Of a stretch of DNA of 58,698 nucleotides, positions 1 to 58,698 are shown in pieces. Position numbers and translations under genes: made by a program. Origin of the DNA: an uncultured Bacilli bacterium (lineage in GTDB: Bacteria; Bacillota_I; Bacilli_A; RF39; UBA660); assembly GCA_944358815.1 (NCBI GenBank), contig CALVRX010000026.1, positions 1 to 58,698 on the forward strand. Reading direction: 5' to 3'. A model generated the notes under the pieces. The model was not told the origin of the DNA and made no database searches. It worked only from the letters and a program-made list of their open reading frames with translations. The number at the start of each line of letters is the position of its first letter. Positions within the stretch are counted from its first letter, which is position 1.

Positions 1-975
1 CTAATATTCAAGTATTTACGGCGAGAACAACGGTAAATCAAAAGTTTAAGTTTGAATCTGTTATTAAGGAAAAGCCAGTAAAGACGATTGAAGATGGTAC
101 GTATGTTATTAAAAGTGCTTTAAATGACAATATGGTCTTAGATGTAGCTAATAAATCGACAGCTGATGGGGCAAATGTTCAGCTATTTAATTATACCGGA
201 GCGGAAAATCAAAAGTGGAATGTGAAATATTTAGGTGATGGCTATTATTCAATTACATCTTTTATGGATAATAATAAATCATTAGATGTTTTATGTGCAA
301 GTACTTTAGCTGGTGCCAATGTTCAGTTGTTTACTTATAAAGGCGGAGATAATCAAAAGTGGATTATTAAGGATGCTGGTGATGGATATTATTATATAGT
401 GGCTAAGAATAGTGGATTACAACTCGATGTTTACAAAGGAAGTCCAGTTAATGGAACTAATATTCAAGTATTTACGGCGAGAACAACAGTAAATCAAAAG
501 TTTAAATTTGAACAAGTTGTTGAAGAAAAACCAGTAAAGACGATTGAAGATGGTACGTATGTTATCAAAAGCGCTTTGAATGACAATATGGTCTTAGATG
601 TAGCTTATAAGTCAACAGCGGATGGGGCAAATGTGCAATTATTTAATTATACTGGTTCTAATAATCAAAAGTGGAATGTGAAATATTTAGGTGATGGATA
701 TTATTCAATTACTACAGCTATGAGTGATAATATGTCTTTAGATGTTTTATTTGCAAGTACTATGGCTGGAGCTAATGTCCAAATATTTACTTATAAAGGC
801 GGAGATAATCAAAAGTGGATTATTAAGGATGCTGGTGATGGGTATTATTATATAGTGGCTAAGAATAGTGGATTACAACTCGATGTTTACAAAGGAGCTC
901 CAGTTAATGGAACTAATATTCAAGTATTTACGGCGAGGACAACAGTAAATCAAAAGTTTAAGTTTGTTCCTACTG
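1..975 (+). repeat. Intragenic tandem repeat, period 456 bp (152 codons), 2 full copies plus about 60 bp of a third; each copy encodes one ricin-lectin module
   Basis: The string ctaatattcaagtatttacggcgag recurs at nt 1, 457 and 913. The aligned units are roughly 90 % or more identical by eye over the compared stretches. Confidence 0.9.
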
Positions 976-2084
976 ATGTAAATGTCGATGAACAAGTTTA
1001 TCCTAATGGAGTATATACTTTTTCGCCAATTTTAGACAATACAAAAATGTTTGATGTTGAAAGAAAATCAAGAGTTGATGGAACAAAGGTTTCACTTTTC
1101 AATACGACACATGCGAATAATCAATTATGGTATTTAGAGTATGCTGGTGAAGGTTATTATAAAATAGGTAGTGCAATGAATCCAGAACTGGTTTTAACTA
1201 ATTTAAATAATGGTTTAGTAATTAGTAAATATAGTGGTAGTAATAATCAATTATGGAGACTGAAGAATTTAGGTAATCAAACGATTTCTATTATTTCTAA
1301 AGCAAATGAACTTTATTTATCTTTAGAAGGTGGACAGGCTAATAATAATACGAATATTGTTCTTACTGATGGCAATAATACTGATGTCCAAAAGTTTTTG
1401 ATGAATAGTTATACTGAAGAAAAGGTATATAATGGAATAGATGTTTCATATTATCAAAAAGATATTAATTGGCAATTAGTATCACAATCTGGAGTAGATT
1501 TTGTCATTATTAGAGCTGGATATGGCAGTGATTGGACTGATCAAGATGATAAAAAGTTTTTAGAGTATGTAGCTGGATGTGAGAAGTATAATATTCCTTA
1601 TGGTTTGTATTTATATTCTTATGCTAGTAATATCGATAATGGTAATAAGAGTGCACAGTCTGAAGCAAGACATATGCTTAGATTAATCGATGAGATTAAG
1701 AAACATGATTATTCACCTAATTTAGGTACAAAAGTGTTTATCGATATGGAAGATAATAGTGTGATTAATGCTGGTAAAGAAATGTTAACTAATGTTTCTG
1801 ATACATTTTGCTCTATTATTGAACAAAATGGTTATAGTTGCGGAGTGTATGCAAATAAGACTTGGCTTACAAATAATTTAAATGCAGCGGAGCTTGCTCA
1901 AAAATATGAAATTTGGTTAGCTGAATGGTTACCTGTTGTAAGTCCAACATTTAGTTATGCTCAAACACAAAAACCTTCTTATAATTTAACGGATTATAAG
2001 TTTTGGCAATTTGCTTCTGATGGAGTGGTTAGTGGTATTAGTGTAGCAGTTGATTTAGATTTAGGATATGATATTTTTGAATAA
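3..2084 (+). CDS. Muramidase with at least three ricin-type (beta-trefoil, CBM13-like) lectin modules and a C-terminal GH25 lysozyme domain; 5' end lies outside the window
   Basis: The reading frame is open from nt 3 (NIQVFTARTTVNQKFKF...), so the ORF-track Met at 132 is internal. Repeated QKW, GDGYY and NVQLF motifs are typical of ricin B repeats. The C-terminus GIDVSYYQKDINW..DFVIIRAGYG..GLYLYSYA fits the GH25 signature. Confidence 0.85.
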   Translation, partial: NIQVFTARTTVNQKFKFESVIKEKPVKTIEDGTYVIKSALNDNMVLDVANKSTADGANVQLFNYTGAENQKWNVKYLGDGYYSITSFMDNNKSLDVLCASTLAGANVQLFTYKGGDNQKWIIKDAGDGYYYIVAKNSGLQLDVYKGSPVNGTNIQVFTARTTVNQKFKFEQVVEEKPVKTIEDGTYVIKSALNDNMVLDVAYKSTADGANVQLFNYTGSNNQKWNVKYLGDGYYSITTAMSDNMSLDVLFASTMAGANVQIFTYKGGDNQKWIIKDAGDGYYYIVAKNSGLQLDVYKGAPVNGTNIQVFTARTTVNQKFKFVPTDVNVDEQVYPNGVYTFSPILDNTKMFDVERKSRVDGTKVSLFNTTHANNQLWYLEYAGEGYYKIGSAMNPELVLTNLNNGLVISKYSGSNNQLWRLKNLGNQTISIISKANELYLSLEGGQANNNTNIVLTDGNNTDVQKFLMNSYTEEKVYNGIDVSYYQKDINWQLVSQSGVDFVIIRAGYGSDWTDQDDKKFLEYVAGCEKYNIPYGLYLYSYASNIDNGNKSAQSEARHMLRLIDEIKKHDYSPNLGTKVFIDMEDNSVINAGKEMLTNVSDTFCSIIEQNGYSCGVYANKTWLTNNLNAAELAQKYEIWLAEWLPVVSPTFSYAQTQKPSYNLTDYKFWQFASDGVVSGISVAVDLDLGYDIFE

Positions 2085-2106
2085 AGGTCTTTGGACCTTT
2101 TTTTTG
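2084..2106 (+). terminator. Rho-independent terminator after the GH25 gene
   Basis: Stem aaggtc/gacctt with loop tttg, followed by a T-run (tttttttgtgttttttt). Confidence 0.7.
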
Positions 2107-2115
2107 TGTTTTTTT

Positions 2116-2144
2116 TTGACTTTTAGACGGTATTATTATATAAT
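2116..2144 (+). promoter_or_regulatory. SigA-type promoter of the Kdo operon
   Basis: TTGACT (2116-2121), a 17-nt spacer, then TATAAT (2139-2144), about 18 nt upstream of the first start codon. Confidence 0.6.
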
Positions 2145-2161
2145 GAAAATGTTGTTAGAAT

Positions 2162-2659
2162 ATGGTGATAGATGTGAAAATTAAATTGGTTTTGACGGAT
2201 ATAGATGGCTGTTTAACAGATAATTCAGTGTTTTATATGCCTGATGGTAATAAAATTAAAAAATTTAATATGGCTGATGGTATGGGTGTGAAATTATTAC
2301 AAAAAAATGATATTTTAGTGGGAGTAATTTCTGGCGATAATAGTTTAGCATCTAAAAAAAGAATGGAAGATTTAGGTGTTAATTATATTTATGTTGGTGT
2401 TAAAGATAAGAAAGAGATTTTAGATAAAATTGCCAATGATTTAGATATTTCTTATGAGGAAATAGCTTATATGGGTGATGACGTGCAGGATTTGTGTGTT
2501 TTAAAAGAAGTTGGTTTAGCTTTTGCGCCAAATAATGCTTTAGATGAAGTGAAAAAATGTGTGAAAGTGGTAACTAAAAAAGCTGGAGGATTGGGGGCTT
2601 TTAGAGAGTTTGCCGAATATGTGATAGATTATAATAAAAAAATAGAGAGTGAGGATTAA
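2162..2659 (+). CDS. kdsC: 3-deoxy-D-manno-octulosonate 8-phosphate phosphatase (HAD superfamily, KdsC type)
   Basis: LTDIDGCLTD (HAD motif I), FNMADGMG and YMGDDVQDL..VGLAFAP..GGLGAFREF are collinear with E. coli KdsC. The start may instead be the GTG at 2174. Confidence 0.8.
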   Translation: MVIDVKIKLVLTDIDGCLTDNSVFYMPDGNKIKKFNMADGMGVKLLQKNDILVGVISGDNSLASKKRMEDLGVNYIYVGVKDKKEILDKIANDLDISYEEIAYMGDDVQDLCVLKEVGLAFAPNNALDEVKKCVKVVTKKAGGLGAFREFAEYVIDYNKKIESED

Positions 2660-2660
2660 T

Positions 2661-3353
2661 ATGAAAGTTGTAGCTTTTGTACCAATTAAAATGAATAGTA
2701 GTAGATTACCACATAAAAATTTATTAGATTTGAATGGAAAACCTTTATGTTATTATTTGCCTAATAGTTTATTAAAGGTTAAAGGTATTGATGAAATTTA
2801 TGTTTACTGTAGTAACGAAAGTATTGTAGATTATTTACCTAAAGGGGTTAAATTTTTGAAACGTGATTCATATCTAGATGGTGATTTAGTAAAAGGACAG
2901 GAAATTTATGAGAGTTTTATTAATGAGGTGGATGCAGATGTGTATATACTTGCTCATGCAACAGCTCCTTTTATAAAATCAGAAACTATTGAAAATGCTT
3001 TGAATAAGGTGATTGATGATGATTATGATTCAGCGCTTTCGGTGAAGAGGATACAGACTTTTACTTGGTATCAGGGAAAACCTTTAAATTATAGTTTAGA
3101 TAATATTCCAAGAACACAGGATATTGAACCGGTGTTTTATGAGACTAGTGCTTTCTTTATTTTTAAAAAAGAAGTATTTACAGAAATGGGTAAACGCCGA
3201 ATAGGGGATAGACCATATTTTCAGGAAGTCGATGATATTGAGGCAGTGGATATAGATTATCCGGAGGATTTTGCTTTTGCTGAGGTAATTGCAAAAAGTA
3301 AAGAAAGCAGTGACATAGAGTTTAAAATTTGGAAACCTGAAAGTCATAAATAA
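2661..3353 (+). CDS. kdsB: CMP-ulosonic acid synthetase (CTP_transf_3 family, KdsB/NeuA-like cytidylyltransferase); probable CMP-Kdo synthetase by operon context
   Basis: The N-terminus [25 protein letters not shown] matches the cytidylyltransferase P-loop-like motif. ATG 2661 is preceded by a GAGGA RBS. The gene sits between kdsC and kdsA. Confidence 0.65.
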
Positions 3354-3367
3354 GAAAGGATTTGTGG

Positions 3368-3994
3368 ATGATAAGACGTATTATTAGGAAAATCAAGCGA
3401 ATTTTGAAAAAAGATAAGAGATTTACTGGCTGTCAGATTGATATGCCATCTAGAGTAGATGATGGAGCTATTTTAAAAGGATGTAAAATTGCTAGAGACT
3501 GTGATATTAGAAGTGGCGTGGAAATATTAGAGCATTCTTATATTAATTGTGGTAGCAATGTTATGTCGGGTAAAATAGGAAAATATTGTTCGATTGGTTA
3601 TAATGTAGATATAGGAATGTTTGAACATCCTATAACGATGGTAAGTACGAGTAAAGAAATATATGAAAATACTGGTGATTGGAAGGAAATCTTTGATCCG
3701 CCAATTATTGGAAATGATGTATGGATTGGTAGTAAAGTTACTATATTACAAGGTGTTAAAGTTGGTAATGGAGCTATCATAGCTGCTGGAGCGGTAGTTA
3801 CTAAGGATGTTCCAGCTTATGCGATTGTCGGAGGAGTTCCTGCTAGAGTTATTAAATATCGTTTTGATAAGGATATTAGAGATAAATTAGAGGAAACCAA
3901 GTGGTGGGATAAAGATGATAAGTGGATAGATGAACATCGGGCTTTATTTAAAAATCCCCAAAAATTTTTAAAAATGATTGATAAGGAAAATTAG
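3368..3994 (+). CDS. Hexapeptide-repeat (left-handed beta-helix) O-acetyltransferase, CatB/Vat-like
   Basis: [53 protein letters not shown] shows hexapeptide repeats plus the typical C-terminal tail. ATG 3368 follows an AAAGGA RBS. Confidence 0.75.
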
Positions 3995-4004
3995 GAGGTA
4001 TAGA

Positions 4005-4796
4005 ATGGAAAATAATAAAAAAATTTTATTAATCGCAGGTCCTTGTGTGATTGAAAATGAGGAAAATGTGTTATTGATTGCTAAGAAAATGAAGGAAATT
4101 ACTGATAAGCTAAATATTGATTATTATTTTAAGGCTTCTTTTGATAAGGCAAATAGGACGTCTATAGATTCTTATAGGGGTCCTGGCATTGAAGAAGGGC
4201 TTAGGATTTTAAAGAAGGTAAAAGATGAAGTTGGAGTGAAAATTGCTACAGATATTCATGAACCTTGGCAAGCGGCTAAAGTAGCTGAGGTTGCCGATAT
4301 TATTCAAATTCCGGCATTTTTGTGCCGTCAGACTGATTTATTAGTAGCAGCAGCTAAAACTGGGAAGTTAATTAATGTGAAAAAAGCTCAATTTTTAGCT
4401 CCTTGGGATATGGGCAATGTAGTTAAAAAATTAGAAGATAGTGGAAATAAAAATATTATGCTTTGTGAAAGAGGTTCTTGTTTTGGCTATAATAATTTAG
4501 TGGTTGATATGACAGGAATGCTCGAAATGAAAAAATTTGGTTATCCAGTTGTGTTTGATGCAACTCATAGTGTTCAAAAACCAGGTGGCAAAGGTAATGC
4601 TACTGGAGGAAATAGGGAATATGCTAAATATTTAGCTAAAGCGGCAGCAGCGATTGGTGTTAGGGCTTTCTTTATGGAAGTTCATCCTGATCCTGATAAG
4701 GCTTTGTCCGATGGACCTAATTCGATTAAACTTGATGATGTAGAGCAATTACTTGAGACAATTATAAAAATAAGTGATGTTGTAAAGGAGCGATAG
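4005..4796 (+). CDS. kdsA: 3-deoxy-8-phosphooctulonate (Kdo8P) synthase, Cys-type (metal-dependent class)
   Basis: [49 protein letters not shown] and [14 protein letters not shown] are near-collinear with E. coli KdsA. AGPCVIE carries Cys where non-metallo enzymes have Asn. An AGGAGG RBS lies before ATG 4005. Confidence 0.9.
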
Positions 4797-4797
4797 T

Positions 4798-5778
4798 ATG
4801 AAAAATAACACTATTATAGAAGATGGTAAAAAGGTTTTTAATATTGAATTACAAGCGGTTGAAAAAGTTAGAGATACTTTAGATGAACATTTTGAAGAAA
4901 TAGCAAAGGTTTTAATAAACTGTAAAGGTAAAGTTATATTTACTGGCATGGGTAAATCCGGACATATTGCCAGAAAATTAGCAGCTACTTTTGCTAGTTT
5001 AGGTACGCCTTCATTTTGCTTGCACCCAGCTGAGGCTTTACATGGTGATTTAGGAATGGTTTCTAAAGACGATGTGGTTGTGGCTATTAGCTTTAGTGGT
5101 GAAAGTGAGGAAATTGTTAGAATATTACCTAATATAAAGAAAATTCAAGCTACGCTTATTGGTATATCTGGTAATCCTAATTCGACATTGATTAAGCAAA
5201 GTGATATTTATTATGTATTGCCACCGTTTGAAGAGGCTTGTTATATGAAATTAGCACCGACTTCTAGTACGACAGCGGTATTAGTATTAGGTGATGCTTT
5301 AGCAGTTGTTTGTGCCAAACAAAAAGCATTTACGAAAAAAGATTTTGCTTTGTTCCATCCAGCAGGGGCTTTAGGTAAGAGTTTAATAATTACAGTTGGC
5401 GATTTGATGAGTACTGGTAAGCGCAATTCTGTGGTAAATATCAATTCAAGTTTTGAAGAGGCACTTAATGAAATGTGTAAGACTACTTTAGGAATGGTGA
5501 GTGTTGTCGATGATAATAATAAACTTATTGGTATATTTACAGATGGCGATTTAAGAAGAAAACTAGCGGAAAAAGTCGATATTTATTCGATGAAACTCGA
5601 TGATATTATAACTAAAACACCGTTAACAGTTGGTAAGGATATGCTGGCAGTTGAGGCATTAAGACTAATGGTTAGAGACGAGAAGAGAGTGTCTGTAGCG
5701 CCAGTTGTGGATGAAAAGGGAATATTGCTCGGAGCTATTAAAGCAGAAGATATTATTGATAGTGGTATAGTATTATAA
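4798..5778 (+). CDS. kdsD: Arabinose-5-phosphate isomerase (SIS domain plus tandem CBS domains; KdsD/KpsF/GutQ family)
   Basis: GMGKSGHIARKLAATFASLGTPSFCLHPAEALHGDLG is the SIS signature. A C-terminal CBS pair is present (VVDDNNKLIGIFTDGDLRR). Confidence 0.85.
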   Translation: MKNNTIIEDGKKVFNIELQAVEKVRDTLDEHFEEIAKVLINCKGKVIFTGMGKSGHIARKLAATFASLGTPSFCLHPAEALHGDLGMVSKDDVVVAISFSGESEEIVRILPNIKKIQATLIGISGNPNSTLIKQSDIYYVLPPFEEACYMKLAPTSSTTAVLVLGDALAVVCAKQKAFTKKDFALFHPAGALGKSLIITVGDLMSTGKRNSVVNINSSFEEALNEMCKTTLGMVSVVDDNNKLIGIFTDGDLRRKLAEKVDIYSMKLDDIITKTPLTVGKDMLAVEALRLMVRDEKRVSVAPVVDEKGILLGAIKAEDIIDSGIVL

Positions 5779-5787
5779 TATTTGAAG

Positions 5788-5820
5788 AGGCTGGTTTAGT
5801 TGCCAGCCTACTTTTGATTT
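5788..5820 (+). terminator. Possible weak or attenuating terminator between kdsD and wzx
   Basis: Stem aggctgg/ccagcct with a short loop, followed by acttttgattt. Confidence 0.4.
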
Positions 5821-5842
5821 AATAGTTTGAAAGGAGAATACG

Positions 5843-7360
5843 ATGGAAAGTAGAGGTAGAGTTGCTTTTAAAAATATATCGGCTAATTTTATATTACAAT
5901 TAGTGGTTATTATTAGTGGATTCATAGTTCCCAAATTATTAATTACTAATTATGGCTCTGATTCGTATGGCTTGGTATCTTCTATTACACAATTTTTATC
6001 TTTAATTGCTTTATTAGAAGCAGGTATTGGACCAGTAATTAAAGCAAAATTATATAAATATATGGCAAAAAACGACAAGAATAAGATTTTGCTGATTTTA
6101 AAAGATGCGGATAGTTTTTTTAAACGTATTGGTTTAATATTTTTGATTTATATTATTATATTGTGTATTATATTTCCATATATTAATAACGAATTTGATT
6201 TTGCATTTACTACTGCAATGATTTTGGTAATTGCTATCGGTACTTTATTTGAGTATTTTTTTGGAATTGTATATAATATATATTTGCAAGCTGACAAGAA
6301 GTATTATGTGACATCTAATGTACAGATTGTATGTTATGTGTTGAATATTTTATTGGTAGTATTATTAATTAATTTAGATGCTTCAATTATTACTGTTAAA
6401 TTTGCTTCAACTTTGGCATTTTTGATTAGACCTTTGTTTCAGTCTTATTATGTACGAAAGAAGTTAAATATTCATTTTAAAGATGCTAAAGGTAGTTATA
6501 AAATTGAAAATAAATTTGATGGTTTATCACAACATATTGCGTATGTGATATATTCAAATACTGATGTTACTGTTTTAACTATTTTTGCTAATTTAACGAC
6601 CGTGGCGATTTATTCTGTATATAATATGGTCGCTAATTCTATTAGAAATGTTATAAGTTCTTTTATTAATGGTATGGATTCGATATTTGGTGATATGTTC
6701 GCCAGAGGCGAGAGAGAAAGTTTAAAAAGAAGTTTTGATATATATGAGTTTTTATATTATTTTGTGTCTACAGTTATTTTTTTGACAACGATGATTTTAA
6801 TTGTTCCGTTTGTAAAAATTTATACTAAAGGAATTACTGATGCTAATTATATTCAACCGTTATTTGCTTTTTTAATTATTTTATCTGGTTTAATTGCTTG
6901 TGCTAGAACTATTTATTCTACTTTAGTTTATTCCATTGGACATTTTAAACAAACTAATATGATTTCTTGGGTGGAAGCTATCACGAATATTTTGTTATCT
7001 ATAATTTTAGTTGTTAAATTAGGACTTGTAGGGGTGGCAATTGGAACTGCTGTATCTGCATTTATTAGATTAGTTTATTTTATGTTTTATTCTTCTAAGA
7101 ATGTATTGAATAGATCATTTAAATCTTGTTTAAAATGGTTATTTGTGCTTATTTTGGAAGTTGTTTTATGTTATTTATTTATAAATTCTAATTTTAATAT
7201 TATTACACCAACTAATTATTTGGAGTGGATTTTATATGCAGTAGTTGTTTTGTTAGGAGTTACTATAGTTACATTATTTATCAATATTATTTTTAATTTT
7301 AGTCAAGCAAAAGAAACTTTAGATTTTTTGAAAAAAAAGTTTGGAAAGGATAATTCATGA
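5843..7360 (+). CDS. wzx: Polysaccharide flippase, MOP/Wzx family
   Basis: 505 aa with 12 or more predicted hydrophobic helices, an N-terminal KN..ANF..Q pattern typical of Wzx, and a location inside a glycan locus. Confidence 0.7.
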   Translation: MESRGRVAFKNISANFILQLVVIISGFIVPKLLITNYGSDSYGLVSSITQFLSLIALLEAGIGPVIKAKLYKYMAKNDKNKILLILKDADSFFKRIGLIFLIYIIILCIIFPYINNEFDFAFTTAMILVIAIGTLFEYFFGIVYNIYLQADKKYYVTSNVQIVCYVLNILLVVLLINLDASIITVKFASTLAFLIRPLFQSYYVRKKLNIHFKDAKGSYKIENKFDGLSQHIAYVIYSNTDVTVLTIFANLTTVAIYSVYNMVANSIRNVISSFINGMDSIFGDMFARGERESLKRSFDIYEFLYYFVSTVIFLTTMILIVPFVKIYTKGITDANYIQPLFAFLIILSGLIACARTIYSTLVYSIGHFKQTNMISWVEAITNILLSIILVVKLGLVGVAIGTAVSAFIRLVYFMFYSSKNVLNRSFKSCLKWLFVLILEVVLCYLFINSNFNIITPTNYLEWILYAVVVLLGVTIVTLFINIIFNFSQAKETLDFLKKKFGKDNS

Positions 7361-8220
7361 CAAGATTAAAGGAAAAATTTTATTATTTAATTGGTCCGCA
7401 TAATACAAACCGTTTTAAACGTGTTAGAATATGTATGAATAGAAGTTTAACAAAATTATTAAAAAGAAATAGTAAGTTTCACAATATTCATGAAGGTAAA
7501 CGCTGTTTTATCTTAGGTAGTGGTCCTTCTATAAAAAATGTGGATTTTAAAAAATTAGCTAATGAATATACATTTACTGTTAATCATTTCGCACGGTTTG
7601 ATAATTTTGAAAAATTAAAGACAAATTATCATTTATTTGGCGATGAAAGAATATTTTATTCATCTTTAAATAATACAATTAATGAAGAATCGCTTGATTA
7701 TTTAAAAAAATTAAATGATTCATCAGATGAGATTCAATTTTTTGTGGTTTATAGTTCTAAAACTTTTTTCGATAAAATTGATATTTTAAAAGAATCAAAA
7801 ATTAATTATTTTTATAATGTGTTAGATTTTTATGATAATTATAATGAGAAATTTGATATGGCAACATCTATCCCATGGTTTCCTACATGTATAGATTATT
7901 GTATTGCTATAGCTATGTATATGGGATTTACTGAAATATATCTTTTAGGATGTGAATGTACAGGTTTTGCTAAATTATTATCTTCGGATAATACTCAGAC
8001 TTATGGTTATAAAGTTTCAAAAGCAGAAAATAAACGTCTTAAAGAGCAAATAAAGACTTATGGTGCAGCTGAAGAATTACAATTATGGGCAGATATTTTA
8101 AAGGATTATGATTATTTAGAAAAATATGCGAATAAACACAATGTGAAAATTGTTAATTGTACTGATGGTGGTATATTGGATTCTTTTGAAAGGAAATCTT
8201 TAGATGAGGTTTTAAGATAA
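7357..8220 (+). CDS. CstII/GT42-like (DUF115/MAF-fold) putative CMP-ulosonic acid glycosyltransferase
   Basis: CFILGSGPSIKNVDFKKLANEYTFTVNHF resembles the CstII N-terminus VIIAGNGPSLKEIDYSRLPNDFDVFRCNQF. CIDYCIAIAMYMGFTEIYLLGCE resembles SGVYMCAVAIALGYKEIYLSGID. The start overlaps the wzx stop by 4 nt. Confidence 0.5.
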   Translation: MTRLKEKFYYLIGPHNTNRFKRVRICMNRSLTKLLKRNSKFHNIHEGKRCFILGSGPSIKNVDFKKLANEYTFTVNHFARFDNFEKLKTNYHLFGDERIFYSSLNNTINEESLDYLKKLNDSSDEIQFFVVYSSKTFFDKIDILKESKINYFYNVLDFYDNYNEKFDMATSIPWFPTCIDYCIAIAMYMGFTEIYLLGCECTGFAKLLSSDNTQTYGYKVSKAENKRLKEQIKTYGAAEELQLWADILKDYDYLEKYANKHNVKIVNCTDGGILDSFERKSLDEVLR

Positions 8221-8233
8221 TTATAATGTGATT

Positions 8234-8269
8234 AAAAGTCTATTAAGTTATTTATTAATAGGCTTTTTT
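8234..8269 (+). terminator. Intra-locus terminator, followed by a TATAAT box at 8274-8279
   Basis: Stem aaaagtctattaa/ttaataggctttt (one G-U pair) followed by a T-run. The TATAAT lies 20 nt before ATG 8299. Confidence 0.5.
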
Positions 8270-8298
8270 CGTGTATAATGATAATAGGAGTTGGTAGA

Positions 8299-8784
8299 AT
8301 GAATAATACTAACAAAAAGAAGGCATTGTTTATTTCTAGTACCGGTGGTCATTTGAAAGAACTTTTACAATTAGAGTCTATTTTTAATAAATTTGATTAT
8401 AGAATTATTACGGAAAAAACTGGTAATAATGTGAATTTAAAAAAGAAGTATGGTAAAAAAATTAGTTTTTTGATTTATGGTACTAAAGATCATATGCTTA
8501 CATATCCTTTTAAATTACTTATAAACTGTTTTATTTCTTTGTTTCAGTTTATAAAGTTTAGACCTAAATATATTATAACAACTGGAACGCATACAGCTGG
8601 TCCAATGTGTTATATTGGAAAAATTTTTGGTAGTAAAATTATTTATATTGAGACTTTTGCTAATTCACAGACAAAAACAGTGGCAGGTAAATTAATTTAT
8701 CCGATTGCTGATTTGTTTATTGTGCAGTGGGAAAGTATGCTTAAACTTTATCCAAAAGCTAAATATTTTGGAGGTGTATTTTAG
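8299..8784 (+). CDS. Alg14-like membrane-anchoring subunit of a split GT28-type glycosyltransferase (PssD/Cps14F-like)
   Basis: FISSTGGHLKELLQL and TGTHTAGP are Alg14-family motifs. A TAGGAG RBS lies 8 nt before ATG 8299. The gene is immediately followed by the Alg13-like partner. Confidence 0.7.
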   Translation: MNNTNKKKALFISSTGGHLKELLQLESIFNKFDYRIITEKTGNNVNLKKKYGKKISFLIYGTKDHMLTYPFKLLINCFISLFQFIKFRPKYIITTGTHTAGPMCYIGKIFGSKIIYIETFANSQTKTVAGKLIYPIADLFIVQWESMLKLYPKAKYFGGVF

Positions 8785-9263
8785 TGATTTTTGTTACTTT
8801 AGGCACGCAAGATAAGCCTTTTAAAAGATTATTAGATGCTATTCAAAAACAGATTGATAATGGCAATATTAAAGATAAGGTGATAGTGCAGGCTGGATAT
8901 ACGAAATTTGAAAGTAAGGATATGGAAATATATGATTTAATTAATATGGATGAGTTTGATAAGTTAATTAAAGATTGCGATGTTTTAATTACTCATGGAG
9001 GAGTAGGAAATATATTGACTGGTTTGAAATATGGTAAAAAGATAATTGCGGCAGCGAGGCTTTCAGAATATGGTGAGCATACGAATGATCATCAATTGCA
9101 AATTATCGATAAATTTACAGACGAGGGATATATTTTAAAATTAGATGATTTTGATGAATTAGATAAGGTACTTACTAAGGCAAAGAAGTTTAAACCTAGA
9201 AAATATATAAGTAATACTAAAAATTTTTGCAAACATTTGTTGGCAGAAATAGAAAAATTATAA
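8784..9263 (+). CDS. Alg13-like catalytic subunit of a split GT28-type glycosyltransferase (Glyco_tran_28_C; PssE/Cps14G-like)
   Basis: IFVTLGTQDKPFKRLL, ITHGGVGNI and HTNDHQLQI are typical Alg13/MurG C-terminal-half motifs. The GTG start overlaps the upstream stop. Confidence 0.75.
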   Translation: MIFVTLGTQDKPFKRLLDAIQKQIDNGNIKDKVIVQAGYTKFESKDMEIYDLINMDEFDKLIKDCDVLITHGGVGNILTGLKYGKKIIAAARLSEYGEHTNDHQLQIIDKFTDEGYILKLDDFDELDKVLTKAKKFKPRKYISNTKNFCKHLLAEIEKL

Positions 9264-9273
9264 AGGTGATTAG

Positions 9274-10293
9274 ATGGACAAGGTTAGTGTTATTGTGCCA
9301 ATTTATAATGGGGAGAGATATTTAAAAAGATGTATTGATTCTTTATTGAATCAAAGTTATAAAAATAATGAGTATATTTTAATTAATGATGGTTCTAGTG
9401 ATAATACTTTAAAAATTTTAAAGGAATATGCTTTAAAAGATACAAGGATTATAATTATCGATAAAAAAAATACAGGTGTTTCTGATTCGAGAAATATGGG
9501 TATTGAAAAGGCTACTGGTGATTATATTTGTTTTTGTGATTGTGATGATATGTATGAAGATAATTATATTGAAGTAATGCTTCATACAATTAAAGAAAAC
9601 AATGTTGCCTTAGTAAGATGTAATTTTCAGGTTATTGATAAAGATGGCAAGGTTACTGATAATGGTAAAAATGTTTTAACTAATAAAAGATTAACTAATA
9701 AAGCAATCATTAATGATATTATTCCTTATTGTTTAAGTGGAGAAATGCCATGTTTTGTATATTTACTAATGATTAAAAGAGATATACTTACAATGAGGTT
9801 TCCTAATGATATAGCGATGATGGAAGATGTGGTTTTTTATATTAATTTGCTTTTGAAAACGGATAGTATGTATATAATAAATGATAGTTTATATACGATT
9901 ATGTTTAATGATGAAGGGGCAACTAATAATGTCAAAAATTATAAGCGAAATATTAATAATGTTATTTTGGTAAATAAATATATTAAAAATATTTTGAATG
10001 AAAATAATTTGATGAATGATGAGAATATTTCTAAGTTAAATACTAATAATTTAAATTCAGTGGCAGATTTTATATTTAGGTATTATTTACATGAAGGGAA
10101 GCAAGCTATTAGTTTGTGTAAAAGTATTCGAACAAAGGATTTGTTAAACATTATTTATGAAACTAATTTATCATGTCTTTCTTTACCTAGAAGGTGGCTT
10201 TTAAAGTTAATTGAGAAAAAGCACTATGTGTTTTTGAGATTTTATTTTGGACTAAGAAAGATTGTATTTAAATTAAAACGTCATAATAATTGA
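9274..10293 (+). CDS. GT2 family glycosyltransferase
   Basis: VSVIVPIYNGERYLKRCIDSLLNQSY, INDGSSDNT and CDCDD (DxD) are present. Confidence 0.85.
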   Translation: MDKVSVIVPIYNGERYLKRCIDSLLNQSYKNNEYILINDGSSDNTLKILKEYALKDTRIIIIDKKNTGVSDSRNMGIEKATGDYICFCDCDDMYEDNYIEVMLHTIKENNVALVRCNFQVIDKDGKVTDNGKNVLTNKRLTNKAIINDIIPYCLSGEMPCFVYLLMIKRDILTMRFPNDIAMMEDVVFYINLLLKTDSMYIINDSLYTIMFNDEGATNNVKNYKRNINNVILVNKYIKNILNENNLMNDENISKLNTNNLNSVADFIFRYYLHEGKQAISLCKSIRTKDLLNIIYETNLSCLSLPRRWLLKLIEKKHYVFLRFYFGLRKIVFKLKRHNN

Positions 10294-10308
10294 TATGTGG
10301 GGGATAAT

Positions 10309-11163
10309 ATGATAACAGTTTTTACACCTAGTTATAATCGGGCAAATACATTGAAAGTTTTGTATGATTCTTTATTAAAACAAGGTAAGGCGAAGTTTGA
10401 ATGGTTGATTGTGGATGATGGTTCTAGCGATAATACTAAAGAATATATAGAATCATTGATAAGGGAGAAGAAAATTAAAATAAGTTATTTTTATAAACAA
10501 AATGGTGGGAAACAATCTGCTTATAATTTAGGACTTGAGAAGGCACAAGGAGATATTTTTTTGTGTGTTGATTCAGATGATATGTTAGCTAGTAACGCTC
10601 TTGAAAATATAGAGAAAGATTTTAAACAAATTAAAGCTAAGAATATAGCTGGTATTATGTATAATCAAGGTTATATTAGTGATAAAAGTCTTATTATTGG
10701 TACTAGATTCCCAAAAGACAATTTGGTAGATACTTATTATAATATTTATCATAAATTACATGTTACTGGTGATAAATTGATTGTTTTTAAAACTAATGTG
10801 GCCAGAAAATATTATTTTCCATTAATTGATGGTGAAAAATTTATTCCAGAGGCTTTAATTTATAATAGAATGTCTTTAGATTATATGTTTTTGTGTAAAA
10901 ATAAGGTAATGGCTTATAAAGATTATTTAGGTGATGGTTATTCCGCAAATTATTTTAATTTAGTTAAAAAAAATCCTAAAGGTAATGCTTTATATTATTT
11001 AGAACTTTATAATTTAGAACCTACTTTTTACAATGTTTATGGTTATTTATTGTTTTGTTTTTTAGCTAAGGAAAAATTTAAAAATATTATAAAGCATCCT
11101 AGTAAATTAAAAATTTTGTTATTATATATTCCTGTATATTTGATATTTTTAGTGAGGCGATAA
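10309..11163 (+). CDS. GT2 family glycosyltransferase
   Basis: ITVFTPSYNRANTL, VDDGSSDNT and VDSDD (DxD) are present. ATG 10309 is preferred over GTG 10297, which lies inside the GGGGGA RBS. Confidence 0.8.
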   Translation: MITVFTPSYNRANTLKVLYDSLLKQGKAKFEWLIVDDGSSDNTKEYIESLIREKKIKISYFYKQNGGKQSAYNLGLEKAQGDIFLCVDSDDMLASNALENIEKDFKQIKAKNIAGIMYNQGYISDKSLIIGTRFPKDNLVDTYYNIYHKLHVTGDKLIVFKTNVARKYYFPLIDGEKFIPEALIYNRMSLDYMFLCKNKVMAYKDYLGDGYSANYFNLVKKNPKGNALYYLELYNLEPTFYNVYGYLLFCFLAKEKFKNIIKHPSKLKILLLYIPVYLIFLVRR

Positions 11164-11164
11164 G

Positions 11165-12244
11165 ATGAAGAAAAAGTTGTTGATATTTGGTTATACATTA
11201 ACTATGGGAGGAGCTGAGAAGGCTTTAGTAGATATGATTCGTTATTTGGTGCCTTACTGCGATATTGATTTATATTTGTTAGAAAAAAAAGGAAGTTTAA
11301 TGAGTGATATTCCTAAAGAAGTTAAGGTATATCAAATGAAAAGGAATTTTTTTCAGTATGTTTTATTTAGGTTTATACCTTTGTATAGAAAACGCGTAAT
11401 AAATAAGATTGCAAATTCTAAAGATTATAAGTATGTTTTTGGCTATATGGAAGGTAGATGTGGGACTTGGGTAAGTGATATTAAAAAAAATATCAAGAAA
11501 TATGCCTGGATACATAATGATGTTTTTAAGTTTAATATTGGTATTAGTGATGCTGAGGTTAAAAAAAGTTATAATAACTTAGATAAGGTTATTTGTGTAT
11601 CTAAGGAAAGTAAAGAAAATTTTTGCCAGAAATATGGAATTTCTAGGGATAAAGTTTTAGTTATTTATAATTATATAAATGAAGGGGAAATTTTGAAAAA
11701 GGCTGAGGCTTTTAAAGTTAAGAATACGAAGACTACTTTTGTGAATGTGGCTAAAATGCGTGATCAAAAGAGGCAAGATAGATTGGTTATGGCAGCAAAA
11801 TATTTGAAAGAAAAAGGTTATGATTTTGAAATCCAATTAATAGGAGATGGTCCTAATCTTGAAAAAATAAAAGATATGGTATATAATTATAAACTAGGGG
11901 ATGTGGTAAAAATTTTAGGATTACAAACTAATCCTTATCCATATATAAAATGGGCAGATTATTTTGTGTTATCTAGTTATATGGAAGGATATGGAATTGT
12001 TATCAAAGAGGCTTTATTACTTAAGAAAAAAATAATTACCACTGATGTTGTAGGACCAAGAGAGATTTTAGAAAATGGGAAGTATGGCATTATTATACCC
12101 AATGAGGATGAGGCAGTTTCTTTGGCTTTAGAAGAAGTATTAAAAAATCCTCATAAATACGATTATTTAGAAGAAAATTTAAAAGAATATAAAGGGGATA
12201 ATGAAGAAATAAAGGAACAAATTTTAGAACTATTAGATTTATAA
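11165..12244 (+). CDS. GT4 (GT-B, Glycos_transf_1) glycosyltransferase
   Basis: GGAEKALVDM at the N-terminus. FVLSSYMEGYGIVIKEALLLKKKIITTDVVGPREIL is an EX7E-type motif. Confidence 0.8.
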   Translation: MKKKLLIFGYTLTMGGAEKALVDMIRYLVPYCDIDLYLLEKKGSLMSDIPKEVKVYQMKRNFFQYVLFRFIPLYRKRVINKIANSKDYKYVFGYMEGRCGTWVSDIKKNIKKYAWIHNDVFKFNIGISDAEVKKSYNNLDKVICVSKESKENFCQKYGISRDKVLVIYNYINEGEILKKAEAFKVKNTKTTFVNVAKMRDQKRQDRLVMAAKYLKEKGYDFEIQLIGDGPNLEKIKDMVYNYKLGDVVKILGLQTNPYPYIKWADYFVLSSYMEGYGIVIKEALLLKKKIITTDVVGPREILENGKYGIIIPNEDEAVSLALEEVLKNPHKYDYLEENLKEYKGDNEEIKEQILELLDL

Positions 12245-12256
12245 AGGAGAAGTACA

Positions 12257-14827
12257 ATGAGTGAGAAGAAACAACAAACTATATTAAATATTTTATTGAT
12301 TTTCGTATTATTACAGCCAATATTTGATATTTTATCAAGATTGGCTATTTTGGATTTTATACCTAACATTTCAACTTATTTAAAACCACTTTTTGTTTTT
12401 GGACTTGGAGCATTTTTACTTTTTAAGTATAGTCCATTTAAGAAGAAATGGATTACTTATATTATTGTTTTTGCATTATTTACTTTTGGTCATTTATTTT
12501 TACTTTATAAATTATTACTTGGCAAGAGTTTGATATTGCATGAATTTAGGTTTATTATTAATATTGCATATATGATTGCTTTATTCATTAGTTTATTTAC
12601 TTTATATCATTGGTTTGATGATAAAGAAAAAATGTTAAAGAAAATTAAATATACTTTAGTTATTACTTTTGCTATTTATTTTGGACTTTATTTATTAGCT
12701 ATTGTTACTGGAACATCAGGAATGACTTATGAATATTCTGATAAGTATAAGTTAGGTTTTAAGGGATGGTATGATTCTGGACAGATTTTGGGTCATGCAC
12801 TTTCTATGCTTTTCCCAATTATTTTGTATGTGGTTTTAAAACCCAAAAATCATAAAATTATTAGATTTATTTTTCTAGCTCTTTTAGTGTTAGTTGTTTC
12901 ACTTTTAGGCACTAAGGTACCTTATTTTATTACATTGATTGTTTTGATTTTATATATTGTATTATTGATTTTCTTTAGAATCATTCATAAAAGACCTGTT
13001 GGAACTAAATATAATATGTTAATTGTGTTTTTAGCTGTAATTACCATGATTTGCACATATCAATTTACGCCAGTAGCTTATAATACAGAGATTAATGAAA
13101 AAAATGCAGCTATTGAACTGGAAATGTATGATTTGGATGGTATAAGTGGCAAGAAAAAAGATGTTGATTATAAAAAGATTATGAAAGATAATCCGAATGC
13201 TGATTTATCTTATGTAAAAAAATATTTTAAATGGGGACAAGAAGCTAGTGCATATTTGACTGAACAGTTTTATAAAGGTACGGTACATCCATCTAATACT
13301 AGAGCTAAACAATTAGTTTATTCTATGAAAAAGTATCAATTAGCAGATATTCAATATAAGATACTAGGGATTGGCTTTTTGAATCAAGATTCAATTTTGG
13401 CTTTGGAAAGTGATTTCTTTATGGCTTTCTTTAACTTTGGTATTGTTGGTTTTATATTATTCTTATGTATTCCTATATGGGCTTTTGTGAAAAGTGCAGT
13501 ATTTGCTATAAAGAATATTAAGAAAATCGATTTAGAAATGTGTATGCTATTTATGGGATTAGGTATTTTCTTCTGCATTAGTATATATGCGGGTTATACT
13601 TATATTTATACTAATTTTTCAATTTTCTTAACTTTATTAATTACTATGTTACTTTTAAAGATGGATTTACTTAATAAAAGAGAAAATAAAGAGGTTAAAG
13701 AGGTTAATTTTTTAGCTTTGCATTTAAATTATGGCGGAATTGAATCGGCAACAATTAATAATGCGAATGCTTTGTCTAAGGATTATAAAGTAAAAATAAT
13801 ATCTTTTTATCATTTTAAAGATGATTTGAGTAAAAATTTAAATAAGGGAATTGAGGTTGAATATCTTTATGATGGTGTTCCTAATAGAGATATATTTAAG
13901 CAATATTTAGAGGAAAAACATTTTATTAAAGCATTTAAAGAAGGAATTAAAAGTATTCAAATTTTGATAAAGAAAAGATTTTTGGTAGCTAGAAGAATCA
14001 AAAAAATTAAAGAAGGTGCTATTGTATCAACAAGAGTGGAATTTAATGTTTTACTTAGTAAATATGGAAATTTAAATGTATTAAAAATTGCTCAAGAACA
14101 TTGTTATCATAATAATAATAAAAAATATATTAATAAAATAGTTAATAAATATTATAATATTGATTATTTATGTGCTTTATCGTCCACTTTGTACAATGAT
14201 TATAAAAAGTTTTTGAAATATAATAAACATACTAAGGTTGTTTTACTTCCAAATATGTTATATACTTTACCAAATAAAAAAAGTAAACTAGATAAGGATA
14301 ATTTTATTACGATTGGTAGATTAGATGCTGGTAAGAGAGTGGATGAAATTATTACTAATTTTGTCAAGCTTAATAAACAAAAAAGTCAACTTTATATAAT
14401 CGGTAGTGGAAATGAGGAAAAAAGATTAAAACAACTTATTAAGGATTTAAAGATCGAAAAGCAAGTGCACATGCTTGGATATATGGATCATAAACAAATG
14501 GAAAAATATATATTAGATTCATCTTGTTTCCTTATGGCATCAGTAACAGAAGGACTTCCTATGGTACTTTTAGAAATGATGAGTTATGGCGTTCCTTGTA
14601 TTGTATATAAAACCGCCTCTGGAACAGGCGATATTGTCGAAACCGATTTTAATGGCTATATTATTGATGGTAGAGATGAAAGATTATATGTTAATTCGAT
14701 GAAAAAAATAATTAAAGATAAAGAACTAAGAAAAAAAATGGGAGAAAATGCTTTAGTTACAGCTAAGAAATTTTATAAAATAGAAATAGTAAAAATATGG
14801 AAAAAAGTTTTGAATAGGGAAGTGTAG
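12257..14827 (+). CDS. Fusion protein: N-terminal Wzy/O-antigen-ligase-like polytopic domain (about aa 1-470) plus C-terminal GT4 glycosyltransferase (about aa 480-856)
   Basis: The N-terminal half has about 10-12 hydrophobic helices with a large loop (aa ~280-370), as in Wzy_C proteins. The C-terminal half has LHLNYGGIESATIN, GRLDAGKRVDE and SVTEGLPMVLLEMMSYGVPCIV (EX7E). Confidence 0.65.
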   Translation: MSEKKQQTILNILLIFVLLQPIFDILSRLAILDFIPNISTYLKPLFVFGLGAFLLFKYSPFKKKWITYIIVFALFTFGHLFLLYKLLLGKSLILHEFRFIINIAYMIALFISLFTLYHWFDDKEKMLKKIKYTLVITFAIYFGLYLLAIVTGTSGMTYEYSDKYKLGFKGWYDSGQILGHALSMLFPIILYVVLKPKNHKIIRFIFLALLVLVVSLLGTKVPYFITLIVLILYIVLLIFFRIIHKRPVGTKYNMLIVFLAVITMICTYQFTPVAYNTEINEKNAAIELEMYDLDGISGKKKDVDYKKIMKDNPNADLSYVKKYFKWGQEASAYLTEQFYKGTVHPSNTRAKQLVYSMKKYQLADIQYKILGIGFLNQDSILALESDFFMAFFNFGIVGFILFLCIPIWAFVKSAVFAIKNIKKIDLEMCMLFMGLGIFFCISIYAGYTYIYTNFSIFLTLLITMLLLKMDLLNKRENKEVKEVNFLALHLNYGGIESATINNANALSKDYKVKIISFYHFKDDLSKNLNKGIEVEYLYDGVPNRDIFKQYLEEKHFIKAFKEGIKSIQILIKKRFLVARRIKKIKEGAIVSTRVEFNVLLSKYGNLNVLKIAQEHCYHNNNKKYINKIVNKYYNIDYLCALSSTLYNDYKKFLKYNKHTKVVLLPNMLYTLPNKKSKLDKDNFITIGRLDAGKRVDEIITNFVKLNKQKSQLYIIGSGNEEKRLKQLIKDLKIEKQVHMLGYMDHKQMEKYILDSSCFLMASVTEGLPMVLLEMMSYGVPCIVYKTASGTGDIVETDFNGYIIDGRDERLYVNSMKKIIKDKELRKKMGENALVTAKKFYKIEIVKIWKKVLNREV

Positions 14828-14836
14828 GAGAAATAT

Positions 14837-16375
14837 ATGTTAAGTAGGGTGAGAAATGAACTTACAAGAAAAAGAATAATAATATTTTTCTTTTTTGCTT
14901 TATGTTTTATTCTTTTTCTTTTTGATTTAAATAGTAATAAGGTAGGTGTTAATTTATTATTTAGTTTATTTGCGTTTATAATTATTGGAGTGATTATTTT
15001 ATTAAATTATAAATTTAAAAAAGTTGATGATACTTCCTATTATAAGTTTTATGCTTTAGCAGTATTTATTTTAGGTTTTATTTTGATAGTTTTAACGCCT
15101 CCTTTTATGGGTAGCGATGAATATACGCATTTTTTAAGAGCTTATGAAATATCTGAAGGACATTTTATTTCTAAAGTGGATGAAAATGGTATTTTGGCTG
15201 TTATGCCTAGATCATTAAATAAAGCATATTCAGGGTATGACGATGAAAATAAATTTGATAAGAATATGACAATATCATACGATGAAATACCTTCTAGATT
15301 GAGTATTCCATTAGATAAAAGTAATACATTGAATTACTGTACATGTAATAGGACAAATTATATGGGAGCTACGGTGTATTCACCTTTTCAATATATACCC
15401 CATTTAGTGGGAATTGAAATAGGAAAAATTTTCACTTTGGGTCCAACATGGCTTGTTTATTTAGCGAGGATAGGTAATTTAATTGTTTTTGCGTTGCTTA
15501 CTATTATTGGAATTAAGTTACTACCTAAATTTAAACTTTTTGCAATGCTAGTATTGCTTAGTCCAGTAGTACTTTCTGGGGCGACAACCATTTCGGCAGA
15601 TGGACCAACTAATGCAGTAACGTTTTTGTTTATTGCATATATTGTTAATTTGATTTGCAATAAAAAAACGGTGAGATTAAAGGAAAAAATATTGTTATAT
15701 TTATTAGCTTTTACAATTGCTATGTGTAAGATTGTTTATTTTCCAATTTTGGCTTTGGTTTTTCTAATTCCTAAAGAGCAATTTAAGAGTGGCAAAGATA
15801 GTTTGATATTTAAAATTACTTTGATGCTTTTTGGCTTAATATTTAGCGTGGGCTGGTTTTTAACTGCTTCTTTATTTTTGAATTCGCAGTCTAGTACATC
15901 ACAGTTACAAATGAAATATGTGTTTGCACATCCTTTAAATTTTTTGTTTATCGTTATTAGAACATATCTTGATATTTTTAATGAAAATTTACTGAATATT
16001 TTCTTTGGTAATCAAATGTTTCATTGGTCATTAAAGGTTTATTCATTTTTCTCTTTAGCGTTTGTAGGGGTAGTTGTTTTATCTTTATTTACTAAAAAAG
16101 CGGATTTGAAAATAGCAAATAGGAGTAAAATTTTAATTATGTTTATGATTATAATGATTTTAGGTTTAATTGCCTCAGCTTTGTTTGTTCAACATAACCT
16201 TGGTGCTTCTAATCTTATTGGTGGTATTCAGGCTCGCTATTTGATTCCTTTATGTTTTTTAGTTCCTTTGTTTTTAAATATTAAAAAAGCATTTTTTAGT
16301 GAAAAGATGGTATTTATGTTATTTAGTTTTTTATATTTTCCAGCATTTTTAACGATTGTCGTAAGGTTTATTTAA
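14837..16375 (+). CDS. DUF2142-type polytopic membrane protein (GT-C-like glycosyltransferase candidate)
   Basis: PPFMGSDEYTHFLRAYEISEGHF in the first extracytoplasmic loop is the DUF2142 hallmark. There are 10 or more TM helices. Confidence 0.6.
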   Translation: MLSRVRNELTRKRIIIFFFFALCFILFLFDLNSNKVGVNLLFSLFAFIIIGVIILLNYKFKKVDDTSYYKFYALAVFILGFILIVLTPPFMGSDEYTHFLRAYEISEGHFISKVDENGILAVMPRSLNKAYSGYDDENKFDKNMTISYDEIPSRLSIPLDKSNTLNYCTCNRTNYMGATVYSPFQYIPHLVGIEIGKIFTLGPTWLVYLARIGNLIVFALLTIIGIKLLPKFKLFAMLVLLSPVVLSGATTISADGPTNAVTFLFIAYIVNLICNKKTVRLKEKILLYLLAFTIAMCKIVYFPILALVFLIPKEQFKSGKDSLIFKITLMLFGLIFSVGWFLTASLFLNSQSSTSQLQMKYVFAHPLNFLFIVIRTYLDIFNENLLNIFFGNQMFHWSLKVYSFFSLAFVGVVVLSLFTKKADLKIANRSKILIMFMIIMILGLIASALFVQHNLGASNLIGGIQARYLIPLCFLVPLFLNIKKAFFSEKMVFMLFSFLYFPAFLTIVVRFI

Positions 16376-16405
16376 TTGACTTAGGTAAAATGTTTGTTAT
16401 ATAAT
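16376..16405 (+). promoter_or_regulatory. Internal SigA-type promoter for the gtrB-like module
   Basis: TTGACT (16376-16381), an 18-nt spacer, then TATAAT (16400-16405). An AGGAG RBS sits at 16412-16416. Confidence 0.55.
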
Positions 16406-16427
16406 TTTTTTAGGAGTGAAAGTATTT

Positions 16428-17147
16428 ATGAAAAAGAAAATTTTAATTATAATTCCAGCTTATAATGAAGAGGCAAATATCGTAAAGACGGTTAATTCTA
16501 TTAAGAATTTTAAAAAGAAAAAATTGGATTATATTGTTATTAACGATGGTAGTACGGATAATACAAAAAAGGTAATGATGGAAAATAATATTGATTTTAT
16601 CGATTTACCATTTAATCTAGGAATTGGGGCGGCAGTTCAGACTGGATATAAATATGCTTTTTATAATGATTATGATATTGTGATTCAATTTGATGGTGAT
16701 GGTCAGCACGATATTAATTCGGTAGAAAAGTTAATAAAACCAGTTGCTGATGGAGAGGCTGATATGGCAATTGGATCTAGATATATCGATGATACCAGTT
16801 CATTTAAGTCGACTTTTAGCCGTAGAGTGGGTATTAAAGTTATTTCATCTTTAATTCATTTATTATCTAAGAAAAAGATTAAAGATGTAACTAGTGGATA
16901 TAGGGCAGTAAATAGGAAAATTATTGAGGTTTTTGCGAATAATTATCCTTATGATTTTCCGGAACCAATTACTAATTATGCTTTATTAAAAATGGGTTTT
17001 AAGGTAAAAGAAGTAGGGGCTAATATGTTTGAAAGAGAAGGCGGTATTTCTTCTATTCGAGCTTTAAAGTCAGCTTATTATATGTTTAATGTTTGTTTAT
17101 CTATTTTATTATTTAATCCCAAGAGGTTTAAAGGAGGGATAAAATGA
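16428..17147 (+). CDS. Polyprenyl-phosphate glycosyltransferase (GT2; GtrB/CsbB/DPM1-like)
   Basis: ILIIIPAYNEEANI, INDGSTDNT and QFDGDGQHD are present. The gene is followed by DUF2304 and GtrA genes, the usual context for this enzyme class. Confidence 0.8.
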   Translation: MKKKILIIIPAYNEEANIVKTVNSIKNFKKKKLDYIVINDGSTDNTKKVMMENNIDFIDLPFNLGIGAAVQTGYKYAFYNDYDIVIQFDGDGQHDINSVEKLIKPVADGEADMAIGSRYIDDTSSFKSTFSRRVGIKVISSLIHLLSKKKIKDVTSGYRAVNRKIIEVFANNYPYDFPEPITNYALLKMGFKVKEVGANMFEREGGISSIRALKSAYYMFNVCLSILLFNPKRFKGGIK

Positions 17148-17491
17148 TTTCTTTAAATTTAAAAATATTTTTACTAGTGGTGACATTATTTTATTTCTTT
17201 ATGGTATTTAAAGCTATTAAAAAAGGCACGATGCCGATAAAAAGTTCCGTTTTATGGCTTTTCTTTGGAATTTTAATGCTTTTGTTAATTGGTTTTCCTG
17301 AATTTTTAGTAAAAATTGCATCTTTAGTTGGTATTAAGACTATATCTAATTTACTTTTGTTTGGAGCGGTATTAGCACTTTTAGTCTTAGCATTTGATTT
17401 ATATAAGATTAATAATATTGAAAAAAGGAAGAATGTAACTTTAGCACAAGAAATTGGAATTATTAAGCATGAACTTAATAAAAAGAAATAG
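17144..17491 (+). CDS. Small DUF2304-like membrane protein
   Basis: 115 aa with 3-4 TM helices and a charged C-terminal tail (LAQEIGIIKHELNKKK). The start overlaps the gtrB-like stop by 4 nt, the canonical partner position. Confidence 0.5.
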   Translation: MISLNLKIFLLVVTLFYFFMVFKAIKKGTMPIKSSVLWLFFGILMLLLIGFPEFLVKIASLVGIKTISNLLLFGAVLALLVLAFDLYKINNIEKRKNVTLAQEIGIIKHELNKKK

Positions 17492-17864
17492 AGTTTTTTT
17501 AACTTATGTGCTTTCAGCTGGGTCTTCCTTTGTTATAGATTTGTTATTTTTTACTTTATTTAATACTATATTTAGTAAGTTTTTGGGATATGAATCAATT
17601 ATTATATCTACTATATTGGCTAGAATTTTGTCATCTTTGTATAATTTTATTATGAATTCAAAGTTTGTCTTTAAAAAATATAGTAAAAAGATGTTAGTGC
17701 AATATTATATATTAGTTATTGTACAGATGCTTCTTTCGTCTATTTTAGTATATGTGATTAATAGGTTTTTATTGGATACTTTTGCGACGATTATTAAGTT
17801 TTTTGTGGATATTATGCTATTTATAATTAATTATTTTATTCAAAAGTTATTTATTTTTAAGTGA
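17469..17864 (+). CDS. GtrA-family membrane protein (putative polyprenyl-phosphate-sugar flippase)
   Basis: About 130 aa with 4 TM helices. The FLTYVLSAGSSFVIDLLFF..ARILSSLYNFIMNSKFVFK pattern is typical of GtrA-like proteins. The start is either ATG 17469 or TTG 17454. Confidence 0.7.
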   Translation: MNLIKRNRVFLTYVLSAGSSFVIDLLFFTLFNTIFSKFLGYESIIISTILARILSSLYNFIMNSKFVFKKYSKKMLVQYYILVIVQMLLSSILVYVINRFLLDTFATIIKFFVDIMLFIINYFIQKLFIFK

Positions 17865-17877
17865 GGAGTGGTTATAG

Positions 17878-19602
17878 GTGTTAACATTTTTAATACTTTT
17901 AGTTGTATTATTTTCGATATTTGGTTTAGCCACTTTTGCGGCGCAAAAATTTAAAATAAAATTGGAGTTTGGAATAACTTTTAGTATTGCTTTGATTATT
18001 AGTTTTTTATATCTTTTTAGTTTAGTTAAGTTATTAATGCCTATTACTTTGATTATTTTTGTGATTGGAATTATTTTGGGTATTAGGTATATATTTAAAC
18101 GAGATTTTACTTTAGTTAAAGAAAGTGCTGTTTCGTTGATATTTTCTGGTGTTTTAATTCTTATATTATTTATTACACTTCAAAATATTGTGCCAATTGC
18201 TTTTGATAATTTTTCACATTGGATTTTGATTTCTAGGCAGACTTTAGAGTTTAATAATTTACCCGATGCTTCTAATATTTTAACATCTTATTTTGAATAT
18301 CCACCTGGAAGTACATATTTTATATATTATTTTTGTTTATTTATAGGTAATAGTGAATTTGGTTTAATGCTTAGTCAAGCTATTTTAGAAATATTGCTTT
18401 TAATGCCATTATTTACTTTTGTCTATGGTAAGGGTAAGAAAATATTATATGCTATTATAATGTTATTTGTAATATTTTGTTTAGTTATCGATACTTCAGT
18501 AGCGGATTTACTTGTGGATAGTTTACTTGGTATTACAGCATTAAGTTGTTTTATGTTTTTATTTAAGTATAGGGATAATTTAAGAAAAACATTATTGTTA
18601 TTAATACCATTTAATTTGATGCTTTTATTAATTAAAAATAGTGCGATATTCTTTTATGGAGTAGAGTGTTTATATATTTTATATTTATTAATTAAAGAGA
18701 AGAATAATTGGAAACAAAATATTTTAAATTTAGTAATTGCAATTGTTCCCTTTATGTTATTCATATTATGGAAAATTAGATATAATATTGTTTTTAACTC
18801 TTTAAGTTATGCGGCGGCACAGTCTGTTAGTTTGAGTAGTTATAAAGCTAATTTAGCATCGAAAACATTAGGGGATATTAAAGATATTATTATTATTTTT
18901 CTTAAAAATTTAGTTAATGTACATAATTTATATATTGTAATTATGTTTGTCTTATTTATTGGTATTATTGTTTATTATTTTGTAAACAAAAAATCTAAAA
19001 AGAAACAAGTTGCGGGAAAAAAGATTATTATTTTCTTATTGATTGTGCTTGGAATTTATTTATCTTATGCGTTTTCTTTGCTTTTTGCTTATATTGTATC
19101 GATGACTTTAGATGAGGCTTTACGCTTGGCTTGTTTTGACCGTTATATTTATTCTGTAATCATATTTATTATAGGTATTGTGTTGGTTGTGTATTTTACT
19201 TTTGTAAAAGATTCAAAGTGGATAAACTATGCTTTAGTAATTGGTTTTGTTGTAATTATTGTTTTTTCTAAAAATACACTTAATTTAATTGGTGTGCAAG
19301 ATTATAAGAATTCTACTAGATATGAGATTGAACAAATAATGGATGGTTTTCCAAAGACTGATGCAGATAAAGTACTGGTGATTTCATCTGTGACTAAAGT
19401 CGATGGATATGTTAGGTTTTTACTTACTTATCTTATTAATTCTAACGATTATACTTTAATTCAAGATACTAATCAACTTAATGATATAGATATTAGAAAA
19501 TATAAGTATATTATTACTACAGATAAGGACGAAAATGTTAAAAAGTTTTTAGATAAAAAGACAAATTACAATGGGAAATTAGGCTGGTATGAAGTAAAGT
19601 AA
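17878..19602 (+). CDS. Large polytopic membrane protein, GT-C-like candidate, with a C-terminal soluble domain
   Basis: 574 aa with about 12 hydrophobic helices and then a ~110-aa hydrophilic C-terminus. GTG start follows a GGAGTGG RBS. I recognise no specific family motif. Confidence 0.4.
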   Translation: MLTFLILLVVLFSIFGLATFAAQKFKIKLEFGITFSIALIISFLYLFSLVKLLMPITLIIFVIGIILGIRYIFKRDFTLVKESAVSLIFSGVLILILFITLQNIVPIAFDNFSHWILISRQTLEFNNLPDASNILTSYFEYPPGSTYFIYYFCLFIGNSEFGLMLSQAILEILLLMPLFTFVYGKGKKILYAIIMLFVIFCLVIDTSVADLLVDSLLGITALSCFMFLFKYRDNLRKTLLLLIPFNLMLLLIKNSAIFFYGVECLYILYLLIKEKNNWKQNILNLVIAIVPFMLFILWKIRYNIVFNSLSYAAAQSVSLSSYKANLASKTLGDIKDIIIIFLKNLVNVHNLYIVIMFVLFIGIIVYYFVNKKSKKKQVAGKKIIIFLLIVLGIYLSYAFSLLFAYIVSMTLDEALRLACFDRYIYSVIIFIIGIVLVVYFTFVKDSKWINYALVIGFVVIIVFSKNTLNLIGVQDYKNSTRYEIEQIMDGFPKTDADKVLVISSVTKVDGYVRFLLTYLINSNDYTLIQDTNQLNDIDIRKYKYIITTDKDENVKKFLDKKTNYNGKLGWYEVK

Positions 19603-19612
19603 TGGTGATGTT

Positions 19613-21391
19613 ATGAAATTATTGATTAGTGAAATAAAAAAATATAAAAGACATATTTTAAATTTATTTTTAGCTTTTATTAGTTATTTAGCAATTTTAA
19701 TTTATTTTAAAATTATATTTTCTAATGATTCTTATAATTTTTTACTATTGGTGTTATTTTTCTTGTTATTTGCTTTTTTTTATAAATATTTAGAAAAATA
19801 TAAAAAATTAGATAAAAGAACTAGACTTTTTAGTTTAATTTTATCGATTATTTTGAGTGTGATTTTAACTCTTGGAAGTTTAGTTAGTTCATATACATAT
19901 CAACCTACAGGACTTATATTTAATTTTCATAGAGTAATATATTTGATTGTTGGAATTATTGGTTTTAGCTTGCTTTTTAAGATACCTATTGGTTTTATTT
20001 TAAAAAAGAATCCTATAGTTTCTACTGATGAAAACAGAAAAATGTCTAAAAAAGGATTTTGGAGTATTGTTTTAGTATTTATAGTATGCTGGATACCATA
20101 TTTTTTAAGATATTTTCCGGCAGTGATGACACCTGATTCTTATTATATTATTCATTTTGTAAAGAATTTAGAATTAAATGATTTTCATGCGTTTGGTCAT
20201 ACTTGGTTTTTTGGGATATTTTATTATATTGGTAAATTTATTTTTCATAATATGAATATGGCAGTGGCATTTTACATTATAATTCAGATGATTATTTGTG
20301 CCTTAATTTTTGCTTATATGATCAAATTTTTATATGAAAAGTCTGTTAAAAATATTTATTTAATTATATTTACTTTATTTTTAGCTTTATCACCTTTATT
20401 TGCTATTTATAGTATTACCTTATGGCGCGATATTTTATTTAGTATGGCTTTTGTAACTTTATTTATATCTTTATATAAATTTGTAGATAATAATTATGAA
20501 TTAAAAGTGTCAATGGTTATTATGTATATTTTGTCAGTGCTTGTAATTTTATTTTTTAGAAATAATGGAATATATATTATTTTACTTTTTATTCCTTTCT
20601 TTATATGGCTGGCAAAGAAACATAGAAAAATTATATTATTTGGTAATTTAGGTATTGTTATTTTATATTTTGTGATTAAAGGACCTATATTTACTTATTT
20701 TGGTGTTCAAAAAACAACTTCTGTAGAGGCGTTTTCTATTCCTTTACAGCAAATAGCTAGGGTAATTGTAAATGATGGCAATATTGATAAAGATACTTAT
20801 AAGTATTTATCTGGTATTTTGGATATTAAAAAAGTGAAGAAAACTTATGACTCAACTATTTCTGATTATGTGAAAAGAGCTACAAATAACAATAAATTAT
20901 CTAATGATAAGTTGAAATTTTTTGTTACTTGGTTAAAAATTGGTGTTGATAATCCAAGAATATATATTGATAGTTATCTTTTATCTACACTTGGTTATTG
21001 GTATCCTGATGTAATTTATTGGGCAACAGCAGGGGAGAGTAATAGTATTTTTGAGGATGTTGATGTTCATTCTGATCCAATTATTTTAGATTCAGTGCCT
21101 TTTGATAAGTTAACTTCTAGAAAAATTCCATTATCTAGTATTCTTTGGAGTATTGGTACGATGGTTATAATTTTGATAATTTCAACTTGTATTTTACTTT
21201 ATAAGAAACAAGGAAAATATTTACTCGCATATATTCCCCTTTATTGTTTATGGCTTTCTTTGATGCTTGCAAGTCCAGTGTTTGCGGAGTTAAGATATAT
21301 TTATGGTTTATTTGCCTGCATGCCTTTACTTATTTGTGTTCCACTATTAAAATCTTCTAGATATAAGAGGGGTAATAATGGCAAAAATTAA
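19613..21391 (+). CDS. Large polytopic membrane protein, GT-C-like candidate (DUF6020-like)
   Basis: 592 aa with multiple TM helices. YFPAVMTPDSYYIIHF lies in an early loop and a ~140-aa extracytoplasmic loop lies near the C-terminus. Confidence 0.4.
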   Translation: MKLLISEIKKYKRHILNLFLAFISYLAILIYFKIIFSNDSYNFLLLVLFFLLFAFFYKYLEKYKKLDKRTRLFSLILSIILSVILTLGSLVSSYTYQPTGLIFNFHRVIYLIVGIIGFSLLFKIPIGFILKKNPIVSTDENRKMSKKGFWSIVLVFIVCWIPYFLRYFPAVMTPDSYYIIHFVKNLELNDFHAFGHTWFFGIFYYIGKFIFHNMNMAVAFYIIIQMIICALIFAYMIKFLYEKSVKNIYLIIFTLFLALSPLFAIYSITLWRDILFSMAFVTLFISLYKFVDNNYELKVSMVIMYILSVLVILFFRNNGIYIILLFIPFFIWLAKKHRKIILFGNLGIVILYFVIKGPIFTYFGVQKTTSVEAFSIPLQQIARVIVNDGNIDKDTYKYLSGILDIKKVKKTYDSTISDYVKRATNNNKLSNDKLKFFVTWLKIGVDNPRIYIDSYLLSTLGYWYPDVIYWATAGESNSIFEDVDVHSDPIILDSVPFDKLTSRKIPLSSILWSIGTMVIILIISTCILLYKKQGKYLLAYIPLYCLWLSLMLASPVFAELRYIYGLFACMPLLICVPLLKSSRYKRGNNGKN

Positions 21392-22430
21392 GGAGAGAAA
21401 TTTTGGGTTAGATATTATTAGAACATGTGCAGTGTTTTTTGTAGTATCTGTTCACAATTTTTTATATCAACAATATTATAATATGCCATTAGATACCGCT
21501 GGTAAATTTATATTAACTTTTGTTCGAGAACTTTTTTACATTTGTGTCCCACTTTTTTTGCTACTAACAGGGTATTTAAATGGTAAAGCGAAGCCTAATA
21601 AACAATATTTTATAAAGATTATTAAAATTTTGATTAGTTGGTTTTTAATTTCTTTGATTTGTATTGGTTATTCTGAATTTGTTTTAAATGAAGATGTTTA
21701 CTGGGTACAGAGAATTGTCAGTTTATTTAATTTTACTGCTGATGGTTATGGATGGTATGTTGAGATGTATATTGGTTTGTTTTTAATGATTCCATTTTTA
21801 AATATTTTATATGACAATTTGGATAATAAAAAGTCATTGATTATTATTATGTTTGTTATTACTGCGCTACCACCTTTATTTAGTGGTACAGTATTTAATG
21901 GGGTAGCTTTAGATGTTATGCCTGATTATTGGACTGTTTGTTATCCTATTACTTTTTATTTCTTAGGTCGATATTTAAAAGACAATCCTTTAAAATTATC
22001 TTTAATTAAAAAAATTATTTTAATTATCGTGTTATTATTAGTTCAAAGTTTATTAATGTATTTTTATGTTAATAAAAATACATTTTCCTGGAGCTTTTTA
22101 GGTGGATATGGTAATTTATTTACTACGGTTATAGCAGTATTATTCTTTTCATTATTTACTAATTTAAAGTGTAATATTAAACCGATTAAAGTGGTTGTTT
22201 CAAAAATATCATCGGTGGCTTTTGAAATATATTTATGTTCAAAGGTTTTCGATTTAATATATTATCCGTTATTATATAAGTCTGATGGGTATTCTTTTAT
22301 GAATTTTGTATTTAATTATATTAAAATAGTGCCGCTGGTATTTATTAGTTCTTTTGTATTAGCATTACTAATTAATTTTGTAGCTAGTAAACTTTATATT
22401 TTAATAAAAAATAAGTTATTAGCCAAATAA
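21378..22430 (+). CDS. Acyltransferase family 3 (membrane O-acyltransferase, OatA/WecH-like)
   Basis: The FGLDIIRTCAVFFVVSVH N-terminal motif is present, with about 10 TM helices. The start overlaps the upstream gene by 14 nt. Confidence 0.75.
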   Translation: MAKIKERNFGLDIIRTCAVFFVVSVHNFLYQQYYNMPLDTAGKFILTFVRELFYICVPLFLLLTGYLNGKAKPNKQYFIKIIKILISWFLISLICIGYSEFVLNEDVYWVQRIVSLFNFTADGYGWYVEMYIGLFLMIPFLNILYDNLDNKKSLIIIMFVITALPPLFSGTVFNGVALDVMPDYWTVCYPITFYFLGRYLKDNPLKLSLIKKIILIIVLLLVQSLLMYFYVNKNTFSWSFLGGYGNLFTTVIAVLFFSLFTNLKCNIKPIKVVVSKISSVAFEIYLCSKVFDLIYYPLLYKSDGYSFMNFVFNYIKIVPLVFISSFVLALLINFVASKLYILIKNKLLAK

Positions 22431-22431
22431 T

Positions 22432-22458
22432 AAAAGGCTATAGTATTTATAGCCTTTT
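22432..22458. terminator. Bidirectional terminator between the glycan locus and spoIVB
   Basis: Perfect 11-bp stem aaaaggctata/tatagcctttt with loop gtatt. The A- and T-runs are built into the stem arms. Confidence 0.8.
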
Positions 22459-23449
22459 AATTTTCTGCTTCTTCTAACATATTAGTAATAAAAATACCAT
22501 AACCTTTATTTGGGTTATTGACAACAACATGGGTGACGGCGCCTACGATATTGTCTCCTTGAATAATAGGAGAGCCACTCATGCCTTGAATAATACCACC
22601 TGTTTTATTGAGTAAGTTTTTATCAGTAATTTCAAATACAAAATTTTTAGTTTTTTGTTTTTCTGGGTTGATTTGAATGATATTGATGTCATATTCTTTT
22701 ATGTCATTACCATTTAAGACAGTTAGAATTTTGGCTTTTCCTTTTTTAATTTCATTTGGTTGAGCAACGTTATAGGTTTTGTTTTTGTTAATTTGGTCAG
22801 TATAGGTACCAAAGATACCTCTAATTGTATTTTCATCGACAGTACCAGTTACGTTTTCTTTATTGTATTCGGCTTTTTTTTCGCCTGGTGTACCATCAGT
22901 ACTTGGAATTATACCAGTTACTTCGGATGTGAAAATACTACCATCTTTAATTTCAAATGTTTTTCCAGTAGTTTGTTCTTGTATTTCATGACCTAGAGCA
23001 CCAAATTTTTTGGTGGCTGGATCTATGAAGGTTAAGGTACCAATACCAGTTACACTGTCTTTAACATATAAACCGGTTTTGTATATATTATTTTCATCTT
23101 TATATAGTTTTAGGTTTGTTTCTTTTTCTTTATTTTCGCGTTTATATGTTATTTCGATGCTTTCGTCTTTAAGTTTGTTTATTTCAGTTGCCATATCTTC
23201 AATAGAGGATATTTGATTACCATTTATTTTTTCAATAATGTCTCCTGTTTTTAAGCCGGCTTCTTTGGCAGGAGATGTATTATTTACTTCATAAGTTCCA
23301 ACAATGAGGACGCCATCTGAATTTAAAGATATTCCAATATTTTGTCCACCGGCAATTATTCTATCTGAATAGGCAAGAACATTTATTGGAAAAATAGTAA
23401 GGAAAAACAGAAGCAGGAAGATTGATTTTTTAAATTTTTTTAAATACAA
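22457..23449 (-). CDS. spoIVB: SpoIVB peptidase (S55 serine peptidase with PDZ domain)
   Basis: Signal anchor, PDZ (GLKTGDIIEKINGNQISSIEDM), GALGHEI (catalytic His) and GMSGSPII (catalytic Ser). Confidence 0.85.
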   Translation of the reverse strand: MYLKKFKKSIFLLLFFLTIFPINVLAYSDRIIAGGQNIGISLNSDGVLIVGTYEVNNTSPAKEAGLKTGDIIEKINGNQISSIEDMATEINKLKDESIEITYKRENKEKETNLKLYKDENNIYKTGLYVKDSVTGIGTLTFIDPATKKFGALGHEIQEQTTGKTFEIKDGSIFTSEVTGIIPSTDGTPGEKKAEYNKENVTGTVDENTIRGIFGTYTDQINKNKTYNVAQPNEIKKGKAKILTVLNGNDIKEYDINIIQINPEKQKTKNFVFEITDKNLLNKTGGIIQGMSGSPIIQGDNIVGAVTHVVVNNPNKGYGIFITNMLEEAEN

Positions 23450-23653
23450 ATAATCATCTCCTATATAAACAGACTACATTATTATTATGTAGTTATATTG
23501 GGAAAACATAAATAGTATTTTATGGTAAAAGTTTATTATAAATTTAGTGCATTTTAGGTATGTTTTTTCTTGTTTTTTGTTATAAAATGTTGTATATTAG
23601 ATTATAGTGTTTTTGACAATTTAAAATTTTTGAAGAAAGTTTTTGGTGATAGA

Positions 23654-24460
23654 ATGAATAATCTGGTTATGATTACAATTTTATTTTTAGTTATTTTATG
23701 GATATTTATTTATATATTTGATTTTAAGTCATTGTCATTTAAAAAATTTAAATTTAGTAAAGGTAATATTTTAGTTTTAGTGATTTTTTGTATTTCGGCT
23801 TTTTCTATTTTAACCGTTACTGCGAAACAAGATAATGAGGTTTTAGATGACAATAAATTAAAAGAGTTAAAAAATCAGTATTTTGCTTATGAAGACGATA
23901 ATAAATTAACTAATAAAGTTATTGTTGTCGGCGATTCTAGAATGTCATTAATAGAAGATAATAAAGATCTTATGAAACCGTTTAATTTTATTTTTGTAGC
24001 AAAAAGTGGAATGATGATTGATTGGTTAAAAGATGATGCTTTAAAAGAAATCAAGTATATTTTGAGAAATAAGGATTATCATTACAATATTGTTTTAAAT
24101 ATGGGTGTGAATGATTTAAATAATGAAGATTATAATGGTGATGAGATTGCGAAAGATTATTTTAAGATATATCGCGATTTAGCTAAAGAATATCCTGATG
24201 TAAGTGTATATTTATTATCGGTTAATCCAATCGATGATGTACTTATAAATCAAAAATGGAATAATCATAGAACTACGAAGAAAATAAAACTTTTTAACAA
24301 TACAATTCAAAAAGAAATGAAAAAAAGTCATAGAAATAATATGTTTTACTGTGATTCATATAATTCAATTCATTTTGAAACTTATGATGGACTTCATTAT
24401 ACCGACGATACTAATAAAAGAATTATGAATTATATTATCAATGATTGTGTACAATATTAA
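23654..24460 (+). CDS. Membrane-anchored SGNH/GDSL-type hydrolase
   Basis: Two N-terminal TM segments, then VIVVGDSRMS (block I), MGVNDL (block III) and DGLHYT (block V). ATG 23654 is preferred over the upstream TTG-frame extension. Confidence 0.6.
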   Translation: MNNLVMITILFLVILWIFIYIFDFKSLSFKKFKFSKGNILVLVIFCISAFSILTVTAKQDNEVLDDNKLKELKNQYFAYEDDNKLTNKVIVVGDSRMSLIEDNKDLMKPFNFIFVAKSGMMIDWLKDDALKEIKYILRNKDYHYNIVLNMGVNDLNNEDYNGDEIAKDYFKIYRDLAKEYPDVSVYLLSVNPIDDVLINQKWNNHRTTKKIKLFNNTIQKEMKKSHRNNMFYCDSYNSIHFETYDGLHYTDDTNKRIMNYIINDCVQY

Positions 24461-24491
24461 AGCGTTTACTAATAGTGGTAAACGCTTTTTT
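24461..24491. terminator. Terminator shared by the SGNH gene (+) and the small peptide gene (-)
   Basis: Stem agcgtttac/gtaaacgct with an 8-nt loop, followed by ttttt. Confidence 0.7.
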
Positions 24492-24579
24492 ATACATAAA
24501 CAAATAGACCTGCGATAAAGAAGGCAATTATGCCGATAAGCATAATCCATACAGCTATTTTTTGTACTTTAGAATTCAT
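24490..24579 (-). CDS. Unannotated 29-aa hydrophobic peptide (MNSKVQKIAVWIMLIGIIAFFIAGLFVYV)
   Basis: A GAGGTGA RBS lies 5 nt upstream of the ATG and there is a single TM-like helix. The stop abuts the hairpin at 24461-24486. The ORF is below the ORF-track size cut-off. Confidence 0.45.
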   Translation of the reverse strand: MNSKVQKIAVWIMLIGIIAFFIAGLFVYV

Positions 24580-24666
24580 GTAATCACCTCTTAATAATTA
24601 TATACTATTTTTTATTTTTTTGGAATATTTTTTTTAAAAAATAATATAATTGGATGAGGGATAAAT

Positions 24667-25296
24667 ATGAAAAAATATATGGACATATTAAGAAGTAATA
24701 TTCGGATTAATAAAAATTTATTTGTATTTTTAGTGGTGATAGTGGCAGTGGGAGTGGCTGCTGGAAGTGTTTTTGTGACAATTTTAAATAGTGATGATAA
24801 GGTAATGGTAAGTGAGTATTTAAATAGTTTTTTGACTAGTTTAAATGGTAATAATTTAAATTATAGTGGAACGCTTATTAATACTTTGATTTTTACGGTT
24901 GGTATGGCATTACTTATTTGGCTTTTAGGTATATCTATAATTGGATTTATTTTAATATTATTATTTTTATTTATTAAAGCGTTTTCTTTAGGTTTTTCGA
25001 TAGCTAGTATTATTATTAATTTTAATTTTAAAGGTGTTTTAATAGCACTAGCTTATGTGGTTCCACATCACGTGATAAATATGATGATTTATTTGCTTAT
25101 ATCTTCATATGCTTTAGTTTTATCATATAAATTAATTAGTAGTTTTAGTAAAAAGAAAAATTTTGATTTTAAAAATATTTTTAATAGATATTTGTTTATA
25201 CTTTTATTTTCTATTATAATTTTATTTATTAGTGTTTTATATGAGGTGTATTTAGCACCACAAATAATTAATTTTATTGTTACATTTTTAAATTAA
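24667..25296 (+). CDS. spoIIM: Stage II sporulation protein M-like membrane protein
   Basis: 209 aa with five TM helices. The VPHHVINMMIYLL region is typical of the SpoIIM family. spoIVB and xerD lie nearby, as in Bacillus. Confidence 0.55.
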   Translation: MKKYMDILRSNIRINKNLFVFLVVIVAVGVAAGSVFVTILNSDDKVMVSEYLNSFLTSLNGNNLNYSGTLINTLIFTVGMALLIWLLGISIIGFILILLFLFIKAFSLGFSIASIIINFNFKGVLIALAYVVPHHVINMMIYLLISSYALVLSYKLISSFSKKKNFDFKNIFNRYLFILLFSIIILFISVLYEVYLAPQIINFIVTFLN

Positions 25297-25297
25297 T

Positions 25298-25320
25298 ATA
25301 GCTTTTAAGCTATTTTTTTT
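25298..25320 (+). terminator. Terminator after the spoIIM-like gene
   Basis: Short stem atagct/agctat followed by tttttttt. Confidence 0.5.
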
Positions 25321-25351
25321 GTATAATATTTACTAGAAAAGAAGGGATAAT

Positions 25352-26440
25352 ATGTCAAAAGTTGTTGTTGGAATGAGTGGGGGAGTAGATAGCAGTGTTG
25401 CGGCTATAATACTACAAAAACAAGGATATGAAGTAATTGGACTTTTTATGAGAAACTGGGATAGTACAATTAACAATGATTTTTTAGGTAATCCTAATGA
25501 TTTAAATGATATTTGTCCGCAGGAGAAAGATTATAATGATGCTTTAAAAGTGTGTGAGAAGTTGGGGATTCCTTTAAAGCGAGTAGATTTTGTTAAGGAA
25601 TACTGGGATTTTGTATTTACTTATTTTTTAGATGAACTAAAGAAAGGCAGAACCCCTAATCCAGATGTAATGTGTAATAAGTATATTAAGTTTGATATGT
25701 TTGCGAAAGAAGCTGTTAAATTAGGGGCAGATTATATTGCGACGGGTCATTATGCGCGGTTAATCGATGGTAAATTATATAAGGGATTAGATAAAAATAA
25801 AGATCAAACTTATTTTTTATCACAGGTTTCTAAAAAGCAATTGGAAAATGTTTTATTTCCAGTAGGGGAATTACAAAAAAGTGAAGTGAGAAAGATTGCT
25901 CATGAGTATGGATTAATTACTGCAGATAAAAAAGATTCGACGGGTATTTGTTTCATTGGTGAACGTAATTTTAAACAATTTTTAGAAAATTATTTGCCTA
26001 ATAATCCTGGCAATATTGTAAATATTGATACTGGTGAGGTTTTAGGAAAGCATTCAGGACTTATGTATTATACGATTGGTCAAAGAAGAGGTTTAAATAT
26101 TGGTGGAACTAAAGAGAGAATGTTTGTCTGTAAAAAAGATTTGGACAAAAATATTTTATATGTGGCTATTGGTGATGAAAATAAGTATTTGATGAGTTAT
26201 GCGTGTGAGATTGAGGATGTAAATTTACTTGATGCGCTTCCTAAGAAATGTATGGCGAAGTTTCGTTATAGACAGGCAGATAATGAGGTGTATCCAGAAA
26301 AATTAGATAATGGGAATGTTTTAGTTAAGTATCCACAAGGTGTTAAAGCGGTTACCGAAGGTCAGGCATGTGTATTTTATAATGGCGATGAATGTTTAGG
26401 TGGTGGCATTATTAAAACGGTTTATAAGGAGAAAAAGTAG
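25352..26440 (+). CDS. mnmA: tRNA-specific 2-thiouridylase (tRNA 5-methylaminomethyl-2-thiouridine synthesis)
   Basis: [15 protein letters not shown] (PP-loop), [23 protein letters not shown] and [11 protein letters not shown]. Confidence 0.9.
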
Positions 26441-26443
26441 TTT

Positions 26444-26857
26444 ATGGATAAATTGAAATATTTATTAAAAAAATATAAATTTATCATTTTATATGGTTTT
26501 TTTGGAGTTTTAACTACAATTATTAATATTGCTGTATATGGTTTTTTATATAGTATTTGTGGAGTTTCCAATGTTATTAGCAATATTATAGCTTGGGTGT
26601 TATCTGTTTTATTTGCGTTTGTTACTAATAAATTATGGGTATTTGAAAGTAAAAGTTTCAAATTTAAGTTATTTTTGACAGAACTATGTAATTTTATTTT
26701 ATGTAGATTAGCAACCGGTGTTTTAGATTTAGGTATTATGTTTGTTGGTGTCGATTTATTAAAGGGTCCAGCGATTGTTTTAAAGGTTGTATCTAATGTA
26801 ATAGTTATTATATTAAATTATATTATGAGCAAGGTATTGGTTTTTAAAAAAAAATAA
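26444..26857 (+). CDS. GtrA-family membrane protein
   Basis: 137 aa with 4 TM helices. FIILYGFFGVLTTIINIAVY..AFVTNKLWVFES is typical of GtrA-like proteins. Confidence 0.65.
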   Translation: MDKLKYLLKKYKFIILYGFFGVLTTIINIAVYGFLYSICGVSNVISNIIAWVLSVLFAFVTNKLWVFESKSFKFKLFLTELCNFILCRLATGVLDLGIMFVGVDLLKGPAIVLKVVSNVIVIILNYIMSKVLVFKKK

Positions 26858-26991
26858 ATAATTTTCTACTTAATATTGGATGTTTTTTACTATTTTATTT
26901 AAACATATATTCTGTTGACAAAATTTTACATTTTGCTTGACTTTGATAGGGGAGTTGGGTTAAAATGTAATAGTAGGAGGGTTACAAACTT

Positions 26992-27777
26992 ATGGAAAGA
27001 TTAAATGACATTTTAAGAGAACTTGGTATATCTAAAGTAAAATTAGCTAAGTGTTTGGGTGTTTCAAGACAGATGATTTATAATTATTTGGAACTCGATG
27101 ATATTAATAAGTGGCCAAAAGATAAAAAAGTTATTTTACTTAATATTTTAGGAATTAAATCAGCTGATGAACTTAATAATATTAAGGTTGATACTGATTA
27201 TATTATGGATGTTGAAACTAGAATTAATAGTTTATTTGAAAATTCCAATAAAAGTGAACTTGGTGACAGTAATGTTATTTTTTCTGGTTTGGATGATAAA
27301 AGGAAAGAACTTTTACATAACATTGTCGATGAGGTTAAAGAACGCTTAGAGGATGAAAAAGATGAAGAAGGTTATCATTCTATGTTATACCTTTATCATT
27401 GTTTACAGTCAATGGAAAGTATGCGAGAGCTTAAATTTATTTTAGCTTATGTATCTAAAGTTGGCGGATATACTAAACCATATGAATTTGTATACGATGA
27501 GACTGAACAATTTGTATTTGAAAGTATATTATTTTCTGCATTTAATTTGTATCATGCCGGAACTTCTAGTAAAACTAGGATAGCTGAGACTCATAAACGT
27601 TTTGTGGCACAGATTGAACATAAATTAGAAGATAAAATGAGTAGAACTTTGGAAATTAATTCTGCTAAAGTACAAGCTATGAAGGAACTAGGTTATACAG
27701 AGGTTAATGATGAAAATGTTGCAGAAATATTATATAAAATAGATGAAATTCAAGCTCGTAAAGCTCGTAATAATTAA
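26992..27777 (+). CDS. XRE-type HTH domain protein with a large uncharacterised C-terminal domain
   Basis: The N-terminus LNDILRELGISKVKLAKCLGVSRQMIYNYL is a helix-turn-helix. I do not recognise the remaining ~200 aa. Confidence 0.55.
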   Translation: MERLNDILRELGISKVKLAKCLGVSRQMIYNYLELDDINKWPKDKKVILLNILGIKSADELNNIKVDTDYIMDVETRINSLFENSNKSELGDSNVIFSGLDDKRKELLHNIVDEVKERLEDEKDEEGYHSMLYLYHCLQSMESMRELKFILAYVSKVGGYTKPYEFVYDETEQFVFESILFSAFNLYHAGTSSKTRIAETHKRFVAQIEHKLEDKMSRTLEINSAKVQAMKELGYTEVNDENVAEILYKIDEIQARKARNN

Positions 27778-27802
27778 TCCGATAATATATGTTATGTTAA
27801 CT
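27775..27802. other. dif: Candidate chromosome dimer resolution site dif (XerC/XerD target)
   Basis: The sequence is TAATCCGATAA-TATATG-TTATGTTAACT. The XerD arm matches 10 of 11 positions against both E. coli (TTATGTTAAAT) and B. subtilis (TTATGTAAACT). The centre matches 5 of 6 against B. subtilis TATATA. The left arm ends in ATAA as in E. coli GCGCATAA. The site lies exactly at the gene-orientation switch. Confidence 0.65.
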
Positions 27803-27819
27803 TGTATATTAAAGTGGAT

Positions 27820-27860
27820 GAGTAGTGTTTAAATTATGCTTTAAATACTACTCTTTTTTT
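27820..27860 (+). terminator. Strong terminator after the HTH gene
   Basis: 14-bp stem gagtagtgtttaaa/tttaaatactactc (one G-U pair) with a 6-nt loop, followed by ttttttt. Confidence 0.8.
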
Positions 27861-28260
27861 ATGTATTTTATTTGTGTATATAAATATGTTATTTATTTTA
27901 TTATTTCTATTTTATTATTTCTATTTTATTATTATTTTAATATGATAATTATAAATATTAGTAATTTTGATATATTTTAATATATTGTTTTCTATATGTT
28001 AATTGTATATTATTATACATGTTTAAATTTATTATCATATTATTTCCTATTGTTCATTTTTTATTATACTAATATATTATTTTTTATATAAATTGATAAT
28101 TTATATAATTATTTCAATTATTTATAAATTATATTCGATTTTTTTGATTAAATTATGTTTTAATATTTATTATATTTTTGATAAAATAGTATTTCTATTT
28201 TAATATTTAAAATTAAATATGTAGAGGTGTAAAGTTTTTTTATGAGTGTTTAAGATTTGT
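27861..28260. other. About 400-bp non-coding tract that is almost G/C-free, between convergent genes; contains a 3x 14-bp tandem repeat at 27893-27934
   Basis: The ORF track shows no ORF in any frame. Long runs contain only A and T. The unit (c/t)tattttattattt repeats with period 14. Confidence 0.7.
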
Positions 28261-28296
28261 TTTTACAACTCCCCTACCCTTATTTTTCAAGGTTTT

Positions 28297-29037
28297 TCAG
28301 CTTAACAAGTGATTGACATACATTAATAATATACCAACTAAGAAACTGATGATTGTGGTCTTTTTTTCTTCATATTGTAAAGCTGCTGGAAGTAATTCAA
28401 TTGCTGAAATATAAGTCATTATACCGGCAATAATGGCAAATAATGCCCCCATAATTGTGCTATTTATAATTGGTTTTAAAAATAAAAATGCAAGAATTGC
28501 TCCCAGTGGTTCTGACATACCGGATAAAAATGTTAAACCTAAGGCTTTCTGTTTATTTTTAGTGGCATAATATACTGGCATAGCAATACTAATTCCTTCT
28601 GGGATGTTATGCATGGCAATAGCTATAGTAATTGATATACCTAATTTGATATTAGTTTCTGATGATAAATAGGTAGCAATACCTTCTGGAATATTATGAA
28701 TAATAATAGCTATCATGGTGAAAATGCCTAATTTATATAATTTATTATTTTCTAGTTTGTTTGGTAATATTTTATCGATAAAAAGAGGAATGGTAAGTCC
28801 AATTATAATAAATATGGTAATATTTAAAAAAATAGAGTTTTTATTATGATATTGAAACATGGTTAGGCTTTCAGGAATAAGATCAAATAATGATACACTT
28901 AACATTACTCCGGAAGCAAAGGCTAAAGAGTTTTTAATAAGTTTATTTTTATTACCTTTAAGATATATGAAAAGACCACCAATAAGAGTAGATAGTCCAG
29001 CTATAATACATAATAAAAAAGGAAGAATGTGTTTCAT
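28297..29037 (-). CDS. zupT: ZIP-family zinc transporter
   Basis: Duplicated HNIPEGIA/HNIPEGIS motifs and 8 TM helices. ATG 29037 follows a GGTGAG RBS. Confidence 0.8.
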   Translation of the reverse strand: MKHILPFLLCIIAGLSTLIGGLFIYLKGNKNKLIKNSLAFASGVMLSVSLFDLIPESLTMFQYHNKNSIFLNITIFIIIGLTIPLFIDKILPNKLENNKLYKLGIFTMIAIIIHNIPEGIATYLSSETNIKLGISITIAIAMHNIPEGISIAMPVYYATKNKQKALGLTFLSGMSEPLGAILAFLFLKPIINSTIMGALFAIIAGIMTYISAIELLPAALQYEEKKTTIISFLVGILLMYVNHLLS

Positions 29038-29086
29038 GACTCTCACCTATTTAAATGTATGAAAAAAAGTATGAATTTTGCATACT

Positions 29087-29920
29087 TTAAAATCCAAATA
29101 TTTTTAAGATTAGTCCAGCAATGACACTTATCGAATATAAGATACCCACTATTTTAAGGTTTTCTTGGATGTTTTTGTTGGATTTAAATAAGATTAATAG
29201 TGCTACACCACTATTGGCTAAAAGACCGGCTAAGGCTGATGAAAATGGCAAAATATTAGAGATATATAATTCAGTTAAAATAATACTAGAGCCACAGTTT
29301 GGAATTAAACCAATTAATGCGGATATGAATGGTGTAAAGAAGTTGGTTTTATCAAATATATGTTTAATATTGTTTTCTCCTATATAATGAAATGCAGCAT
29401 TTAAAATAAAGGTAATTATAAATATAAATATTAATGTTTTTAAAGTGTGTTTAATAGATGATAACAATATACCATGTTCACAGTCACAGTGTTCTTCTTC
29501 ACAGATGTCAAAATGTTTTTTAGGATTTTCTTTTCTAATTATTAAATCAATAATAAATCCACATATAAAGCCAATAATTATTTTGATGGATACTAATAAT
29601 AGTATACTGTTTAATGGGGCTTTTTCAGCAATTAATATTGGCAACATTTCATCACTAGTTGATAGATATATAGCTATTAGCGTTCCTAAACTAATGATTC
29701 TTGTAATATAAAGATTAGTTGCTAGAACAGAAAATCCACATTGTGGTAAGGCGCCTAAAAGACTTCCAATTAATGGTCCGAATTTACCGGCTTTTTTTAT
29801 TGTTTTAGCGGTTTTATTAGAGAGTTTATGTTCAAAAAATTCAATAATTAAAAAAGCTATAAATAAGAATGGTAAGATTTTTAGGCAATCAAATATGGTA
29901 TCTAGAATTATTTCTTGCAT
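29087..29920 (-). CDS. Putative 10-TM heavy-metal permease (ArsP_2/DUF2899-like)
   Basis: The N-terminus ILDTIFDCLKILPFLFIAFLIIEFFEHK is family-like, and there is a central cytoplasmic Cys/His cluster (CEEEHCDCEHG). It lies adjacent to zupT. Confidence 0.45.
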   Translation of the reverse strand: MQEIILDTIFDCLKILPFLFIAFLIIEFFEHKLSNKTAKTIKKAGKFGPLIGSLLGALPQCGFSVLATNLYITRIISLGTLIAIYLSTSDEMLPILIAEKAPLNSILLLVSIKIIIGFICGFIIDLIIRKENPKKHFDICEEEHCDCEHGILLSSIKHTLKTLIFIFIITFILNAAFHYIGENNIKHIFDKTNFFTPFISALIGLIPNCGSSIILTELYISNILPFSSALAGLLANSGVALLILFKSNKNIQENLKIVGILYSISVIAGLILKIFGF

Positions 29921-30504
29921 AATGTTTTCCCCATTCCCATTTGTTTAAGGTTTTGATTTATTTCACTATCTGTAACCATTATAAATTCAGCGGTTTTAAG
30001 TTTTACTTTTTCTTTGAAAAGTGTACTTATTAATAGTCCATGAGTTACAACAATAACTTTATTATAATCTAAATATTTAGATAATGCTTTGATGGCTCTT
30101 TCTTGGACATGATTTAAGGCTTCTGTTTTAAAACTACATATATAATTATGATTTTGTTTTTTTAATTCCCAATCATGTTTAGCGGTTCTAATTAATTCTA
30201 AGAACTCTTTTTCAGTATTATAATTATTAGATAAGTCAGGAATCCATTCGTGCAATAATGGTTCGACATTTATATCTAAATTGTGTTTTTGAGCAATAAT
30301 ACTAGCTGTTTGCATAGTTCTGGTATAGGGCGATGATATTAAAATATCGCTATTTTCAAATATTTTATTTTCAGCAGTTTTTTTAACGTCACTAATGCCT
30401 TTAGTAGTTAATGGCGCTAAGGCTAAACCAGTACCTTTAAAGCCTAATTTTACTACTTCGTCATAAGTTGGTTCACCATGTCTTACTAAAATAAATTTTG
30501 TCAT
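29908..30504 (-). CDS. Histidine phosphatase superfamily protein (phosphoglycerate-mutase-like)
   Basis: The ILVRHGEP catalytic motif, SSPYTRTMQTA and VVTHG are present. ATG 30504 follows a GAGGTG RBS. Confidence 0.75.
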   Translation of the reverse strand: MTKFILVRHGEPTYDEVVKLGFKGTGLALAPLTTKGISDVKKTAENKIFENSDILISSPYTRTMQTASIIAQKHNLDINVEPLLHEWIPDLSNNYNTEKEFLELIRTAKHDWELKKQNHNYICSFKTEALNHVQERAIKALSKYLDYNKVIVVTHGLLISTLFKEKVKLKTAEFIMVTDSEINQNLKQMGMGKTLCKK

Positions 30505-30537
30505 ATAAAACACCTCGCTTTAATATTATAACATTTT

Positions 30538-31413
30538 TTATTTACCATGAGGATGAAATTCTTCGTAATTTTTTTGTAATCTTTCGTTTGTAATATGGGT
30601 ATATATTTGAGTGGTTGATATATCGCTATGACCTAGCAGCTCTTGAATACTTCTGAGGTCAGCACCATGTTTTAAAAGATGTGTGGCAAAAGAATGTCTT
30701 AAGGTATGCGGGGAAAATTGAGTTTTGATATTTTTTTCTTTGGCTATTTTTTGCAAGAGTTTGAAAAAACCTTGTCTAGTCATAGGATTACCATGATTAT
30801 TTAAAAATAAATAGTTATTTTCGCCATGTTTAAATAAGTTTTGTCTGTGATATGTAATATAGTTATTTAAAGCGTCTACGGCATAATCGTCTAAAGGGAC
30901 GATGCGTTCTTTGGATCCTTTACCAAATATTCTAACTGAAGCATTTTTTAAGTCAATATCATTTATGGTGAGATTTATTAATTCACTTACTCTAAGTCCG
31001 CTACTATACATGAGTTCTAACATAGCTTTATTACGGTAATCAAAATCGGTTTGAAGATTTATGTCTAATAAGTTGCTGACTTCTTCTTCGCTTAAAACTT
31101 TGGGAAGTGTTTTTGGTTTTTTAGGTGTAATTATTGTAGTTGTTGGATTATTTTTAGTATATTTATAAATTTCTAAAAATTTATAGAAACTTTTTAGTGT
31201 ACTTATGGTTCTAGAAATACTAGATGGGCTTTCTTGTTTTGCTTGATTTTGGAGATATGTTTCGATGTTTTGTTTAGTTAGTTTAGTAAAATCTTGATTA
31301 ATATTTTGATTTAGTTTGTTTAGATCATTAAGATAAGCCTCAACTGTGTTTTCACTATATTTTTTTTCATATCTTAAATAGTCAATAAATTCTTTAATTA
31401 ATTTTTGGTTCAT
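30538..31413 (-). CDS. xerD: Tyrosine recombinase XerD/XerC
   Basis: N-terminal SAM-like domain (YLRYEKKYSENTVEAYLNDL). The catalytic residues are seen in SGLRVSE, HTLRHSFATHLL and LLGHSDISTTQIYTH. Confidence 0.8.
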   Translation of the reverse strand: MNQKLIKEFIDYLRYEKKYSENTVEAYLNDLNKLNQNINQDFTKLTKQNIETYLQNQAKQESPSSISRTISTLKSFYKFLEIYKYTKNNPTTTIITPKKPKTLPKVLSEEEVSNLLDINLQTDFDYRNKAMLELMYSSGLRVSELINLTINDIDLKNASVRIFGKGSKERIVPLDDYAVDALNNYITYHRQNLFKHGENNYLFLNNHGNPMTRQGFFKLLQKIAKEKNIKTQFSPHTLRHSFATHLLKHGADLRSIQELLGHSDISTTQIYTHITNERLQKNYEEFHPHGK

Positions 31414-31519
31414 GTTATCACCTGTTTTTCTATATTTATTTTAACATATATTTAGTAATATATTTTGTATTTTTATAAAAATAAGTTATAATTGAATTAT
31501 GTGGTAAAGGAGATTTAAA

Positions 31520-32230
31520 ATGGAGAGTAATACGATTGTTAAAGTGAAGAATTACGGTCAGGAGCATGTTTTATCTATGGGTGATTTGTGTAAGATTCCT
31601 ATAGATAATATTTATTTTTCTAAGTGTGATCAAGAACTTGATTTAATTAGCTATTATAAGAATAAAGAGGAAGAATTATTACAAGCTGAACCTAAGGCTT
31701 TAAAGTATTTATGCAGTATTGATAAGAGTAAAGGTATTACGTCTTTATGCGGGGCAAATGGAGTTTTGCAGGCACCTTTAATTATTCAATATATGGGAGA
31801 TTTAATGTTTAGAGATTTAATTTCAGATACTGTTTTTTCTTTATATATGGAAGATGCAAATGTCAGTTGGTTTAAAAGTGTTTATGATATGGAAAGTTAT
31901 AAGTTAAATTGTCAGTATTTGATGGAACACCCATTAGTTATCGATATTAAACATTTATCTTTATGTGATGATTATTATGGGACATTTGTGTGGTATGCGA
32001 AAAGTAATTTGTCTAGGAAAAAGCAAATTATTAGTTTATTAGAACTGGCAGAAAATAAAAATAAAAAATTATTACAAAAACAGTATGCACGAATATTGAA
32101 TAATGTAAATAAAATATTGGAAGAACAACGATATTTTGAAGAGGCTTGTGATTTTATTAATGAAAGAAGATTTAATGCGCCTAAAGTGAAAACGTATGCG
32201 AGGTATATTAATGATAAAAGGAGACAGTAA
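31520..32230 (+). CDS. Hypothetical protein
   Basis: 236-aa ORF with an AAAGGAG RBS. I recognise no motifs. Confidence 0.5.
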   Translation: MESNTIVKVKNYGQEHVLSMGDLCKIPIDNIYFSKCDQELDLISYYKNKEEELLQAEPKALKYLCSIDKSKGITSLCGANGVLQAPLIIQYMGDLMFRDLISDTVFSLYMEDANVSWFKSVYDMESYKLNCQYLMEHPLVIDIKHLSLCDDYYGTFVWYAKSNLSRKKQIISLLELAENKNKKLLQKQYARILNNVNKILEEQRYFEEACDFINERRFNAPKVKTYARYINDKRRQ

Positions 32231-32239
32231 GGTGATGAT

Positions 32240-33439
32240 ATGCGACCACTAGCAGATTTACTGAGACCTAGCAAATTAGATGATGTGGTAGGACAAAAAC
32301 ATTTGATTGGTCAAGGTAAGATTCTTTATAATTTAGTTAAACATGGTAGGATTTTTTCAATGATATTATATGGTCCATGTGGCACTGGAAAAACTACTTT
32401 AGCATATACTATAGTTAGTGAACTTAAATTAAATTATGAGTTTTTTAATGCGGTAATTAATAGTAAAAAGGATTTAGATTTAATTATTGAAAAAGCTAAA
32501 GCGAATGATGGTGTTGTTTTAATTGTCGATGAGATACATCGTTTAAATAAGGATAAACAGGATTTATTACTCCCCTATTTAGAAAATGGATTAATTATTT
32601 TAATTGGTTTAACTACAGCTAATCCGTATCATTCAATTAATCCAGCTATTAGGAGTAGATGCCAATTATTTGAGGTAAAAGCACTTAGTGATTCGGATAT
32701 TGAAGAGGCATTGGAAAAATCTTGCAAGTATTTAGATAAAATTAAAATTGATAATACGGCAATTAATTATATCGCAAAACTTGCCAATGGTGATTTAAGA
32801 TATGCTTATAATTTATTAGAAGTGGCATATTATGCTTCCGATGATTTTAGTATTTCTATGGAAGATATTAAAAAAATTAATAATAAACCAAGTTTATATA
32901 TAGATAAAAACGATGATGGTTATTATGATGTAATTAGTGCTTTACAAAAATCAATTCGTGGTAGTGATGTTAATGCGGCTTTACATTATTTAGCTAGGTT
33001 ACTAGTGGCAGAAGATTTAGATATTATTTTTAGAAGACTATCGGTAATAGCTTATGAAGATATTGGGCTAGCTAATCCGGCTATAGGTCCGAGGTTAGAA
33101 GCAGCAATTAAGGCGGCTGAACGAGTGGGATTACCAGAGGCTAGAATTCCGCTTGGTGAAATTGTAATTGATATGGCTTTATCACCAAAATCAAATACAG
33201 CTCATGTAGCTTTAGATAGTGCAATTAACGATGTACGTATGGGACATGTGGGTAAGGTACCTAACCATTTGAAGACTAATTCAAAGGATTATAAATATCC
33301 TCATAATTATAAGGGTAGTTATGTGAAACAACAATATTTACCAGATGAGTTGGTAGGAAGACGATATTTTAATCCAAAAATGAGTAGCAAATATGAGATT
33401 AATTTAAAAAACATTTACGACAAAATAAATAGGATGTAA
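32240..33439 (+). CDS. rarA: Replication-associated recombination protein A (AAA+ ATPase, MgsA/RarA)
   Basis: LRPSKLDDVVGQKHL, GPCGTGKTT (Walker A), LIVDEIHR (Walker B), AL(Q)KSIRGSD..AALHYLARL and the ..YKYPH.. tail. Confidence 0.9.
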   Translation: MRPLADLLRPSKLDDVVGQKHLIGQGKILYNLVKHGRIFSMILYGPCGTGKTTLAYTIVSELKLNYEFFNAVINSKKDLDLIIEKAKANDGVVLIVDEIHRLNKDKQDLLLPYLENGLIILIGLTTANPYHSINPAIRSRCQLFEVKALSDSDIEEALEKSCKYLDKIKIDNTAINYIAKLANGDLRYAYNLLEVAYYASDDFSISMEDIKKINNKPSLYIDKNDDGYYDVISALQKSIRGSDVNAALHYLARLLVAEDLDIIFRRLSVIAYEDIGLANPAIGPRLEAAIKAAERVGLPEARIPLGEIVIDMALSPKSNTAHVALDSAINDVRMGHVGKVPNHLKTNSKDYKYPHNYKGSYVKQQYLPDELVGRRYFNPKMSSKYEINLKNIYDKINRM

Positions 33440-33446
33440 ATGTTTT

Positions 33447-34367
33447 TTATTTTAAGATAAAGAGTTCTAAGGCTAAATTTTTATTAATAGTACCGGTCTT
33501 GATACCTATATCAATATCGGCTAGATTATTAAGATATTTAAGTAAGGTTTGTGAAGTGTACTGACGAGAATTTTGGATGGCTAATTTAACTCTATATGGA
33601 TGGATTTTAAGGATATTAGCAATGTCTTTTTCACTATAGCCTTTTTTTAATAGTTCTTTAGATTGATACATTATTCTAAATTGATTGGCTAAAATAACGA
33701 TTATTTTGATTGGTTCTTCATTCATTTTTAGCATTTCATAATAAAGTTCTAGGGCTTTTTCCCGATCTTTTTTGACTATATAATCAATTAGTTTAAAAAT
33801 ATCTATTTCAATAATTTTAGTGGTTAAATTTAAAATATCTTCATCTTTAATATTTTTATCTTGATCTTTATATATTTTGATTTTATTGATTTCATTTTGG
33901 ATAATCAGTGGGTTATGCCCTACTCTATTTAAAAATAGATTAATAGTTTGGGGAGCAATATTATAGTCTTTTAAAAGTTTTTTGACTAAATTGGCTGGAT
34001 TAATGTCATCATTATATTCTTTGACTTGTCCAACTTTTTTGATGAGTTTGGTTATTTTTTTTCTAGCATCTAGTTTATCGGTATGGGCAATGAAAATTAA
34101 AGTCGCACTTGGGTTTATATGATTTAAGTATTCTTCTATTAAATCGCTATCTTTGGATGTGGAGGCTGTAAACATATTGGCATTGTCAATAATGATGGTT
34201 TTGTCTTCATTAAATAATGAAATTGTTTTAGCATCTTCAAGAGCGTCTTTTAATAAGTCATTATTTAAATCATATTTACTGATGTTCATTTTATCTTGAT
34301 TTTTGGTTATTTTTTTTATTTCTTCATTGATTTGAAAATCTTTGGTTCCATATAAAAGATATACCAT
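33447..34367 (-). CDS. holA: DNA polymerase III delta subunit
   Basis: The N-terminus VYLLYG..F, the size (about 306 aa) and the helical C-terminal domain pattern fit HolA. ATG 34367 follows an AGGTGA RBS. Confidence 0.7.
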   Translation of the reverse strand: MVYLLYGTKDFQINEEIKKITKNQDKMNISKYDLNNDLLKDALEDAKTISLFNEDKTIIIDNANMFTASTSKDSDLIEEYLNHINPSATLIFIAHTDKLDARKKITKLIKKVGQVKEYNDDINPANLVKKLLKDYNIAPQTINLFLNRVGHNPLIIQNEINKIKIYKDQDKNIKDEDILNLTTKIIEIDIFKLIDYIVKKDREKALELYYEMLKMNEEPIKIIVILANQFRIMYQSKELLKKGYSEKDIANILKIHPYRVKLAIQNSRQYTSQTLLKYLNNLADIDIGIKTGTINKNLALELFILK

Positions 34368-34390
34368 AAATATCACCTAATAATAGTATA

Positions 34391-34414
34391 ACATAAAAAC
34401 ACCTGACGGTGTTT
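34391..34414 (-). terminator. Terminator after the 149-aa membrane protein gene
   Basis: On the minus strand, aaacaccgtcaggtgttt is followed by ttatgtt. The stem is 7 bp. Confidence 0.55.
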
Positions 34415-34862
34415 ATTCGTTAAAAAATTCATCATTAGCTTTAGCAACTTCTTCAGCATGGCTAAGTGGTTTTTTATTTTTTTTAGAATGAGTTATTTGT
34501 ATTTTTTCATATTTCTTGACACCAAAGATTAAAATGACAACAAAAGCTCCAGCAAAAACAGCTCCTAAAATGACTTGTAAGACGTTGGGCAATGATAAGA
34601 CAATTGTTGTTTTATCAAATGTTAATCTTAATGTACCAGATAAAACAAATAAGGCAACTAAACCATATCCGGCATCTTTATTAAATGTAAGTTTTCCTAG
34701 TAAGTAGGCATTAGCAAAGGGAATCCAAGCCATAACAGTCGGATTGCCTGTTACTTTTTTATTAAATCTGTTTAGGAAAATAGCTAAAGCTGAGTAGCAT
34801 ACGATGATAATAATTATTATAATGGCTATAAAGAAATACAAAAATTCTGATGTTCCATTCAT
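34413..34862 (-). CDS. Hypothetical membrane protein (3-4 TM)
   Basis: GGGGAGGA RBS and a TGaTAAAAT extended -10 upstream. The protein is hydrophobic with no recognised motifs. Confidence 0.5.
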   Translation of the reverse strand: MNGTSEFLYFFIAIIIIIIIVCYSALAIFLNRFNKKVTGNPTVMAWIPFANAYLLGKLTFNKDAGYGLVALFVLSGTLRLTFDKTTIVLSLPNVLQVILGAVFAGAFVVILIFGVKKYEKIQITHSKKNKKPLSHAEEVAKANDEFFNE

Positions 34863-34946
34863 GTTTATTCCTCCCCTATTATTCTTTGGTTACTTTAACC
34901 TAATATTATTTTATCATAAATTGGAAATAAATAATATACTAAATTA

Positions 34947-36365
34947 TTATTTTTTCGGAATTTCAAAGTAGAATGTCGATCCTTTAGTTGAACTTTCGAC
35001 GCCATATTTATAGTTGTGATTTTGAAGAATATTTTTGACTATCGATAGTCCTAATCCGGTACCATAGTTATTACGTTTGTGCTTTTTGTCACTGTGATAG
35101 TATTTATCCCAAATATGTTTAAGATCTTCTTTTTTGATGCCTTTACCAGTATCTTTGATTTCTATTTTATAACATTGCTTGTTTTCTTTAATATTGATAA
35201 AGACTTTTTTATCAGCACCCGTATAGTTTATGGCATTGTTGATTAGGTTATATATGACTTGATAGATTCTTTTATAATCCGCATTTATAATGGTTTTGTC
35301 TGGATGAGTAAAAATAAATTGATATTTTTCTTGTTCTGATAAAATTTTAAAGCGTTTTATGACTTGATTAATGAGATCTATGAGGTCAATTTGTTCAATT
35401 TTTAAAACAGTGTTTCCGGATTCAGTGGCTGATAGGTCTAAAATATCATTGACAAGTAAAGTTAGACGGTCAGTTTCTTCGATTATGATGTTTAAATTTT
35501 CTTCTCTTTTTTCTTTGTTGTTATAAGTTAAATCTCGAACCATTTCGGCATAAGCCTTAATCATTGTTAATGGGGTTTTAAGATCGTGACTGACATTAGC
35601 CATAAGATCTCTTTTTAAACTTTCGGTTTTAGATAGTTCTTCTTTAGCATAATTTAACGAATCGGCTAGTTCGGCTATTTCATAGATATTACTACCGGCA
35701 TTAAAATTGGCGGTAAAATTGCCATCGGCTAGTTTTTTGGCTTCATTACTGATTTTAGTAATGGGTTTAGATAATTTTTTAGAGATAAAATAACCAATAA
35801 TTAATGATAAAATAAGCACAATAATTGTGGCAATAATAAACTGACTACTTAGTATTGTGATAGTAGAATCAAGTGGTTCAAGTGAGGCATTTATGAAGGC
35901 ATATAAATCTTTGTCTAATTTTAAGGCATATATTAATGTTTCGTTTTGATATTGGCTATTGATAAGATTATAGTGCTGCTCTAAAAGTCCACTATTGATA
36001 AAGTCACGTTTTACTTTAAAATTACGATTACCAAATTCCATACATCCTTTATTGGATACAGTGGCAGCATAAATATCTGGTCCATATATTTCAATACAGA
36101 TGTCTCTTTTTTGAGCGATATTTTCGATAACTTGTTTATTTAAAGTGAGGCTTTCTCGAAGTTCAGTGGCAGCTTTATCTAGTTCGTCAGTTTTATATGC
36201 CTTATAATAGCTTCCTAAGAAAATAATTTGAAAGAACCAAAGAAAACAGAGGATGAAAATAGAAAAGGCAATTAGGAAAAGCCAAATATTTATTTTCAGA
36301 CTGTTTTTATTAGTGTTTTTAATATTATTTTTAATTTTATTTATGATTGCTTTTATTTTATTCAT
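34947..36365 (-). CDS. Sensor histidine kinase (2 TM, extracytoplasmic loop, HAMP, HisKA, HATPase_c)
   Basis: SHDLKTPLTMIKAYAEM (H-box), NLINNAINYT (N-box), DTGKGI (G1) and GTGLGLSIV (G2). Confidence 0.9.
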   Translation of the reverse strand: MNKIKAIINKIKNNIKNTNKNSLKINIWLFLIAFSIFILCFLWFFQIIFLGSYYKAYKTDELDKAATELRESLTLNKQVIENIAQKRDICIEIYGPDIYAATVSNKGCMEFGNRNFKVKRDFINSGLLEQHYNLINSQYQNETLIYALKLDKDLYAFINASLEPLDSTITILSSQFIIATIIVLILSLIIGYFISKKLSKPITKISNEAKKLADGNFTANFNAGSNIYEIAELADSLNYAKEELSKTESLKRDLMANVSHDLKTPLTMIKAYAEMVRDLTYNNKEKREENLNIIIEETDRLTLLVNDILDLSATESGNTVLKIEQIDLIDLINQVIKRFKILSEQEKYQFIFTHPDKTIINADYKRIYQVIYNLINNAINYTGADKKVFINIKENKQCYKIEIKDTGKGIKKEDLKHIWDKYYHSDKKHKRNNYGTGLGLSIVKNILQNHNYKYGVESSTKGSTFYFEIPKK

Positions 36366-37029
36366 TTTCTTTGGTTACGAATTTATAACCCACTCCTCTA
36401 ACAGTGGTTATAAGATTTCGGTATGGTCCTAGATTATTTCTTAGCATTTTGACATGAGTATCAATAGTACGATCGTCGCCAAAGAAGTCATAACCCCATA
36501 TTTTATTTAATAGCTGATTTCGTGATAAGGCGATATTTTCGTTGGTTACAAAATAGCAAAGCAGTTCATATTCTTTTAAGGTTAATTTTACTTCTTTGCC
36601 GTTAATATATACAGCATGTCCTGGGTAATCAATTTTTAAGCCTTTATATTCATAGGTGTCGGGAATCATTTTACCACTTCGTTTTAAAATAGCTTTAATT
36701 CTAGCTAAAAGTTCTTTAGGGCTAAAAGGTTTAGTTAGGTAGTCATCAGTACCTAAATCAAAGCCTTTCAATTTATCGTATTCTTCATTTCTAGCAGATA
36801 AAATGATGACGGGGATATTTTGGGTTTTCTTTATTTCTTCTAGAAAAGTCATGCCATCCATTTTAGGCATCATGATGTCAAGGACTATTAAATCTATTTT
36901 TTGATTTTGGATGATTTGCAAGGCTTCTATGCCATTTTCTGCTTCAACGGTTTCGTAGTTTTCTGTTTCGGCATAGGTTTTAATGACATCACGAATTAAT
37001 TTTTCATCGTCGACAATTAATAAACGCAT
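36358..37029 (-). CDS. OmpR-family response regulator
   Basis: LLIVDDE, DLIVLDIMMPKMDG, LTKPF and the winged-helix tail TVRGVGYKF. It overlaps the kinase gene by 8 nt. Confidence 0.9.
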   Translation of the reverse strand: MRLLIVDDEKLIRDVIKTYAETENYETVEAENGIEALQIIQNQKIDLIVLDIMMPKMDGMTFLEEIKKTQNIPVIILSARNEEYDKLKGFDLGTDDYLTKPFSPKELLARIKAILKRSGKMIPDTYEYKGLKIDYPGHAVYINGKEVKLTLKEYELLCYFVTNENIALSRNQLLNKIWGYDFFGDDRTIDTHVKMLRNNLGPYRNLITTVRGVGYKFVTKENE

Positions 37030-37090
37030 AACATCATCTCCATATATAATATATAACTTTTGTGTGAATTTTTTGTGAAAGAAAAAAAGC

Positions 37091-37480
37091 CTATGCAGCT
37101 TTTAATTGATTTTTTGTTTTACATAATACTTTAACTCTAACGGTTGGATGAAGAGCTTCTGATAATACTGTTTCATCACCTTTAATAAAACGCATGTTGC
37201 TATCTGTTGGAGTAAGATGAATTGGTTCCATTCTCTTAAGTTGATGATTTAAATGGTCAATTCCTTGTGTGTCTAAGTAAATATTAGCTAAATGAGTTAA
37301 ACTAATAGTATTTTCTGCTATAAAGTCATTTAACTCTTTTCTTTGAATTTCATTTAAATTATCTAAGTTGGTTGCATATTCATACATTTGTCTAATACGC
37401 GTTAAGTCAGATGGATGATTTTCTTTGTTATATGTATTAAGTGCATTACGAAATTTCTTTAAATATTCTATTTTTTGCAC
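37091..37480 (-). CDS. Hypothetical 129-aa protein
   Basis: GTG start with a GGGAGTGG RBS, driven by the consensus promoter at 37512-37550. I recognise no motifs. Confidence 0.5.
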   Translation of the reverse strand: MQKIEYLKKFRNALNTYNKENHPSDLTRIRQMYEYATNLDNLNEIQRKELNDFIAENTISLTHLANIYLDTQGIDHLNHQLKRMEPIHLTPTDSNMRFIKGDETVLSEALHPTVRVKVLCKTKNQLKAA

Positions 37481-37511
37481 GTTACCACTCCCTTTAAGTC
37501 AGATGTTATTA

Positions 37512-37550
37512 ATTATATACTTTTTTTTACGTTTTGTCAACTTTTGTCAA
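37512..37550 (-). promoter_or_regulatory. Consensus SigA promoter with a duplicated -35 box
   Basis: The minus strand reads TTGACAAAAGTTGACAAAAC. The proximal TTGACA (37535-37540) is followed by a 17-nt spacer and TATAAT (37512-37517). Confidence 0.6.
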
Positions 37551-37560
37551 TATTTTAATT

Positions 37561-38478
37561 TTATTTTGTTTTGGTCTTGACATGTGTATTATTGTTTTGT
37601 TTATATTGATGACTACGGTGATATATTTTTAAGATTTTGTTTTTAATTTTTAGATAGTCTAGATAATTTTTTTGTTTTGAATTTAATAGCCAATCCATAT
37701 CTACAATTATGTCGATGATTTCTTCTAAGGACATATATTTTAATAATTGACCTATTAGTTTAAAGATGTCGGCATTAAAATAATCTTCAATCATTTCTTC
37801 TTTATTGTCATAAAATTTTTCAATTAATAAAGATAGTTTTTGAAGATAAGGATAGTAATCATTTTTATTATGAAAGAATCTTTTATTTAATATTTCGGTA
37901 TAGCCTTCGTTTAATCCTTCACCTAAAATGCCACCTTGTTTGAGAACGATTTTAAAACCAACGTTATTAAAGATGGGGTGTGAGGATGAGGCATGTAATA
38001 ATTCATGATATAAGGTATCACTATTTTGTTTGTCATAAATATCTATTTGTTTATTGACTGAATTATAGGTGCCGGCTATTTTATTTTTTTGTGTGCTAGG
38101 GTGGTAATGAATGGTGATTTGCTTTGAGTTAATTAATAGGTGTCTAAGATTATCAATTTTAACATTTTTTAATAGTTCTGAGGCGAAAAGATATATTTCT
38201 GGTTCATCGTTTTTTAATTCTTCAACGGCATTTAATAAGATGTCTTGCTGGTTTTTAGTGAGATTGGCATATAATTTGGTATTTAAGTTGATATGTTTTA
38301 AATCTTCTAGGTTTTTATATAAAACTAATTTTTTTGCTTTGATTTCGTTTTGTTCTATTTTCTTTTGCTTGCGGCAATTTTTATAATTTGTATATATTTG
38401 TTTAATATAATACAGATTGATGAAAATATTTATACTAATTGTGATTACTATAATTATATTAGAAATAATCGTTGTCAT
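37561..38478 (-). CDS. Membrane-anchored hypothetical protein with an HExxH zinc-metallopeptidase-like motif
   Basis: N-terminal TM helix and HELLHASS at about aa 158. Otherwise unrecognised. Confidence 0.45.
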   Translation of the reverse strand: MTTIISNIIIVITISINIFINLYYIKQIYTNYKNCRKQKKIEQNEIKAKKLVLYKNLEDLKHINLNTKLYANLTKNQQDILLNAVEELKNDEPEIYLFASELLKNVKIDNLRHLLINSKQITIHYHPSTQKNKIAGTYNSVNKQIDIYDKQNSDTLYHELLHASSSHPIFNNVGFKIVLKQGGILGEGLNEGYTEILNKRFFHNKNDYYPYLQKLSLLIEKFYDNKEEMIEDYFNADIFKLIGQLLKYMSLEEIIDIIVDMDWLLNSKQKNYLDYLKIKNKILKIYHRSHQYKQNNNTHVKTKTK

Positions 38479-38548
38479 GAAACATTCTCCTTTTGCCTTT
38501 ATATTATACTATTTTGTTTTTTTTGTAAAGAAAACAGTAGGAATTATC

Positions 38549-40873
38549 CTACTGTTCAAATTGAGAGTTATATAAGTTAGCATAAAAACCGTTTTGTTGC
38601 ATTAGCTGCTCATGATTACCCTGCTCGACAATGTTTCCGTCTTTCATGACTAAGATTAAGTCGGCATTTTTGATAGTTGATAGTCTATGGGCAATGATAA
38701 ATGAAGTTTTGCCTTCAGTTAGTTTATCCATGGCTGATTGTACTAATTCTTCGGTTCTGGTATCGACATTTGATGTGGCTTCATCGAGAATTAGGAATGG
38801 AGATTCATGAATCATTCCTCTAGCAATTGTAAGTAATTGTCTTTGACCAGCAGAAACGCTTTCGTTATCGGATAATATTGTGTCATAACCTTTAGATAGG
38901 GTTCTGATGAAGTGATCTAAGCCTACTTCTTTACATACTTCTTTGACACGTTCATCGGAGATGTTTTGCTGGTTATAGATGATATTTTCTTTGATTGTGC
39001 CTTCAAATAACCAAGTATCTTGAAGCACCATAGTGAATAATTCGTGGATATTTTCTCTAGTTAATTCTTTTGTGGAAACGCCATCTATTTTAATATCACC
39101 GTCATTTATATCGTAGAATTTCATTAGAAGGTTAACCATAGTGGTTTTACCAGCTCCGGTTGGTCCGACTATAGCAACTTTTTGTCCAGGTTTGGCATGA
39201 GCAGTAAAGTCTTTAATTGTTGGTTTATCGTTTCCATCATATTTGAAGACAACGTTTTCAAAATCAATGTAGCCTTTAACGTCTTTTTTGTCTAGATGTT
39301 TAGTGATATTTTCTTGACTACTCATTTCTGGTTCATCGACAAAGTCGAATATTCTTTCACTAGCAGCAGCTGTAGACTGTAATGAGGTCATAGCTTGAGC
39401 GATTTGTGATAGAGGGTTAGTAAATAGTCTTACATAAGTCATAAAGGCAACAATGACACCAAATGATATTTGACCATTCATGGTAAGCATGGCACCAACG
39501 ATACAAACAGCTACATAACCAAAGTTACCAATAAATGCCATAATTGGTTGCATTAATCCTGATAAGAATTGACTTTTTTTATTGCTTTGACAAACTTTGT
39601 TATTAAATTTTTCAAATTTTTGACTAGCTTCTTCTTTACCGTTATATGCTTTAACAACGTTTAATCCAGAGTATATTTCTTCGATATGACCATTTAGATT
39701 ACCTAGTTCAGTTTGTCTTTGCATGAAGTATTTTTGTGATTTTTTAAGGATGACTGCCATACCGATAAAGCCAACTAAACTTGATACGATAGCTGTTATG
39801 GCTAAAATCCAATTGGTTATAAACATCATAATAATACTTCCTAAAAATAAGGTGATACTACTGACTAAAGATGCGAGTGATTGGTTCATTGATTGAGCAA
39901 TCATATCAACATCGTTAGTAATTCTTGATAGAATATCTCCTATTTGATGTTTATCGAAGTATTTTAAAGGTAGTTTATTGATTTTAACAGATATTCTACT
40001 ACGTAATTTGTTGGCAAATTTATTAGCCACATTGGTCATACAGATAGATTGAATATAAGTAAATATAGCACTAGCTAGATACATACAAACAAGTAGAAGT
40101 GTTATGCTTTTAATTTTTGACATATTCATGGTTGGTTCGATAACTGTTCTAATTGATTTTGGTAAAGTGTCTAGCTTTTTATATAATTGTTCTTCACCGA
40201 TGTTTTTATCTAAAGTACTGATGGTTTTAATAAATTTATATTGATCTTGTGGGGTTATTTTTGTGCCATCAATAGTGATTTCTTGGAAGAAAATATTTTG
40301 CATGTTTTTAGATAAATTTATTTGTTTTAAATCTTTACCGGCTTTAATTAATGCGATTTTATCTTGAGTAGTTATAGTTGTACCCTTATATTCGCTATCG
40401 GTAAATATTTTTTCTAAAATATTATTTGGTAATTTTTGAAGGTTTGAAAAGGCTTCTGTTTGGTTTCCATCTTCAAATTGCGTTAATATTTCTTGAAATT
40501 GTCTTTTATTTTCAGCAGAAATATTATTATCTTGCATAATGCTTTCAATAGTTTCTTCTGACATATTTGGGCTTAATAGTTCTGGAAGTATTTTTTGCAA
40601 TTGTTTTTCGTTTAAGTTTTTGGTTACTTCTTTAGTTAATGATTGCATGTTATCTTGATTGATAACAAGACCTGCAGATATTTCGTCGGTTAGGTCAGAT
40701 AGTCTATTAGGAGCTAGTATTGAAAGTATTGATCCTAATATGGCTAAGGTAAAGGCGACTATTATAAGGGTTTTTAAAGTATTTAGTTCACTAAATAGTC
40801 TTTTAACAGCGCCTTTAAAATCTCTAGCTTTTTCATAGTTATTATTTCCTGGTCCATGATTTACTCTAGGCAT
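38549..40873 (-). CDS. ABC exporter half-transporter (TMD-NBD), consensus-site subunit, with a ~200-aa insertion in extracellular loop 1
   Basis: GPTGAGKTT (Walker A), LILDEATSNVD (Walker B with the catalytic Glu), degenerate signature VSAGQRQ, and H-loop IIAHRLST. About 195 hydrophilic residues lie between TM1 and TM2. Confidence 0.85.
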   Translation of the reverse strand: MPRVNHGPGNNNYEKARDFKGAVKRLFSELNTLKTLIIVAFTLAILGSILSILAPNRLSDLTDEISAGLVINQDNMQSLTKEVTKNLNEKQLQKILPELLSPNMSEETIESIMQDNNISAENKRQFQEILTQFEDGNQTEAFSNLQKLPNNILEKIFTDSEYKGTTITTQDKIALIKAGKDLKQINLSKNMQNIFFQEITIDGTKITPQDQYKFIKTISTLDKNIGEEQLYKKLDTLPKSIRTVIEPTMNMSKIKSITLLLVCMYLASAIFTYIQSICMTNVANKFANKLRSRISVKINKLPLKYFDKHQIGDILSRITNDVDMIAQSMNQSLASLVSSITLFLGSIIMMFITNWILAITAIVSSLVGFIGMAVILKKSQKYFMQRQTELGNLNGHIEEIYSGLNVVKAYNGKEEASQKFEKFNNKVCQSNKKSQFLSGLMQPIMAFIGNFGYVAVCIVGAMLTMNGQISFGVIVAFMTYVRLFTNPLSQIAQAMTSLQSTAAASERIFDFVDEPEMSSQENITKHLDKKDVKGYIDFENVVFKYDGNDKPTIKDFTAHAKPGQKVAIVGPTGAGKTTMVNLLMKFYDINDGDIKIDGVSTKELTRENIHELFTMVLQDTWLFEGTIKENIIYNQQNISDERVKEVCKEVGLDHFIRTLSKGYDTILSDNESVSAGQRQLLTIARGMIHESPFLILDEATSNVDTRTEELVQSAMDKLTEGKTSFIIAHRLSTIKNADLILVMKDGNIVEQGNHEQLMQQNGFYANLYNSQFEQ

Positions 40874-42626
40874 TTTCTAACTCCTCCTTTGATAATTGTG
40901 ATAAGGCGATTTGCTTATAGACATCACAAGTTTTTAATAATTCTTTATGAGTTCCCATACCGACACATTTACCACTATCTAAAACGACAATTTTATCAGC
41001 ATTCATAATGGTACCAATTCTTTGAGCGACGATTAAACTAGTGGCATTTTTAGTATAATTTTTTAATTCTTTTCTTAAAACGGCATCAGTTTTATAGTCA
41101 AGTGCGGAGAATGAATCATCAAAGATATAAATTTCTGGGTCTCTGGCTATGGCTCTAGCAATAGCTAATCTTTGTTTTTGACCACCTGAGACATTGGTGC
41201 CGCCTTGCGCAATATGTGTTTCATATTTATCATCCATTTTTTCAATGAATTCATCAGCTTGAGCGACTTTAGCGGCTTCTTTTATTTTAGTTTCACTAGC
41301 TTTGGCTTTACCGTTATCACCATAACTAATGTTATAGTTAATAGTACCGGCAAACATGACAGCTTTTTGAGGAATATAACCAAGTTTATTGTTTAATGCT
41401 TCTGTTTTATATTCTTTAACGTTTACACCATCAATTAGGACTTCACCTTCAGTGGCATCATAGAATCTTGGAACTAAGTTAATTAAAGTTGATTTTCCAG
41501 ATCCAGTAGATCCGATGAAGGCAATAGTTTCACCTTGATTTACTTTAAATGAAATGTTTTCTAAGACATATTCATCAGCATCAGGATATTTGAAGGAAAC
41601 GTTTTTGAATTCAACTGTTCCTTTTTCTTTGGTATTACCATCGAATGTTCCTGGCAATATTTTTTGTTTAGTGTCTAAAACTTCATTAATTCTTTTAGCT
41701 GAAACTTCAGCTCTTGGAATAATCATGAAAATCATAGCAAGCATTAAGAATGACATAATGACTTGCATAGCATAGGAACTAAAGACAATCATATTACCAA
41801 ATAAGCTAATTTTATCTGCTAAAACAGAGTTTTGAATTAAACCAGCACCAATAAAGTAGATTGATAAAGTTAAGCCATACATGATTAGATACATAACTGG
41901 CATCATAATGGCAAATTTCTTTTGGTTGAACAATTGTAAGTTGGTTAGTTTATCATTGACTTTATCAAATTTTTGTTCTTGGTATTTTTCGGCATTGAAT
42001 GCTCTAACAACTCGAATACCGGTTAGGTTTTCTCTAGCTATGCCGTTAATTTTATCAATTAATTTTTGGACGATTTTAAATCTTGGAACAACAATAATCA
42101 TCAATACGGTAATTACACCAAGCAAAATTAATACGGCAACTCCAGTTACGGCACTCCACTGCCATCCTTTATTTAAGATTTTAGTAATTGCCCAAATGGC
42201 AGTTATAGGAGCTTTAACTAGTAATTGTAATCCCATGGCAATTAACATTTCAATTTGCGTAACGTCGTTAGTGGTTCTGGTAATTAAGCTACTAGTTTGA
42301 AATGCTTTTATTTCTTCGGTGTCCAAGTTTTGAACTTTATCGAAGATTTGTTTTCTGGTGTTTTTAGAAAATTCTGAAGCAATATAGGCAGCAAAATATC
42401 CAGCACCAACGGCAAAAATTAAACTGCCTAAAGCGCAAAGAACCATGTAACCACCATTTCTAATGATGTCAGCCATTTTACTTCCTTCGGTTTGGACTAA
42501 GACTGTAATTTCTGACATATAATCTGGTATTTTTAGTTCTAGCCAAACTTGACCAACTATTAAAATTATACAAAATAAAGCAAATAACCATTCTTTTTTG
42601 GTTAAATTTTTAAGTAATTTTAACAT
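40866..42626 (-). CDS. ABC exporter half-transporter (TMD-NBD), degenerate-site subunit
   Basis: GSTGSGKST (Walker A), canonical signature VSGGQKQRLAIARA, and Walker B IYIFDDSFSALD with Asp replacing the catalytic Glu. It overlaps its partner gene by 8 nt. Confidence 0.85.
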   Translation of the reverse strand: MLKLLKNLTKKEWLFALFCIILIVGQVWLELKIPDYMSEITVLVQTEGSKMADIIRNGGYMVLCALGSLIFAVGAGYFAAYIASEFSKNTRKQIFDKVQNLDTEEIKAFQTSSLITRTTNDVTQIEMLIAMGLQLLVKAPITAIWAITKILNKGWQWSAVTGVAVLILLGVITVLMIIVVPRFKIVQKLIDKINGIARENLTGIRVVRAFNAEKYQEQKFDKVNDKLTNLQLFNQKKFAIMMPVMYLIMYGLTLSIYFIGAGLIQNSVLADKISLFGNMIVFSSYAMQVIMSFLMLAMIFMIIPRAEVSAKRINEVLDTKQKILPGTFDGNTKEKGTVEFKNVSFKYPDADEYVLENISFKVNQGETIAFIGSTGSGKSTLINLVPRFYDATEGEVLIDGVNVKEYKTEALNNKLGYIPQKAVMFAGTINYNISYGDNGKAKASETKIKEAAKVAQADEFIEKMDDKYETHIAQGGTNVSGGQKQRLAIARAIARDPEIYIFDDSFSALDYKTDAVLRKELKNYTKNATSLIVAQRIGTIMNADKIVVLDSGKCVGMGTHKELLKTCDVYKQIALSQLSKEELENA

Positions 42627-43069
42627 ATATCCACCCTTTCATTTTTTAAGTTTTCAGTCATTTTATTTATAACTTCGGAAAATATTTGCAAATCTTGATT
42701 ACTGATGTTTTTTGTTATAGCTGTCTCTGCTCGATTTAATTTGTTTTTGACAATTTGAAAATTATCTTTGGCTGTTTGACTGATGATAATTTCTTTTTTT
42801 CTAGTATCATTTTGGTCTTGAATTCTCGAAATTAAGTTGTTTTTTTCCATGGTTTTCAAAATTTCTGATAAGGTTGCCCGGCGCAGATTTAAGGCGATGG
42901 CAATATCTTTTTGATATATTTTTTCCCCATTTTTGGAAATTATGTAGTGCAGGATCTGCATTTGTGCGGGAGTTGGTAATTTTTTTTTATCAACATCGGT
43001 TTCACAAATGTATCTAATAATTTCATGGTTTAAATTTTTGATTTGATAGGTTACTCTTTTTGTTTGCAT
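42620..43069 (-). CDS. MarR-family transcriptional regulator
   Basis: The winged-HTH region QKDIAIALNLRRATLSEILKTMEKNNLISR is present. The size is 149 aa and the gene overlaps the ABC gene by 7 nt. Confidence 0.8.
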   Translation of the reverse strand: MQTKRVTYQIKNLNHEIIRYICETDVDKKKLPTPAQMQILHYIISKNGEKIYQKDIAIALNLRRATLSEILKTMEKNNLISRIQDQNDTRKKEIIISQTAKDNFQIVKNKLNRAETAITKNISNQDLQIFSEVINKMTENLKNERVDIC

Positions 43070-43090
43070 TATTCACCTTCTTTTTACCTG

Positions 43091-43126
43091 CTAAAACATT
43101 TTAGTATATATTTTAAACATTGTCAA
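43091..43126 (-). promoter_or_regulatory. marR-ABC operon promoter with a candidate MarR operator
   Basis: On the minus strand, TTGACA (43121-43126), a 17-nt spacer, then TAAAAT (43098-43103). The inverted repeat ctaaaa-ca-ttttag (43091-43104) overlaps the -10 box. Confidence 0.5.
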
Positions 43127-43152
43127 TACCCTAACAAAATTATTTTACAGTA

Positions 43153-43178
43153 TTTAAAAAGATAAGGCTGGCTTATCT
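43153..43178 (-). terminator. Terminator after the CE4 gene
   Basis: On the minus strand, agataag-ccagc-cttatct is followed by ttttaaa. Confidence 0.55.
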
Positions 43179-44031
43179 AATTTTTAATATGATGATGGAT
43201 TGATGGAGTATTTTTAGTAATTTTAGCAAATGTATATCCATTTTTTTTAGCATATTTAATTATAGGAATTAAGGCTTCGGTAGTTGTTTTTTTAGTGGAA
43301 GAATCGTGCATCAAAATTATATTAGTGCCATTATGTATTTTATTCACGACATTTTGATATATGACTTCTTTAGACAATTTTCCTGAAGCGTCTTTACTAT
43401 CGATATTCCAATCGAAATAGTAGAAATTATTTTGGGTTAATTTATTTGTGATCCTAGTTATGATACCTTGATTATATTTTTTAGATACTGTATTAGATGA
43501 GCCACCTGGTAATCTAATGATACGGGGTTTATGACCGGTAATTTTAGATACTTGCATTCTAAGGGTATTTAAATCATTAAAGTAGTTTTGTTCAGAGGCA
43601 TATATATAGTTATATTTATGAGTAGATGTGTGCAGGGCGACGGTGTGATTTTCAGCATACATTCTTTTGATGGAATTTGAGTATTTAAAAATTTGGTTTG
43701 AGGTTACAAAGAAGGTGGCTGGAATATTTTCTTGTTTTAAAATGTCTAATATGGTATCAGTTAAATAACTCGGTCCATCGTCAAAGGTTAAGTATATGGT
43801 TTTGTTTGAAATAATTGAGGGATTTATGTTTTGTATTTTTATTTTTTTAGGTTCATAGTAATTTATTTTGCCAGTAAAGACTGTTAATGGTTTTATTTCT
43901 TTAAATTTTGGCTTTTTGGTATTTAATTTTATTAGGTAATTTGAAAAAAGGATGATATTAATAAGTAAACATATAATGATAATGATTGGCAATTTATATT
44001 TTAGGATAAAATCTTTGATATGATACTGCAT
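43177..44031 (-). CDS. Membrane-anchored polysaccharide deacetylase (CE4, NodB homology domain)
   Basis: N-terminal TM helix, then LTFDDGPS (motif 1), HTSTH (motif 2), RLPGGS (motif 3) and ILMHD (motif 5). Confidence 0.85.
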   Translation of the reverse strand: MQYHIKDFILKYKLPIIIIICLLINIILFSNYLIKLNTKKPKFKEIKPLTVFTGKINYYEPKKIKIQNINPSIISNKTIYLTFDDGPSYLTDTILDILKQENIPATFFVTSNQIFKYSNSIKRMYAENHTVALHTSTHKYNYIYASEQNYFNDLNTLRMQVSKITGHKPRIIRLPGGSSNTVSKKYNQGIITRITNKLTQNNFYYFDWNIDSKDASGKLSKEVIYQNVVNKIHNGTNIILMHDSSTKKTTTEALIPIIKYAKKNGYTFAKITKNTPSIHHHIKN

Positions 44032-44085
44032 ACTCTCACCTTTCGTTTTATTATACCTTAAAATACAGGATGTTTTAAAGTATTT

Positions 44086-44112
44086 TACGAAAAAAAGGGA
44101 TTAATTCCCTTT
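44086..44112 (-). terminator. Terminator of the TIR-SPFH-membrane operon
   Basis: Stem aaaggga/tcccttt with loop ttaat, flanked by an A-run and a T-run. It overlaps the stop codon of the last gene. Confidence 0.6.
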
Positions 44113-45027
44113 AGTTTTTTTACAAATGATATTTCTATCTTCAATAAGAGTTAGTATTTCATCGATTTGTTTTTGTTTATTTTCATTATTTATCTGTTTT
44201 AATTTATCTAGTATTTCTTCTTCTATTTTTTGAGTGTGCGCATTAGATATAGGGTCTGAGTATTTAATAGCTTCTAATAGGTCGTTATCATTAATTTTTT
44301 TAGCAATTTCTAGGGCTTTATCGATGAATTTTTGAATGTTATTTACTTGTTTATCGTAGTTATATAGTCTATTTTTTACCGAATATAGGGCGATGAATAA
44401 AGCTAAATAAATAATAGTTATAATAATACTTAAAAGTGGCAATTTTGAAATATCTGAGTAAGCTAAAATATTTATTATAAGAAGATATATAACTGATAGA
44501 ACATATAAAAATGCAATATAAACTGTTTTATCCTTATTTTTCTTTCTATTTAAAATAAAACATGAAATAAGAGCAATTATTAAAGCAGCTAATTCAATTA
44601 TTAAAACTAGATAAAAATAGTTATTTAAGTTTTCATTTATAATTGAATTTATTTTAATGACAGTTATTGGTACATATACTATGTGTGGCATATCCTTTAA
44701 TTTCATGGATATGGTGGTTACAGGTTTGTTATTTATTTTTTCTGGAATAACAATATTACCGCTCGGTCCATTATAATCAGTGATTTCTATTTCATTATTG
44801 TTTTCGTTATAGCTGAAATATTCTGGGTTGGTTTCAGTTATATTGGCAATTTCACTATCAGAAATATTTTTATAAGTAAAGTTATTTTCATTGGCATAGT
44901 TTTCGGCATAGTTATTGTTATGTGATTGAATTTGTGTTTCAAAGTTGTTATAAGGTTTTTGAACATATGTTAAAATGATGAAACAGGCACTTATTAATAT
45001 AAGGATTACGGGAATGATTTTTTTCAT
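44101..45027 (-). CDS. Polytopic membrane protein with an extracytoplasmic LRR_5/BspA-like repeat fragment and a cytoplasmic helical tail
   Basis: Signal anchor, then an extracellular segment EIEITDYNGPSGNIVIPEKINNKPVTTI (an LRR_5-type repeat start), three more TM helices, and an ~85-aa charged C-terminus. The ATG lies 1 nt after the SPFH stop (TAAAATG). Confidence 0.45.
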   Translation of the reverse strand: MKKIIPVILILISACFIILTYVQKPYNNFETQIQSHNNNYAENYANENNFTYKNISDSEIANITETNPEYFSYNENNNEIEITDYNGPSGNIVIPEKINNKPVTTISMKLKDMPHIVYVPITVIKINSIINENLNNYFYLVLIIELAALIIALISCFILNRKKNKDKTVYIAFLYVLSVIYLLIINILAYSDISKLPLLSIIITIIYLALFIALYSVKNRLYNYDKQVNNIQKFIDKALEIAKKINDNDLLEAIKYSDPISNAHTQKIEEEILDKLKQINNENKQKQIDEILTLIEDRNIICKKTKGN

Positions 45028-45028
45028 T

Positions 45029-46177
45029 TTATTTTACTCTCCTTCCACATTTTGGACAAAAAATGGTATCTTTATCAATTTTTGTATGACAATTTGGACA
45101 TGTTAGTTCGGTATTTAGATTAGTTCCACACTTTTTACAAAAGTTATGATCTGATGAGTTTTGAGTACCACATTTTGGGCATGTTTTTAAATTAGTGTCC
45201 ATATTTGCAAAGACACCTTGAACGTTAGTTCCTACTTTATCGCCTAAAGATGTCCCAATACCACTCATTATACCTAGGCCAACACCAACATTGGCTAATT
45301 CCCCTACTCCTTCATTAGCTGCCATTTTTTCGCCAACATCATATGATCTTTCTTCTTGGTATGAATAGCCTTCTTGCGCACGAGAAGTGGCTTCGGCTTT
45401 GGATTCAATGATTTTTTGTTGGGCTTTTGTTTCCTCATCAATAAGAGCAACCTTTTGTCTTAATTCAGCTTGGGCTACAGAGACAGTTTGTTTAAAGTAT
45501 AGTTCTTTGAATTCTTGATATTGTTTATCTTCTTCAGGTTTTAATATAGTTGTTAAAAAGAATTTATTTAGTTTAATACCATATTCAGCAAAGTCTTTTT
45601 CTAAAAGTTTTTGGAGAGTTTTGCTGAAATCTTCTAAGTATTTATCAATTTCAAAAATACATATTTTATTTTCAGAGATGATATTTGCCATATAGCTTTT
45701 AACTTTAGTTAAGACGCATGATTGGAAAAAGTCATCAATAGTTTCGTTATCAATTGTTTTTTTGATTCCAACTAGTTTTATTAATAATTTTCTTGAGTCT
45801 TCAACGATAAAACGCATTTCACCGCAAGCACCGATTTTAATAGGAAAATTATATTTTGGATCTAAAAATTCAAGTTTACTGCTTGTTCCCCATTTACTGT
45901 TTTTTTCAGTTTTATCGATGAAATACACTTCGCAGGTGAATGGACTTCTAAATCCAGTTGGAATTTTTAGAAATGTTTTTAGAAGCGGGATGTTATTAGT
46001 AGTTAAAGTATATTTACCTGGTCCGAACAAGTCTAGAGCTTTTCCATTAGAAAAGAAAAGGGCTTCCTGTGATTCATGGACAATTAACTGTGACATGGTA
46101 TTGAAATTGGTTTTGGGATATTTCCAGACGAGGTTATCATCTGCTTTTACTTTTTTTATTACTTCGAATATTGCCAT
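45029..46177 (-). CDS. SPFH/band-7 (stomatin-prohibitin-flotillin) family protein with two C-terminal zinc ribbons (YdjI/COG4260-like)
   Basis: The N-terminus VWKYP..LIVHESQEALFFSNGKALDLFGPGKYTL and a coiled-coil region fit the family. The C-terminus has CPKCGT..CKKCG and CPNCH..CPKCG. An AGGAGG RBS lies 7 nt before ATG 46177. Confidence 0.7.
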   Translation of the reverse strand: MAIFEVIKKVKADDNLVWKYPKTNFNTMSQLIVHESQEALFFSNGKALDLFGPGKYTLTTNNIPLLKTFLKIPTGFRSPFTCEVYFIDKTEKNSKWGTSSKLEFLDPKYNFPIKIGACGEMRFIVEDSRKLLIKLVGIKKTIDNETIDDFFQSCVLTKVKSYMANIISENKICIFEIDKYLEDFSKTLQKLLEKDFAEYGIKLNKFFLTTILKPEEDKQYQEFKELYFKQTVSVAQAELRQKVALIDEETKAQQKIIESKAEATSRAQEGYSYQEERSYDVGEKMAANEGVGELANVGVGLGIMSGIGTSLGDKVGTNVQGVFANMDTNLKTCPKCGTQNSSDHNFCKKCGTNLNTELTCPNCHTKIDKDTIFCPKCGRRVK

Positions 46178-46190
46178 TATATTACCTCCT

Positions 46191-48038
46191 TTAGTTATTG
46201 GCATTTTTGGGAATATAGCTTATGTATTCATAGTTTCCACCTGAATATATATAGCCGGTTATATCATTTGTGTATTGTATTTTATACCAAGCTCCTGAGA
46301 AGTTAGGGCATTTGACTTCTTTTGAACAATTGATGGTTTCTAGGACGGTATAATACTGTCCTTCTTTGGCCTGTCCAATTCTTTCACTTTTATTACTTGG
46401 CTTTTGTCTAATATTTATATAATTATTTATGATTTGGATTTGATCCATATTTTCATTTCTTTGATTTAGAATTTCATCTGGTTTAATTATAATCGCACTA
46501 ATTATTAAAAATAATGCTAATAAAGCTCCAACGATATAAACAATTATTTTGGTGGGTTTAGTTTTTTCAAGTTTTTGTTTTTCGGCTTCATTATATTTTT
46601 GGATTTCTTCGGCATAACTTTTTGGAACTTTTTGAACAATAGTTTTTATTTCCCATTTCGACTTTAAGAATAATAATAGTATAGTTCCAAGATAAACACC
46701 AATAATAGCTTTACTAAATATTAGGTTATATTTATTATAAATATAAACTGAAAAAATAATAAACATAATCATATTTAAAATATATATGTATTTCGATATT
46801 TTTTGATTTTTGCGATTAGTTATACCTAAAATGAAAGCAACTAAATATAAAATAGCAGTAATACCAAATACTAAAATAACATTATTTATTAATTGTGATG
46901 ATGTACTTAAAATATTTGAAACAAAAAAACGTTGAGATATCAAAATAATATAGAAAGCAGCAATGAAAAGTGATATCATTAAATTTATTACTATATAATA
47001 TTTTGGACATTTATCTTTATATATTTTTACAGGTATGCCAGCTTTTTCTAATTCAGCTTGTCGTTTCTTTTCAGCTTCTTCTTCTTTTAGAATTTCTTTG
47101 ACTTGCGATAATAGGTCATCAGATATTTGTTTATTTTGGGAATTTTTTGGAAGTAGTTTAGTAATTCCTCTAACTAGGTCTTGAATAGCACCTATTTTAT
47201 TTAGATCTTGACCTTGAAGAAGGGAAAATTCATCTGGAAGGTCACTAGCGCTCATGCCATAAAAACAGGGAATTAATGTTTTGGTTTGATCTTTTTTTAT
47301 TATATCTATATATCTATTCCATTCGTTTTTTACCCAAGGTGAGTTCATGTTGTTTTTAGATGTTCCAACAACAAGCATTATTTTCGCACTATTTAAGGCA
47401 CTAAAGATATATGGCTCATATTCTGATCCAATTTTATCTTCTAGAGTAATTCTTGAGAAGAAGACGTTATAGTTTAATTTAGTAAGTTCGTTATATATTT
47501 CTTGAGCTAGAACAGAATCTTTTGTCCTACCGCCATTTTTTTCATCTGTTTCTTTATAGCATATAAATATGTCATACGGTTTTTCATTTTCTGAGATGGT
47601 TAAAATTTCTTTTTGAAGTCTATTTATTTCTTTGGCTTCATTTTTATATAGTTTTAAGGTGTCACCATAGGCTTTATTTATTATATATTTATATTCTTCG
47701 GTAGCTAGTATTGATTCATGACTGGCTTTATGACATGTTGGAATTTTTTTACCTGTGTTTGGATCATCGACATATTCGACGCCATATTTACAAAGGAGTA
47801 TGCCCCATTTAGCTTCAATTTGAGTGTTATCTAAACTTAATATTGATTCATATAGTCCTTGCGCTTTATCAAACTCATTGGACTGTCTAAGTTCGCTAGC
47901 TCTATTATAAAGGTTTAATATTTTTTCATTATCAGTATTTGGCAGGGTCATTACGCTTTTACAGTAGAGGCATTTACCAGTGTTTGTGCCTTTTATTATC
48001 TGTATGTCTCCCCCACACATTTTACACTTAAATGTCAT
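46191..48038 (-). CDS. Zn-ribbon / TPR-like / TIR domain / 5-TM / extracytoplasmic SH3b protein (paralog 2)
   Basis: CKMCGG..CLYCKS forms the ribbon. The TIR region is YDIFICYKETDE..VFFSRITLE..IMLVVGTS..SPWVKNEWNRY, where the W-x-x-x-E motif carries the putative catalytic Glu. Five hydrophobic helices follow, with a K-rich loop before TM5. The C-terminal SH3_3-like region is INIRQKPS..GQAKEGQYYTVLE..WYKIQY..ITGYIYSG. Confidence 0.75.
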   Translation of the reverse strand: MTFKCKMCGGDIQIIKGTNTGKCLYCKSVMTLPNTDNEKILNLYNRASELRQSNEFDKAQGLYESILSLDNTQIEAKWGILLCKYGVEYVDDPNTGKKIPTCHKASHESILATEEYKYIINKAYGDTLKLYKNEAKEINRLQKEILTISENEKPYDIFICYKETDEKNGGRTKDSVLAQEIYNELTKLNYNVFFSRITLEDKIGSEYEPYIFSALNSAKIMLVVGTSKNNMNSPWVKNEWNRYIDIIKKDQTKTLIPCFYGMSASDLPDEFSLLQGQDLNKIGAIQDLVRGITKLLPKNSQNKQISDDLLSQVKEILKEEEAEKKRQAELEKAGIPVKIYKDKCPKYYIVINLMISLFIAAFYIILISQRFFVSNILSTSSQLINNVILVFGITAILYLVAFILGITNRKNQKISKYIYILNMIMFIIFSVYIYNKYNLIFSKAIIGVYLGTILLLFLKSKWEIKTIVQKVPKSYAEEIQKYNEAEKQKLEKTKPTKIIVYIVGALLALFLIISAIIIKPDEILNQRNENMDQIQIINNYINIRQKPSNKSERIGQAKEGQYYTVLETINCSKEVKCPNFSGAWYKIQYTNDITGYIYSGGNYEYISYIPKNANN

Positions 48039-48117
48039 TTAAAACACACTCCTATTTCTTATATTTAATTTTACCATAGCAAGTTTTTAAAAGCAATTAA
48101 ATTGAAATTTTTGTGAA
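48039..48117 (-). repeat. Copy A of a duplicated 79-bp 5' leader and promoter (partner at 49976-50054)
   Basis: The 79-bp copies differ at only a few positions. Each contains TTGCTT (48091-48096), a 17-nt spacer, a TG-extended TAAAAT (48068-48073) and an AGGAGTG RBS. Confidence 0.8.
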
Positions 48118-48139
48118 AAAAAGTCCTTTTTTAGGACTT
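48114..48139 (-). terminator. Terminator after TIR paralog 1
   Basis: On the minus strand, aagtcct-aaaaa-aggactt is followed by tttttttcac. It overlaps the stop codon. Confidence 0.65.
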
Positions 48140-49975
48140 GTTTGATTTTTTCAATAGTTTAATATATTCGTTATCATTACCACTGTAAACGTAACCAGTA
48201 ATACCAGTATTGGTTTTTATTTTATACCAATATGAGCCGTATTCTTTTTCTTTATCTAATATGGTATATATTTCGCCTTCTTTTACTTGACCTAATACTG
48301 TATCTGAGATATTAGGGTACTGTCTAATTCTGATAAAATCATTTGTTATTTGAATTTGGTCTTTTGATGTATCGCGATTATTTTGCTGAGGAGTTGTTAT
48401 ACTAATAAGGATATTTATACCAATAAATAATATGGTTATAATAATAATTATAATACTGATGAATTTTTTTTGCTGTTTTTCTTTAGTTTTAAAGTTTTCT
48501 TTAATATTTTTATTTTTCTTTAGCTGTATATCTTTTTCTTCGGCAGTCATTATGGACTTGCTACTAGCATTTAAAGTCCAAGTCGGATTTATATAGAAAG
48601 ATATTATTTCAACTATTGTAATTATTAGTGCAAGAACCATAGTAAAATAGTTAGTGGTCAACATATTTACAGCAAATAAATATTCTTTATTTATAAGATT
48701 AGTAAAAACACCTGATAGAAAACTGGTAAAATATATAATTAAGATACATATTGATAATGTGCATATGATATTTTTATATTTATAGGTTTTTCTTTTAAGT
48801 GAAAAGACATAATATAGTATAAAGAATAAGGCTGATAAAAGAATTGGTATGATATTACTTGGTTTTAAGTCACTTCTGTCAATAATAAATATTAGAAAAA
48901 GGAAGTAGCACCAAATGATGGCTAAAAGACCAAGCGTTTGAATTATATAATACCAAGTCGGAAGTTTATCTTTTAAAATGGTGACTTCATATTTACCATT
49001 ACCTAAGTTTTTAGATTCGTCTAAGATATTTTGAACTTTAGCGATGGTTTCTTTATCTATGCCTTCGATATTATCGGTTTTAGCTTCGGTGATTATTTTT
49101 TTAATACCTCTAATTAAGTCTTGCATGGCACCTACTTTATCCATAGACTGGGCTTGAAGCATGGCGAATTCTTCTGGAAGTTTATAGGCATCTATTTTAC
49201 TATAGACGGGAATTAAGACTTTAGATTTATCTTTTTTAGACATTTCCAAAAATCTGCTCCATTCGTTTTTGACCCATATGGCATTGAAATTTTCTTCACT
49301 GGTTCCAACTACAAGCATTACTTTAGCTGATTTTAAAGCTGAATAGATATATGGTTCATATTCTTTTCCTAGTTTATCTTCTAGGGTTATTTTGGCGAAA
49401 AATACTTTATAACCTTGGTCTATTAGTTTATCATAAATATCTTCGGCGATGACTGAATCATGTGTTCTACTCCCTTTACTATCTGTTTCTTTATAACATA
49501 TAAAAATATCATATGGTTTTTCTTTTGATGATATAGCTAGGATGTTTTTTTGTATTTCATCTATTTGTTTAGCTTCTTTTTCATAAAGTTTTAAGGCTTC
49601 ACCATAAGAATGTTTTTTGATGAATTTATAGTCTGGATCTAATAAGATTGAATAGTTATTTGTTCTATGGCATGTTGGAATTTTGGTTTTAGTTTTTGGA
49701 TCATCGACGTATTCGACGCCATATTTACAAAGAAGTATACCCCAGTGGGCTTCTGTTTCATCATTATTTATTTTAAGTATAGTTTCATATATATCTTTAG
49801 CCTTATCAAATTCACTATTTAATCTTAGGTCATTAGCTCTATTATAAAGGTTTAATATTTTTTCATTATCAATATTCGGCAGGGTCATTACGCTTTTACA
49901 GTAGAGACATTTACCGGTATTTGTGCCTTTTATAGGTTCAATATCTCCTCCACACATTTTACATTTAAATGTCAT
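48131..49975 (-). CDS. Zn-ribbon / TPR-like / TIR domain / 5-TM / extracytoplasmic SH3b protein (paralog 1)
   Basis: Same architecture as paralog 2. Motifs are CKMCGG..CLYCKS, YDIFICYKETDS..VFFAKITLE..VMLVVGTS..AIWVKNEWSRF, five TM helices, and the SH3b-like IRIRQYPN..GQVKEGEIYTILD..WYKIKT..ITGYVYSG. Confidence 0.75.
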   Translation of the reverse strand: MTFKCKMCGGDIEPIKGTNTGKCLYCKSVMTLPNIDNEKILNLYNRANDLRLNSEFDKAKDIYETILKINNDETEAHWGILLCKYGVEYVDDPKTKTKIPTCHRTNNYSILLDPDYKFIKKHSYGEALKLYEKEAKQIDEIQKNILAISSKEKPYDIFICYKETDSKGSRTHDSVIAEDIYDKLIDQGYKVFFAKITLEDKLGKEYEPYIYSALKSAKVMLVVGTSEENFNAIWVKNEWSRFLEMSKKDKSKVLIPVYSKIDAYKLPEEFAMLQAQSMDKVGAMQDLIRGIKKIITEAKTDNIEGIDKETIAKVQNILDESKNLGNGKYEVTILKDKLPTWYYIIQTLGLLAIIWCYFLFLIFIIDRSDLKPSNIIPILLSALFFILYYVFSLKRKTYKYKNIICTLSICILIIYFTSFLSGVFTNLINKEYLFAVNMLTTNYFTMVLALIITIVEIISFYINPTWTLNASSKSIMTAEEKDIQLKKNKNIKENFKTKEKQQKKFISIIIIIITILFIGINILISITTPQQNNRDTSKDQIQITNDFIRIRQYPNISDTVLGQVKEGEIYTILDKEKEYGSYWYKIKTNTGITGYVYSGNDNEYIKLLKKSNKS

Positions 49976-50054
49976 TTAAAACACACTCCTATTTCTTCTA
50001 TTTAATTTTATCATAACTAGTTTTTAAAAGCAATTAAATTGAAATTTTTGTGAA
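49976..50054 (-). repeat. Copy B of the duplicated 79-bp leader and promoter
   Basis: It aligns position for position with 48039-48117. The -35 is at 50028-50033 and the TGaTAAAAT -10 is at 50005-50010. Confidence 0.8.
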
Positions 50055-50069
50055 ATTACTTTTTTATAT

Positions 50070-50096
50070 GAAAAAAAGAAATCTTAAGCGATTTCT
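50070..50096 (-). terminator. Terminator after the large CE4 gene
   Basis: On the minus strand, agaaatc-gcttaa-gatttct is followed by ttttttt. Confidence 0.65.
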
Positions 50097-51509
50097 TTAG
50101 TTATTGACTTTATGGGTTACCATAGGTGTTTGCATGGTTATTTTTTCAAAGGTATAGCCATTATTTTTACCATATTTGATTATATTATTGAGAGCATCTC
50201 TAGTTTGTGGTTTGACATCGTGCATTAGGACTATGTTGGAACGATTTTTACTAAGACCTTTTATGACGTTATTATAAACGGTTGTAGAATTTCTTGCACC
50301 ACCGGCATCATCTGAATCGACGTTCCAATCGAAGTAATGATAGCCTTTACTGACGACATCTTTGGTTAATACGCTCATAATGCCTTTGGAATATTTTTTA
50401 GAGACAGTATTTGAAGAACCACCTGGGAATCTAATTATTTTAGTTTCAGTACCGGTTAGTTTTTTTACTCTATTTTGAATTTGGGCTAAATCATTATAAT
50501 AGTTATCTACTGATTTGTATACTGTTTCGTAATTATGAGTAAATGTATGAAGAGCAATGGCATGTCCTTCTTGATATTCTCTTTGAATTAGGCTATCAGG
50601 ACCTTTACCAGTAACAAAGAATGTGGCTTTGACATTATTTTGCTTTAGTATATCTAAAATGACGTTAGTTGTTCCTTCATTTGGACCATCATCAAAAGTT
50701 AAGTAAATAACACCTTTTTTACTGGGCTTTGGATTATTTGAGTTATTTACTACTGGTTTATTTATAACTTTAATGGTTCTAATAACTGAAAAAGTATTAC
50801 CACTTAAGTCTTTAACAGTATAAGTTATTTTATAGGTGCCGGCTTTTTTGGTATTTACCTTGCCATTTACGATGACATTACTATTAAGGTTATTATCACA
50901 GTTATCTGATACAGTGTATCCTGGTTCTTGCCAGGTAGAGTTAGTATAAATGGTTTGATTTTGACTGCCTTTTAAGGTTATTGTGGGGTTTATTTTATCT
51001 TCTTTAGTGATGGTTCTAGTGATGGTAGTTTTATTGTTTGAGGAGTCTTGAACAGAGTAAGTGATAATATTATTTTGGGTGTTTAATTTGACTTTGTTTG
51101 TGATGTCACCATCATAGTTATCAGTAGCTTTATAACCTTCTTCTTTATATTCGGCATTTGGACAGATGGTGATATTTTGACTACCATTTAAGGTAATTTC
51201 AGGTTTTTCCTTATCGACGATAGTTACTTTTCTTGTTTTTTCAAAGGTAATTCCGAAAATTTTTATTTGATAAATTATATCATAGGTACCTAGTTTTTTA
51301 GGATTTATTTTATTGTTTATTTTTACTTTTTCAGTATAATTATGACCAAATTTAGTTATTGTGACACCTGGATCTTGGAATTTAGTGCCGTATTTTAAGG
51401 TAATGTTTCCTTTATTTAAGGTAAATTTAGGGGGATAAAATAAGCAAAATAACAAACTAATTAATAAAATTACAATTATTATAATACTAATTACATACTT
51501 CTTTTTCAT
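50097..51509 (-). CDS. Membrane-anchored polysaccharide deacetylase (CE4) with two Ig-like (DUF5011-type) repeats
   Basis: TM anchor, then two ~75-aa repeats (P.ITL.GSQN.TI..N....E.GY.A.DN.DG..). CE4 motifs are LTFDDGPNEG, HTFTH, RFPGGS and VLMHD. Confidence 0.85.
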   Translation of the reverse strand: MKKKYVISIIIIVILLISLLFCLFYPPKFTLNKGNITLKYGTKFQDPGVTITKFGHNYTEKVKINNKINPKKLGTYDIIYQIKIFGITFEKTRKVTIVDKEKPEITLNGSQNITICPNAEYKEEGYKATDNYDGDITNKVKLNTQNNIITYSVQDSSNNKTTITRTITKEDKINPTITLKGSQNQTIYTNSTWQEPGYTVSDNCDNNLNSNVIVNGKVNTKKAGTYKITYTVKDLSGNTFSVIRTIKVINKPVVNNSNNPKPSKKGVIYLTFDDGPNEGTTNVILDILKQNNVKATFFVTGKGPDSLIQREYQEGHAIALHTFTHNYETVYKSVDNYYNDLAQIQNRVKKLTGTETKIIRFPGGSSNTVSKKYSKGIMSVLTKDVVSKGYHYFDWNVDSDDAGGARNSTTVYNNVIKGLSKNRSNIVLMHDVKPQTRDALNNIIKYGKNNGYTFEKITMQTPMVTHKVNN

Positions 51510-51517
51510 AGTTACCT

Positions 51518-52132
51518 CTATTTATTTTGGTATTCTAGTGCTTCTTTTAAGGAATATTTACAGCCACAATAGTGCTGGCGATAAAGGTTGTATTGTTTGG
51601 CTAGTTCGTTGCTTCTTTTATAACCTTCTTTTTTCTTAAAGTCAGAATACAAATATTTAACATTATATTTTTTTGATAATACTTCACCAATTTTATTTAG
51701 TCTTTGACTATCTTTATAAGGGCTTACTGATAATGTAGTGGTAAAGTAATCAAATTTACATTTTTGGGCTATTTTGGCGGTTGTTTCTAGTCTAAGATAA
51801 AAACATTTAGTGCATCTTTGTCCACCTTCTTTTTCGTTTTCTAATCCTTCTGCGATAGCTTTAAAATCACTACTATGGTAGCCAATTTCTAGCAATTTGA
51901 CTTTAATATTCATTTTTTGAATAATTTCATTTTGAACTTCTAGTCTTTTTAAGTATTCTTTTTTAGGGTAAATATTGGGATTATAATACAGGACTGTAAT
52001 ATCAAAAAAAGGATAAAGCCGTTCTAATACAGAACTACTACAAACACCACAGCATGCGTGCAGAAGTAGTCTAGGCTTTCCTTTTAAATTATTGATTATG
52101 TCTTCCATGATTAAGTTATAGTTAGTTTTCAT
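51518..52132 (-). CDS. queH: Epoxyqueuosine reductase QueH (DUF208)
   Basis: LLLHACCGVCSS near the N-terminus, a central CTKC and the C-terminal HYCGC match the QueH cysteine pattern. Confidence 0.75.
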   Translation of the reverse strand: MKTNYNLIMEDIINNLKGKPRLLLHACCGVCSSSVLERLYPFFDITVLYYNPNIYPKKEYLKRLEVQNEIIQKMNIKVKLLEIGYHSSDFKAIAEGLENEKEGGQRCTKCFYLRLETTAKIAQKCKFDYFTTTLSVSPYKDSQRLNKIGEVLSKKYNVKYLYSDFKKKEGYKRSNELAKQYNLYRQHYCGCKYSLKEALEYQNK

Positions 52133-52168
52133 TTTATATCACCTTGTATCAAGAATATTATATCATAT

Positions 52169-53653
52169 TTATTTCACAATTAAAACATCGCCTGTCATTT
52201 CTTTTGGGATTGTTATTTGCATGATACTTAATATAGTTGGAGCAATATCAGCTAATTTTCCTTTTTTAAGTTGGATGTTTTCTTTAGTGATTAAAAATGG
52301 TACTGGACTGGTGGAATGTGATGTGATGATATTATTTTCATCATACATAAAGTCACAGTTACCATGATCAGCTGTTATTAATAAAAGACCGTTTAATTCC
52401 TTGATTTTTTGATATATTCTTCCAATACACTTATCGACGGCTTCTAGAGCTTTGACGGTGGCATTAAAGTTACCAGTATGACCGACCATATCTCCATTAG
52501 CAAAGTTTAAAATAATAACATCGTAGTTTGGCATTTTAGGTAGTAATGTATCTGTGATTTCATAGGCGCTCATTTCTGGTTTTAAGTCATACGTAGCAAC
52601 TTTTGGTGATGGGACTAGGATTTGGTCACATCCAATTAATTTATCGTTATTTTCGCCATCAAAGAAATATGTGACGTGGGCATATTTTTCGGTTTCGGCA
52701 ATTCTTAATTGCTTGAGATAGTTTTTTTCTAATATTTTTCCTAAATAGTTAGTGATACAAGGATGGGTAAATAAATTTGTACAGACAACGTTTTTATCAA
52801 CTGGCATCATAGTAACTAGTTTTAGATTTGGAATAAATGATCTTGTAAATTCATGAAAATCAGGATTAGTTAAGGCAGTAAAAAGTTCTCTTAGGCGATC
52901 TGGTCTAAAATTAAATACTAAAATGCCATCATTTTCTTTAATAATACCATTACAGGCAGAAAACGGTTTAATAAATTCATCGGTAATGTTATTTTTATAG
53001 CTGTTTTTTATTTTGGTTTCGACGTTATATGTTTTGGTTTGAGTTGTCATTTCTTTATAGGCTTTTTGGATTCTATCCCATCTATTATCTCTATCCATAG
53101 CATAATATCTACCAGAGATTGTGGCTATTTGACCAACACCGGTAGTTTTTATTTTATCTTCTAGAATTTTAATGAATTTTAATGATTCGTGAGGTTTTGT
53201 ATCACGTCCATCAGTGAAGATGTGGTAATACACATTGATATTTTCATCTTTTAAAATATCGATAAGCCCTAACAAATGGTTAATATGAGAGTGAATTCCA
53301 CCATCGCTTAATAGACCACATATATGAAGATCAGATTTATATTTTTTGACGTGTTTAATTAAGTTTTTATATTCTTTATTTTTTTTAATTTGGTTTGTTT
53401 CTAATGCTTCTGTAATAATATCTAGTGATTGTTTAGGAACACGACCTGTTCCAATATTCATGTGTCCGACTTCACTATTTCCCATTTGTCCTTCTGGAAG
53501 TCCAACATATGGTCCACTTGCTTCTAGGATGGTGTGGGGATATTTACTAAATAAAAAGTCTAAGTTTGGCGTTTTAGCAGCGTTTAGAGCGTTGCCTTCC
53601 TGATTTTGTCTAATGCCTACTCCATCTAAAATACATAGTAATAATGGTTTCAT
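52169..53653 (-). CDS. gpmI: 2,3-bisphosphoglycerate-independent phosphoglycerate mutase
   Basis: LLLCILDGVG, GNSEVGHMNIG, GLLSDGGIHSH, TDGRD, NFANGDMVGHTG and TADHGN. Confidence 0.9.
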   Translation of the reverse strand: MKPLLLCILDGVGIRQNQEGNALNAAKTPNLDFLFSKYPHTILEASGPYVGLPEGQMGNSEVGHMNIGTGRVPKQSLDIITEALETNQIKKNKEYKNLIKHVKKYKSDLHICGLLSDGGIHSHINHLLGLIDILKDENINVYYHIFTDGRDTKPHESLKFIKILEDKIKTTGVGQIATISGRYYAMDRDNRWDRIQKAYKEMTTQTKTYNVETKIKNSYKNNITDEFIKPFSACNGIIKENDGILVFNFRPDRLRELFTALTNPDFHEFTRSFIPNLKLVTMMPVDKNVVCTNLFTHPCITNYLGKILEKNYLKQLRIAETEKYAHVTYFFDGENNDKLIGCDQILVPSPKVATYDLKPEMSAYEITDTLLPKMPNYDVIILNFANGDMVGHTGNFNATVKALEAVDKCIGRIYQKIKELNGLLLITADHGNCDFMYDENNIITSHSTSPVPFLITKENIQLKKGKLADIAPTILSIMQITIPKEMTGDVLIVK

Positions 53654-53672
53654 TTTAACAGCTCCTTTTTAG

Positions 53673-54434
53673 TTACATATATATTTGAATTAAAGTATTT
53701 AAGTTTACTTGTAAAAGCAGTAATATAGTTGCTCCAGCAGCTAAAAATGGTCCAAAAGGAATAACGTTATTCTTTTTTTTGTGCATGATGATTAAGGCTA
53801 CTGGTAAACCAATAATAGAACCGACAAAGATAGCTAATATAGCGACCGGGTATGTTAAAACCATACCAAAAATAAATAACAGTTTAATATCTCCGCCACC
53901 CATAGATTCTTTTTTGAAGAGAAAATCGCCAAATTTTTTTAACAAATACATGGTAATAAAGGCAAGAACTCCATTTAAAATAGCAAATAAGGCTTGTTCA
54001 ATACCATTTATTAGTAATATTTCTATAAATAAAAGAATGGCAAATGTTAATAAAACTCCATCGGATATGATTAAATAATGGTAATCACTGACAACAATGA
54101 TAATCATTAATGAGACAAAGGTTAAGGCAATAATCAACTGTGGCGTTAATCCAAATGATATATAGCATAAAACGAACAAAATTCCAGTTAGTGTTTCAAA
54201 GATTGGGTAAAACAAGGATATTTTTTGATGACAATGTTTACATTTGCCGCCTTGAAATACATAGGATAGGATTGGAATTAGTTCAAAAAATGTCAATTTA
54301 TGATTACAATTTGTACAATGACTAGGTGGAAAGACTATAGATTCTCCTTTGGGTAATCTATAGCCTACTACATTGTAAAAGGAACCAAAAATAGTTCCCA
54401 TTACGAATAAAAATATACCAATTGCTACTTCCAT
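53673..54434 (-). CDS. Type IV prepilin peptidase (A24 family; PilD/ComC-like)
   Basis: The N-terminal Zn-binding cysteines are CTNC..CKHC, and GGGDIKLLF is the second catalytic Asp motif. ATG 54434 follows an AAGGTGA RBS. The longer ORF-track start would overlap pilC. Confidence 0.8.
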   Translation of the reverse strand: MEVAIGIFLFVMGTIFGSFYNVVGYRLPKGESIVFPPSHCTNCNHKLTFFELIPILSYVFQGGKCKHCHQKISLFYPIFETLTGILFVLCYISFGLTPQLIIALTFVSLMIIIVVSDYHYLIISDGVLLTFAILLFIEILLINGIEQALFAILNGVLAFITMYLLKKFGDFLFKKESMGGGDIKLLFIFGMVLTYPVAILAIFVGSIIGLPVALIIMHKKKNNVIPFGPFLAAGATILLLLQVNLNTLIQIYM

Positions 54435-54444
54435 AATATCACCT

Positions 54445-56175
54445 TTATGCTTGAATTTGACTATACATTGAGAACATTGGTACAACGATTGATAGAACAA
54501 TTATACCAACCATGACAGTTAATAGGATAATTAACGCTGGTTCAATGAATGTCTTAATACGTGTTACTGAGTTTTTATGTAAATCTTGATAATATAATGC
54601 AATTTTATTCATCATTTCAGGAAGTTGTCCTGTTCTTTCACCGGTTAAAATCATTTCATATGCTGGGATTGGGAATGCCCATTGGTCTTTAAAGGCTTCT
54701 GATATTGATTTACCTTGAGATATATTATTAATAGCATCGTAAATTAGTGAACGATATATTTCATTATTAGTTACTTTATCAAGTATTTCCATACTATCTG
54801 TTATATATACGTTATGTGATAGTAATGATGCAAATGTTTTAGAGAATGTGGTAACTTCTTTATAGATTATAACATCACCAAATACTGGCAAGTGCATTAA
54901 TAACCATTGAACGGTTCTTCTAAATGATTTAACATTTTTATATAAATAAATGCAAAGAATTAAAATTATAACAACAAATAGGCCAATATATATTATGTAT
55001 TTTTGTAAGAATTCACTTAAGCCTAGGACAGCTAGGGTAATGCCTGGTATTTCTGCATCATCCATAGTGTTATAAATTTCGACAAATTTTGGAACAACAT
55101 ATAGCATTATAAATGTTCCAACACCTACTGCGATTACAAAGATAATAGCTGGGTAAAGCATAGCAGTTACCATAGCTTTTCTAGTTGCTTCAATTTCTGA
55201 GAAATATTCTTCCATATCATCTAATGTTTCTGGTAATTCACCAGTCATTTCAGCAGTTTTGACCATATTAATTAAGATGTTTGGAAAAGCGTTTCCTTGT
55301 TTGGCTAAGGCTTCACTAAAACTTTTACCGGTTGTCAAATCATAGTTTAAAGTTGACAAAATTCTTTTATATTTTTTACTTTTAAATTGTTTTGATAATA
55401 TATTTATAGCTTCAGCTAATGGCATACCAACTTTTAGGTATGTTGATACTTGTGCTAAGAAGAAGATTAAATCTTTTGTTTTAAATTTATCATGTGCTCC
55501 GCCAACACTTCCATACATGGAATTAATCCATCTATTTGTTCTGATGCTATATACTATATTGTCTTGACTTTTTAAGTAAGAGTGAACTTCTACTAATGAA
55601 TAAGCAGAAAAATAGCCTTTTACTACTCTTCCTTCTGGAGTTCTAATAATATATTCATAAGTTTGTTTTTCTTTGGATTTTTCGGCTTCTGGACCATCGT
55701 AATTAATCGTCATTTCTTCAGCATTACGATATTTCTTTTGTAAGGCATTGCCTCCAAATACGTTTTTTAATTTGTCAGAAAATGATAATACGTCATTTCC
55801 AAAGCGATCTAATTTTTCACCAGCAGTTTTATTTTCTAGTTTTGAACTATCTTGTATATAATCATTTAGTCGTTTTTGTACTTTCTTTTCTTGAGTATTT
55901 TGCATTTTTTGTCTTGCAGCTTCTTCTTGTCTTTTCTTTAGGGCTTTTTGTTTTTCTTGTTGCGCTAATAAAACGTCTGTCTTTTTATATATTTCATCAT
56001 TTTTTTTAGCTTCCATGGTTGTTTTGCTCTTTTTATCTTTAGTAAATAGCTTAGCTATCATAGACGGAAATGCAATAATACCTAAGAATACATATTTAAT
56101 AAATGAAAAAATTGATTTTAAAACTACTAAAAATCCTTTATATACATATATAAATGGTGAAAGAACTGTTTTCAT
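54445..56175 (-). CDS. GspF/PilC-family platform protein with a ~170-aa N-terminal extension (TM helix plus Lys/Glu-rich coiled coil)
   Basis: There are two T2SSF repeats: GKSFSEALAKQGNAFPNILINMVKTAEMTGELPETL and GKSISEAFKDQWAFPIPAYEMILTGERTGQLPEMM. The canonical PilC N-terminus (YEYIIRTPEGRVVKG) begins only at about aa 172. Confidence 0.8.
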   Translation of the reverse strand: MKTVLSPFIYVYKGFLVVLKSIFSFIKYVFLGIIAFPSMIAKLFTKDKKSKTTMEAKKNDEIYKKTDVLLAQQEKQKALKKRQEEAARQKMQNTQEKKVQKRLNDYIQDSSKLENKTAGEKLDRFGNDVLSFSDKLKNVFGGNALQKKYRNAEEMTINYDGPEAEKSKEKQTYEYIIRTPEGRVVKGYFSAYSLVEVHSYLKSQDNIVYSIRTNRWINSMYGSVGGAHDKFKTKDLIFFLAQVSTYLKVGMPLAEAINILSKQFKSKKYKRILSTLNYDLTTGKSFSEALAKQGNAFPNILINMVKTAEMTGELPETLDDMEEYFSEIEATRKAMVTAMLYPAIIFVIAVGVGTFIMLYVVPKFVEIYNTMDDAEIPGITLAVLGLSEFLQKYIIYIGLFVVIILILCIYLYKNVKSFRRTVQWLLMHLPVFGDVIIYKEVTTFSKTFASLLSHNVYITDSMEILDKVTNNEIYRSLIYDAINNISQGKSISEAFKDQWAFPIPAYEMILTGERTGQLPEMMNKIALYYQDLHKNSVTRIKTFIEPALIILLTVMVGIIVLSIVVPMFSMYSQIQA

Positions 56176-56283
56176 TTTGACACCTTCCTATTCTCATACA
56201 CTAAATTTATTATAACATATTATGTTTTAAAATAAAACTTTTTTTTCTTAAAACATATAATATTTTAGAAGGGGGCATAAATC

Positions 56284-56628
56284 ATGAATTATTATAATCC
56301 GTATTATTATGTCATGCCATCGGTCAATTCTGGTTTGGGCAGAGGTTTATTTAGCAATACTTTAAGACATGGTATTAATTGGTCTTCTATTTTAAATGGC
56401 GCACAAAGGACGTTAAATTTGGTAAATCAGGCTATTCCTTTAGTAAAACAGGCAGCTCCTATGATGAGAAATGCTAAAACCATGTTTAAAGTTATGAATG
56501 AATTTAAAAAAGTAGAAACTCCAAATACAAATGTGTCAAATAGTGTTAACAAAAACGTTAATAATGAAATTATAAATAATGAAAATGCCCAAATTGTTTC
56601 TAGTAATGGACCTACTTTTTTTGCATAA
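56284..56628 (+). CDS. Small YqfQ/VrrA-like protein
   Basis: The Y/P-rich N-terminus and a central INWSSILNGAQRTLNLVNQAIPLVKQAAPMMRNAKTMFKVMNEF resemble the YqfQ family, recalled from memory. The RBS is GAAGGGGG. Confidence 0.4.
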   Translation: MNYYNPYYYVMPSVNSGLGRGLFSNTLRHGINWSSILNGAQRTLNLVNQAIPLVKQAAPMMRNAKTMFKVMNEFKKVETPNTNVSNSVNKNVNNEIINNENAQIVSSNGPTFFA

Positions 56629-56654
56629 AAACGTTAGTGAAATCTAACGTTTTT
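56628..56654. terminator. Terminator after the yqfQ-like gene
   Basis: 10-bp stem aaaacgttag/ctaacgtttt with loop tgaaat, followed by tttt. Confidence 0.75.
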
Positions 56655-56660
56655 AATTTA

Positions 56661-57036
56661 TTAATTTATAGTATATGGATCGGACTGAGTTCCACTGCCG
56701 GATAGTGTTAAATCAGATGATAGATAGAGAGCTGGACGGACACCAGCAGAATTATTAACAAGAATTCTATGTAAACTGCCATTGCTTGGGATATAATACA
56801 TATAATTAGAATTTCCGTACGTATCTGATAAGGTCCACCAGGAAGTATTTGAATTATCCATCCAAGTTGAATTAATACAAGATTGATAATTTGTATCATA
56901 TACATTTAATGACCCACAATTAGTTGTATTTGAATTTGTTCTAAAATATTCACTTAATATTGGTAAGGCTATTTGGCCAGACCATATTTCTTGATTTTCA
57001 TAACTTATTTGTGTGGCAAGAAATACGGTATCTCAA
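56661..57036 (-). pseudogene. 5'-truncated remnant of a DUF6273-like (WW..VRPAL-type) surface or secreted protein
   Basis: The stop-to-stop frame reads DTVFLATQISYENQEIWSGQIALPILSEYF..STWMDNSNTSWWTLSD..AGVRPALYLSSDLTLSGSGTQSDPYTIN. Upstream of the internal Met at 56861 there is no plausible start codon or RBS. Confidence 0.5.
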
Positions 57037-57174
57037 TATGAGACAGAAACTATACAGCCAACTTTTGAGACAATTGAAAAGATTGCGAATGAATGTGGTT
57101 ATAAAATTTTTTTTGAAAGTATTGATGGTAAGGATAGATTTGAGAGTAAGGACATTTCGAGAAAAGAGGTATAA
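57013..57174 (+). pseudogene. Remnant of an XRE-family HTH gene (only the recognition helix and C-terminal tail remain)
   Basis: This frame, which is not the ORF-track frame, reads (V)ARNTVSQYETETIQPTFETIEKIANECGYKIFFESIDGKDRF... That matches the second half of a Cro/C1 HTH domain. The N-terminal helices are missing. Confidence 0.5.
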
Positions 57175-57176
57175 AA

Positions 57177-57210
57177 AAATAACGCTACTTTGAACGTTAT
57201 TTTATTTTTC
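57177..57210. terminator. Bidirectional terminator
   Basis: Stem aaataacg/cgttattt with a 10-nt loop, flanked by an A-run and a T-run. It overlaps the ABC-F stop codon. Confidence 0.6.
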
Positions 57211-58698
57211 AATTTTTTCATATTTTTCTAAGTATTCTTCATATGTCATTTGTTTATCTATATAGGTGCCATCTTCTTTTATTAAGATTAATCTATTCGC
57301 TAGGGTATTTATTAATTCAGTATCATAAGTGGCAAAAACAATAGGTCCATCAAATTTTTCAAGTCCATTATTTAAAGCGGTTATGGATTCAATATCAAGA
57401 TGATTAGTTGGTTCATCTAGTAGTAAAACATTACCTTTATTTAACATCATTTTGGCAAACATACATCTTACTTTTTCACCACCAGATAAAACATTGACTT
57501 TTTTTAGAGCTTCATCAGCAGAAAATAGCATACGTCCTAAAAAGCCCCTTACAAAAGAATCTTCTTTATTATCGGAAAATTTTCTTAGCCATTCAACCAG
57601 GTTTTCATCTGTTTCAAAATATTTATCATGATTTTTTGGAAAATATGAAGTTATGACAGTTGTACCTACTTTAATTTCTCCACTATCAGGCTTTTTTTCA
57701 CCTGCTAGGATTTGAAGAAGAGTTGTTTTAGCTAATTCATTTTCACCGATAAGGGCGATTTTATCGTCTTTTTTAATATTTAAAGTGAAATTTTTTAATA
57801 TTGGTTTATCATTGATACTGATATTTATTTTACTTAGAGTAATGATTTCTTTGCCAAGTCTTCGTTCATAATCAAAATTAATATATGGATATTTTCTAGA
57901 AGATGGTTTTAGTTCATCTAAAGTAATTTTTTCTAGTAATTTTTTTCTAGATGTGGCTTGTTTGGATTTAGAGGCGTTGGCTGAAAATCTAGCTATAAAT
58001 GATTGAAGTTCTTTTATTTTTTCTTCTTTCTTTTTATTAGCATCTTTGATTTGTTTTTGCATGAGTTCATTTGATTGATACCAGAAGTCATAATTACCAA
58101 TAGTTATTTGGATTCTTTCACGGTCAATATCTACCATGTGAGTACATACAGTATTTAAAAAATGCCGATCATGAGAAACTAATATAATAGTACCTTTATA
58201 ATCTTGCAAGAAATTTTCTAACCATATTTTACTTTGAATGTCTAATCCGTTGGTAGGCTCATCTAATAATAAAATATCTGGATTACCAAAAAGAGCTTGA
58301 GCAAGTAAGACTTTGACTTTATCTTTATCTTTTAGGTTTGCCATTTTCTGTTCGAAAAGGTCGTTACTAATACCTAAAGCAGATAGTAATATAGAGGCAT
58401 CACTTTCAGCTTGCCAGCCATTTAGGGCTTCAAATTCAGCTTCTAACTCCCCTACTTTAATGCCATCTTCGTCAGTAAAATCTGGTTTCATATATAAGGC
58501 TTCTTTTTCTTTCATGATTTTATACAAACGTTCATTGCCCATGATAACGGTGTCTAAAACAGTATAATCATTATACAAGTTATGATTTTGTTTTAAGTAA
58601 GAAATTCTTTCGCCTTTATCTTTAATAATTTCACCAGTAGTACTTTCTATTTGACCAGTTAATATTTTTAGTAAAGTTGATTTACCGGCACCATTAGC
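57202..58698 (-). CDS. ABC-F family ATPase (two NBDs plus inter-domain linker, no TMD); 5' end lies outside the window
   Basis: The frame stays open to the window edge (..ANGAGKSTLLKILTG is Walker A of NBD1). Also present are LLLDEPTNGLD, the linker KKEEKIKELQSFIARFSANASKSKQATSRKK, and NBD2 motifs LSGGEKVR and LLLDEPTNHLD. Confidence 0.85.
   Translation of the reverse strand, partial: ANGAGKSTLLKILTGQIESTTGEIIKDKGERISYLKQNHNLYNDYTVLDTVIMGNERLYKIMKEKEALYMKPDFTDEDGIKVGELEAEFEALNGWQAESDASILLSALGISNDLFEQKMANLKDKDKVKVLLAQALFGNPDILLLDEPTNGLDIQSKIWLENFLQDYKGTIILVSHDRHFLNTVCTHMVDIDRERIQITIGNYDFWYQSNELMQKQIKDANKKKEEKIKELQSFIARFSANASKSKQATSRKKLLEKITLDELKPSSRKYPYINFDYERRLGKEIITLSKINISINDKPILKNFTLNIKKDDKIALIGENELAKTTLLQILAGEKKPDSGEIKVGTTVITSYFPKNHDKYFETDENLVEWLRKFSDNKEDSFVRGFLGRMLFSADEALKKVNVLSGGEKVRCMFAKMMLNKGNVLLLDEPTNHLDIESITALNNGLEKFDGPIVFATYDTELINTLANRLILIKEDGTYIDKQMTYEEYLEKYEKIEK

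Follow-up and report, generated by a model that had tools for sequence, protein, structure and literature searches.

Organization of the locus

In the window analysed here (the whole stretch of DNA, 58.7 kb long), positions 2116-5809 constitute a self-contained, five-gene transcription unit for activated Kdo: a promoter, kdsC, a cytidylyltransferase gene (CT), a hexapeptide O-acetyltransferase gene, kdsA, kdsD and a terminator-like hairpin (Table 1). Every element that a preliminary description had placed in this region was found at its position. The starts of three mechanically called ORFs (2649, 3362 and 3978) were moved in to the ATG codons of gene calls on identical metagenome contigs, which gives products of 230, 208 and 263 aa for the ORFs at 2661, 3368 and 4005. 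After trimming, the five genes are separated by 1, 14, 10 and 1 nt, within the range of 1-14 nt given before.

The unit is bounded 5′ by a hairpin closing the upstream GH25-lysozyme/ricin-lectin gene. The consensus promoter that had been proposed lies 3′ of this hairpin within a 77-nt gap, and it is the sole 11/12 match in 6.6 kb (1800-8400). Sibling contigs retain it intact, even with an IS directly adjoining its 5′ side. The hairpin 3′ of kdsD has a folding energy of -17.7 kcal/mol (z = -4.1), and none of 200 shuffled sequences was equally stable.

Table 1. Features of the kds operon and the adjoining glycan locus
Feature	Position	Strand	Basis or remark
Terminator-like hairpin	2083..2100	+	7-bp stem, then T-run
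Sigma-70/SigA-type promoter TTGACT-17-TATAAT	2116..2144	+	motif scan
kdsC-type C0-HAD phosphatase (Kdo-8-P phosphatase)	2162..2659	+	TIGR01670 150.4 bits, cut-off 106.95
Cytidylyltransferase, CMAS/NeuA clade; predicted CMP-Kdo synthetase	2661..3353	+	family placement, gatekeeper Arg, synteny
XAT-class hexapeptide-repeat acetyltransferase, predicted O-acetyltransferase	3368..3994	+	Vat/CatB/Mac/LacA/NeuO relatives
kdsA, metal-dependent Kdo-8-phosphate synthase	4005..4796	+	TIGR01362 413.8 bits, cut-off 314
kdsD/kpsF arabinose-5-phosphate isomerase, SIS domain and two CBS domains	4798..5778	+	TIGR00393 300.4 bits, cut-off 203.7
Terminator-like hairpin	5788..5809	+	3′ of kdsD
Wzx-like MOP-family flippase, 505 aa	5843..7360	+	PF01943 21.8 bits, under gathering score
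Stand-alone DUF115/MptE-like protein, Cst-II-like (GT42) fold; candidate CMP-Kdo:glycan Kdo transferase	7357..8220	+	PF01973 39.9 bits, cut-off 34.6
Alg14-like and Alg13-like two-part glycosyltransferase	8278..9263 (8278-8784, 8784-9263)	+	
Two GT2 and one GT4 glycosyltransferases	9274..12244 (9274-10293, 10297-11163, 11165-12244)	+	
O-antigen-ligase/Wzy_C-like membrane domain fused to GT4, 856 aa	12257..14827	+	candidate polymerase, ligase or O-oligosaccharyltransferase
Glycan-modification genes: DUF2142, GT2 (GtrB-like), GtrA, 574-aa protein, DUF6020, Acyl_transf_3	14837..22430	+	
SpoIVB	22457-23449	minus	
SpoIIM	24667-25296		

The operon heads a surface-glycan locus, in agreement with the setting suggested previously. 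The flippase assignment is weak, since its PF01943 score falls under the gathering score; orthologues of the gene are found in the closest kds locus (L010) and in a sister organism (L098), which keeps the glycan locus with the kds genes swapped for a NeuB and CT::HAD fusion cassette. The window yielded no initiating phosphoglycosyltransferase. A Pfam scan took in the ORFs from 120 aa upward as far as position 51509, ending short of five ORFs at 51518-58578. Within this scanned part no lpx, waa (including waaA), lpt, bam or lipid A genes, no KpsC/S or KpsMT and no NeuB-type synthase were detected, which upholds, for that part, the earlier statement that spoIVB and spoIIM are present and lpx/waa genes absent.

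Enzymes of the predicted CMP-Kdo pathway

KdsC, KdsA and KdsD each scored above the curated cut-off of the profile proposed for checking them. KdsC also reached 160.6 bits on the KDN-9-P phosphatase model, under that model's cut-off of 180. KdsA matched A. aeolicus KDO8PS with 315 bits. The Cys of its AGPCVIE motif, from which a metal-dependent enzyme had been predicted, aligns with Cys11 of the latter (1fwn), and all four metal ligands (Cys, His, Glu and Asp) are conserved.

The cytidylyltransferase had been called kdsB-like, a label that did not hold. It belongs to PF02348 (67.9 bits, cut-off 22.6) and scored above no curated equivalog cut-off (PseF, 60.8 against 205.7 bits; KdsB models, at most 48 bits). 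The best PDB match of its family profile was the CMP-Kdn synthetase PpNeuA, aligned over its full length with 76.8 bits, and KpsU was matched over the N-terminal region only. Foldseek with the predicted structure (pLDDT 86.6) ranked PpNeuA first (TM 0.75), followed by CMAS enzymes, KpsU/KdsB and PseF. The comparison drew on 80 related loci, the 80 best KdsA matches in GTDB. In a neighbour-joining tree, the window CT and 31 CT-type proteins joined PpNeuA and mouse CMAS, and 34 KdsB-type proteins joined E. coli KdsB. The enzyme is thus a member of the CMP-sialic-acid-synthetase (NeuA/CMAS) branch and not a KdsB orthologue. With a CT acting on Kdo, the gene set is enough to lead from ribulose-5-P to CMP-Kdo, as had been claimed.

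The acetyltransferase noted earlier inside the operon is of the O-acetyltransferase type. It was found within the operon elsewhere only in L010; the gene is missing from the close relatives L011-L014, where CT directly adjoins kdsA, and it is a genuine lineage-specific insertion.

A candidate Kdo transferase

The preliminary description had overlooked the DUF115 gene, which encodes the probable Kdo transferase. Its start lies within the end of the preceding flippase gene, glycan glycosyltransferase genes follow, and its 287-aa product is a catalytic core only. For the structural model (pLDDT 90.5), the top PDB match was Cst-II (E = 9.5e-6) with low TM-scores (0.42/0.47), and the HPPK MptE was also among the top matches. 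The hhalign comparison of the DUF115 family with Cst-II gave 97.6% over GNGPS, a CMP-binding motif common to both, in a match that spans 37 columns only and does not reach the catalytic His188 of Cst-II. In E. coli, full-length Maf/DUF115 enzymes are able to use CMP-Kdo for Kdo transfer (bioRxiv 10.1101/2020.06.03.131540). These features, together with the gene context below, make the DUF115 protein the likely Kdo transferase.

It is rather unlikely, we consider, that CMP-Kdo is made but Kdo is transferred by another enzyme of the locus (the Wzy_C-GT4 fusion, a GT4 or a GT2), with DUF115 acting on another sugar or being pterin-kinase-like. The low TM-scores and the MptE match would fit such a division of labour, and some bacterial sialyltransferases are members of GT4 (bioRxiv 10.1101/2020.06.03.131540). 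In roughly half of the kds loci no DUF115 gene lies within 6.5 kb, and some of these loci have KpsC/S-like proteins instead. Against this, 33/68 loci have a DUF115 gene within that distance of the kds genes, compared with 0 of the 12 in which neither CT nor KdsB is a neighbour, and up to three paralogues surround kdsBADC in Bacillus. Three DUF115 homologues were also sampled independently: two adjoin a CTP_transf_3 cytidylyltransferase and the third lies among Pse/Leg-type nonulosonate genes. A folate or pterin gene context is missing, which argues against a pterin kinase. DUF115 is the most diverged collinear gene between the window and L098, where the donor cassette is swapped; this divergence alone is no proof of donor specificity, because the gene is diverged (52%) in L010 as well, with the kds genes kept.

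A Kdo oligosaccharide might also be carried by a protein (S-layer, other surface protein or flagellin), with the Wzy_C-GT4 fusion as an O-oligosaccharyltransferase or a Maf-like DUF115 protein acting on Ser/Thr. Bacterial O-oligosaccharyltransferases do carry Wzy_C/O-antigen-ligase-like domains. Maf proteins, however, are larger and multi-domain, unlike the core encoded here. Flagellin genes were absent from the window and from the 10 kb around kdsA in the 80 loci, and the position of the DUF115 gene between flippase and glycosyltransferases points to a glycan. Protein attachment is therefore unlikely, even if in E. coli Maf (DUF115) modifies Ser/Thr residues of flagellin with Kdo (bioRxiv 10.1101/2020.06.03.131540).

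Substrate of the cytidylyltransferase

In PpNeuA, the gatekeeper Arg196 selects Kdn over Neu5Ac; it excludes the C5 N-acetyl group and hydrogen-bonds O5 (PMC12934254). In the window CT, the aligned residue is the second Arg of KRRIG. The Arg is invariant across the CT family (31/31 CT-type proteins), and mouse CMAS has a Leu at this position. It is compatible with Kdn as much as with Kdo.

The slot directly 5′ of kdsA is occupied by CT in 31 and by true KdsB in 34 of the 80 KdsA-selected loci, and the CT-carrying loci have no KdsB within 10 kb. Three CT-family members picked regardless of KdsA were each followed by KdsA and KdsD (3/3), and in neither these loci nor the 31 from GTDB did NeuB adjoin CT. 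Since the partners are a genuine Kdo-8-P synthase and an arabinose-5-P isomerase, the enzyme is expected to act on the eight-carbon Kdo. Because CT and true KdsB alternate 5′ of kdsA, it most likely stands in for KdsB as a CMP-Kdo synthetase, non-orthologous to KdsB and mislabelled as NeuA. Annotation pipelines name it acylneuraminate cytidylyltransferase.

That pipeline label, the CMAS clustering and the Kdn-type Arg could also be read as signs of an enzyme activating a nonulosonic acid (Kdn, Neu, Pse or Leg) supplied from another part of the genome, with the pathway here ending at free Kdo or continuing with a KdsB encoded elsewhere. This is improbable in view of the constant kdsA-kdsD partnership, the exchange with KdsB in the same slot and the absence of NeuB from the scanned part of the window. 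Firm clustering with NeuA/PseF had been put forward, jointly with a lack of detectable Kdo, as an argument against a Kdo pathway; the NeuA clustering was observed in the tree, yet gene context and gatekeeper residue still point to Kdo.

Host and proposed function

The host is an uncultured, low-GC, sporulation-gene-carrying gut member of the class Bacilli, a monoderm lineage. Judged by MnmA, its closest named relatives are ‘Bacilli bacterium’ MAGs (82-83% identity), and L010 is labelled class Bacilli. SpoIVB and SpoIIM are present in spore-forming Negativicutes too, and LPS genes might lie beyond the 58.7 kb, but an origin from a diderm Firmicute (Negativicutes, Halanaerobiales or Limnochordia) using Kdo for ordinary LPS is very improbable given these labels, the lack of any Negativicutes or Halanaerobiales label among the 80 loci, the missing lpx, waaA, lpt and bam genes in the scanned part, the Wzx/GT locus beside a GH25 lysozyme, a PASTA kinase upstream in a sibling contig, and the same module in bona fide monoderms such as Bacillus, Paenibacillus and Lachnospiraceae.

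Kdo operons are not rare in monoderm Bacillota, close KdsA homologues occurring in dozens of species. Of the 80 best KdsA matches, 66 are labelled Bacillota, and cultured Bacillus, Neobacillus, Paenibacillus, Butyrivibrio and Eubacterium are among them; with the published kds clusters (PMC4744853, PMC13249872), this shows that the rarity of Gram-positive Kdo operons implied before was overstated. Neobacillus niacini, Bacillus coreaensis, Paenibacillus vini, Eubacterium oxidoreducens DSM 3217 and Butyrivibrio sp. INlla16 are examples of cultured bacteria with the module. Our literature search turned up no chemical demonstration that any Gram-positive glycan contains Kdo.

We favour, with a probability of about 0.6, a CMP-Kdo unit with a CMAS-type CT feeding a Wzx-type surface polysaccharide through DUF115 in a monoderm Bacilli. 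KdsD would convert ribulose-5-P to arabinose-5-P, which the metal-dependent KdsA would condense with PEP to Kdo-8-P; KdsC would remove the phosphate, and the CT, with a gatekeeper Arg typical for C5-hydroxyl (non-N-acylated) ulosonic acids, would turn Kdo into CMP-Kdo. The latter is most probably used by the DUF115/Cst-II-like protein, with a lipid-linked oligosaccharide made by the Alg14/13-like, GT2 and GT4 enzymes as presumed acceptor. After flipping, the Kdo-bearing oligosaccharide would be polymerised or ligated. Either Kdo itself or the glycan that bears it is the probable O-acetylation target of the XAT-class enzyme. A pathway usually tied to Gram-negative endotoxin would thus serve surface-polysaccharide decoration in a Gram-positive.

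Comparison with known systems

The four chemical steps are common to the Gram-negative CMP-Kdo pathway (KdsD, KdsA, KdsC, KdsB), which supplies WaaA for LPS or group 2 capsules. As in group 2 capsule loci (KpsF, KpsU, KpsC, KpsS), isomerase and predicted CMP-Kdo synthetase lie inside a polysaccharide locus; unlike there, the scanned part of the window has no KdsB/KpsU orthologue, the host is monoderm, and export and assembly are of the Wzx/Wzy_C type.

The closest solved structure to CT by profile and fold, PpNeuA of Prymnesium parvum (PDB 9t4z), shares the gatekeeper Arg at about 25% identity. CMP-Kdn systems such as the Bacteroides thetaiotaomicron Kdn pathway resemble the window in the high score of its phosphatase on the KDN-9-P phosphatase model, but differ in the synthase, here a Kdo-8-P synthase with an arabinose-5-P isomerase instead of a NeuB-type Kdn-9-P synthase.

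Maf flagellin transferases (DUF115/PF01973) and Cst-II (GT42) have in common with the window protein the PF01973 core, the Cst-II-like fold and GNGPS. GkMaf and CbMaf accept CMP-Kdo as a donor (bioRxiv 10.1101/2020.06.03.131540), a promiscuous activity in E. coli and not their native function; the window protein differs as a stand-alone core set among flippase and glycan genes.

The Tannerella forsythia O-glycan shows strain-specific Pse/Leg swapping (PMC5420450). The window and L098 likewise combine a conserved glycan locus with alternative ulosonic-acid cassettes, but exchange an eight-carbon for a nine-carbon acid in a Gram-positive host, and the candidate transferase is DUF115 where those of T. 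forsythia are TagB/GT-B-like.

The nearest precedents are two kdsABCD clusters, one on an island in Bacillus coahuilensis m2-6 (PMC4744853) and one in Hendrickia (PMC13249872). They too hold the full Kdo gene set in monoderm Bacillota among glycosyltransferase and membrane-protein genes, with IS nearby as in the sibling contigs of the window. They encode a canonical KdsB, whereas the window has a CMAS-derived CT, and the B. coahuilensis island has a KpsC-like gene where our candidate is DUF115. Both papers describe isolated cases, seen as rare horizontally acquired oddities; our survey finds a widespread module, present in dozens of Bacillota species, here with a sialic-acid-type activating enzyme.

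Layout of the kds operon and of the downstream glycan locus

The promoter and five co-directional genes of the Kdo operon reported in the preliminary description were recovered at the positions given in the table. They lie between two terminator-like hairpins (2083-2100 and 5788-5809), in a window which is AT-rich throughout (GC about 23-34%). The second hairpin folds at -17.7 kcal/mol (z = -4.1), a stability reached by 0 of 200 shuffles. Three mechanical ORF starts were cut back to the ATG starts retained by the gene caller in identical metagenome contigs. The kdsA start was set at ATG 4005 and not at TTG 3978 of the mechanical ORF, the ATG-start protein having an exact match in the database. 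With ATG starts, intergenic gaps are 1, 14, 10 and 1 nt, in agreement with the tight packing originally proposed.

Features of the kds operon and the adjoining glycan locus (window coordinates)
Feature	Coordinates	Strand	Remark
Promoter TTGACT-17-TATAAT	2116-2144	+	sole 11/12 consensus match in 6.6 kb
kdsC	2162-2659	+	gene 1
Cytidylyltransferase (CT)	2661-3353	+	gene 2
Hexapeptide acetyltransferase	3368-3994	+	gene 3
kdsA	4005-4796	+	gene 4
kdsD	4798-5778	+	gene 5
Wzx-like flippase	5843-7360	+	weak PF01943 match
DUF115/MptE-like protein	7357-8220	+	287 aa; start overlaps flippase gene end
Alg14/Alg13-like pair, two GT2, one GT4, then Wzy_C-GT4 fusion			further downstream
DUF2142, GtrB/GtrA-like pair, DUF6020, acyltransferase-3			beyond Wzy_C-GT4

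Sibling metagenome contigs (99.4% nucleotide identity) carry an IS30-like transposase with HTH_38 and rve domains. On one of these, L001, the region concerned is 6235-7305, with the IS gene at 6367-7209 on the minus strand, at a site corresponding to window 2100-2116. The insertion point falls exactly between the T-run of the upstream terminator and the TTGACT -35 box, with TTTTGTGTTTTTTTT duplicated on both sides, leaving both promoter hexamers intact. This insertion is polymorphic among strains and could change operon expression.

No initiating phosphoglycosyltransferase was recognised within the window. Several Gtr-like parts for glycan modification are found at 14837-22430 and 26444-26857. 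They comprise a GT2 (16416-17147), two proteins of the GtrA family, two large membrane proteins (DUF2142 and DUF6020), an Acyl_transf_3 protein and one of 574 aa that carries no annotation. In two sibling contigs (L001 and L006) the GT2, GT4, Wzy_C-GT4 and DUF2142 genes (about window 9274-16375) are broken into short ORFs; they are whole in the window and in contig L003. This fragmentation could be due to assembly indels or to true pseudogenisation. Further along, at 45029-49975 on the minus strand, tandem paralogues of 614 and 615 aa (TIR_2 with a C-terminal SH3_3 domain) adjoin an SPFH/Band-7 protein with zinc ribbons. PADLOC gave only a weak PDC-S66 match for them (24.7 bits), and they could form a defence or a cell-wall-associated TIR system.

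Synthase, isomerase, phosphatase and acetyltransferase

KdsA scores 413.8 bits on TIGR01362 (cut-off 314) and 430.4 bits on NF003543 (cut-off 242), and its alignment with Aquifex aeolicus KDO8PS (1fwn, 315 bits) spans the whole protein. Metal ligands of the latter are, as we take from established literature, Cys11, His185, Glu222 and Asp233. The Cys of window AGPCVIE is aligned with Cys11 (AGPCAIE) of 1fwn, where the C11N mutant 2nx3 reads AGPNAIE, and DATHSVQ, FMEVHP and ALSDG align with the remaining His, Glu and Asp positions, all conserved. Since the Cys11 equivalent and the other three ligands are kept, with no Asn at the first position, assignment to the metal-dependent class is confirmed.

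KdsD (TIGR00393, KdsD/KpsF/GutQ, 300.4 bits, cut-off 203.7) carries a SIS domain (98.5 bits) and two CBS stretches. It stays below the KdsD and GutQ equivalog cut-offs (505 and 481), and its sequence places it at the subfamily level, KdsD/KpsF/GutQ. The C0 HAD phosphatase KdsC passes TIGR01670 (150.4 bits, subfamily cut-off 106.95), so that the profiles suggested beforehand for KdsA, KdsC and KpsF are all above cut-off. Both equivalog models are missed, with 125 bits on NF007019 KdsC (cut-off 208) and 160.6 bits on NF058599 KDN-9-P phosphatase (cut-off 180), the latter score lying slightly above that of the KdsC subfamily model. By sequence, this phosphatase, like CT, looks closest to Kdn-pathway enzymes; the synthase is unambiguously a Kdo-8-P synthase.

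The acetyltransferase is of the XAT class, with a hexapeptide-repeat left-handed beta-helix; its nearest matches are VatD (83.5 bits) and CatB (81 bits). A Vat or CatB resistance enzyme was rejected, as about 106 bits were obtained against an equivalog cut-off of 300. Every relative that has been characterised (Vat, CatB, Mac, LacA, NeuO) is an O-acetyltransferase.

The cytidylyltransferase belongs with CMP-sialic-acid synthetases

The one enzyme for which the preliminary description did not stand is CT, which had been termed kdsB-like. The expected PF02348 match is present (67.9 bits, cut-off 22.6). On the KdsB/KpsU models (TIGR00466, NF003948, NF003950, NF003952, NF009905), however, CT and all 34 family members reach at most 48 bits, in the N-terminal region only, far below curated cut-offs of 155-281 bits. 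On the PseF equivalog TIGR03584, CT obtains 60.8 bits versus a cut-off of 205.7, and the 34 members likewise stay below this cut-off, their best E-value being 5.9e-21. Searched against the PDB, the family profile ranked PpNeuA, a CMP-Kdn synthetase from Prymnesium parvum, first (76.8 bits) and mouse CMAS second (48.6 bits), both over the full length; the N-terminal part of KpsU came next. The AlphaFold model of CT (pLDDT 86.6) gave the same order by fold: PpNeuA (TM 0.75), CMAS enzymes, KpsU/KdsB and PseF. In a neighbour-joining tree, window CT and 31 homologues form one clade joining PpNeuA and mouse CMAS, whereas 34 KdsB-type proteins of sister loci join E. coli KdsB (reference sequence checked against 1vh1). 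Judged from sequence and modelled fold, CT is a member of the CMP-sialic-acid-synthetase clade (NeuA, CMAS, PseF). Its family has >4,500 database members, which annotation pipelines name 'acylneuraminate cytidylyltransferase'.

Kdo as the likely substrate

The likely sugar of CT can be read from its neighbours and from one residue. Of 80 GTDB loci picked by KdsA similarity (63-92% identity), 31 have this CT immediately 5' of kdsA and 34 have a true KdsB there; three have a distant CT in that place and 12 have neither, these last being mostly diderm-labelled genomes or truncated contigs. No KdsB was found within 10 kb in CT-bearing loci. The two enzymes alternate in the same slot and never occur together within this distance, which indicates non-orthologous displacement. 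Conversely, KdsA and KdsD come directly after each of three CT-family members picked regardless of KdsA. The window ORFs scanned (at least 120 aa, up to 51509) included no NeuB-type synthase.

Arg196 of PpNeuA makes the enzyme prefer Kdn, a sugar with a hydroxyl at C5, to Neu5Ac, and R196L reverses this preference; PseF has Ile at this position (PMC12934254). After applying an offset of 18 residues between chain and paper numbering, Arg196 is aligned with the second Arg of KRRIG in window CT, and mouse CMAS has Leu there. This gatekeeper Arg is invariant across the CT family (31/31 in the MAFFT alignment). Carrying Arg, and not the hydrophobic Leu/Ile of Neu5Ac- and Pse-specific enzymes, the family sequences argue against an N-acylated substrate. 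An Arg also occupies this column in KdsB-type proteins (EQLR motif, MAFFT), an alignment which we set aside because the two families align poorly there. Given slot alternation, the reverse test and the gatekeeper Arg (Kdo, like Kdn, has a C5 hydroxyl), Kdo is the likely substrate and CT a predicted CMP-Kdo synthetase.

A candidate Kdo transferase

The DUF115 protein matches PF01973 with 39.9 bits (gathering score 34.6) as a single domain, and its sequence had no direct match in the PDB at E up to 10. Its AlphaFold model (pLDDT 90.5) matched best the structure of Cst-II (1ro8; E = 9.5e-6, probability 1.00), with low TM values of 0.42/0.47. Cst-II is a CMP-sialic-acid-dependent sialyltransferase. 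An N-terminal CMP-binding motif, GNGPS-K-D-L, is common to the DUF115 family and to the verified Cst-II reference sequence (hhalign 97.6% over 37 columns). DUF115 genes lie at most 6.5 kb from kdsA in 33 of the 68 loci with CT or KdsB and in none of the 12 without. Their position is often immediately 5' of CT or KdsB, and as many as three paralogues occur in loci of Bacillus and Neobacillus. In addition, full-length Maf proteins (DUF115) can, in E. coli, use CMP-Kdo to add Kdo to flagellin (bioRxiv 10.1101/2020.06.03.131540). Because of the Cst-II-like fold, the GNGPS motif, the linkage to kds and this precedent, we propose the DUF115 protein as a candidate Kdo transferase; for the activity itself, transfer from CMP-Kdo, the prediction is drawn from synteny alone.

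Maf proteins are flagellin-associated and multi-domain, whereas the window protein is a bare catalytic core of 287 aa. Neither the window nor the stretch up to 10 kb from kdsA in any of the 80 loci contained a flagellin gene, and the idea that sister kds/DUF115 loci are flagellin glycosylation islands was rejected on this ground. A glycan acceptor is therefore likelier than a protein acceptor.

Certain kds loci carry another type of gene. In L094 (3350-10268), a 553-aa KpsC/KpsS-like protein (faint Capsule_synth match) is encoded directly 5' of CT-KdsA-KdsD-KdsC, which is followed by two RgpF rhamnan genes. It is an alternative candidate Kdo transferase for some Gram-positive kds loci. Of the group 2 capsule system, neither the KpsC/KpsS beta-Kdo transferases (PF05159) nor the KpsMT exporter had a match in the window glycan locus.

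Exchange of ulosonic-acid cassettes

In a related organism (L098), a contig of 966 kb carries a DUF115 homologue (61% identity) within the same glycan locus (amino-acid identity: Wzx 73%, Alg14 82%, Alg13 84%, GT2b 80%, GT4 86%, Wzy_C-GT4 86%). There, at 970-2990, the place of the kds genes is taken by a short NeuB-type synthase of 287 aa, which does not reach the NeuB or PseI cut-offs, and by a 387-aa protein in which a CT is joined to a C0-HAD phosphatase. These sequences suggest a Kdn/Neu-9-phosphate-type route and a serotype-like ulosonic-acid variation. DUF115 is the most diverged collinear gene between the two loci, which fits an enzyme that recognises the donor sugar. It is also diverged (52%) in L010, the closest kds locus, where kds genes are kept and downstream glycosyltransferases are different; therefore the acceptor matters too. 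Tannerella forsythia is retained as a precedent for cassette swapping alone and not for the enzyme: its Pse/Leg transferases were dropped as a DUF115 precedent since they are described as TagB/GT-B-like (PMC5420450).

Other DUF115 homologues adjoin other CTP_transf_3 genes or sit amid nonulosonate pathway genes. L100 (9366-12644) and L071 (14176-17276) both have, next to DUF115 genes, a gene pair for an HMGL-like aldolase (531-535 aa) and a CTP_transf_3 cytidylyltransferase, accompanied by a PfkB kinase or a HAD phosphatase. Such loci may encode an undescribed pathway for a CMP-activated keto-acid sugar. L071, from Bacillus coreaensis, is an ABC-transporter-type polysaccharide locus. L090 (8-7429) is a widespread Lachnospiraceae locus; its CT is listed in 293 blocks of the collection. 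Beside CT-KdsA-KdsD it encodes a TagD-like cytidylyltransferase and a 724-aa fusion of a TagF-like glycerophosphotransferase with a DUF115 domain. This gene content suggests a teichoic-acid-like polymer with Kdo and glycerol phosphate.

Host of the operon

Metagenome assemblies are the only source of proteins identical to those of the window. 'Bacilli bacterium' is the label both of the nearest named MnmA relatives (82-83% identity) and of L010 (KdsA 92%), and SpoIVB and SpoIIM are encoded in the window. A scan of window ORFs of 120 aa or more as far as 51509 gave no lpxA-D/H/B/K, waaA, lpt or bamA, five ORFs (51518-58578) lying beyond the scan. An LPS system is disfavoured because of taxonomic placement in the class Bacilli.

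By label, the 80 related loci are 66 Bacillota, 12 diderm and two without a name, with no Negativicutes or Halanaerobiales among them. With kds genes in these 66 loci, the Kdo module is far commoner in Bacillota than published. Cultured carriers belong to Bacillus, Neobacillus, Paenibacillus, Longirhabdus, Butyrivibrio, Eubacterium and Petrocella and include Lachnospiraceae isolates. Strains among them are B. coreaensis GXL0075, P. vini J42TS3, E. oxidoreducens DSM 3217, Butyrivibrio sp. INlla16, Petrocella sp. FN5 and Lachnospiraceae bacterium AC2031. Firmicute-type CT-KdsA-KdsD, with KdsA 72-80% identical to that of the window, was also seen in contigs binned as Bacteroidales, Elusimicrobiaceae or Sphaerochaetaceae (L017, L028, L055, L057). 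Either the module moved horizontally into diderm lineages or these MAGs were mis-binned.

Meaning and relation to known systems

Past family assignment, all functional steps are inferred. Taken jointly, the observations can be read as a widespread and largely overlooked Kdo-glycan system proper to monoderm Bacillota, combining Arg-gated, CMAS-derived CMP-Kdo synthetases, stand-alone DUF115/GT42-like native Kdo-to-glycan transferases and cassette swaps between strains; we give this reading slightly less than an even chance (about 0.45). Under this joint reading, KdsB would have given way to the CT family, annotated NeuA, in roughly half of the Firmicute kds operons, and related strains would exchange Kdo and nonulosonate cassettes on an otherwise conserved surface glycan.

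Kdo is regarded as the signature sugar of Gram-negative LPS and capsules. Pathway-based interpretation of metagenomes and Kdo-azide labelling both take it as a Gram-negative marker, and innate lectins, for instance intelectin-1, bind it as a ligand. If the joint reading is true, many gut commensals, among them Lachnospiraceae, Roseburia, Butyrivibrio and Erysipelotrichaceae, would display Kdo, and kds-based metagenomic 'LPS biosynthesis' signals would be partly Gram-positive in origin. Were such glycans common on these commensals, Gram-negative-marker assumptions would need revision. The large family of 'acylneuraminate cytidylyltransferases' is probably mis-annotated and likely consists of CMP-Kdo synthetases, with a one-residue specificity hypothesis, the gatekeeper Arg, that is directly testable. 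DUF115 as a candidate new Kdo transferase family could serve glyco-engineering. The chemistry is already accessible in several cultured carriers, namely Neobacillus niacini, Bacillus coreaensis, Paenibacillus vini, Eubacterium oxidoreducens and Butyrivibrio.

Our literature search found no CMAS-type or other non-KdsB CMP-Kdo synthetase, no native DUF115-kds linkage and no chemical proof of Kdo in a Gram-positive polymer, its matches being B. coahuilensis and Hendrickia genome notes and Maf promiscuity work. Clusters of kds genes were reported earlier in the monoderm Bacillota B. coahuilensis m2-6 (PMC4744853) and Hendrickia (PMC13249872), the sole cases in the Bacillota survey of the 2026 paper (PMC13249872). 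The operon type is thus known but under-appreciated; what is new compared with these cases is an activating enzyme of CMAS origin, a candidate transferase of the DUF115 family and the swap between Kdo and nonulosonate cassettes.

Follow-up and report, generated by a model that had tools for sequence, protein, structure and literature searches.

YdjI of B. subtilis, a soluble SPFH protein with a C-terminal zinc finger and a low-complexity linker (PMC8581546; bioRxiv 10.64898/2026.02.06.704340), depends for its membrane localisation on two transmembrane (TM) proteins, the zinc-ribbon protein YdjG and YdjH (PMC8581546; PMC11237479). For the bacterial TIR protein AbTir, NADase activity requires both the W and the E of the WxxxE motif in helix C (PMC10641520). 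Here we establish the domains, topology, operon structure, co-conservation and conserved motif of a gene cluster from an uncultured Bacilli bacterium that encodes two predicted membrane-bound TIR proteins (TIR1 and TIR2), a YdjI-like SPFH protein and a 4-TM partner. The window, that is, the whole stretch of DNA analysed, comprises 58,698 nucleotides.

A check of open reading frames located all four genes on the minus strand of the window (Table 1), where they are surrounded by housekeeping and envelope genes and not by the defence island that the original prediction had considered. Terminator-like hairpins follow TIR1 and the 4-TM gene; the sequence therefore indicates that TIR1 is a separate unit, a paralog with its own promoter and terminator, and that the operon is TIR2-SPFH-4TM, with TIR2 as its first gene. 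The tight linkage initially noted within this operon was confirmed: TIR2 stop and SPFH start are 13 nt apart (TAA-AGGAGG-7 nt-ATG), and TAAAATG holds both the SPFH stop and the 4-TM start, with a 1-nt gap between them. A mechanical call had placed the SPFH start at 46204, which we rejected because the AGGAGG site and orthologs point to the ATG at 46177 (MAIFEV...). The upstream regions of TIR1 and TIR2 are ~95% identical, and their -10 region and RBS are kept 5′ of the TIR genes in the loci L001, L010, L011 and L014.

Table 1. Positions of genes, regulatory elements and TIR2 domains in the window.
Feature	Position	Strand	Description	Basis
TIR1	48131..49975	-	614 aa: zinc ribbon and TPR-like head, TIR, 5 TM, SH3b	ORF, Pfam, hydropathy
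TIR2	46191..48038	-	615 aa, architecture as TIR1	ORF, Pfam, AlphaFold, Foldseek
SPFH protein	45029..46177	-	382 aa	Pfam, hydropathy, AGGAGG site, orthologs
4-TM partner	44101..45027	-	308 aa	hydropathy; tail conservation
TIR1 upstream region, conserved	49976..50055	-	TTGCTT, 17 nt, TG-n-TAAAAT, then RBS TAGGAGTGTGTTTTAA	
TIR2 upstream region, conserved	48039..48118	-	duplicate of TIR1 promoter and RBS	
Terminator-like hairpin 3′ of TIR1	48121..48139	-		
Terminator-like hairpin 3′ of 4-TM gene	44094..44112	-	operon end	
TIR2 head	47583..48038	-	aa 1-152	AlphaFold fragment model
TIR2 TIR domain	47154..47576	-	aa ~155-295	Pfam TIR_2 over aa 157-280
TIR2 membrane region	46464..47009	-	aa ~344-525, five TM helices	hydropathy, AlphaFold helices
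TIR2 C-terminal SH3b	46209..46442	-	predicted extracellular	Pfam SH3_3 aa 541-600

The two TIR paralogs share 44% identity over their full length and, as Pfam, hydropathy and, for TIR2, AlphaFold agree, the common architecture that had been proposed for them. TIR1 shares 76% identity with the only TIR gene of L014 and thus belongs to an orthology group distinct from TIR2. Both proteins exceed the Pfam cut-offs for TIR_2 (28 bits; TIR1 42.3 bits, 1.3e-10; TIR2 43.6 bits, 5e-11) and SH3_3 (27 bits; TIR1 44.3 bits, 2e-11; TIR2 40.1 bits, 4.1e-10), and weak TPR matches lie at aa 43-72. Hydropathy scans revealed five TM segments in each and, before TM5, a Lys/Arg-rich loop (8-9 K+R in 33-35 aa), which in TIR2 is Lys-rich and predicted to be cytoplasmic. 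This fits the predicted topology with the N-terminus and TIR inside: because the number of TM helices is odd and the N-terminus cytoplasmic, the SH3b domain is expected to be extracellular. The AlphaFold model of TIR2 (pLDDT 77) matched the TIR domains of Roq1, SPARTA TIR-APAZ, MAL, MyD88 and EcThsB in the PDB (Foldseek), so that fold and profile searches agree on the TIR identity, and it also matched bacterial SH3 domains (2kt8, 9ovi and 2krs for the SH3b part). The TIR2 head comprises a CxxC..CxxC zinc ribbon, three TPR-like helices, a beta-hairpin (GVEYVDDP..IPTCH) and two helices; modelled as a fragment (pLDDT 93, pTM 0.88), it yielded only generic TPR matches in the PDB, every one at E>0.27.

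Helix C of the TIR domain opens with the motif WVKNEW (W235..E239 in TIR2), which is identical in 140 of 148 TIR-family representatives drawn from 50%-identity clusters, N-E-W being invariant in 64 representatives. In an hhalign alignment, it apparently corresponds to the SARM1 motif WVHKE with its catalytic Glu. The catalytic-Glu motif is thus retained, as anticipated, and the TIR domain of both membrane proteins appears to be an intact-looking NAD-cleaving type.

The SPFH protein (Band_7_1, 135 bits, 2.8e-39; DZR, 7e-12; Zn_Ribbon_1) consists of the Band_7_1 domain, a coiled coil, a Gly-rich low-complexity linker and the two C-terminal zinc ribbons recognised from the outset, with no hydrophobic segment or TM helix in the hydropathy scan. 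In its partner, the same type of scan found four TM segments and a 106-aa ectodomain, arranged as an N-terminal signal-anchor TM, the ectodomain, three TM helices and a cytoplasmic helical tail. This tail bears the family motif KYSDPIS...EDRNIICKK and is kept in the gene directly 3′ of SPFH across Clostridia and Bacilli. The extracellular LRR_5-like fragment of the original prediction had to be abandoned: there was no Pfam LRR_5 match at E<=1 and no BLAST similarity to a protein with a very strong Pfam LRR_5 match. The 4-TM protein is a member of a conserved SPFH-partner family, and its ectodomain is a lineage-specific insert without LRR signal.

Across Bacilli, Erysipelotrichia and many Clostridia, the first 300 aa of the TIR proteins, encompassing head and TIR, retain 50-57% identity, and this conserved part is fused to highly variable C-termini, often in tandem paralogs. 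The C-terminal module is SH3b in the window and LRR_5, RCC1, TPR, DUF6273 or Sel1 elsewhere; the description "transmembrane TIR receptor with SH3b" applies to this lineage alone, and what the family as a whole conserves is the 300-aa zinc-ribbon-TPR-TIR head. In 20 of 39 distant genome loci, from several orders, an SPFH-zinc-ribbon gene lies <=6 kb from the TIR gene and is co-directional with it in every case, which bears out the predicted co-occurrence with COG4260/Band_7_1 SPFH genes; no other gene family recurs in these loci. The reciprocal scan from SPFH revealed the tightest pair, with the 4-TM partner directly 3′ in 65 of 80 loci; a TIR gene is present in 21 of the 80. The third slot is occupied by a TIR protein or by a TIR-less one whose zinc-ribbon-TPR head is homologous (hhalign probability 97% against the TIR2 head), and the head is therefore the common link to the SPFH pair. 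In these neighbourhoods, the TIR gene is a frequent but facultative third component; beside most SPFH-4TM pairs its place is taken by a TIR-less head protein. The order TIR-SPFH-4TM is kept in a very different neighbourhood, after rpoBC. Many TIR-less cassettes sit on mobile elements, some of them behind an invertible promoter; sister cassettes adjoin resolvase, integrase and MobA/MobL relaxase genes, some are phase-variable, and one on plasmid pNP21 has a toxin-antitoxin pair and a restriction S subunit in its vicinity. TIR copy number is polymorphic among close relatives, with tandem paralog arrays.

As the likeliest reading, though with somewhat less than an even chance, we tentatively propose that the cluster represents a chromosomal copy of a cassette widespread among Firmicutes, in which the SPFH protein serves as a membrane scaffold that organises TIR NADase clients. 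Such a cassette would combine a soluble YdjI/SamI-type SPFH protein (Band_7_1, Gly-rich linker, zinc ribbons), a dedicated 4-TM partner, whose gene follows immediately and whose cytoplasmic tail is conserved, and one to several client proteins with a common zinc-ribbon-TPR head; the clients in the window would be the two paralogs, each adding a cytoplasmic TIR with an intact WxxxE, five TM helices and an extracellular SH3b. Recruitment of the SPFH oligomer to the membrane may fall to the 4-TM partner together with the zinc-ribbon heads, comparable to the recruitment of SamI by SamG and SamH, and SPFH assembly could control how the TIR clients cluster. A change in the envelope, sensed via the SH3b or TM part or by the scaffold, might then cause the TIR domains to oligomerise and cleave NAD+, leading through depletion or a signal nucleotide to a stress or growth-arrest response. 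Several findings count against this proposal. TM helices are missing from about one third of the representatives of the TIR-head family, which rules out membrane sensing as a general mode of action, and most SPFH-4TM pairs have no TIR gene nearby. The TIR promoter looks like an ordinary sigma-A type and bears no sign of stress regulation, none of the genes in the cluster was recognised as an effector able to respond to a signal from the TIR, and pspA/IM30 was found neither adjacent nor among ten 200-305-aa ORFs of the window.

The immune-receptor-like build, with a conserved TIR-bearing head and a hypervariable, repeat-rich tail, could also indicate a dedicated anti-phage abortive-infection system, in which the variable C-termini sense parts of the phage or the damage it does to the wall, the TIR responds by depleting NAD+ or producing an immune signal, and the SPFH-4TM pair acts as regulator or membrane effector. 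Tandem arrays and copy-number polymorphism, the mobile sister cassettes including that of pNP21, the phase variation of some and weak matches to the ThsB and ThcB4 TIR models would all suit this function. However, the scores against these two models are far under their cut-offs, and PADLOC gave no system-level match at the locus and nothing for any component beyond weak TIR similarity, in line with the earlier statement that no described defence system is known to have this composition. The head is also unusually conserved between bacterial classes for a defence gene, the window locus and the L005 locus both lie among housekeeping genes, the cluster contains no recognisable signal-reading effector, and the mobile, phase-variable cassettes are mostly TIR-less. 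We consider a dedicated anti-phage role somewhat less likely than the scaffold reading.

Since TIR-less proteins with the same head occupy its slot, the TIR is dispensable for the core cassette, and it might be a non-enzymatic oligomerisation or adaptor module without NAD chemistry, in wall-binding or adhesin-like surface proteins whose membrane placement or turnover is organised by an SPFH microdomain scaffold. The C-terminal modules (SH3b, BspA-type LRR_5, DUF6273) are of kinds typically found on Firmicute surfaces, SPFH proteins are general membrane scaffolds, and surface structures are commonly phase-variable. Nevertheless, W-x-x-x-E and many TIR core positions are nearly invariant across the 148 representatives, which argues for a conserved active site, and for about one third of the family a soluble, cytoplasmic protein is predicted; a purely structural TIR seems improbable to us. 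Mere chance neighbours without functional link would explain why most SPFH loci lack a TIR gene and about half of the TIR loci lack an SPFH gene within 6 kb. Yet the recurrent, co-directional adjacency across several orders, shared by no other family, the gaps of only 13 and 1 nt, and the same triad in unrelated flanks already disfavour chance, to which we assign a very small probability.

A literature search found no paper on the TIR-SPFH-4TM gene combination. Because the TIR looks intact, is encoded in an operon with SPFH and belongs to an undescribed combination that recurs in gut Firmicutes, the cluster may well represent a new module of stress response or immunity linked to the envelope.

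Thoeris ThsB, SPARTA TIR-APAZ, AbTir and SpbK of ICEBs1 resemble the window proteins in TIR fold and in the WxxxE motif of helix C. The window proteins differ in that neither a ThsA-type effector nor an Argonaute nor any other known partner is encoded beside them; zinc-ribbon-TPR head, membrane anchoring and SPFH linkage occur in none of the papers on TIR and defence systems that were consulted. Toll-like and IL-1 receptors likewise combine a ligand-binding ectodomain with a membrane span and a TIR in the cytoplasm, and occur as many paralogs with differing ectodomains. In the window proteins, however, the TIR lies N-terminal to a membrane part of five TM helices and keeps its catalytic Glu, and the ectodomain is SH3b instead of LRR or Ig. 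This resemblance is one of layout only, with no indication of common descent of the receptor architecture. SPFH-NfeD and FloA/FloT operons also pair an SPFH scaffold gene with a small multi-TM partner gene, but the SPFH protein of the window, a member of the Band_7_1 subfamily, lacks its own membrane anchor, and its partner matches neither NfeD nor any other Pfam family. With PspA-YdjGHI (SamGHI), the likeness extends to a soluble Band_7-type SPFH protein with low-complexity linker and C-terminal zinc finger, encoded together with a zinc-ribbon membrane protein and a second integral membrane protein. The comparison holds at this level of architecture; it does not extend to a linked pspA, to gene order, as SPFH precedes the 4-TM gene in the window, or to the partners. 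YdjG consists of two zinc ribbons, an NTF2-like domain and a TM helix and YdjH contains a TPM domain, whereas the zinc-ribbon partner in the window carries TPR, TIR, five TM helices and SH3b; neither TPM nor NTF2-like matches were obtained for the window partners, which are thus not homologous to YdjG/YdjH by the tests run, a further point against a scaffold with TIR clients. Among the systems compared, YdjGHI/SamGHI of B. subtilis is nevertheless the closest known analogue.

We found a real association between TIR and SPFH genes, which in the window takes the form of four co-directional genes (44101-49975), all on the minus strand, in a region of about 28% G+C whose nearest relatives are uncultured gut Bacilli MAGs. 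The first two genes encode the paralogs TIR1 and TIR2, with 44% identity from end to end. Each has its own promoter and RBS region; the 80-nt stretches preceding the two genes are about 95% identical, and TIR genes of related MAGs are preceded by the same -10 region and RBS (TAGGAGTGTGTTTTAA). Promoter and RBS are thus shared between species. Purifying selection on a common promoter would account for this upstream identity no less well than gene conversion would; in a test for recent gene conversion, codon identity at conserved residues was only moderately higher in the zinc-ribbon-TPR head than in the tail. The third gene starts at 46177, behind AGGAGG and 13 nt past the TIR2 stop, and encodes a soluble SPFH protein composed of Band_7_1, a coiled coil, a Gly-rich linker and two zinc ribbons. 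Its stop lies one base before the start of the fourth gene (junction TAAAATG). Behind TIR1, and again behind the fourth gene, there is a terminator-like hairpin.

Coordinates of the cluster genes, their surroundings and compared features in loci from other genomes and contigs (L numbers)
Feature	Position	Strand	Remark
TIR1	window 48131-49975	(-)	614 aa
TIR2	window 46191-48038	(-)	615 aa
SPFH gene	window 45029-46177	(-)
Fourth gene (4-TM partner)	window 44101-45027	(-)	308 aa
Regions upstream of TIR1, TIR2	window 49976-50055, 48039-48118
Polysaccharide deacetylase paralogs	window 43177-44031, 50097-51509		flank the cluster; one with three Ig-like surface domains
CTP_transf_3, hexapeptide transferase, GT2, SpoIIM-family gene	window 2649-3994, 16416-17147, 24667-25296		upstream part of the window
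4-TM partner with tandem ectodomain	L001:13020-14270, L011:9005-10255		416 aa
TIR-less ~400-aa family (MKQLTCEMCGSTDL...)	L059:5702-7054, L062:11851-13059, L076:12100-13356 and 22 other loci		slot after SPFH-4TM
Inverted-repeat segment	L086:9824-9975, L078:6682-6833, L062:9808-9972; also L060, L095, L099, L114		between small serine recombinase and SPFH
SPFH cassette of plasmid pNP21	L137 (NZ_CP146965.1) 4925-10053		recombinase, SPFH gene, two hypothetical genes
SPFH protein with additional zinc ribbons	L018:8353-10266		about four extra N-terminal, four C-terminal
SPFH protein with SHOCT-like C-terminal peptide	L053:3341-4468		peptide in place of zinc ribbons

The TIR domain proposed from the sequence was recovered by profile search and by fold search. 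Pfam TIR_2 (PF13676) matched aa 157-280 of TIR1 and TIR2 at 42.3 and 43.6 bits (cut-off 28) as well as 64 of 64 scanned family representatives, and the AlphaFold model of TIR2 (pLDDT 77) has a flavodoxin-like TIR fold, whose best Foldseek matches in the PDB are TIR domains (7jlx, 8qlp, 5uzb, 8yym, 8wcf), with resemblance to the TIR of Roq1, SPARTA TIR-APAZ, MAL, MyD88 and EcThsB. Sequence searches of the PDB, with the single protein or with the family profile, returned TPR noise and no TIR chain and were uninformative, which leaves Pfam and Foldseek as the basis for assigning the domain. The TIR2 model also resembles bacterial SH3 domains (Foldseek: 2kt8, 9ovi, 2krs), and SH3_3/SH3b (PF08239) matched both proteins at aa about 541-600 with 44.3 and 40.1 bits (cut-off 27). 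The first 152 residues of TIR2, modelled at pLDDT 93, comprise a zinc ribbon and three TPR-like helices, together with one beta-hairpin and two further helices; Pfam TPR matches at aa 43-72 of both paralogs are weak, and the PDB yielded no specific structural relative of this head fold. Both proteins have five TM segments by hydropathy, with a Lys/Arg-rich loop before TM5, so that by the positive-inside rule the SH3b domain would lie outside the cell, given a cytoplasmic N-terminus.

The motif WVKNEW, which the original prediction had aligned with the catalytic Glu of NAD-cleaving TIRs, opens helix C of the TIR2 AlphaFold model. N-E-W is invariant in an alignment of 64 representatives (50%-identity clusters), and the exact WVKNEW is kept in 140 of 148 representatives. 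By hhalign, a single-sequence comparison of low probability, WVKNEW aligns with WVHKE in the TIR domain of SARM1, and the two Glu residues coincide; given the low probability, we place the weight on the secondary-structure elements, which follow each other in matching order. The NADase activity of AbTir requires the W and the E of the helix-C WxxxE (PMC10641520). Judged by sequence and model, the TIR1/TIR2 family carries the helix-C motif of NAD-cleaving TIR enzymes, and its members are putative enzymes.

A search of 1.84 billion representative proteins at E<=1e-30 showed that the TIR proteins belong to a family of 3,851 representatives (50%-identity clusters). Among the matches listed, nearly all cover residues 1-300 only, at 50-60% identity, and total lengths range from 430 to 1,600 aa. 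C-terminal modules include TPR, DUF6273, SH3_3, RCC1, LRR_5, Sel1, WG-beta and MORN, and a strong TM helix follows the TIR domain in about 62% of the family, with none in about a third. Since nearly all of these matches are confined to residues 1-300 and the tails are variable, the conserved unit is the zinc-ribbon-TPR-TIR head, whereas the 5-TM-SH3b tail seen in the window is the form that a single lineage has. Among species-representative genomes, heads were found in Acutalibacteraceae, Oscillospiraceae, Ruminococcus, Lachnospiraceae, Blautia, Defluviitaleaceae, Gallibacter, Erysipelotrichaceae and uncultured 'Mollicutes', where tandem paralogs of two to five copies are common. The phage and plasmid collections INPHARED and PLSDB contained no TIR head, and IMG/VR only 2 contigs with one. 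Source databases assign no names to the proteins of the cluster or of the head family. TIR1 and TIR2 represent two old orthology groups, as comparison of window 46191-49975 with five loci of other genomes (L001, L010, L011, L013, L014) revealed. Close relatives carry one TIR copy of either type, two, or three beside a constant SPFH-4TM pair, and this copy variation is a presence/absence polymorphism of TIR clients. A 210-aa single-TM gene occupies the position of TIR1 in relatives.

The co-occurrence of TIR and SPFH genes in other genomes, which the original prediction had named as a check, was confirmed. TIR-SPFH-4TM order is syntenic in the closest relatives, and a more distant one has the triad after rpoBC in an otherwise different neighbourhood. 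Among 39 distant loci fetched with 6-kb flanks, 20 contain an SPFH-zinc-ribbon gene, always on the same strand as the TIR gene; when all ORFs of the distant TIR loci were clustered, TIR and SPFH were the only recurring families, and chance adjacency of the two genes is effectively excluded. Directly after SPFH, these distant loci always encode a 4-TM protein of roughly 220-245 aa without a Pfam family. This partner family shares a conserved cytoplasmic tail, (Y/F)SDPVS...ERNxxCK, and includes the window's fourth protein, which has four TM helices and carries an added signal anchor and a 106-aa ectodomain. The homolog search from the fourth protein reached its own lineage only, and the wider family was found via synteny and tblastn. 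The ectodomain, a unit of about 108 aa, is single in the window (308 aa) and occurs once or, in some close relatives, twice in tandem (416 aa); it has no Pfam family and is absent from more distant 4-TM partners. The LRR_5-like character that had been ascribed to it did not hold up, with no Pfam match to LRR_5 (PF13306) at E<=1 and a BLAST E of 2.7 against an LRR_5-rich protein; apart from this label, the predicted cluster was borne out in its ORFs, domains and gene coupling.

A reciprocal scan of metagenome contigs with the SPFH profile (80 loci) placed the 4-TM partner directly downstream of SPFH in 65/80 loci, most exceptions being contig ends. A TIR-head gene was present in 21/80 loci, and in 6/20 of those with at least 5 kb on both sides. 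In most other SPFH loci, the gene position accompanying the pair is taken by a TIR-less family of about 400 aa with a similar zinc-ribbon and TPR start, whose head is homologous to the TIR-family head (hhalign probability 97%, E 8e-11) and whose C-termini vary, being coiled coils or a Cys-rich 'CYVATxVYGSYDCPQVW' end. These counts, together with the homology of the heads, thus identify the SPFH and 4-TM pair as the core; the third component is marked by its zinc-ribbon-TPR head, to which the TIR domain is a common add-on. The SPFH proteins themselves also vary at their ends, as two loci in the table illustrate.

Many of the TIR-less cassettes adjoin a small serine recombinase, and tyrosine integrases, large serine recombinases and a MobA/MobL relaxase also occur near them. 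The 20-kb Butyrivibrio fibrisolvens plasmid pNP21 carries an SPFH cassette, and the cassette is therefore also plasmid-borne; the pNP21 SPFH gene is 50% identical to that of the window, and the cassette, annotated only as 'SPFH domain-containing protein' and 'hypothetical protein', adjoins a toxin-antitoxin pair of the YoeB/RelB kind as well as a restriction S subunit. In small-recombinase loci, inverted repeats of roughly 25 nt (ATTTGTAAAGGTGTACTTTTG / CAAAAGTACAC) bracket a segment of about 100 nt that ends shortly before the SPFH RBS. The enclosed promoter, TTGAAA-17-TATAAT, points toward SPFH in L086 and L078 and away from it in L060, L095, L099 and L114. From its sequence, this arrangement of repeats and both promoter orientations looks like the mark of a promoter that is invertible and phase-variable and serves SPFH-4TM-zinc-ribbon cassettes. 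The window has neither the inverted-repeat and promoter motif nor the mobility features of these sister cassettes. In the cluster the neighbours are SPFH and the 4-TM protein, along with polysaccharide deacetylases, MarR and ABC transporters, and the upstream part of the window, with sugar-nucleotide and glycosyltransferase genes, is an ordinary envelope-biosynthesis context and not a defence island.

The original interpretation, an outside-in envelope sensor controlling a TIR effector, is supported in part: domains, motif and SPFH linkage stood, and the LRR ectodomain did not. Our best reading, which we offer tentatively, is that an SPFH platform governs membrane TIR clients. The 4-TM partner and the zinc-ribbon heads would keep the SPFH oligomer in place at the membrane, and the oligomer could govern the clustering of TIR clients and, through it, TIR-domain activity, which an envelope event would release or trigger. 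The main rival, with which this mechanism overlaps, is a dedicated anti-phage role. Receptor-like diversification, paralog arrays and the mobility and phase variation of sister cassettes speak for such a role, but the head is unusually conserved, the window lies in a housekeeping context and no downstream effector is recognisable, and we consider it rather unlikely. A TIR domain of purely structural function is hard to square with the invariant WxxxE and appears improbable.

Beyond an SPFH platform acting on membrane TIR clients, the head family could be a receptor-type TIR family of gut Firmicutes, in which variable sensor modules, extracellular or cytosolic, control the head on an SPFH platform and, on sensing a ligand or damage, elicit NAD-derived signalling or NAD+ depletion; this far-reaching reading is at present speculative and unlikely. 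If true, bacteria would have their own version of Toll-like receptor logic, with a flotillin-like scaffold to organise it. Animals, plants and bacteria all rely on TIR domains as a central part of immunity, and the bacterial TIR systems so far known are mostly soluble. The uncharacterised head family is very large and common in human and animal gut Firmicutes. Should the head be an SPFH-regulated NADase, it would join membrane-microdomain and Psp-type envelope surveillance with NAD-based immunity and provide YdjI-type SPFH proteins with a concrete client class, and the variable sensor modules and tandem paralogs would offer a tractable model of bacterial receptor diversification.

As the original prediction had anticipated, the cluster matched no known defence system in PADLOC-DB v2.0: there was no system-level match for the window proteins, with weak TIR-level PDC-S66 (3.5e-6) and zinc-ribbon noise, and nothing for SPFH, 4-TM and zinc-ribbon head homologs from other loci. 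Thoeris was considered in particular. NCBIfam ThcB4 scored the window proteins at 20 and 15.7 bits, far below its cut-off of 220, PADLOC found no ThsB match in them, and no ThsA effector (SIR2, or Macro/TM with SLOG-like sensor) lies beside the cluster; membership in Thoeris therefore fails. The closest likeness is to the SamGHI (YdjGHI) module of B. subtilis. YdjI (SamI) is defined as a Band_7-family SPFH protein with no TM anchor, with a stretch of low complexity and with a C-terminal zinc finger (PMC8581546); to reach the membrane it needs YdjG, a membrane protein with zinc ribbons, and a further membrane protein, YdjH, and it recruits PspA there (PMC8581546; bioRxiv 10.64898/2026.02.06.704340; PMC11237479). 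The window SPFH protein is of this type, with Band_7_1 at 135 bits, two zinc ribbons, the Gly-rich linker and no hydrophobic segment by hydropathy, and both modules combine an SPFH-zinc-ribbon protein with two membrane proteins, one of which bears a zinc ribbon. Only this general pattern is common to the two, and the partners differ: YdjG consists of two zinc ribbons, an NTF2-like domain and a TM segment and YdjH has a TPM domain, whereas the cluster partners had no TPM_phosphatase or NTF2-like matches. Unlike PspA-YdjGHI, the window cluster has no linked pspA, as PspA_IM30 matched neither the cluster nor ten other window ORFs of 200-305 aa. By its sequence features the cluster probably works like a SamGHI-type module, of which it is not a member by operon composition. 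We found no description of the TIR-SPFH combination or the head family in open-access papers or bioRxiv preprints, and the cassette appears to be an undescribed one that relates both to SamGHI-like SPFH modules and to TIR effectors.
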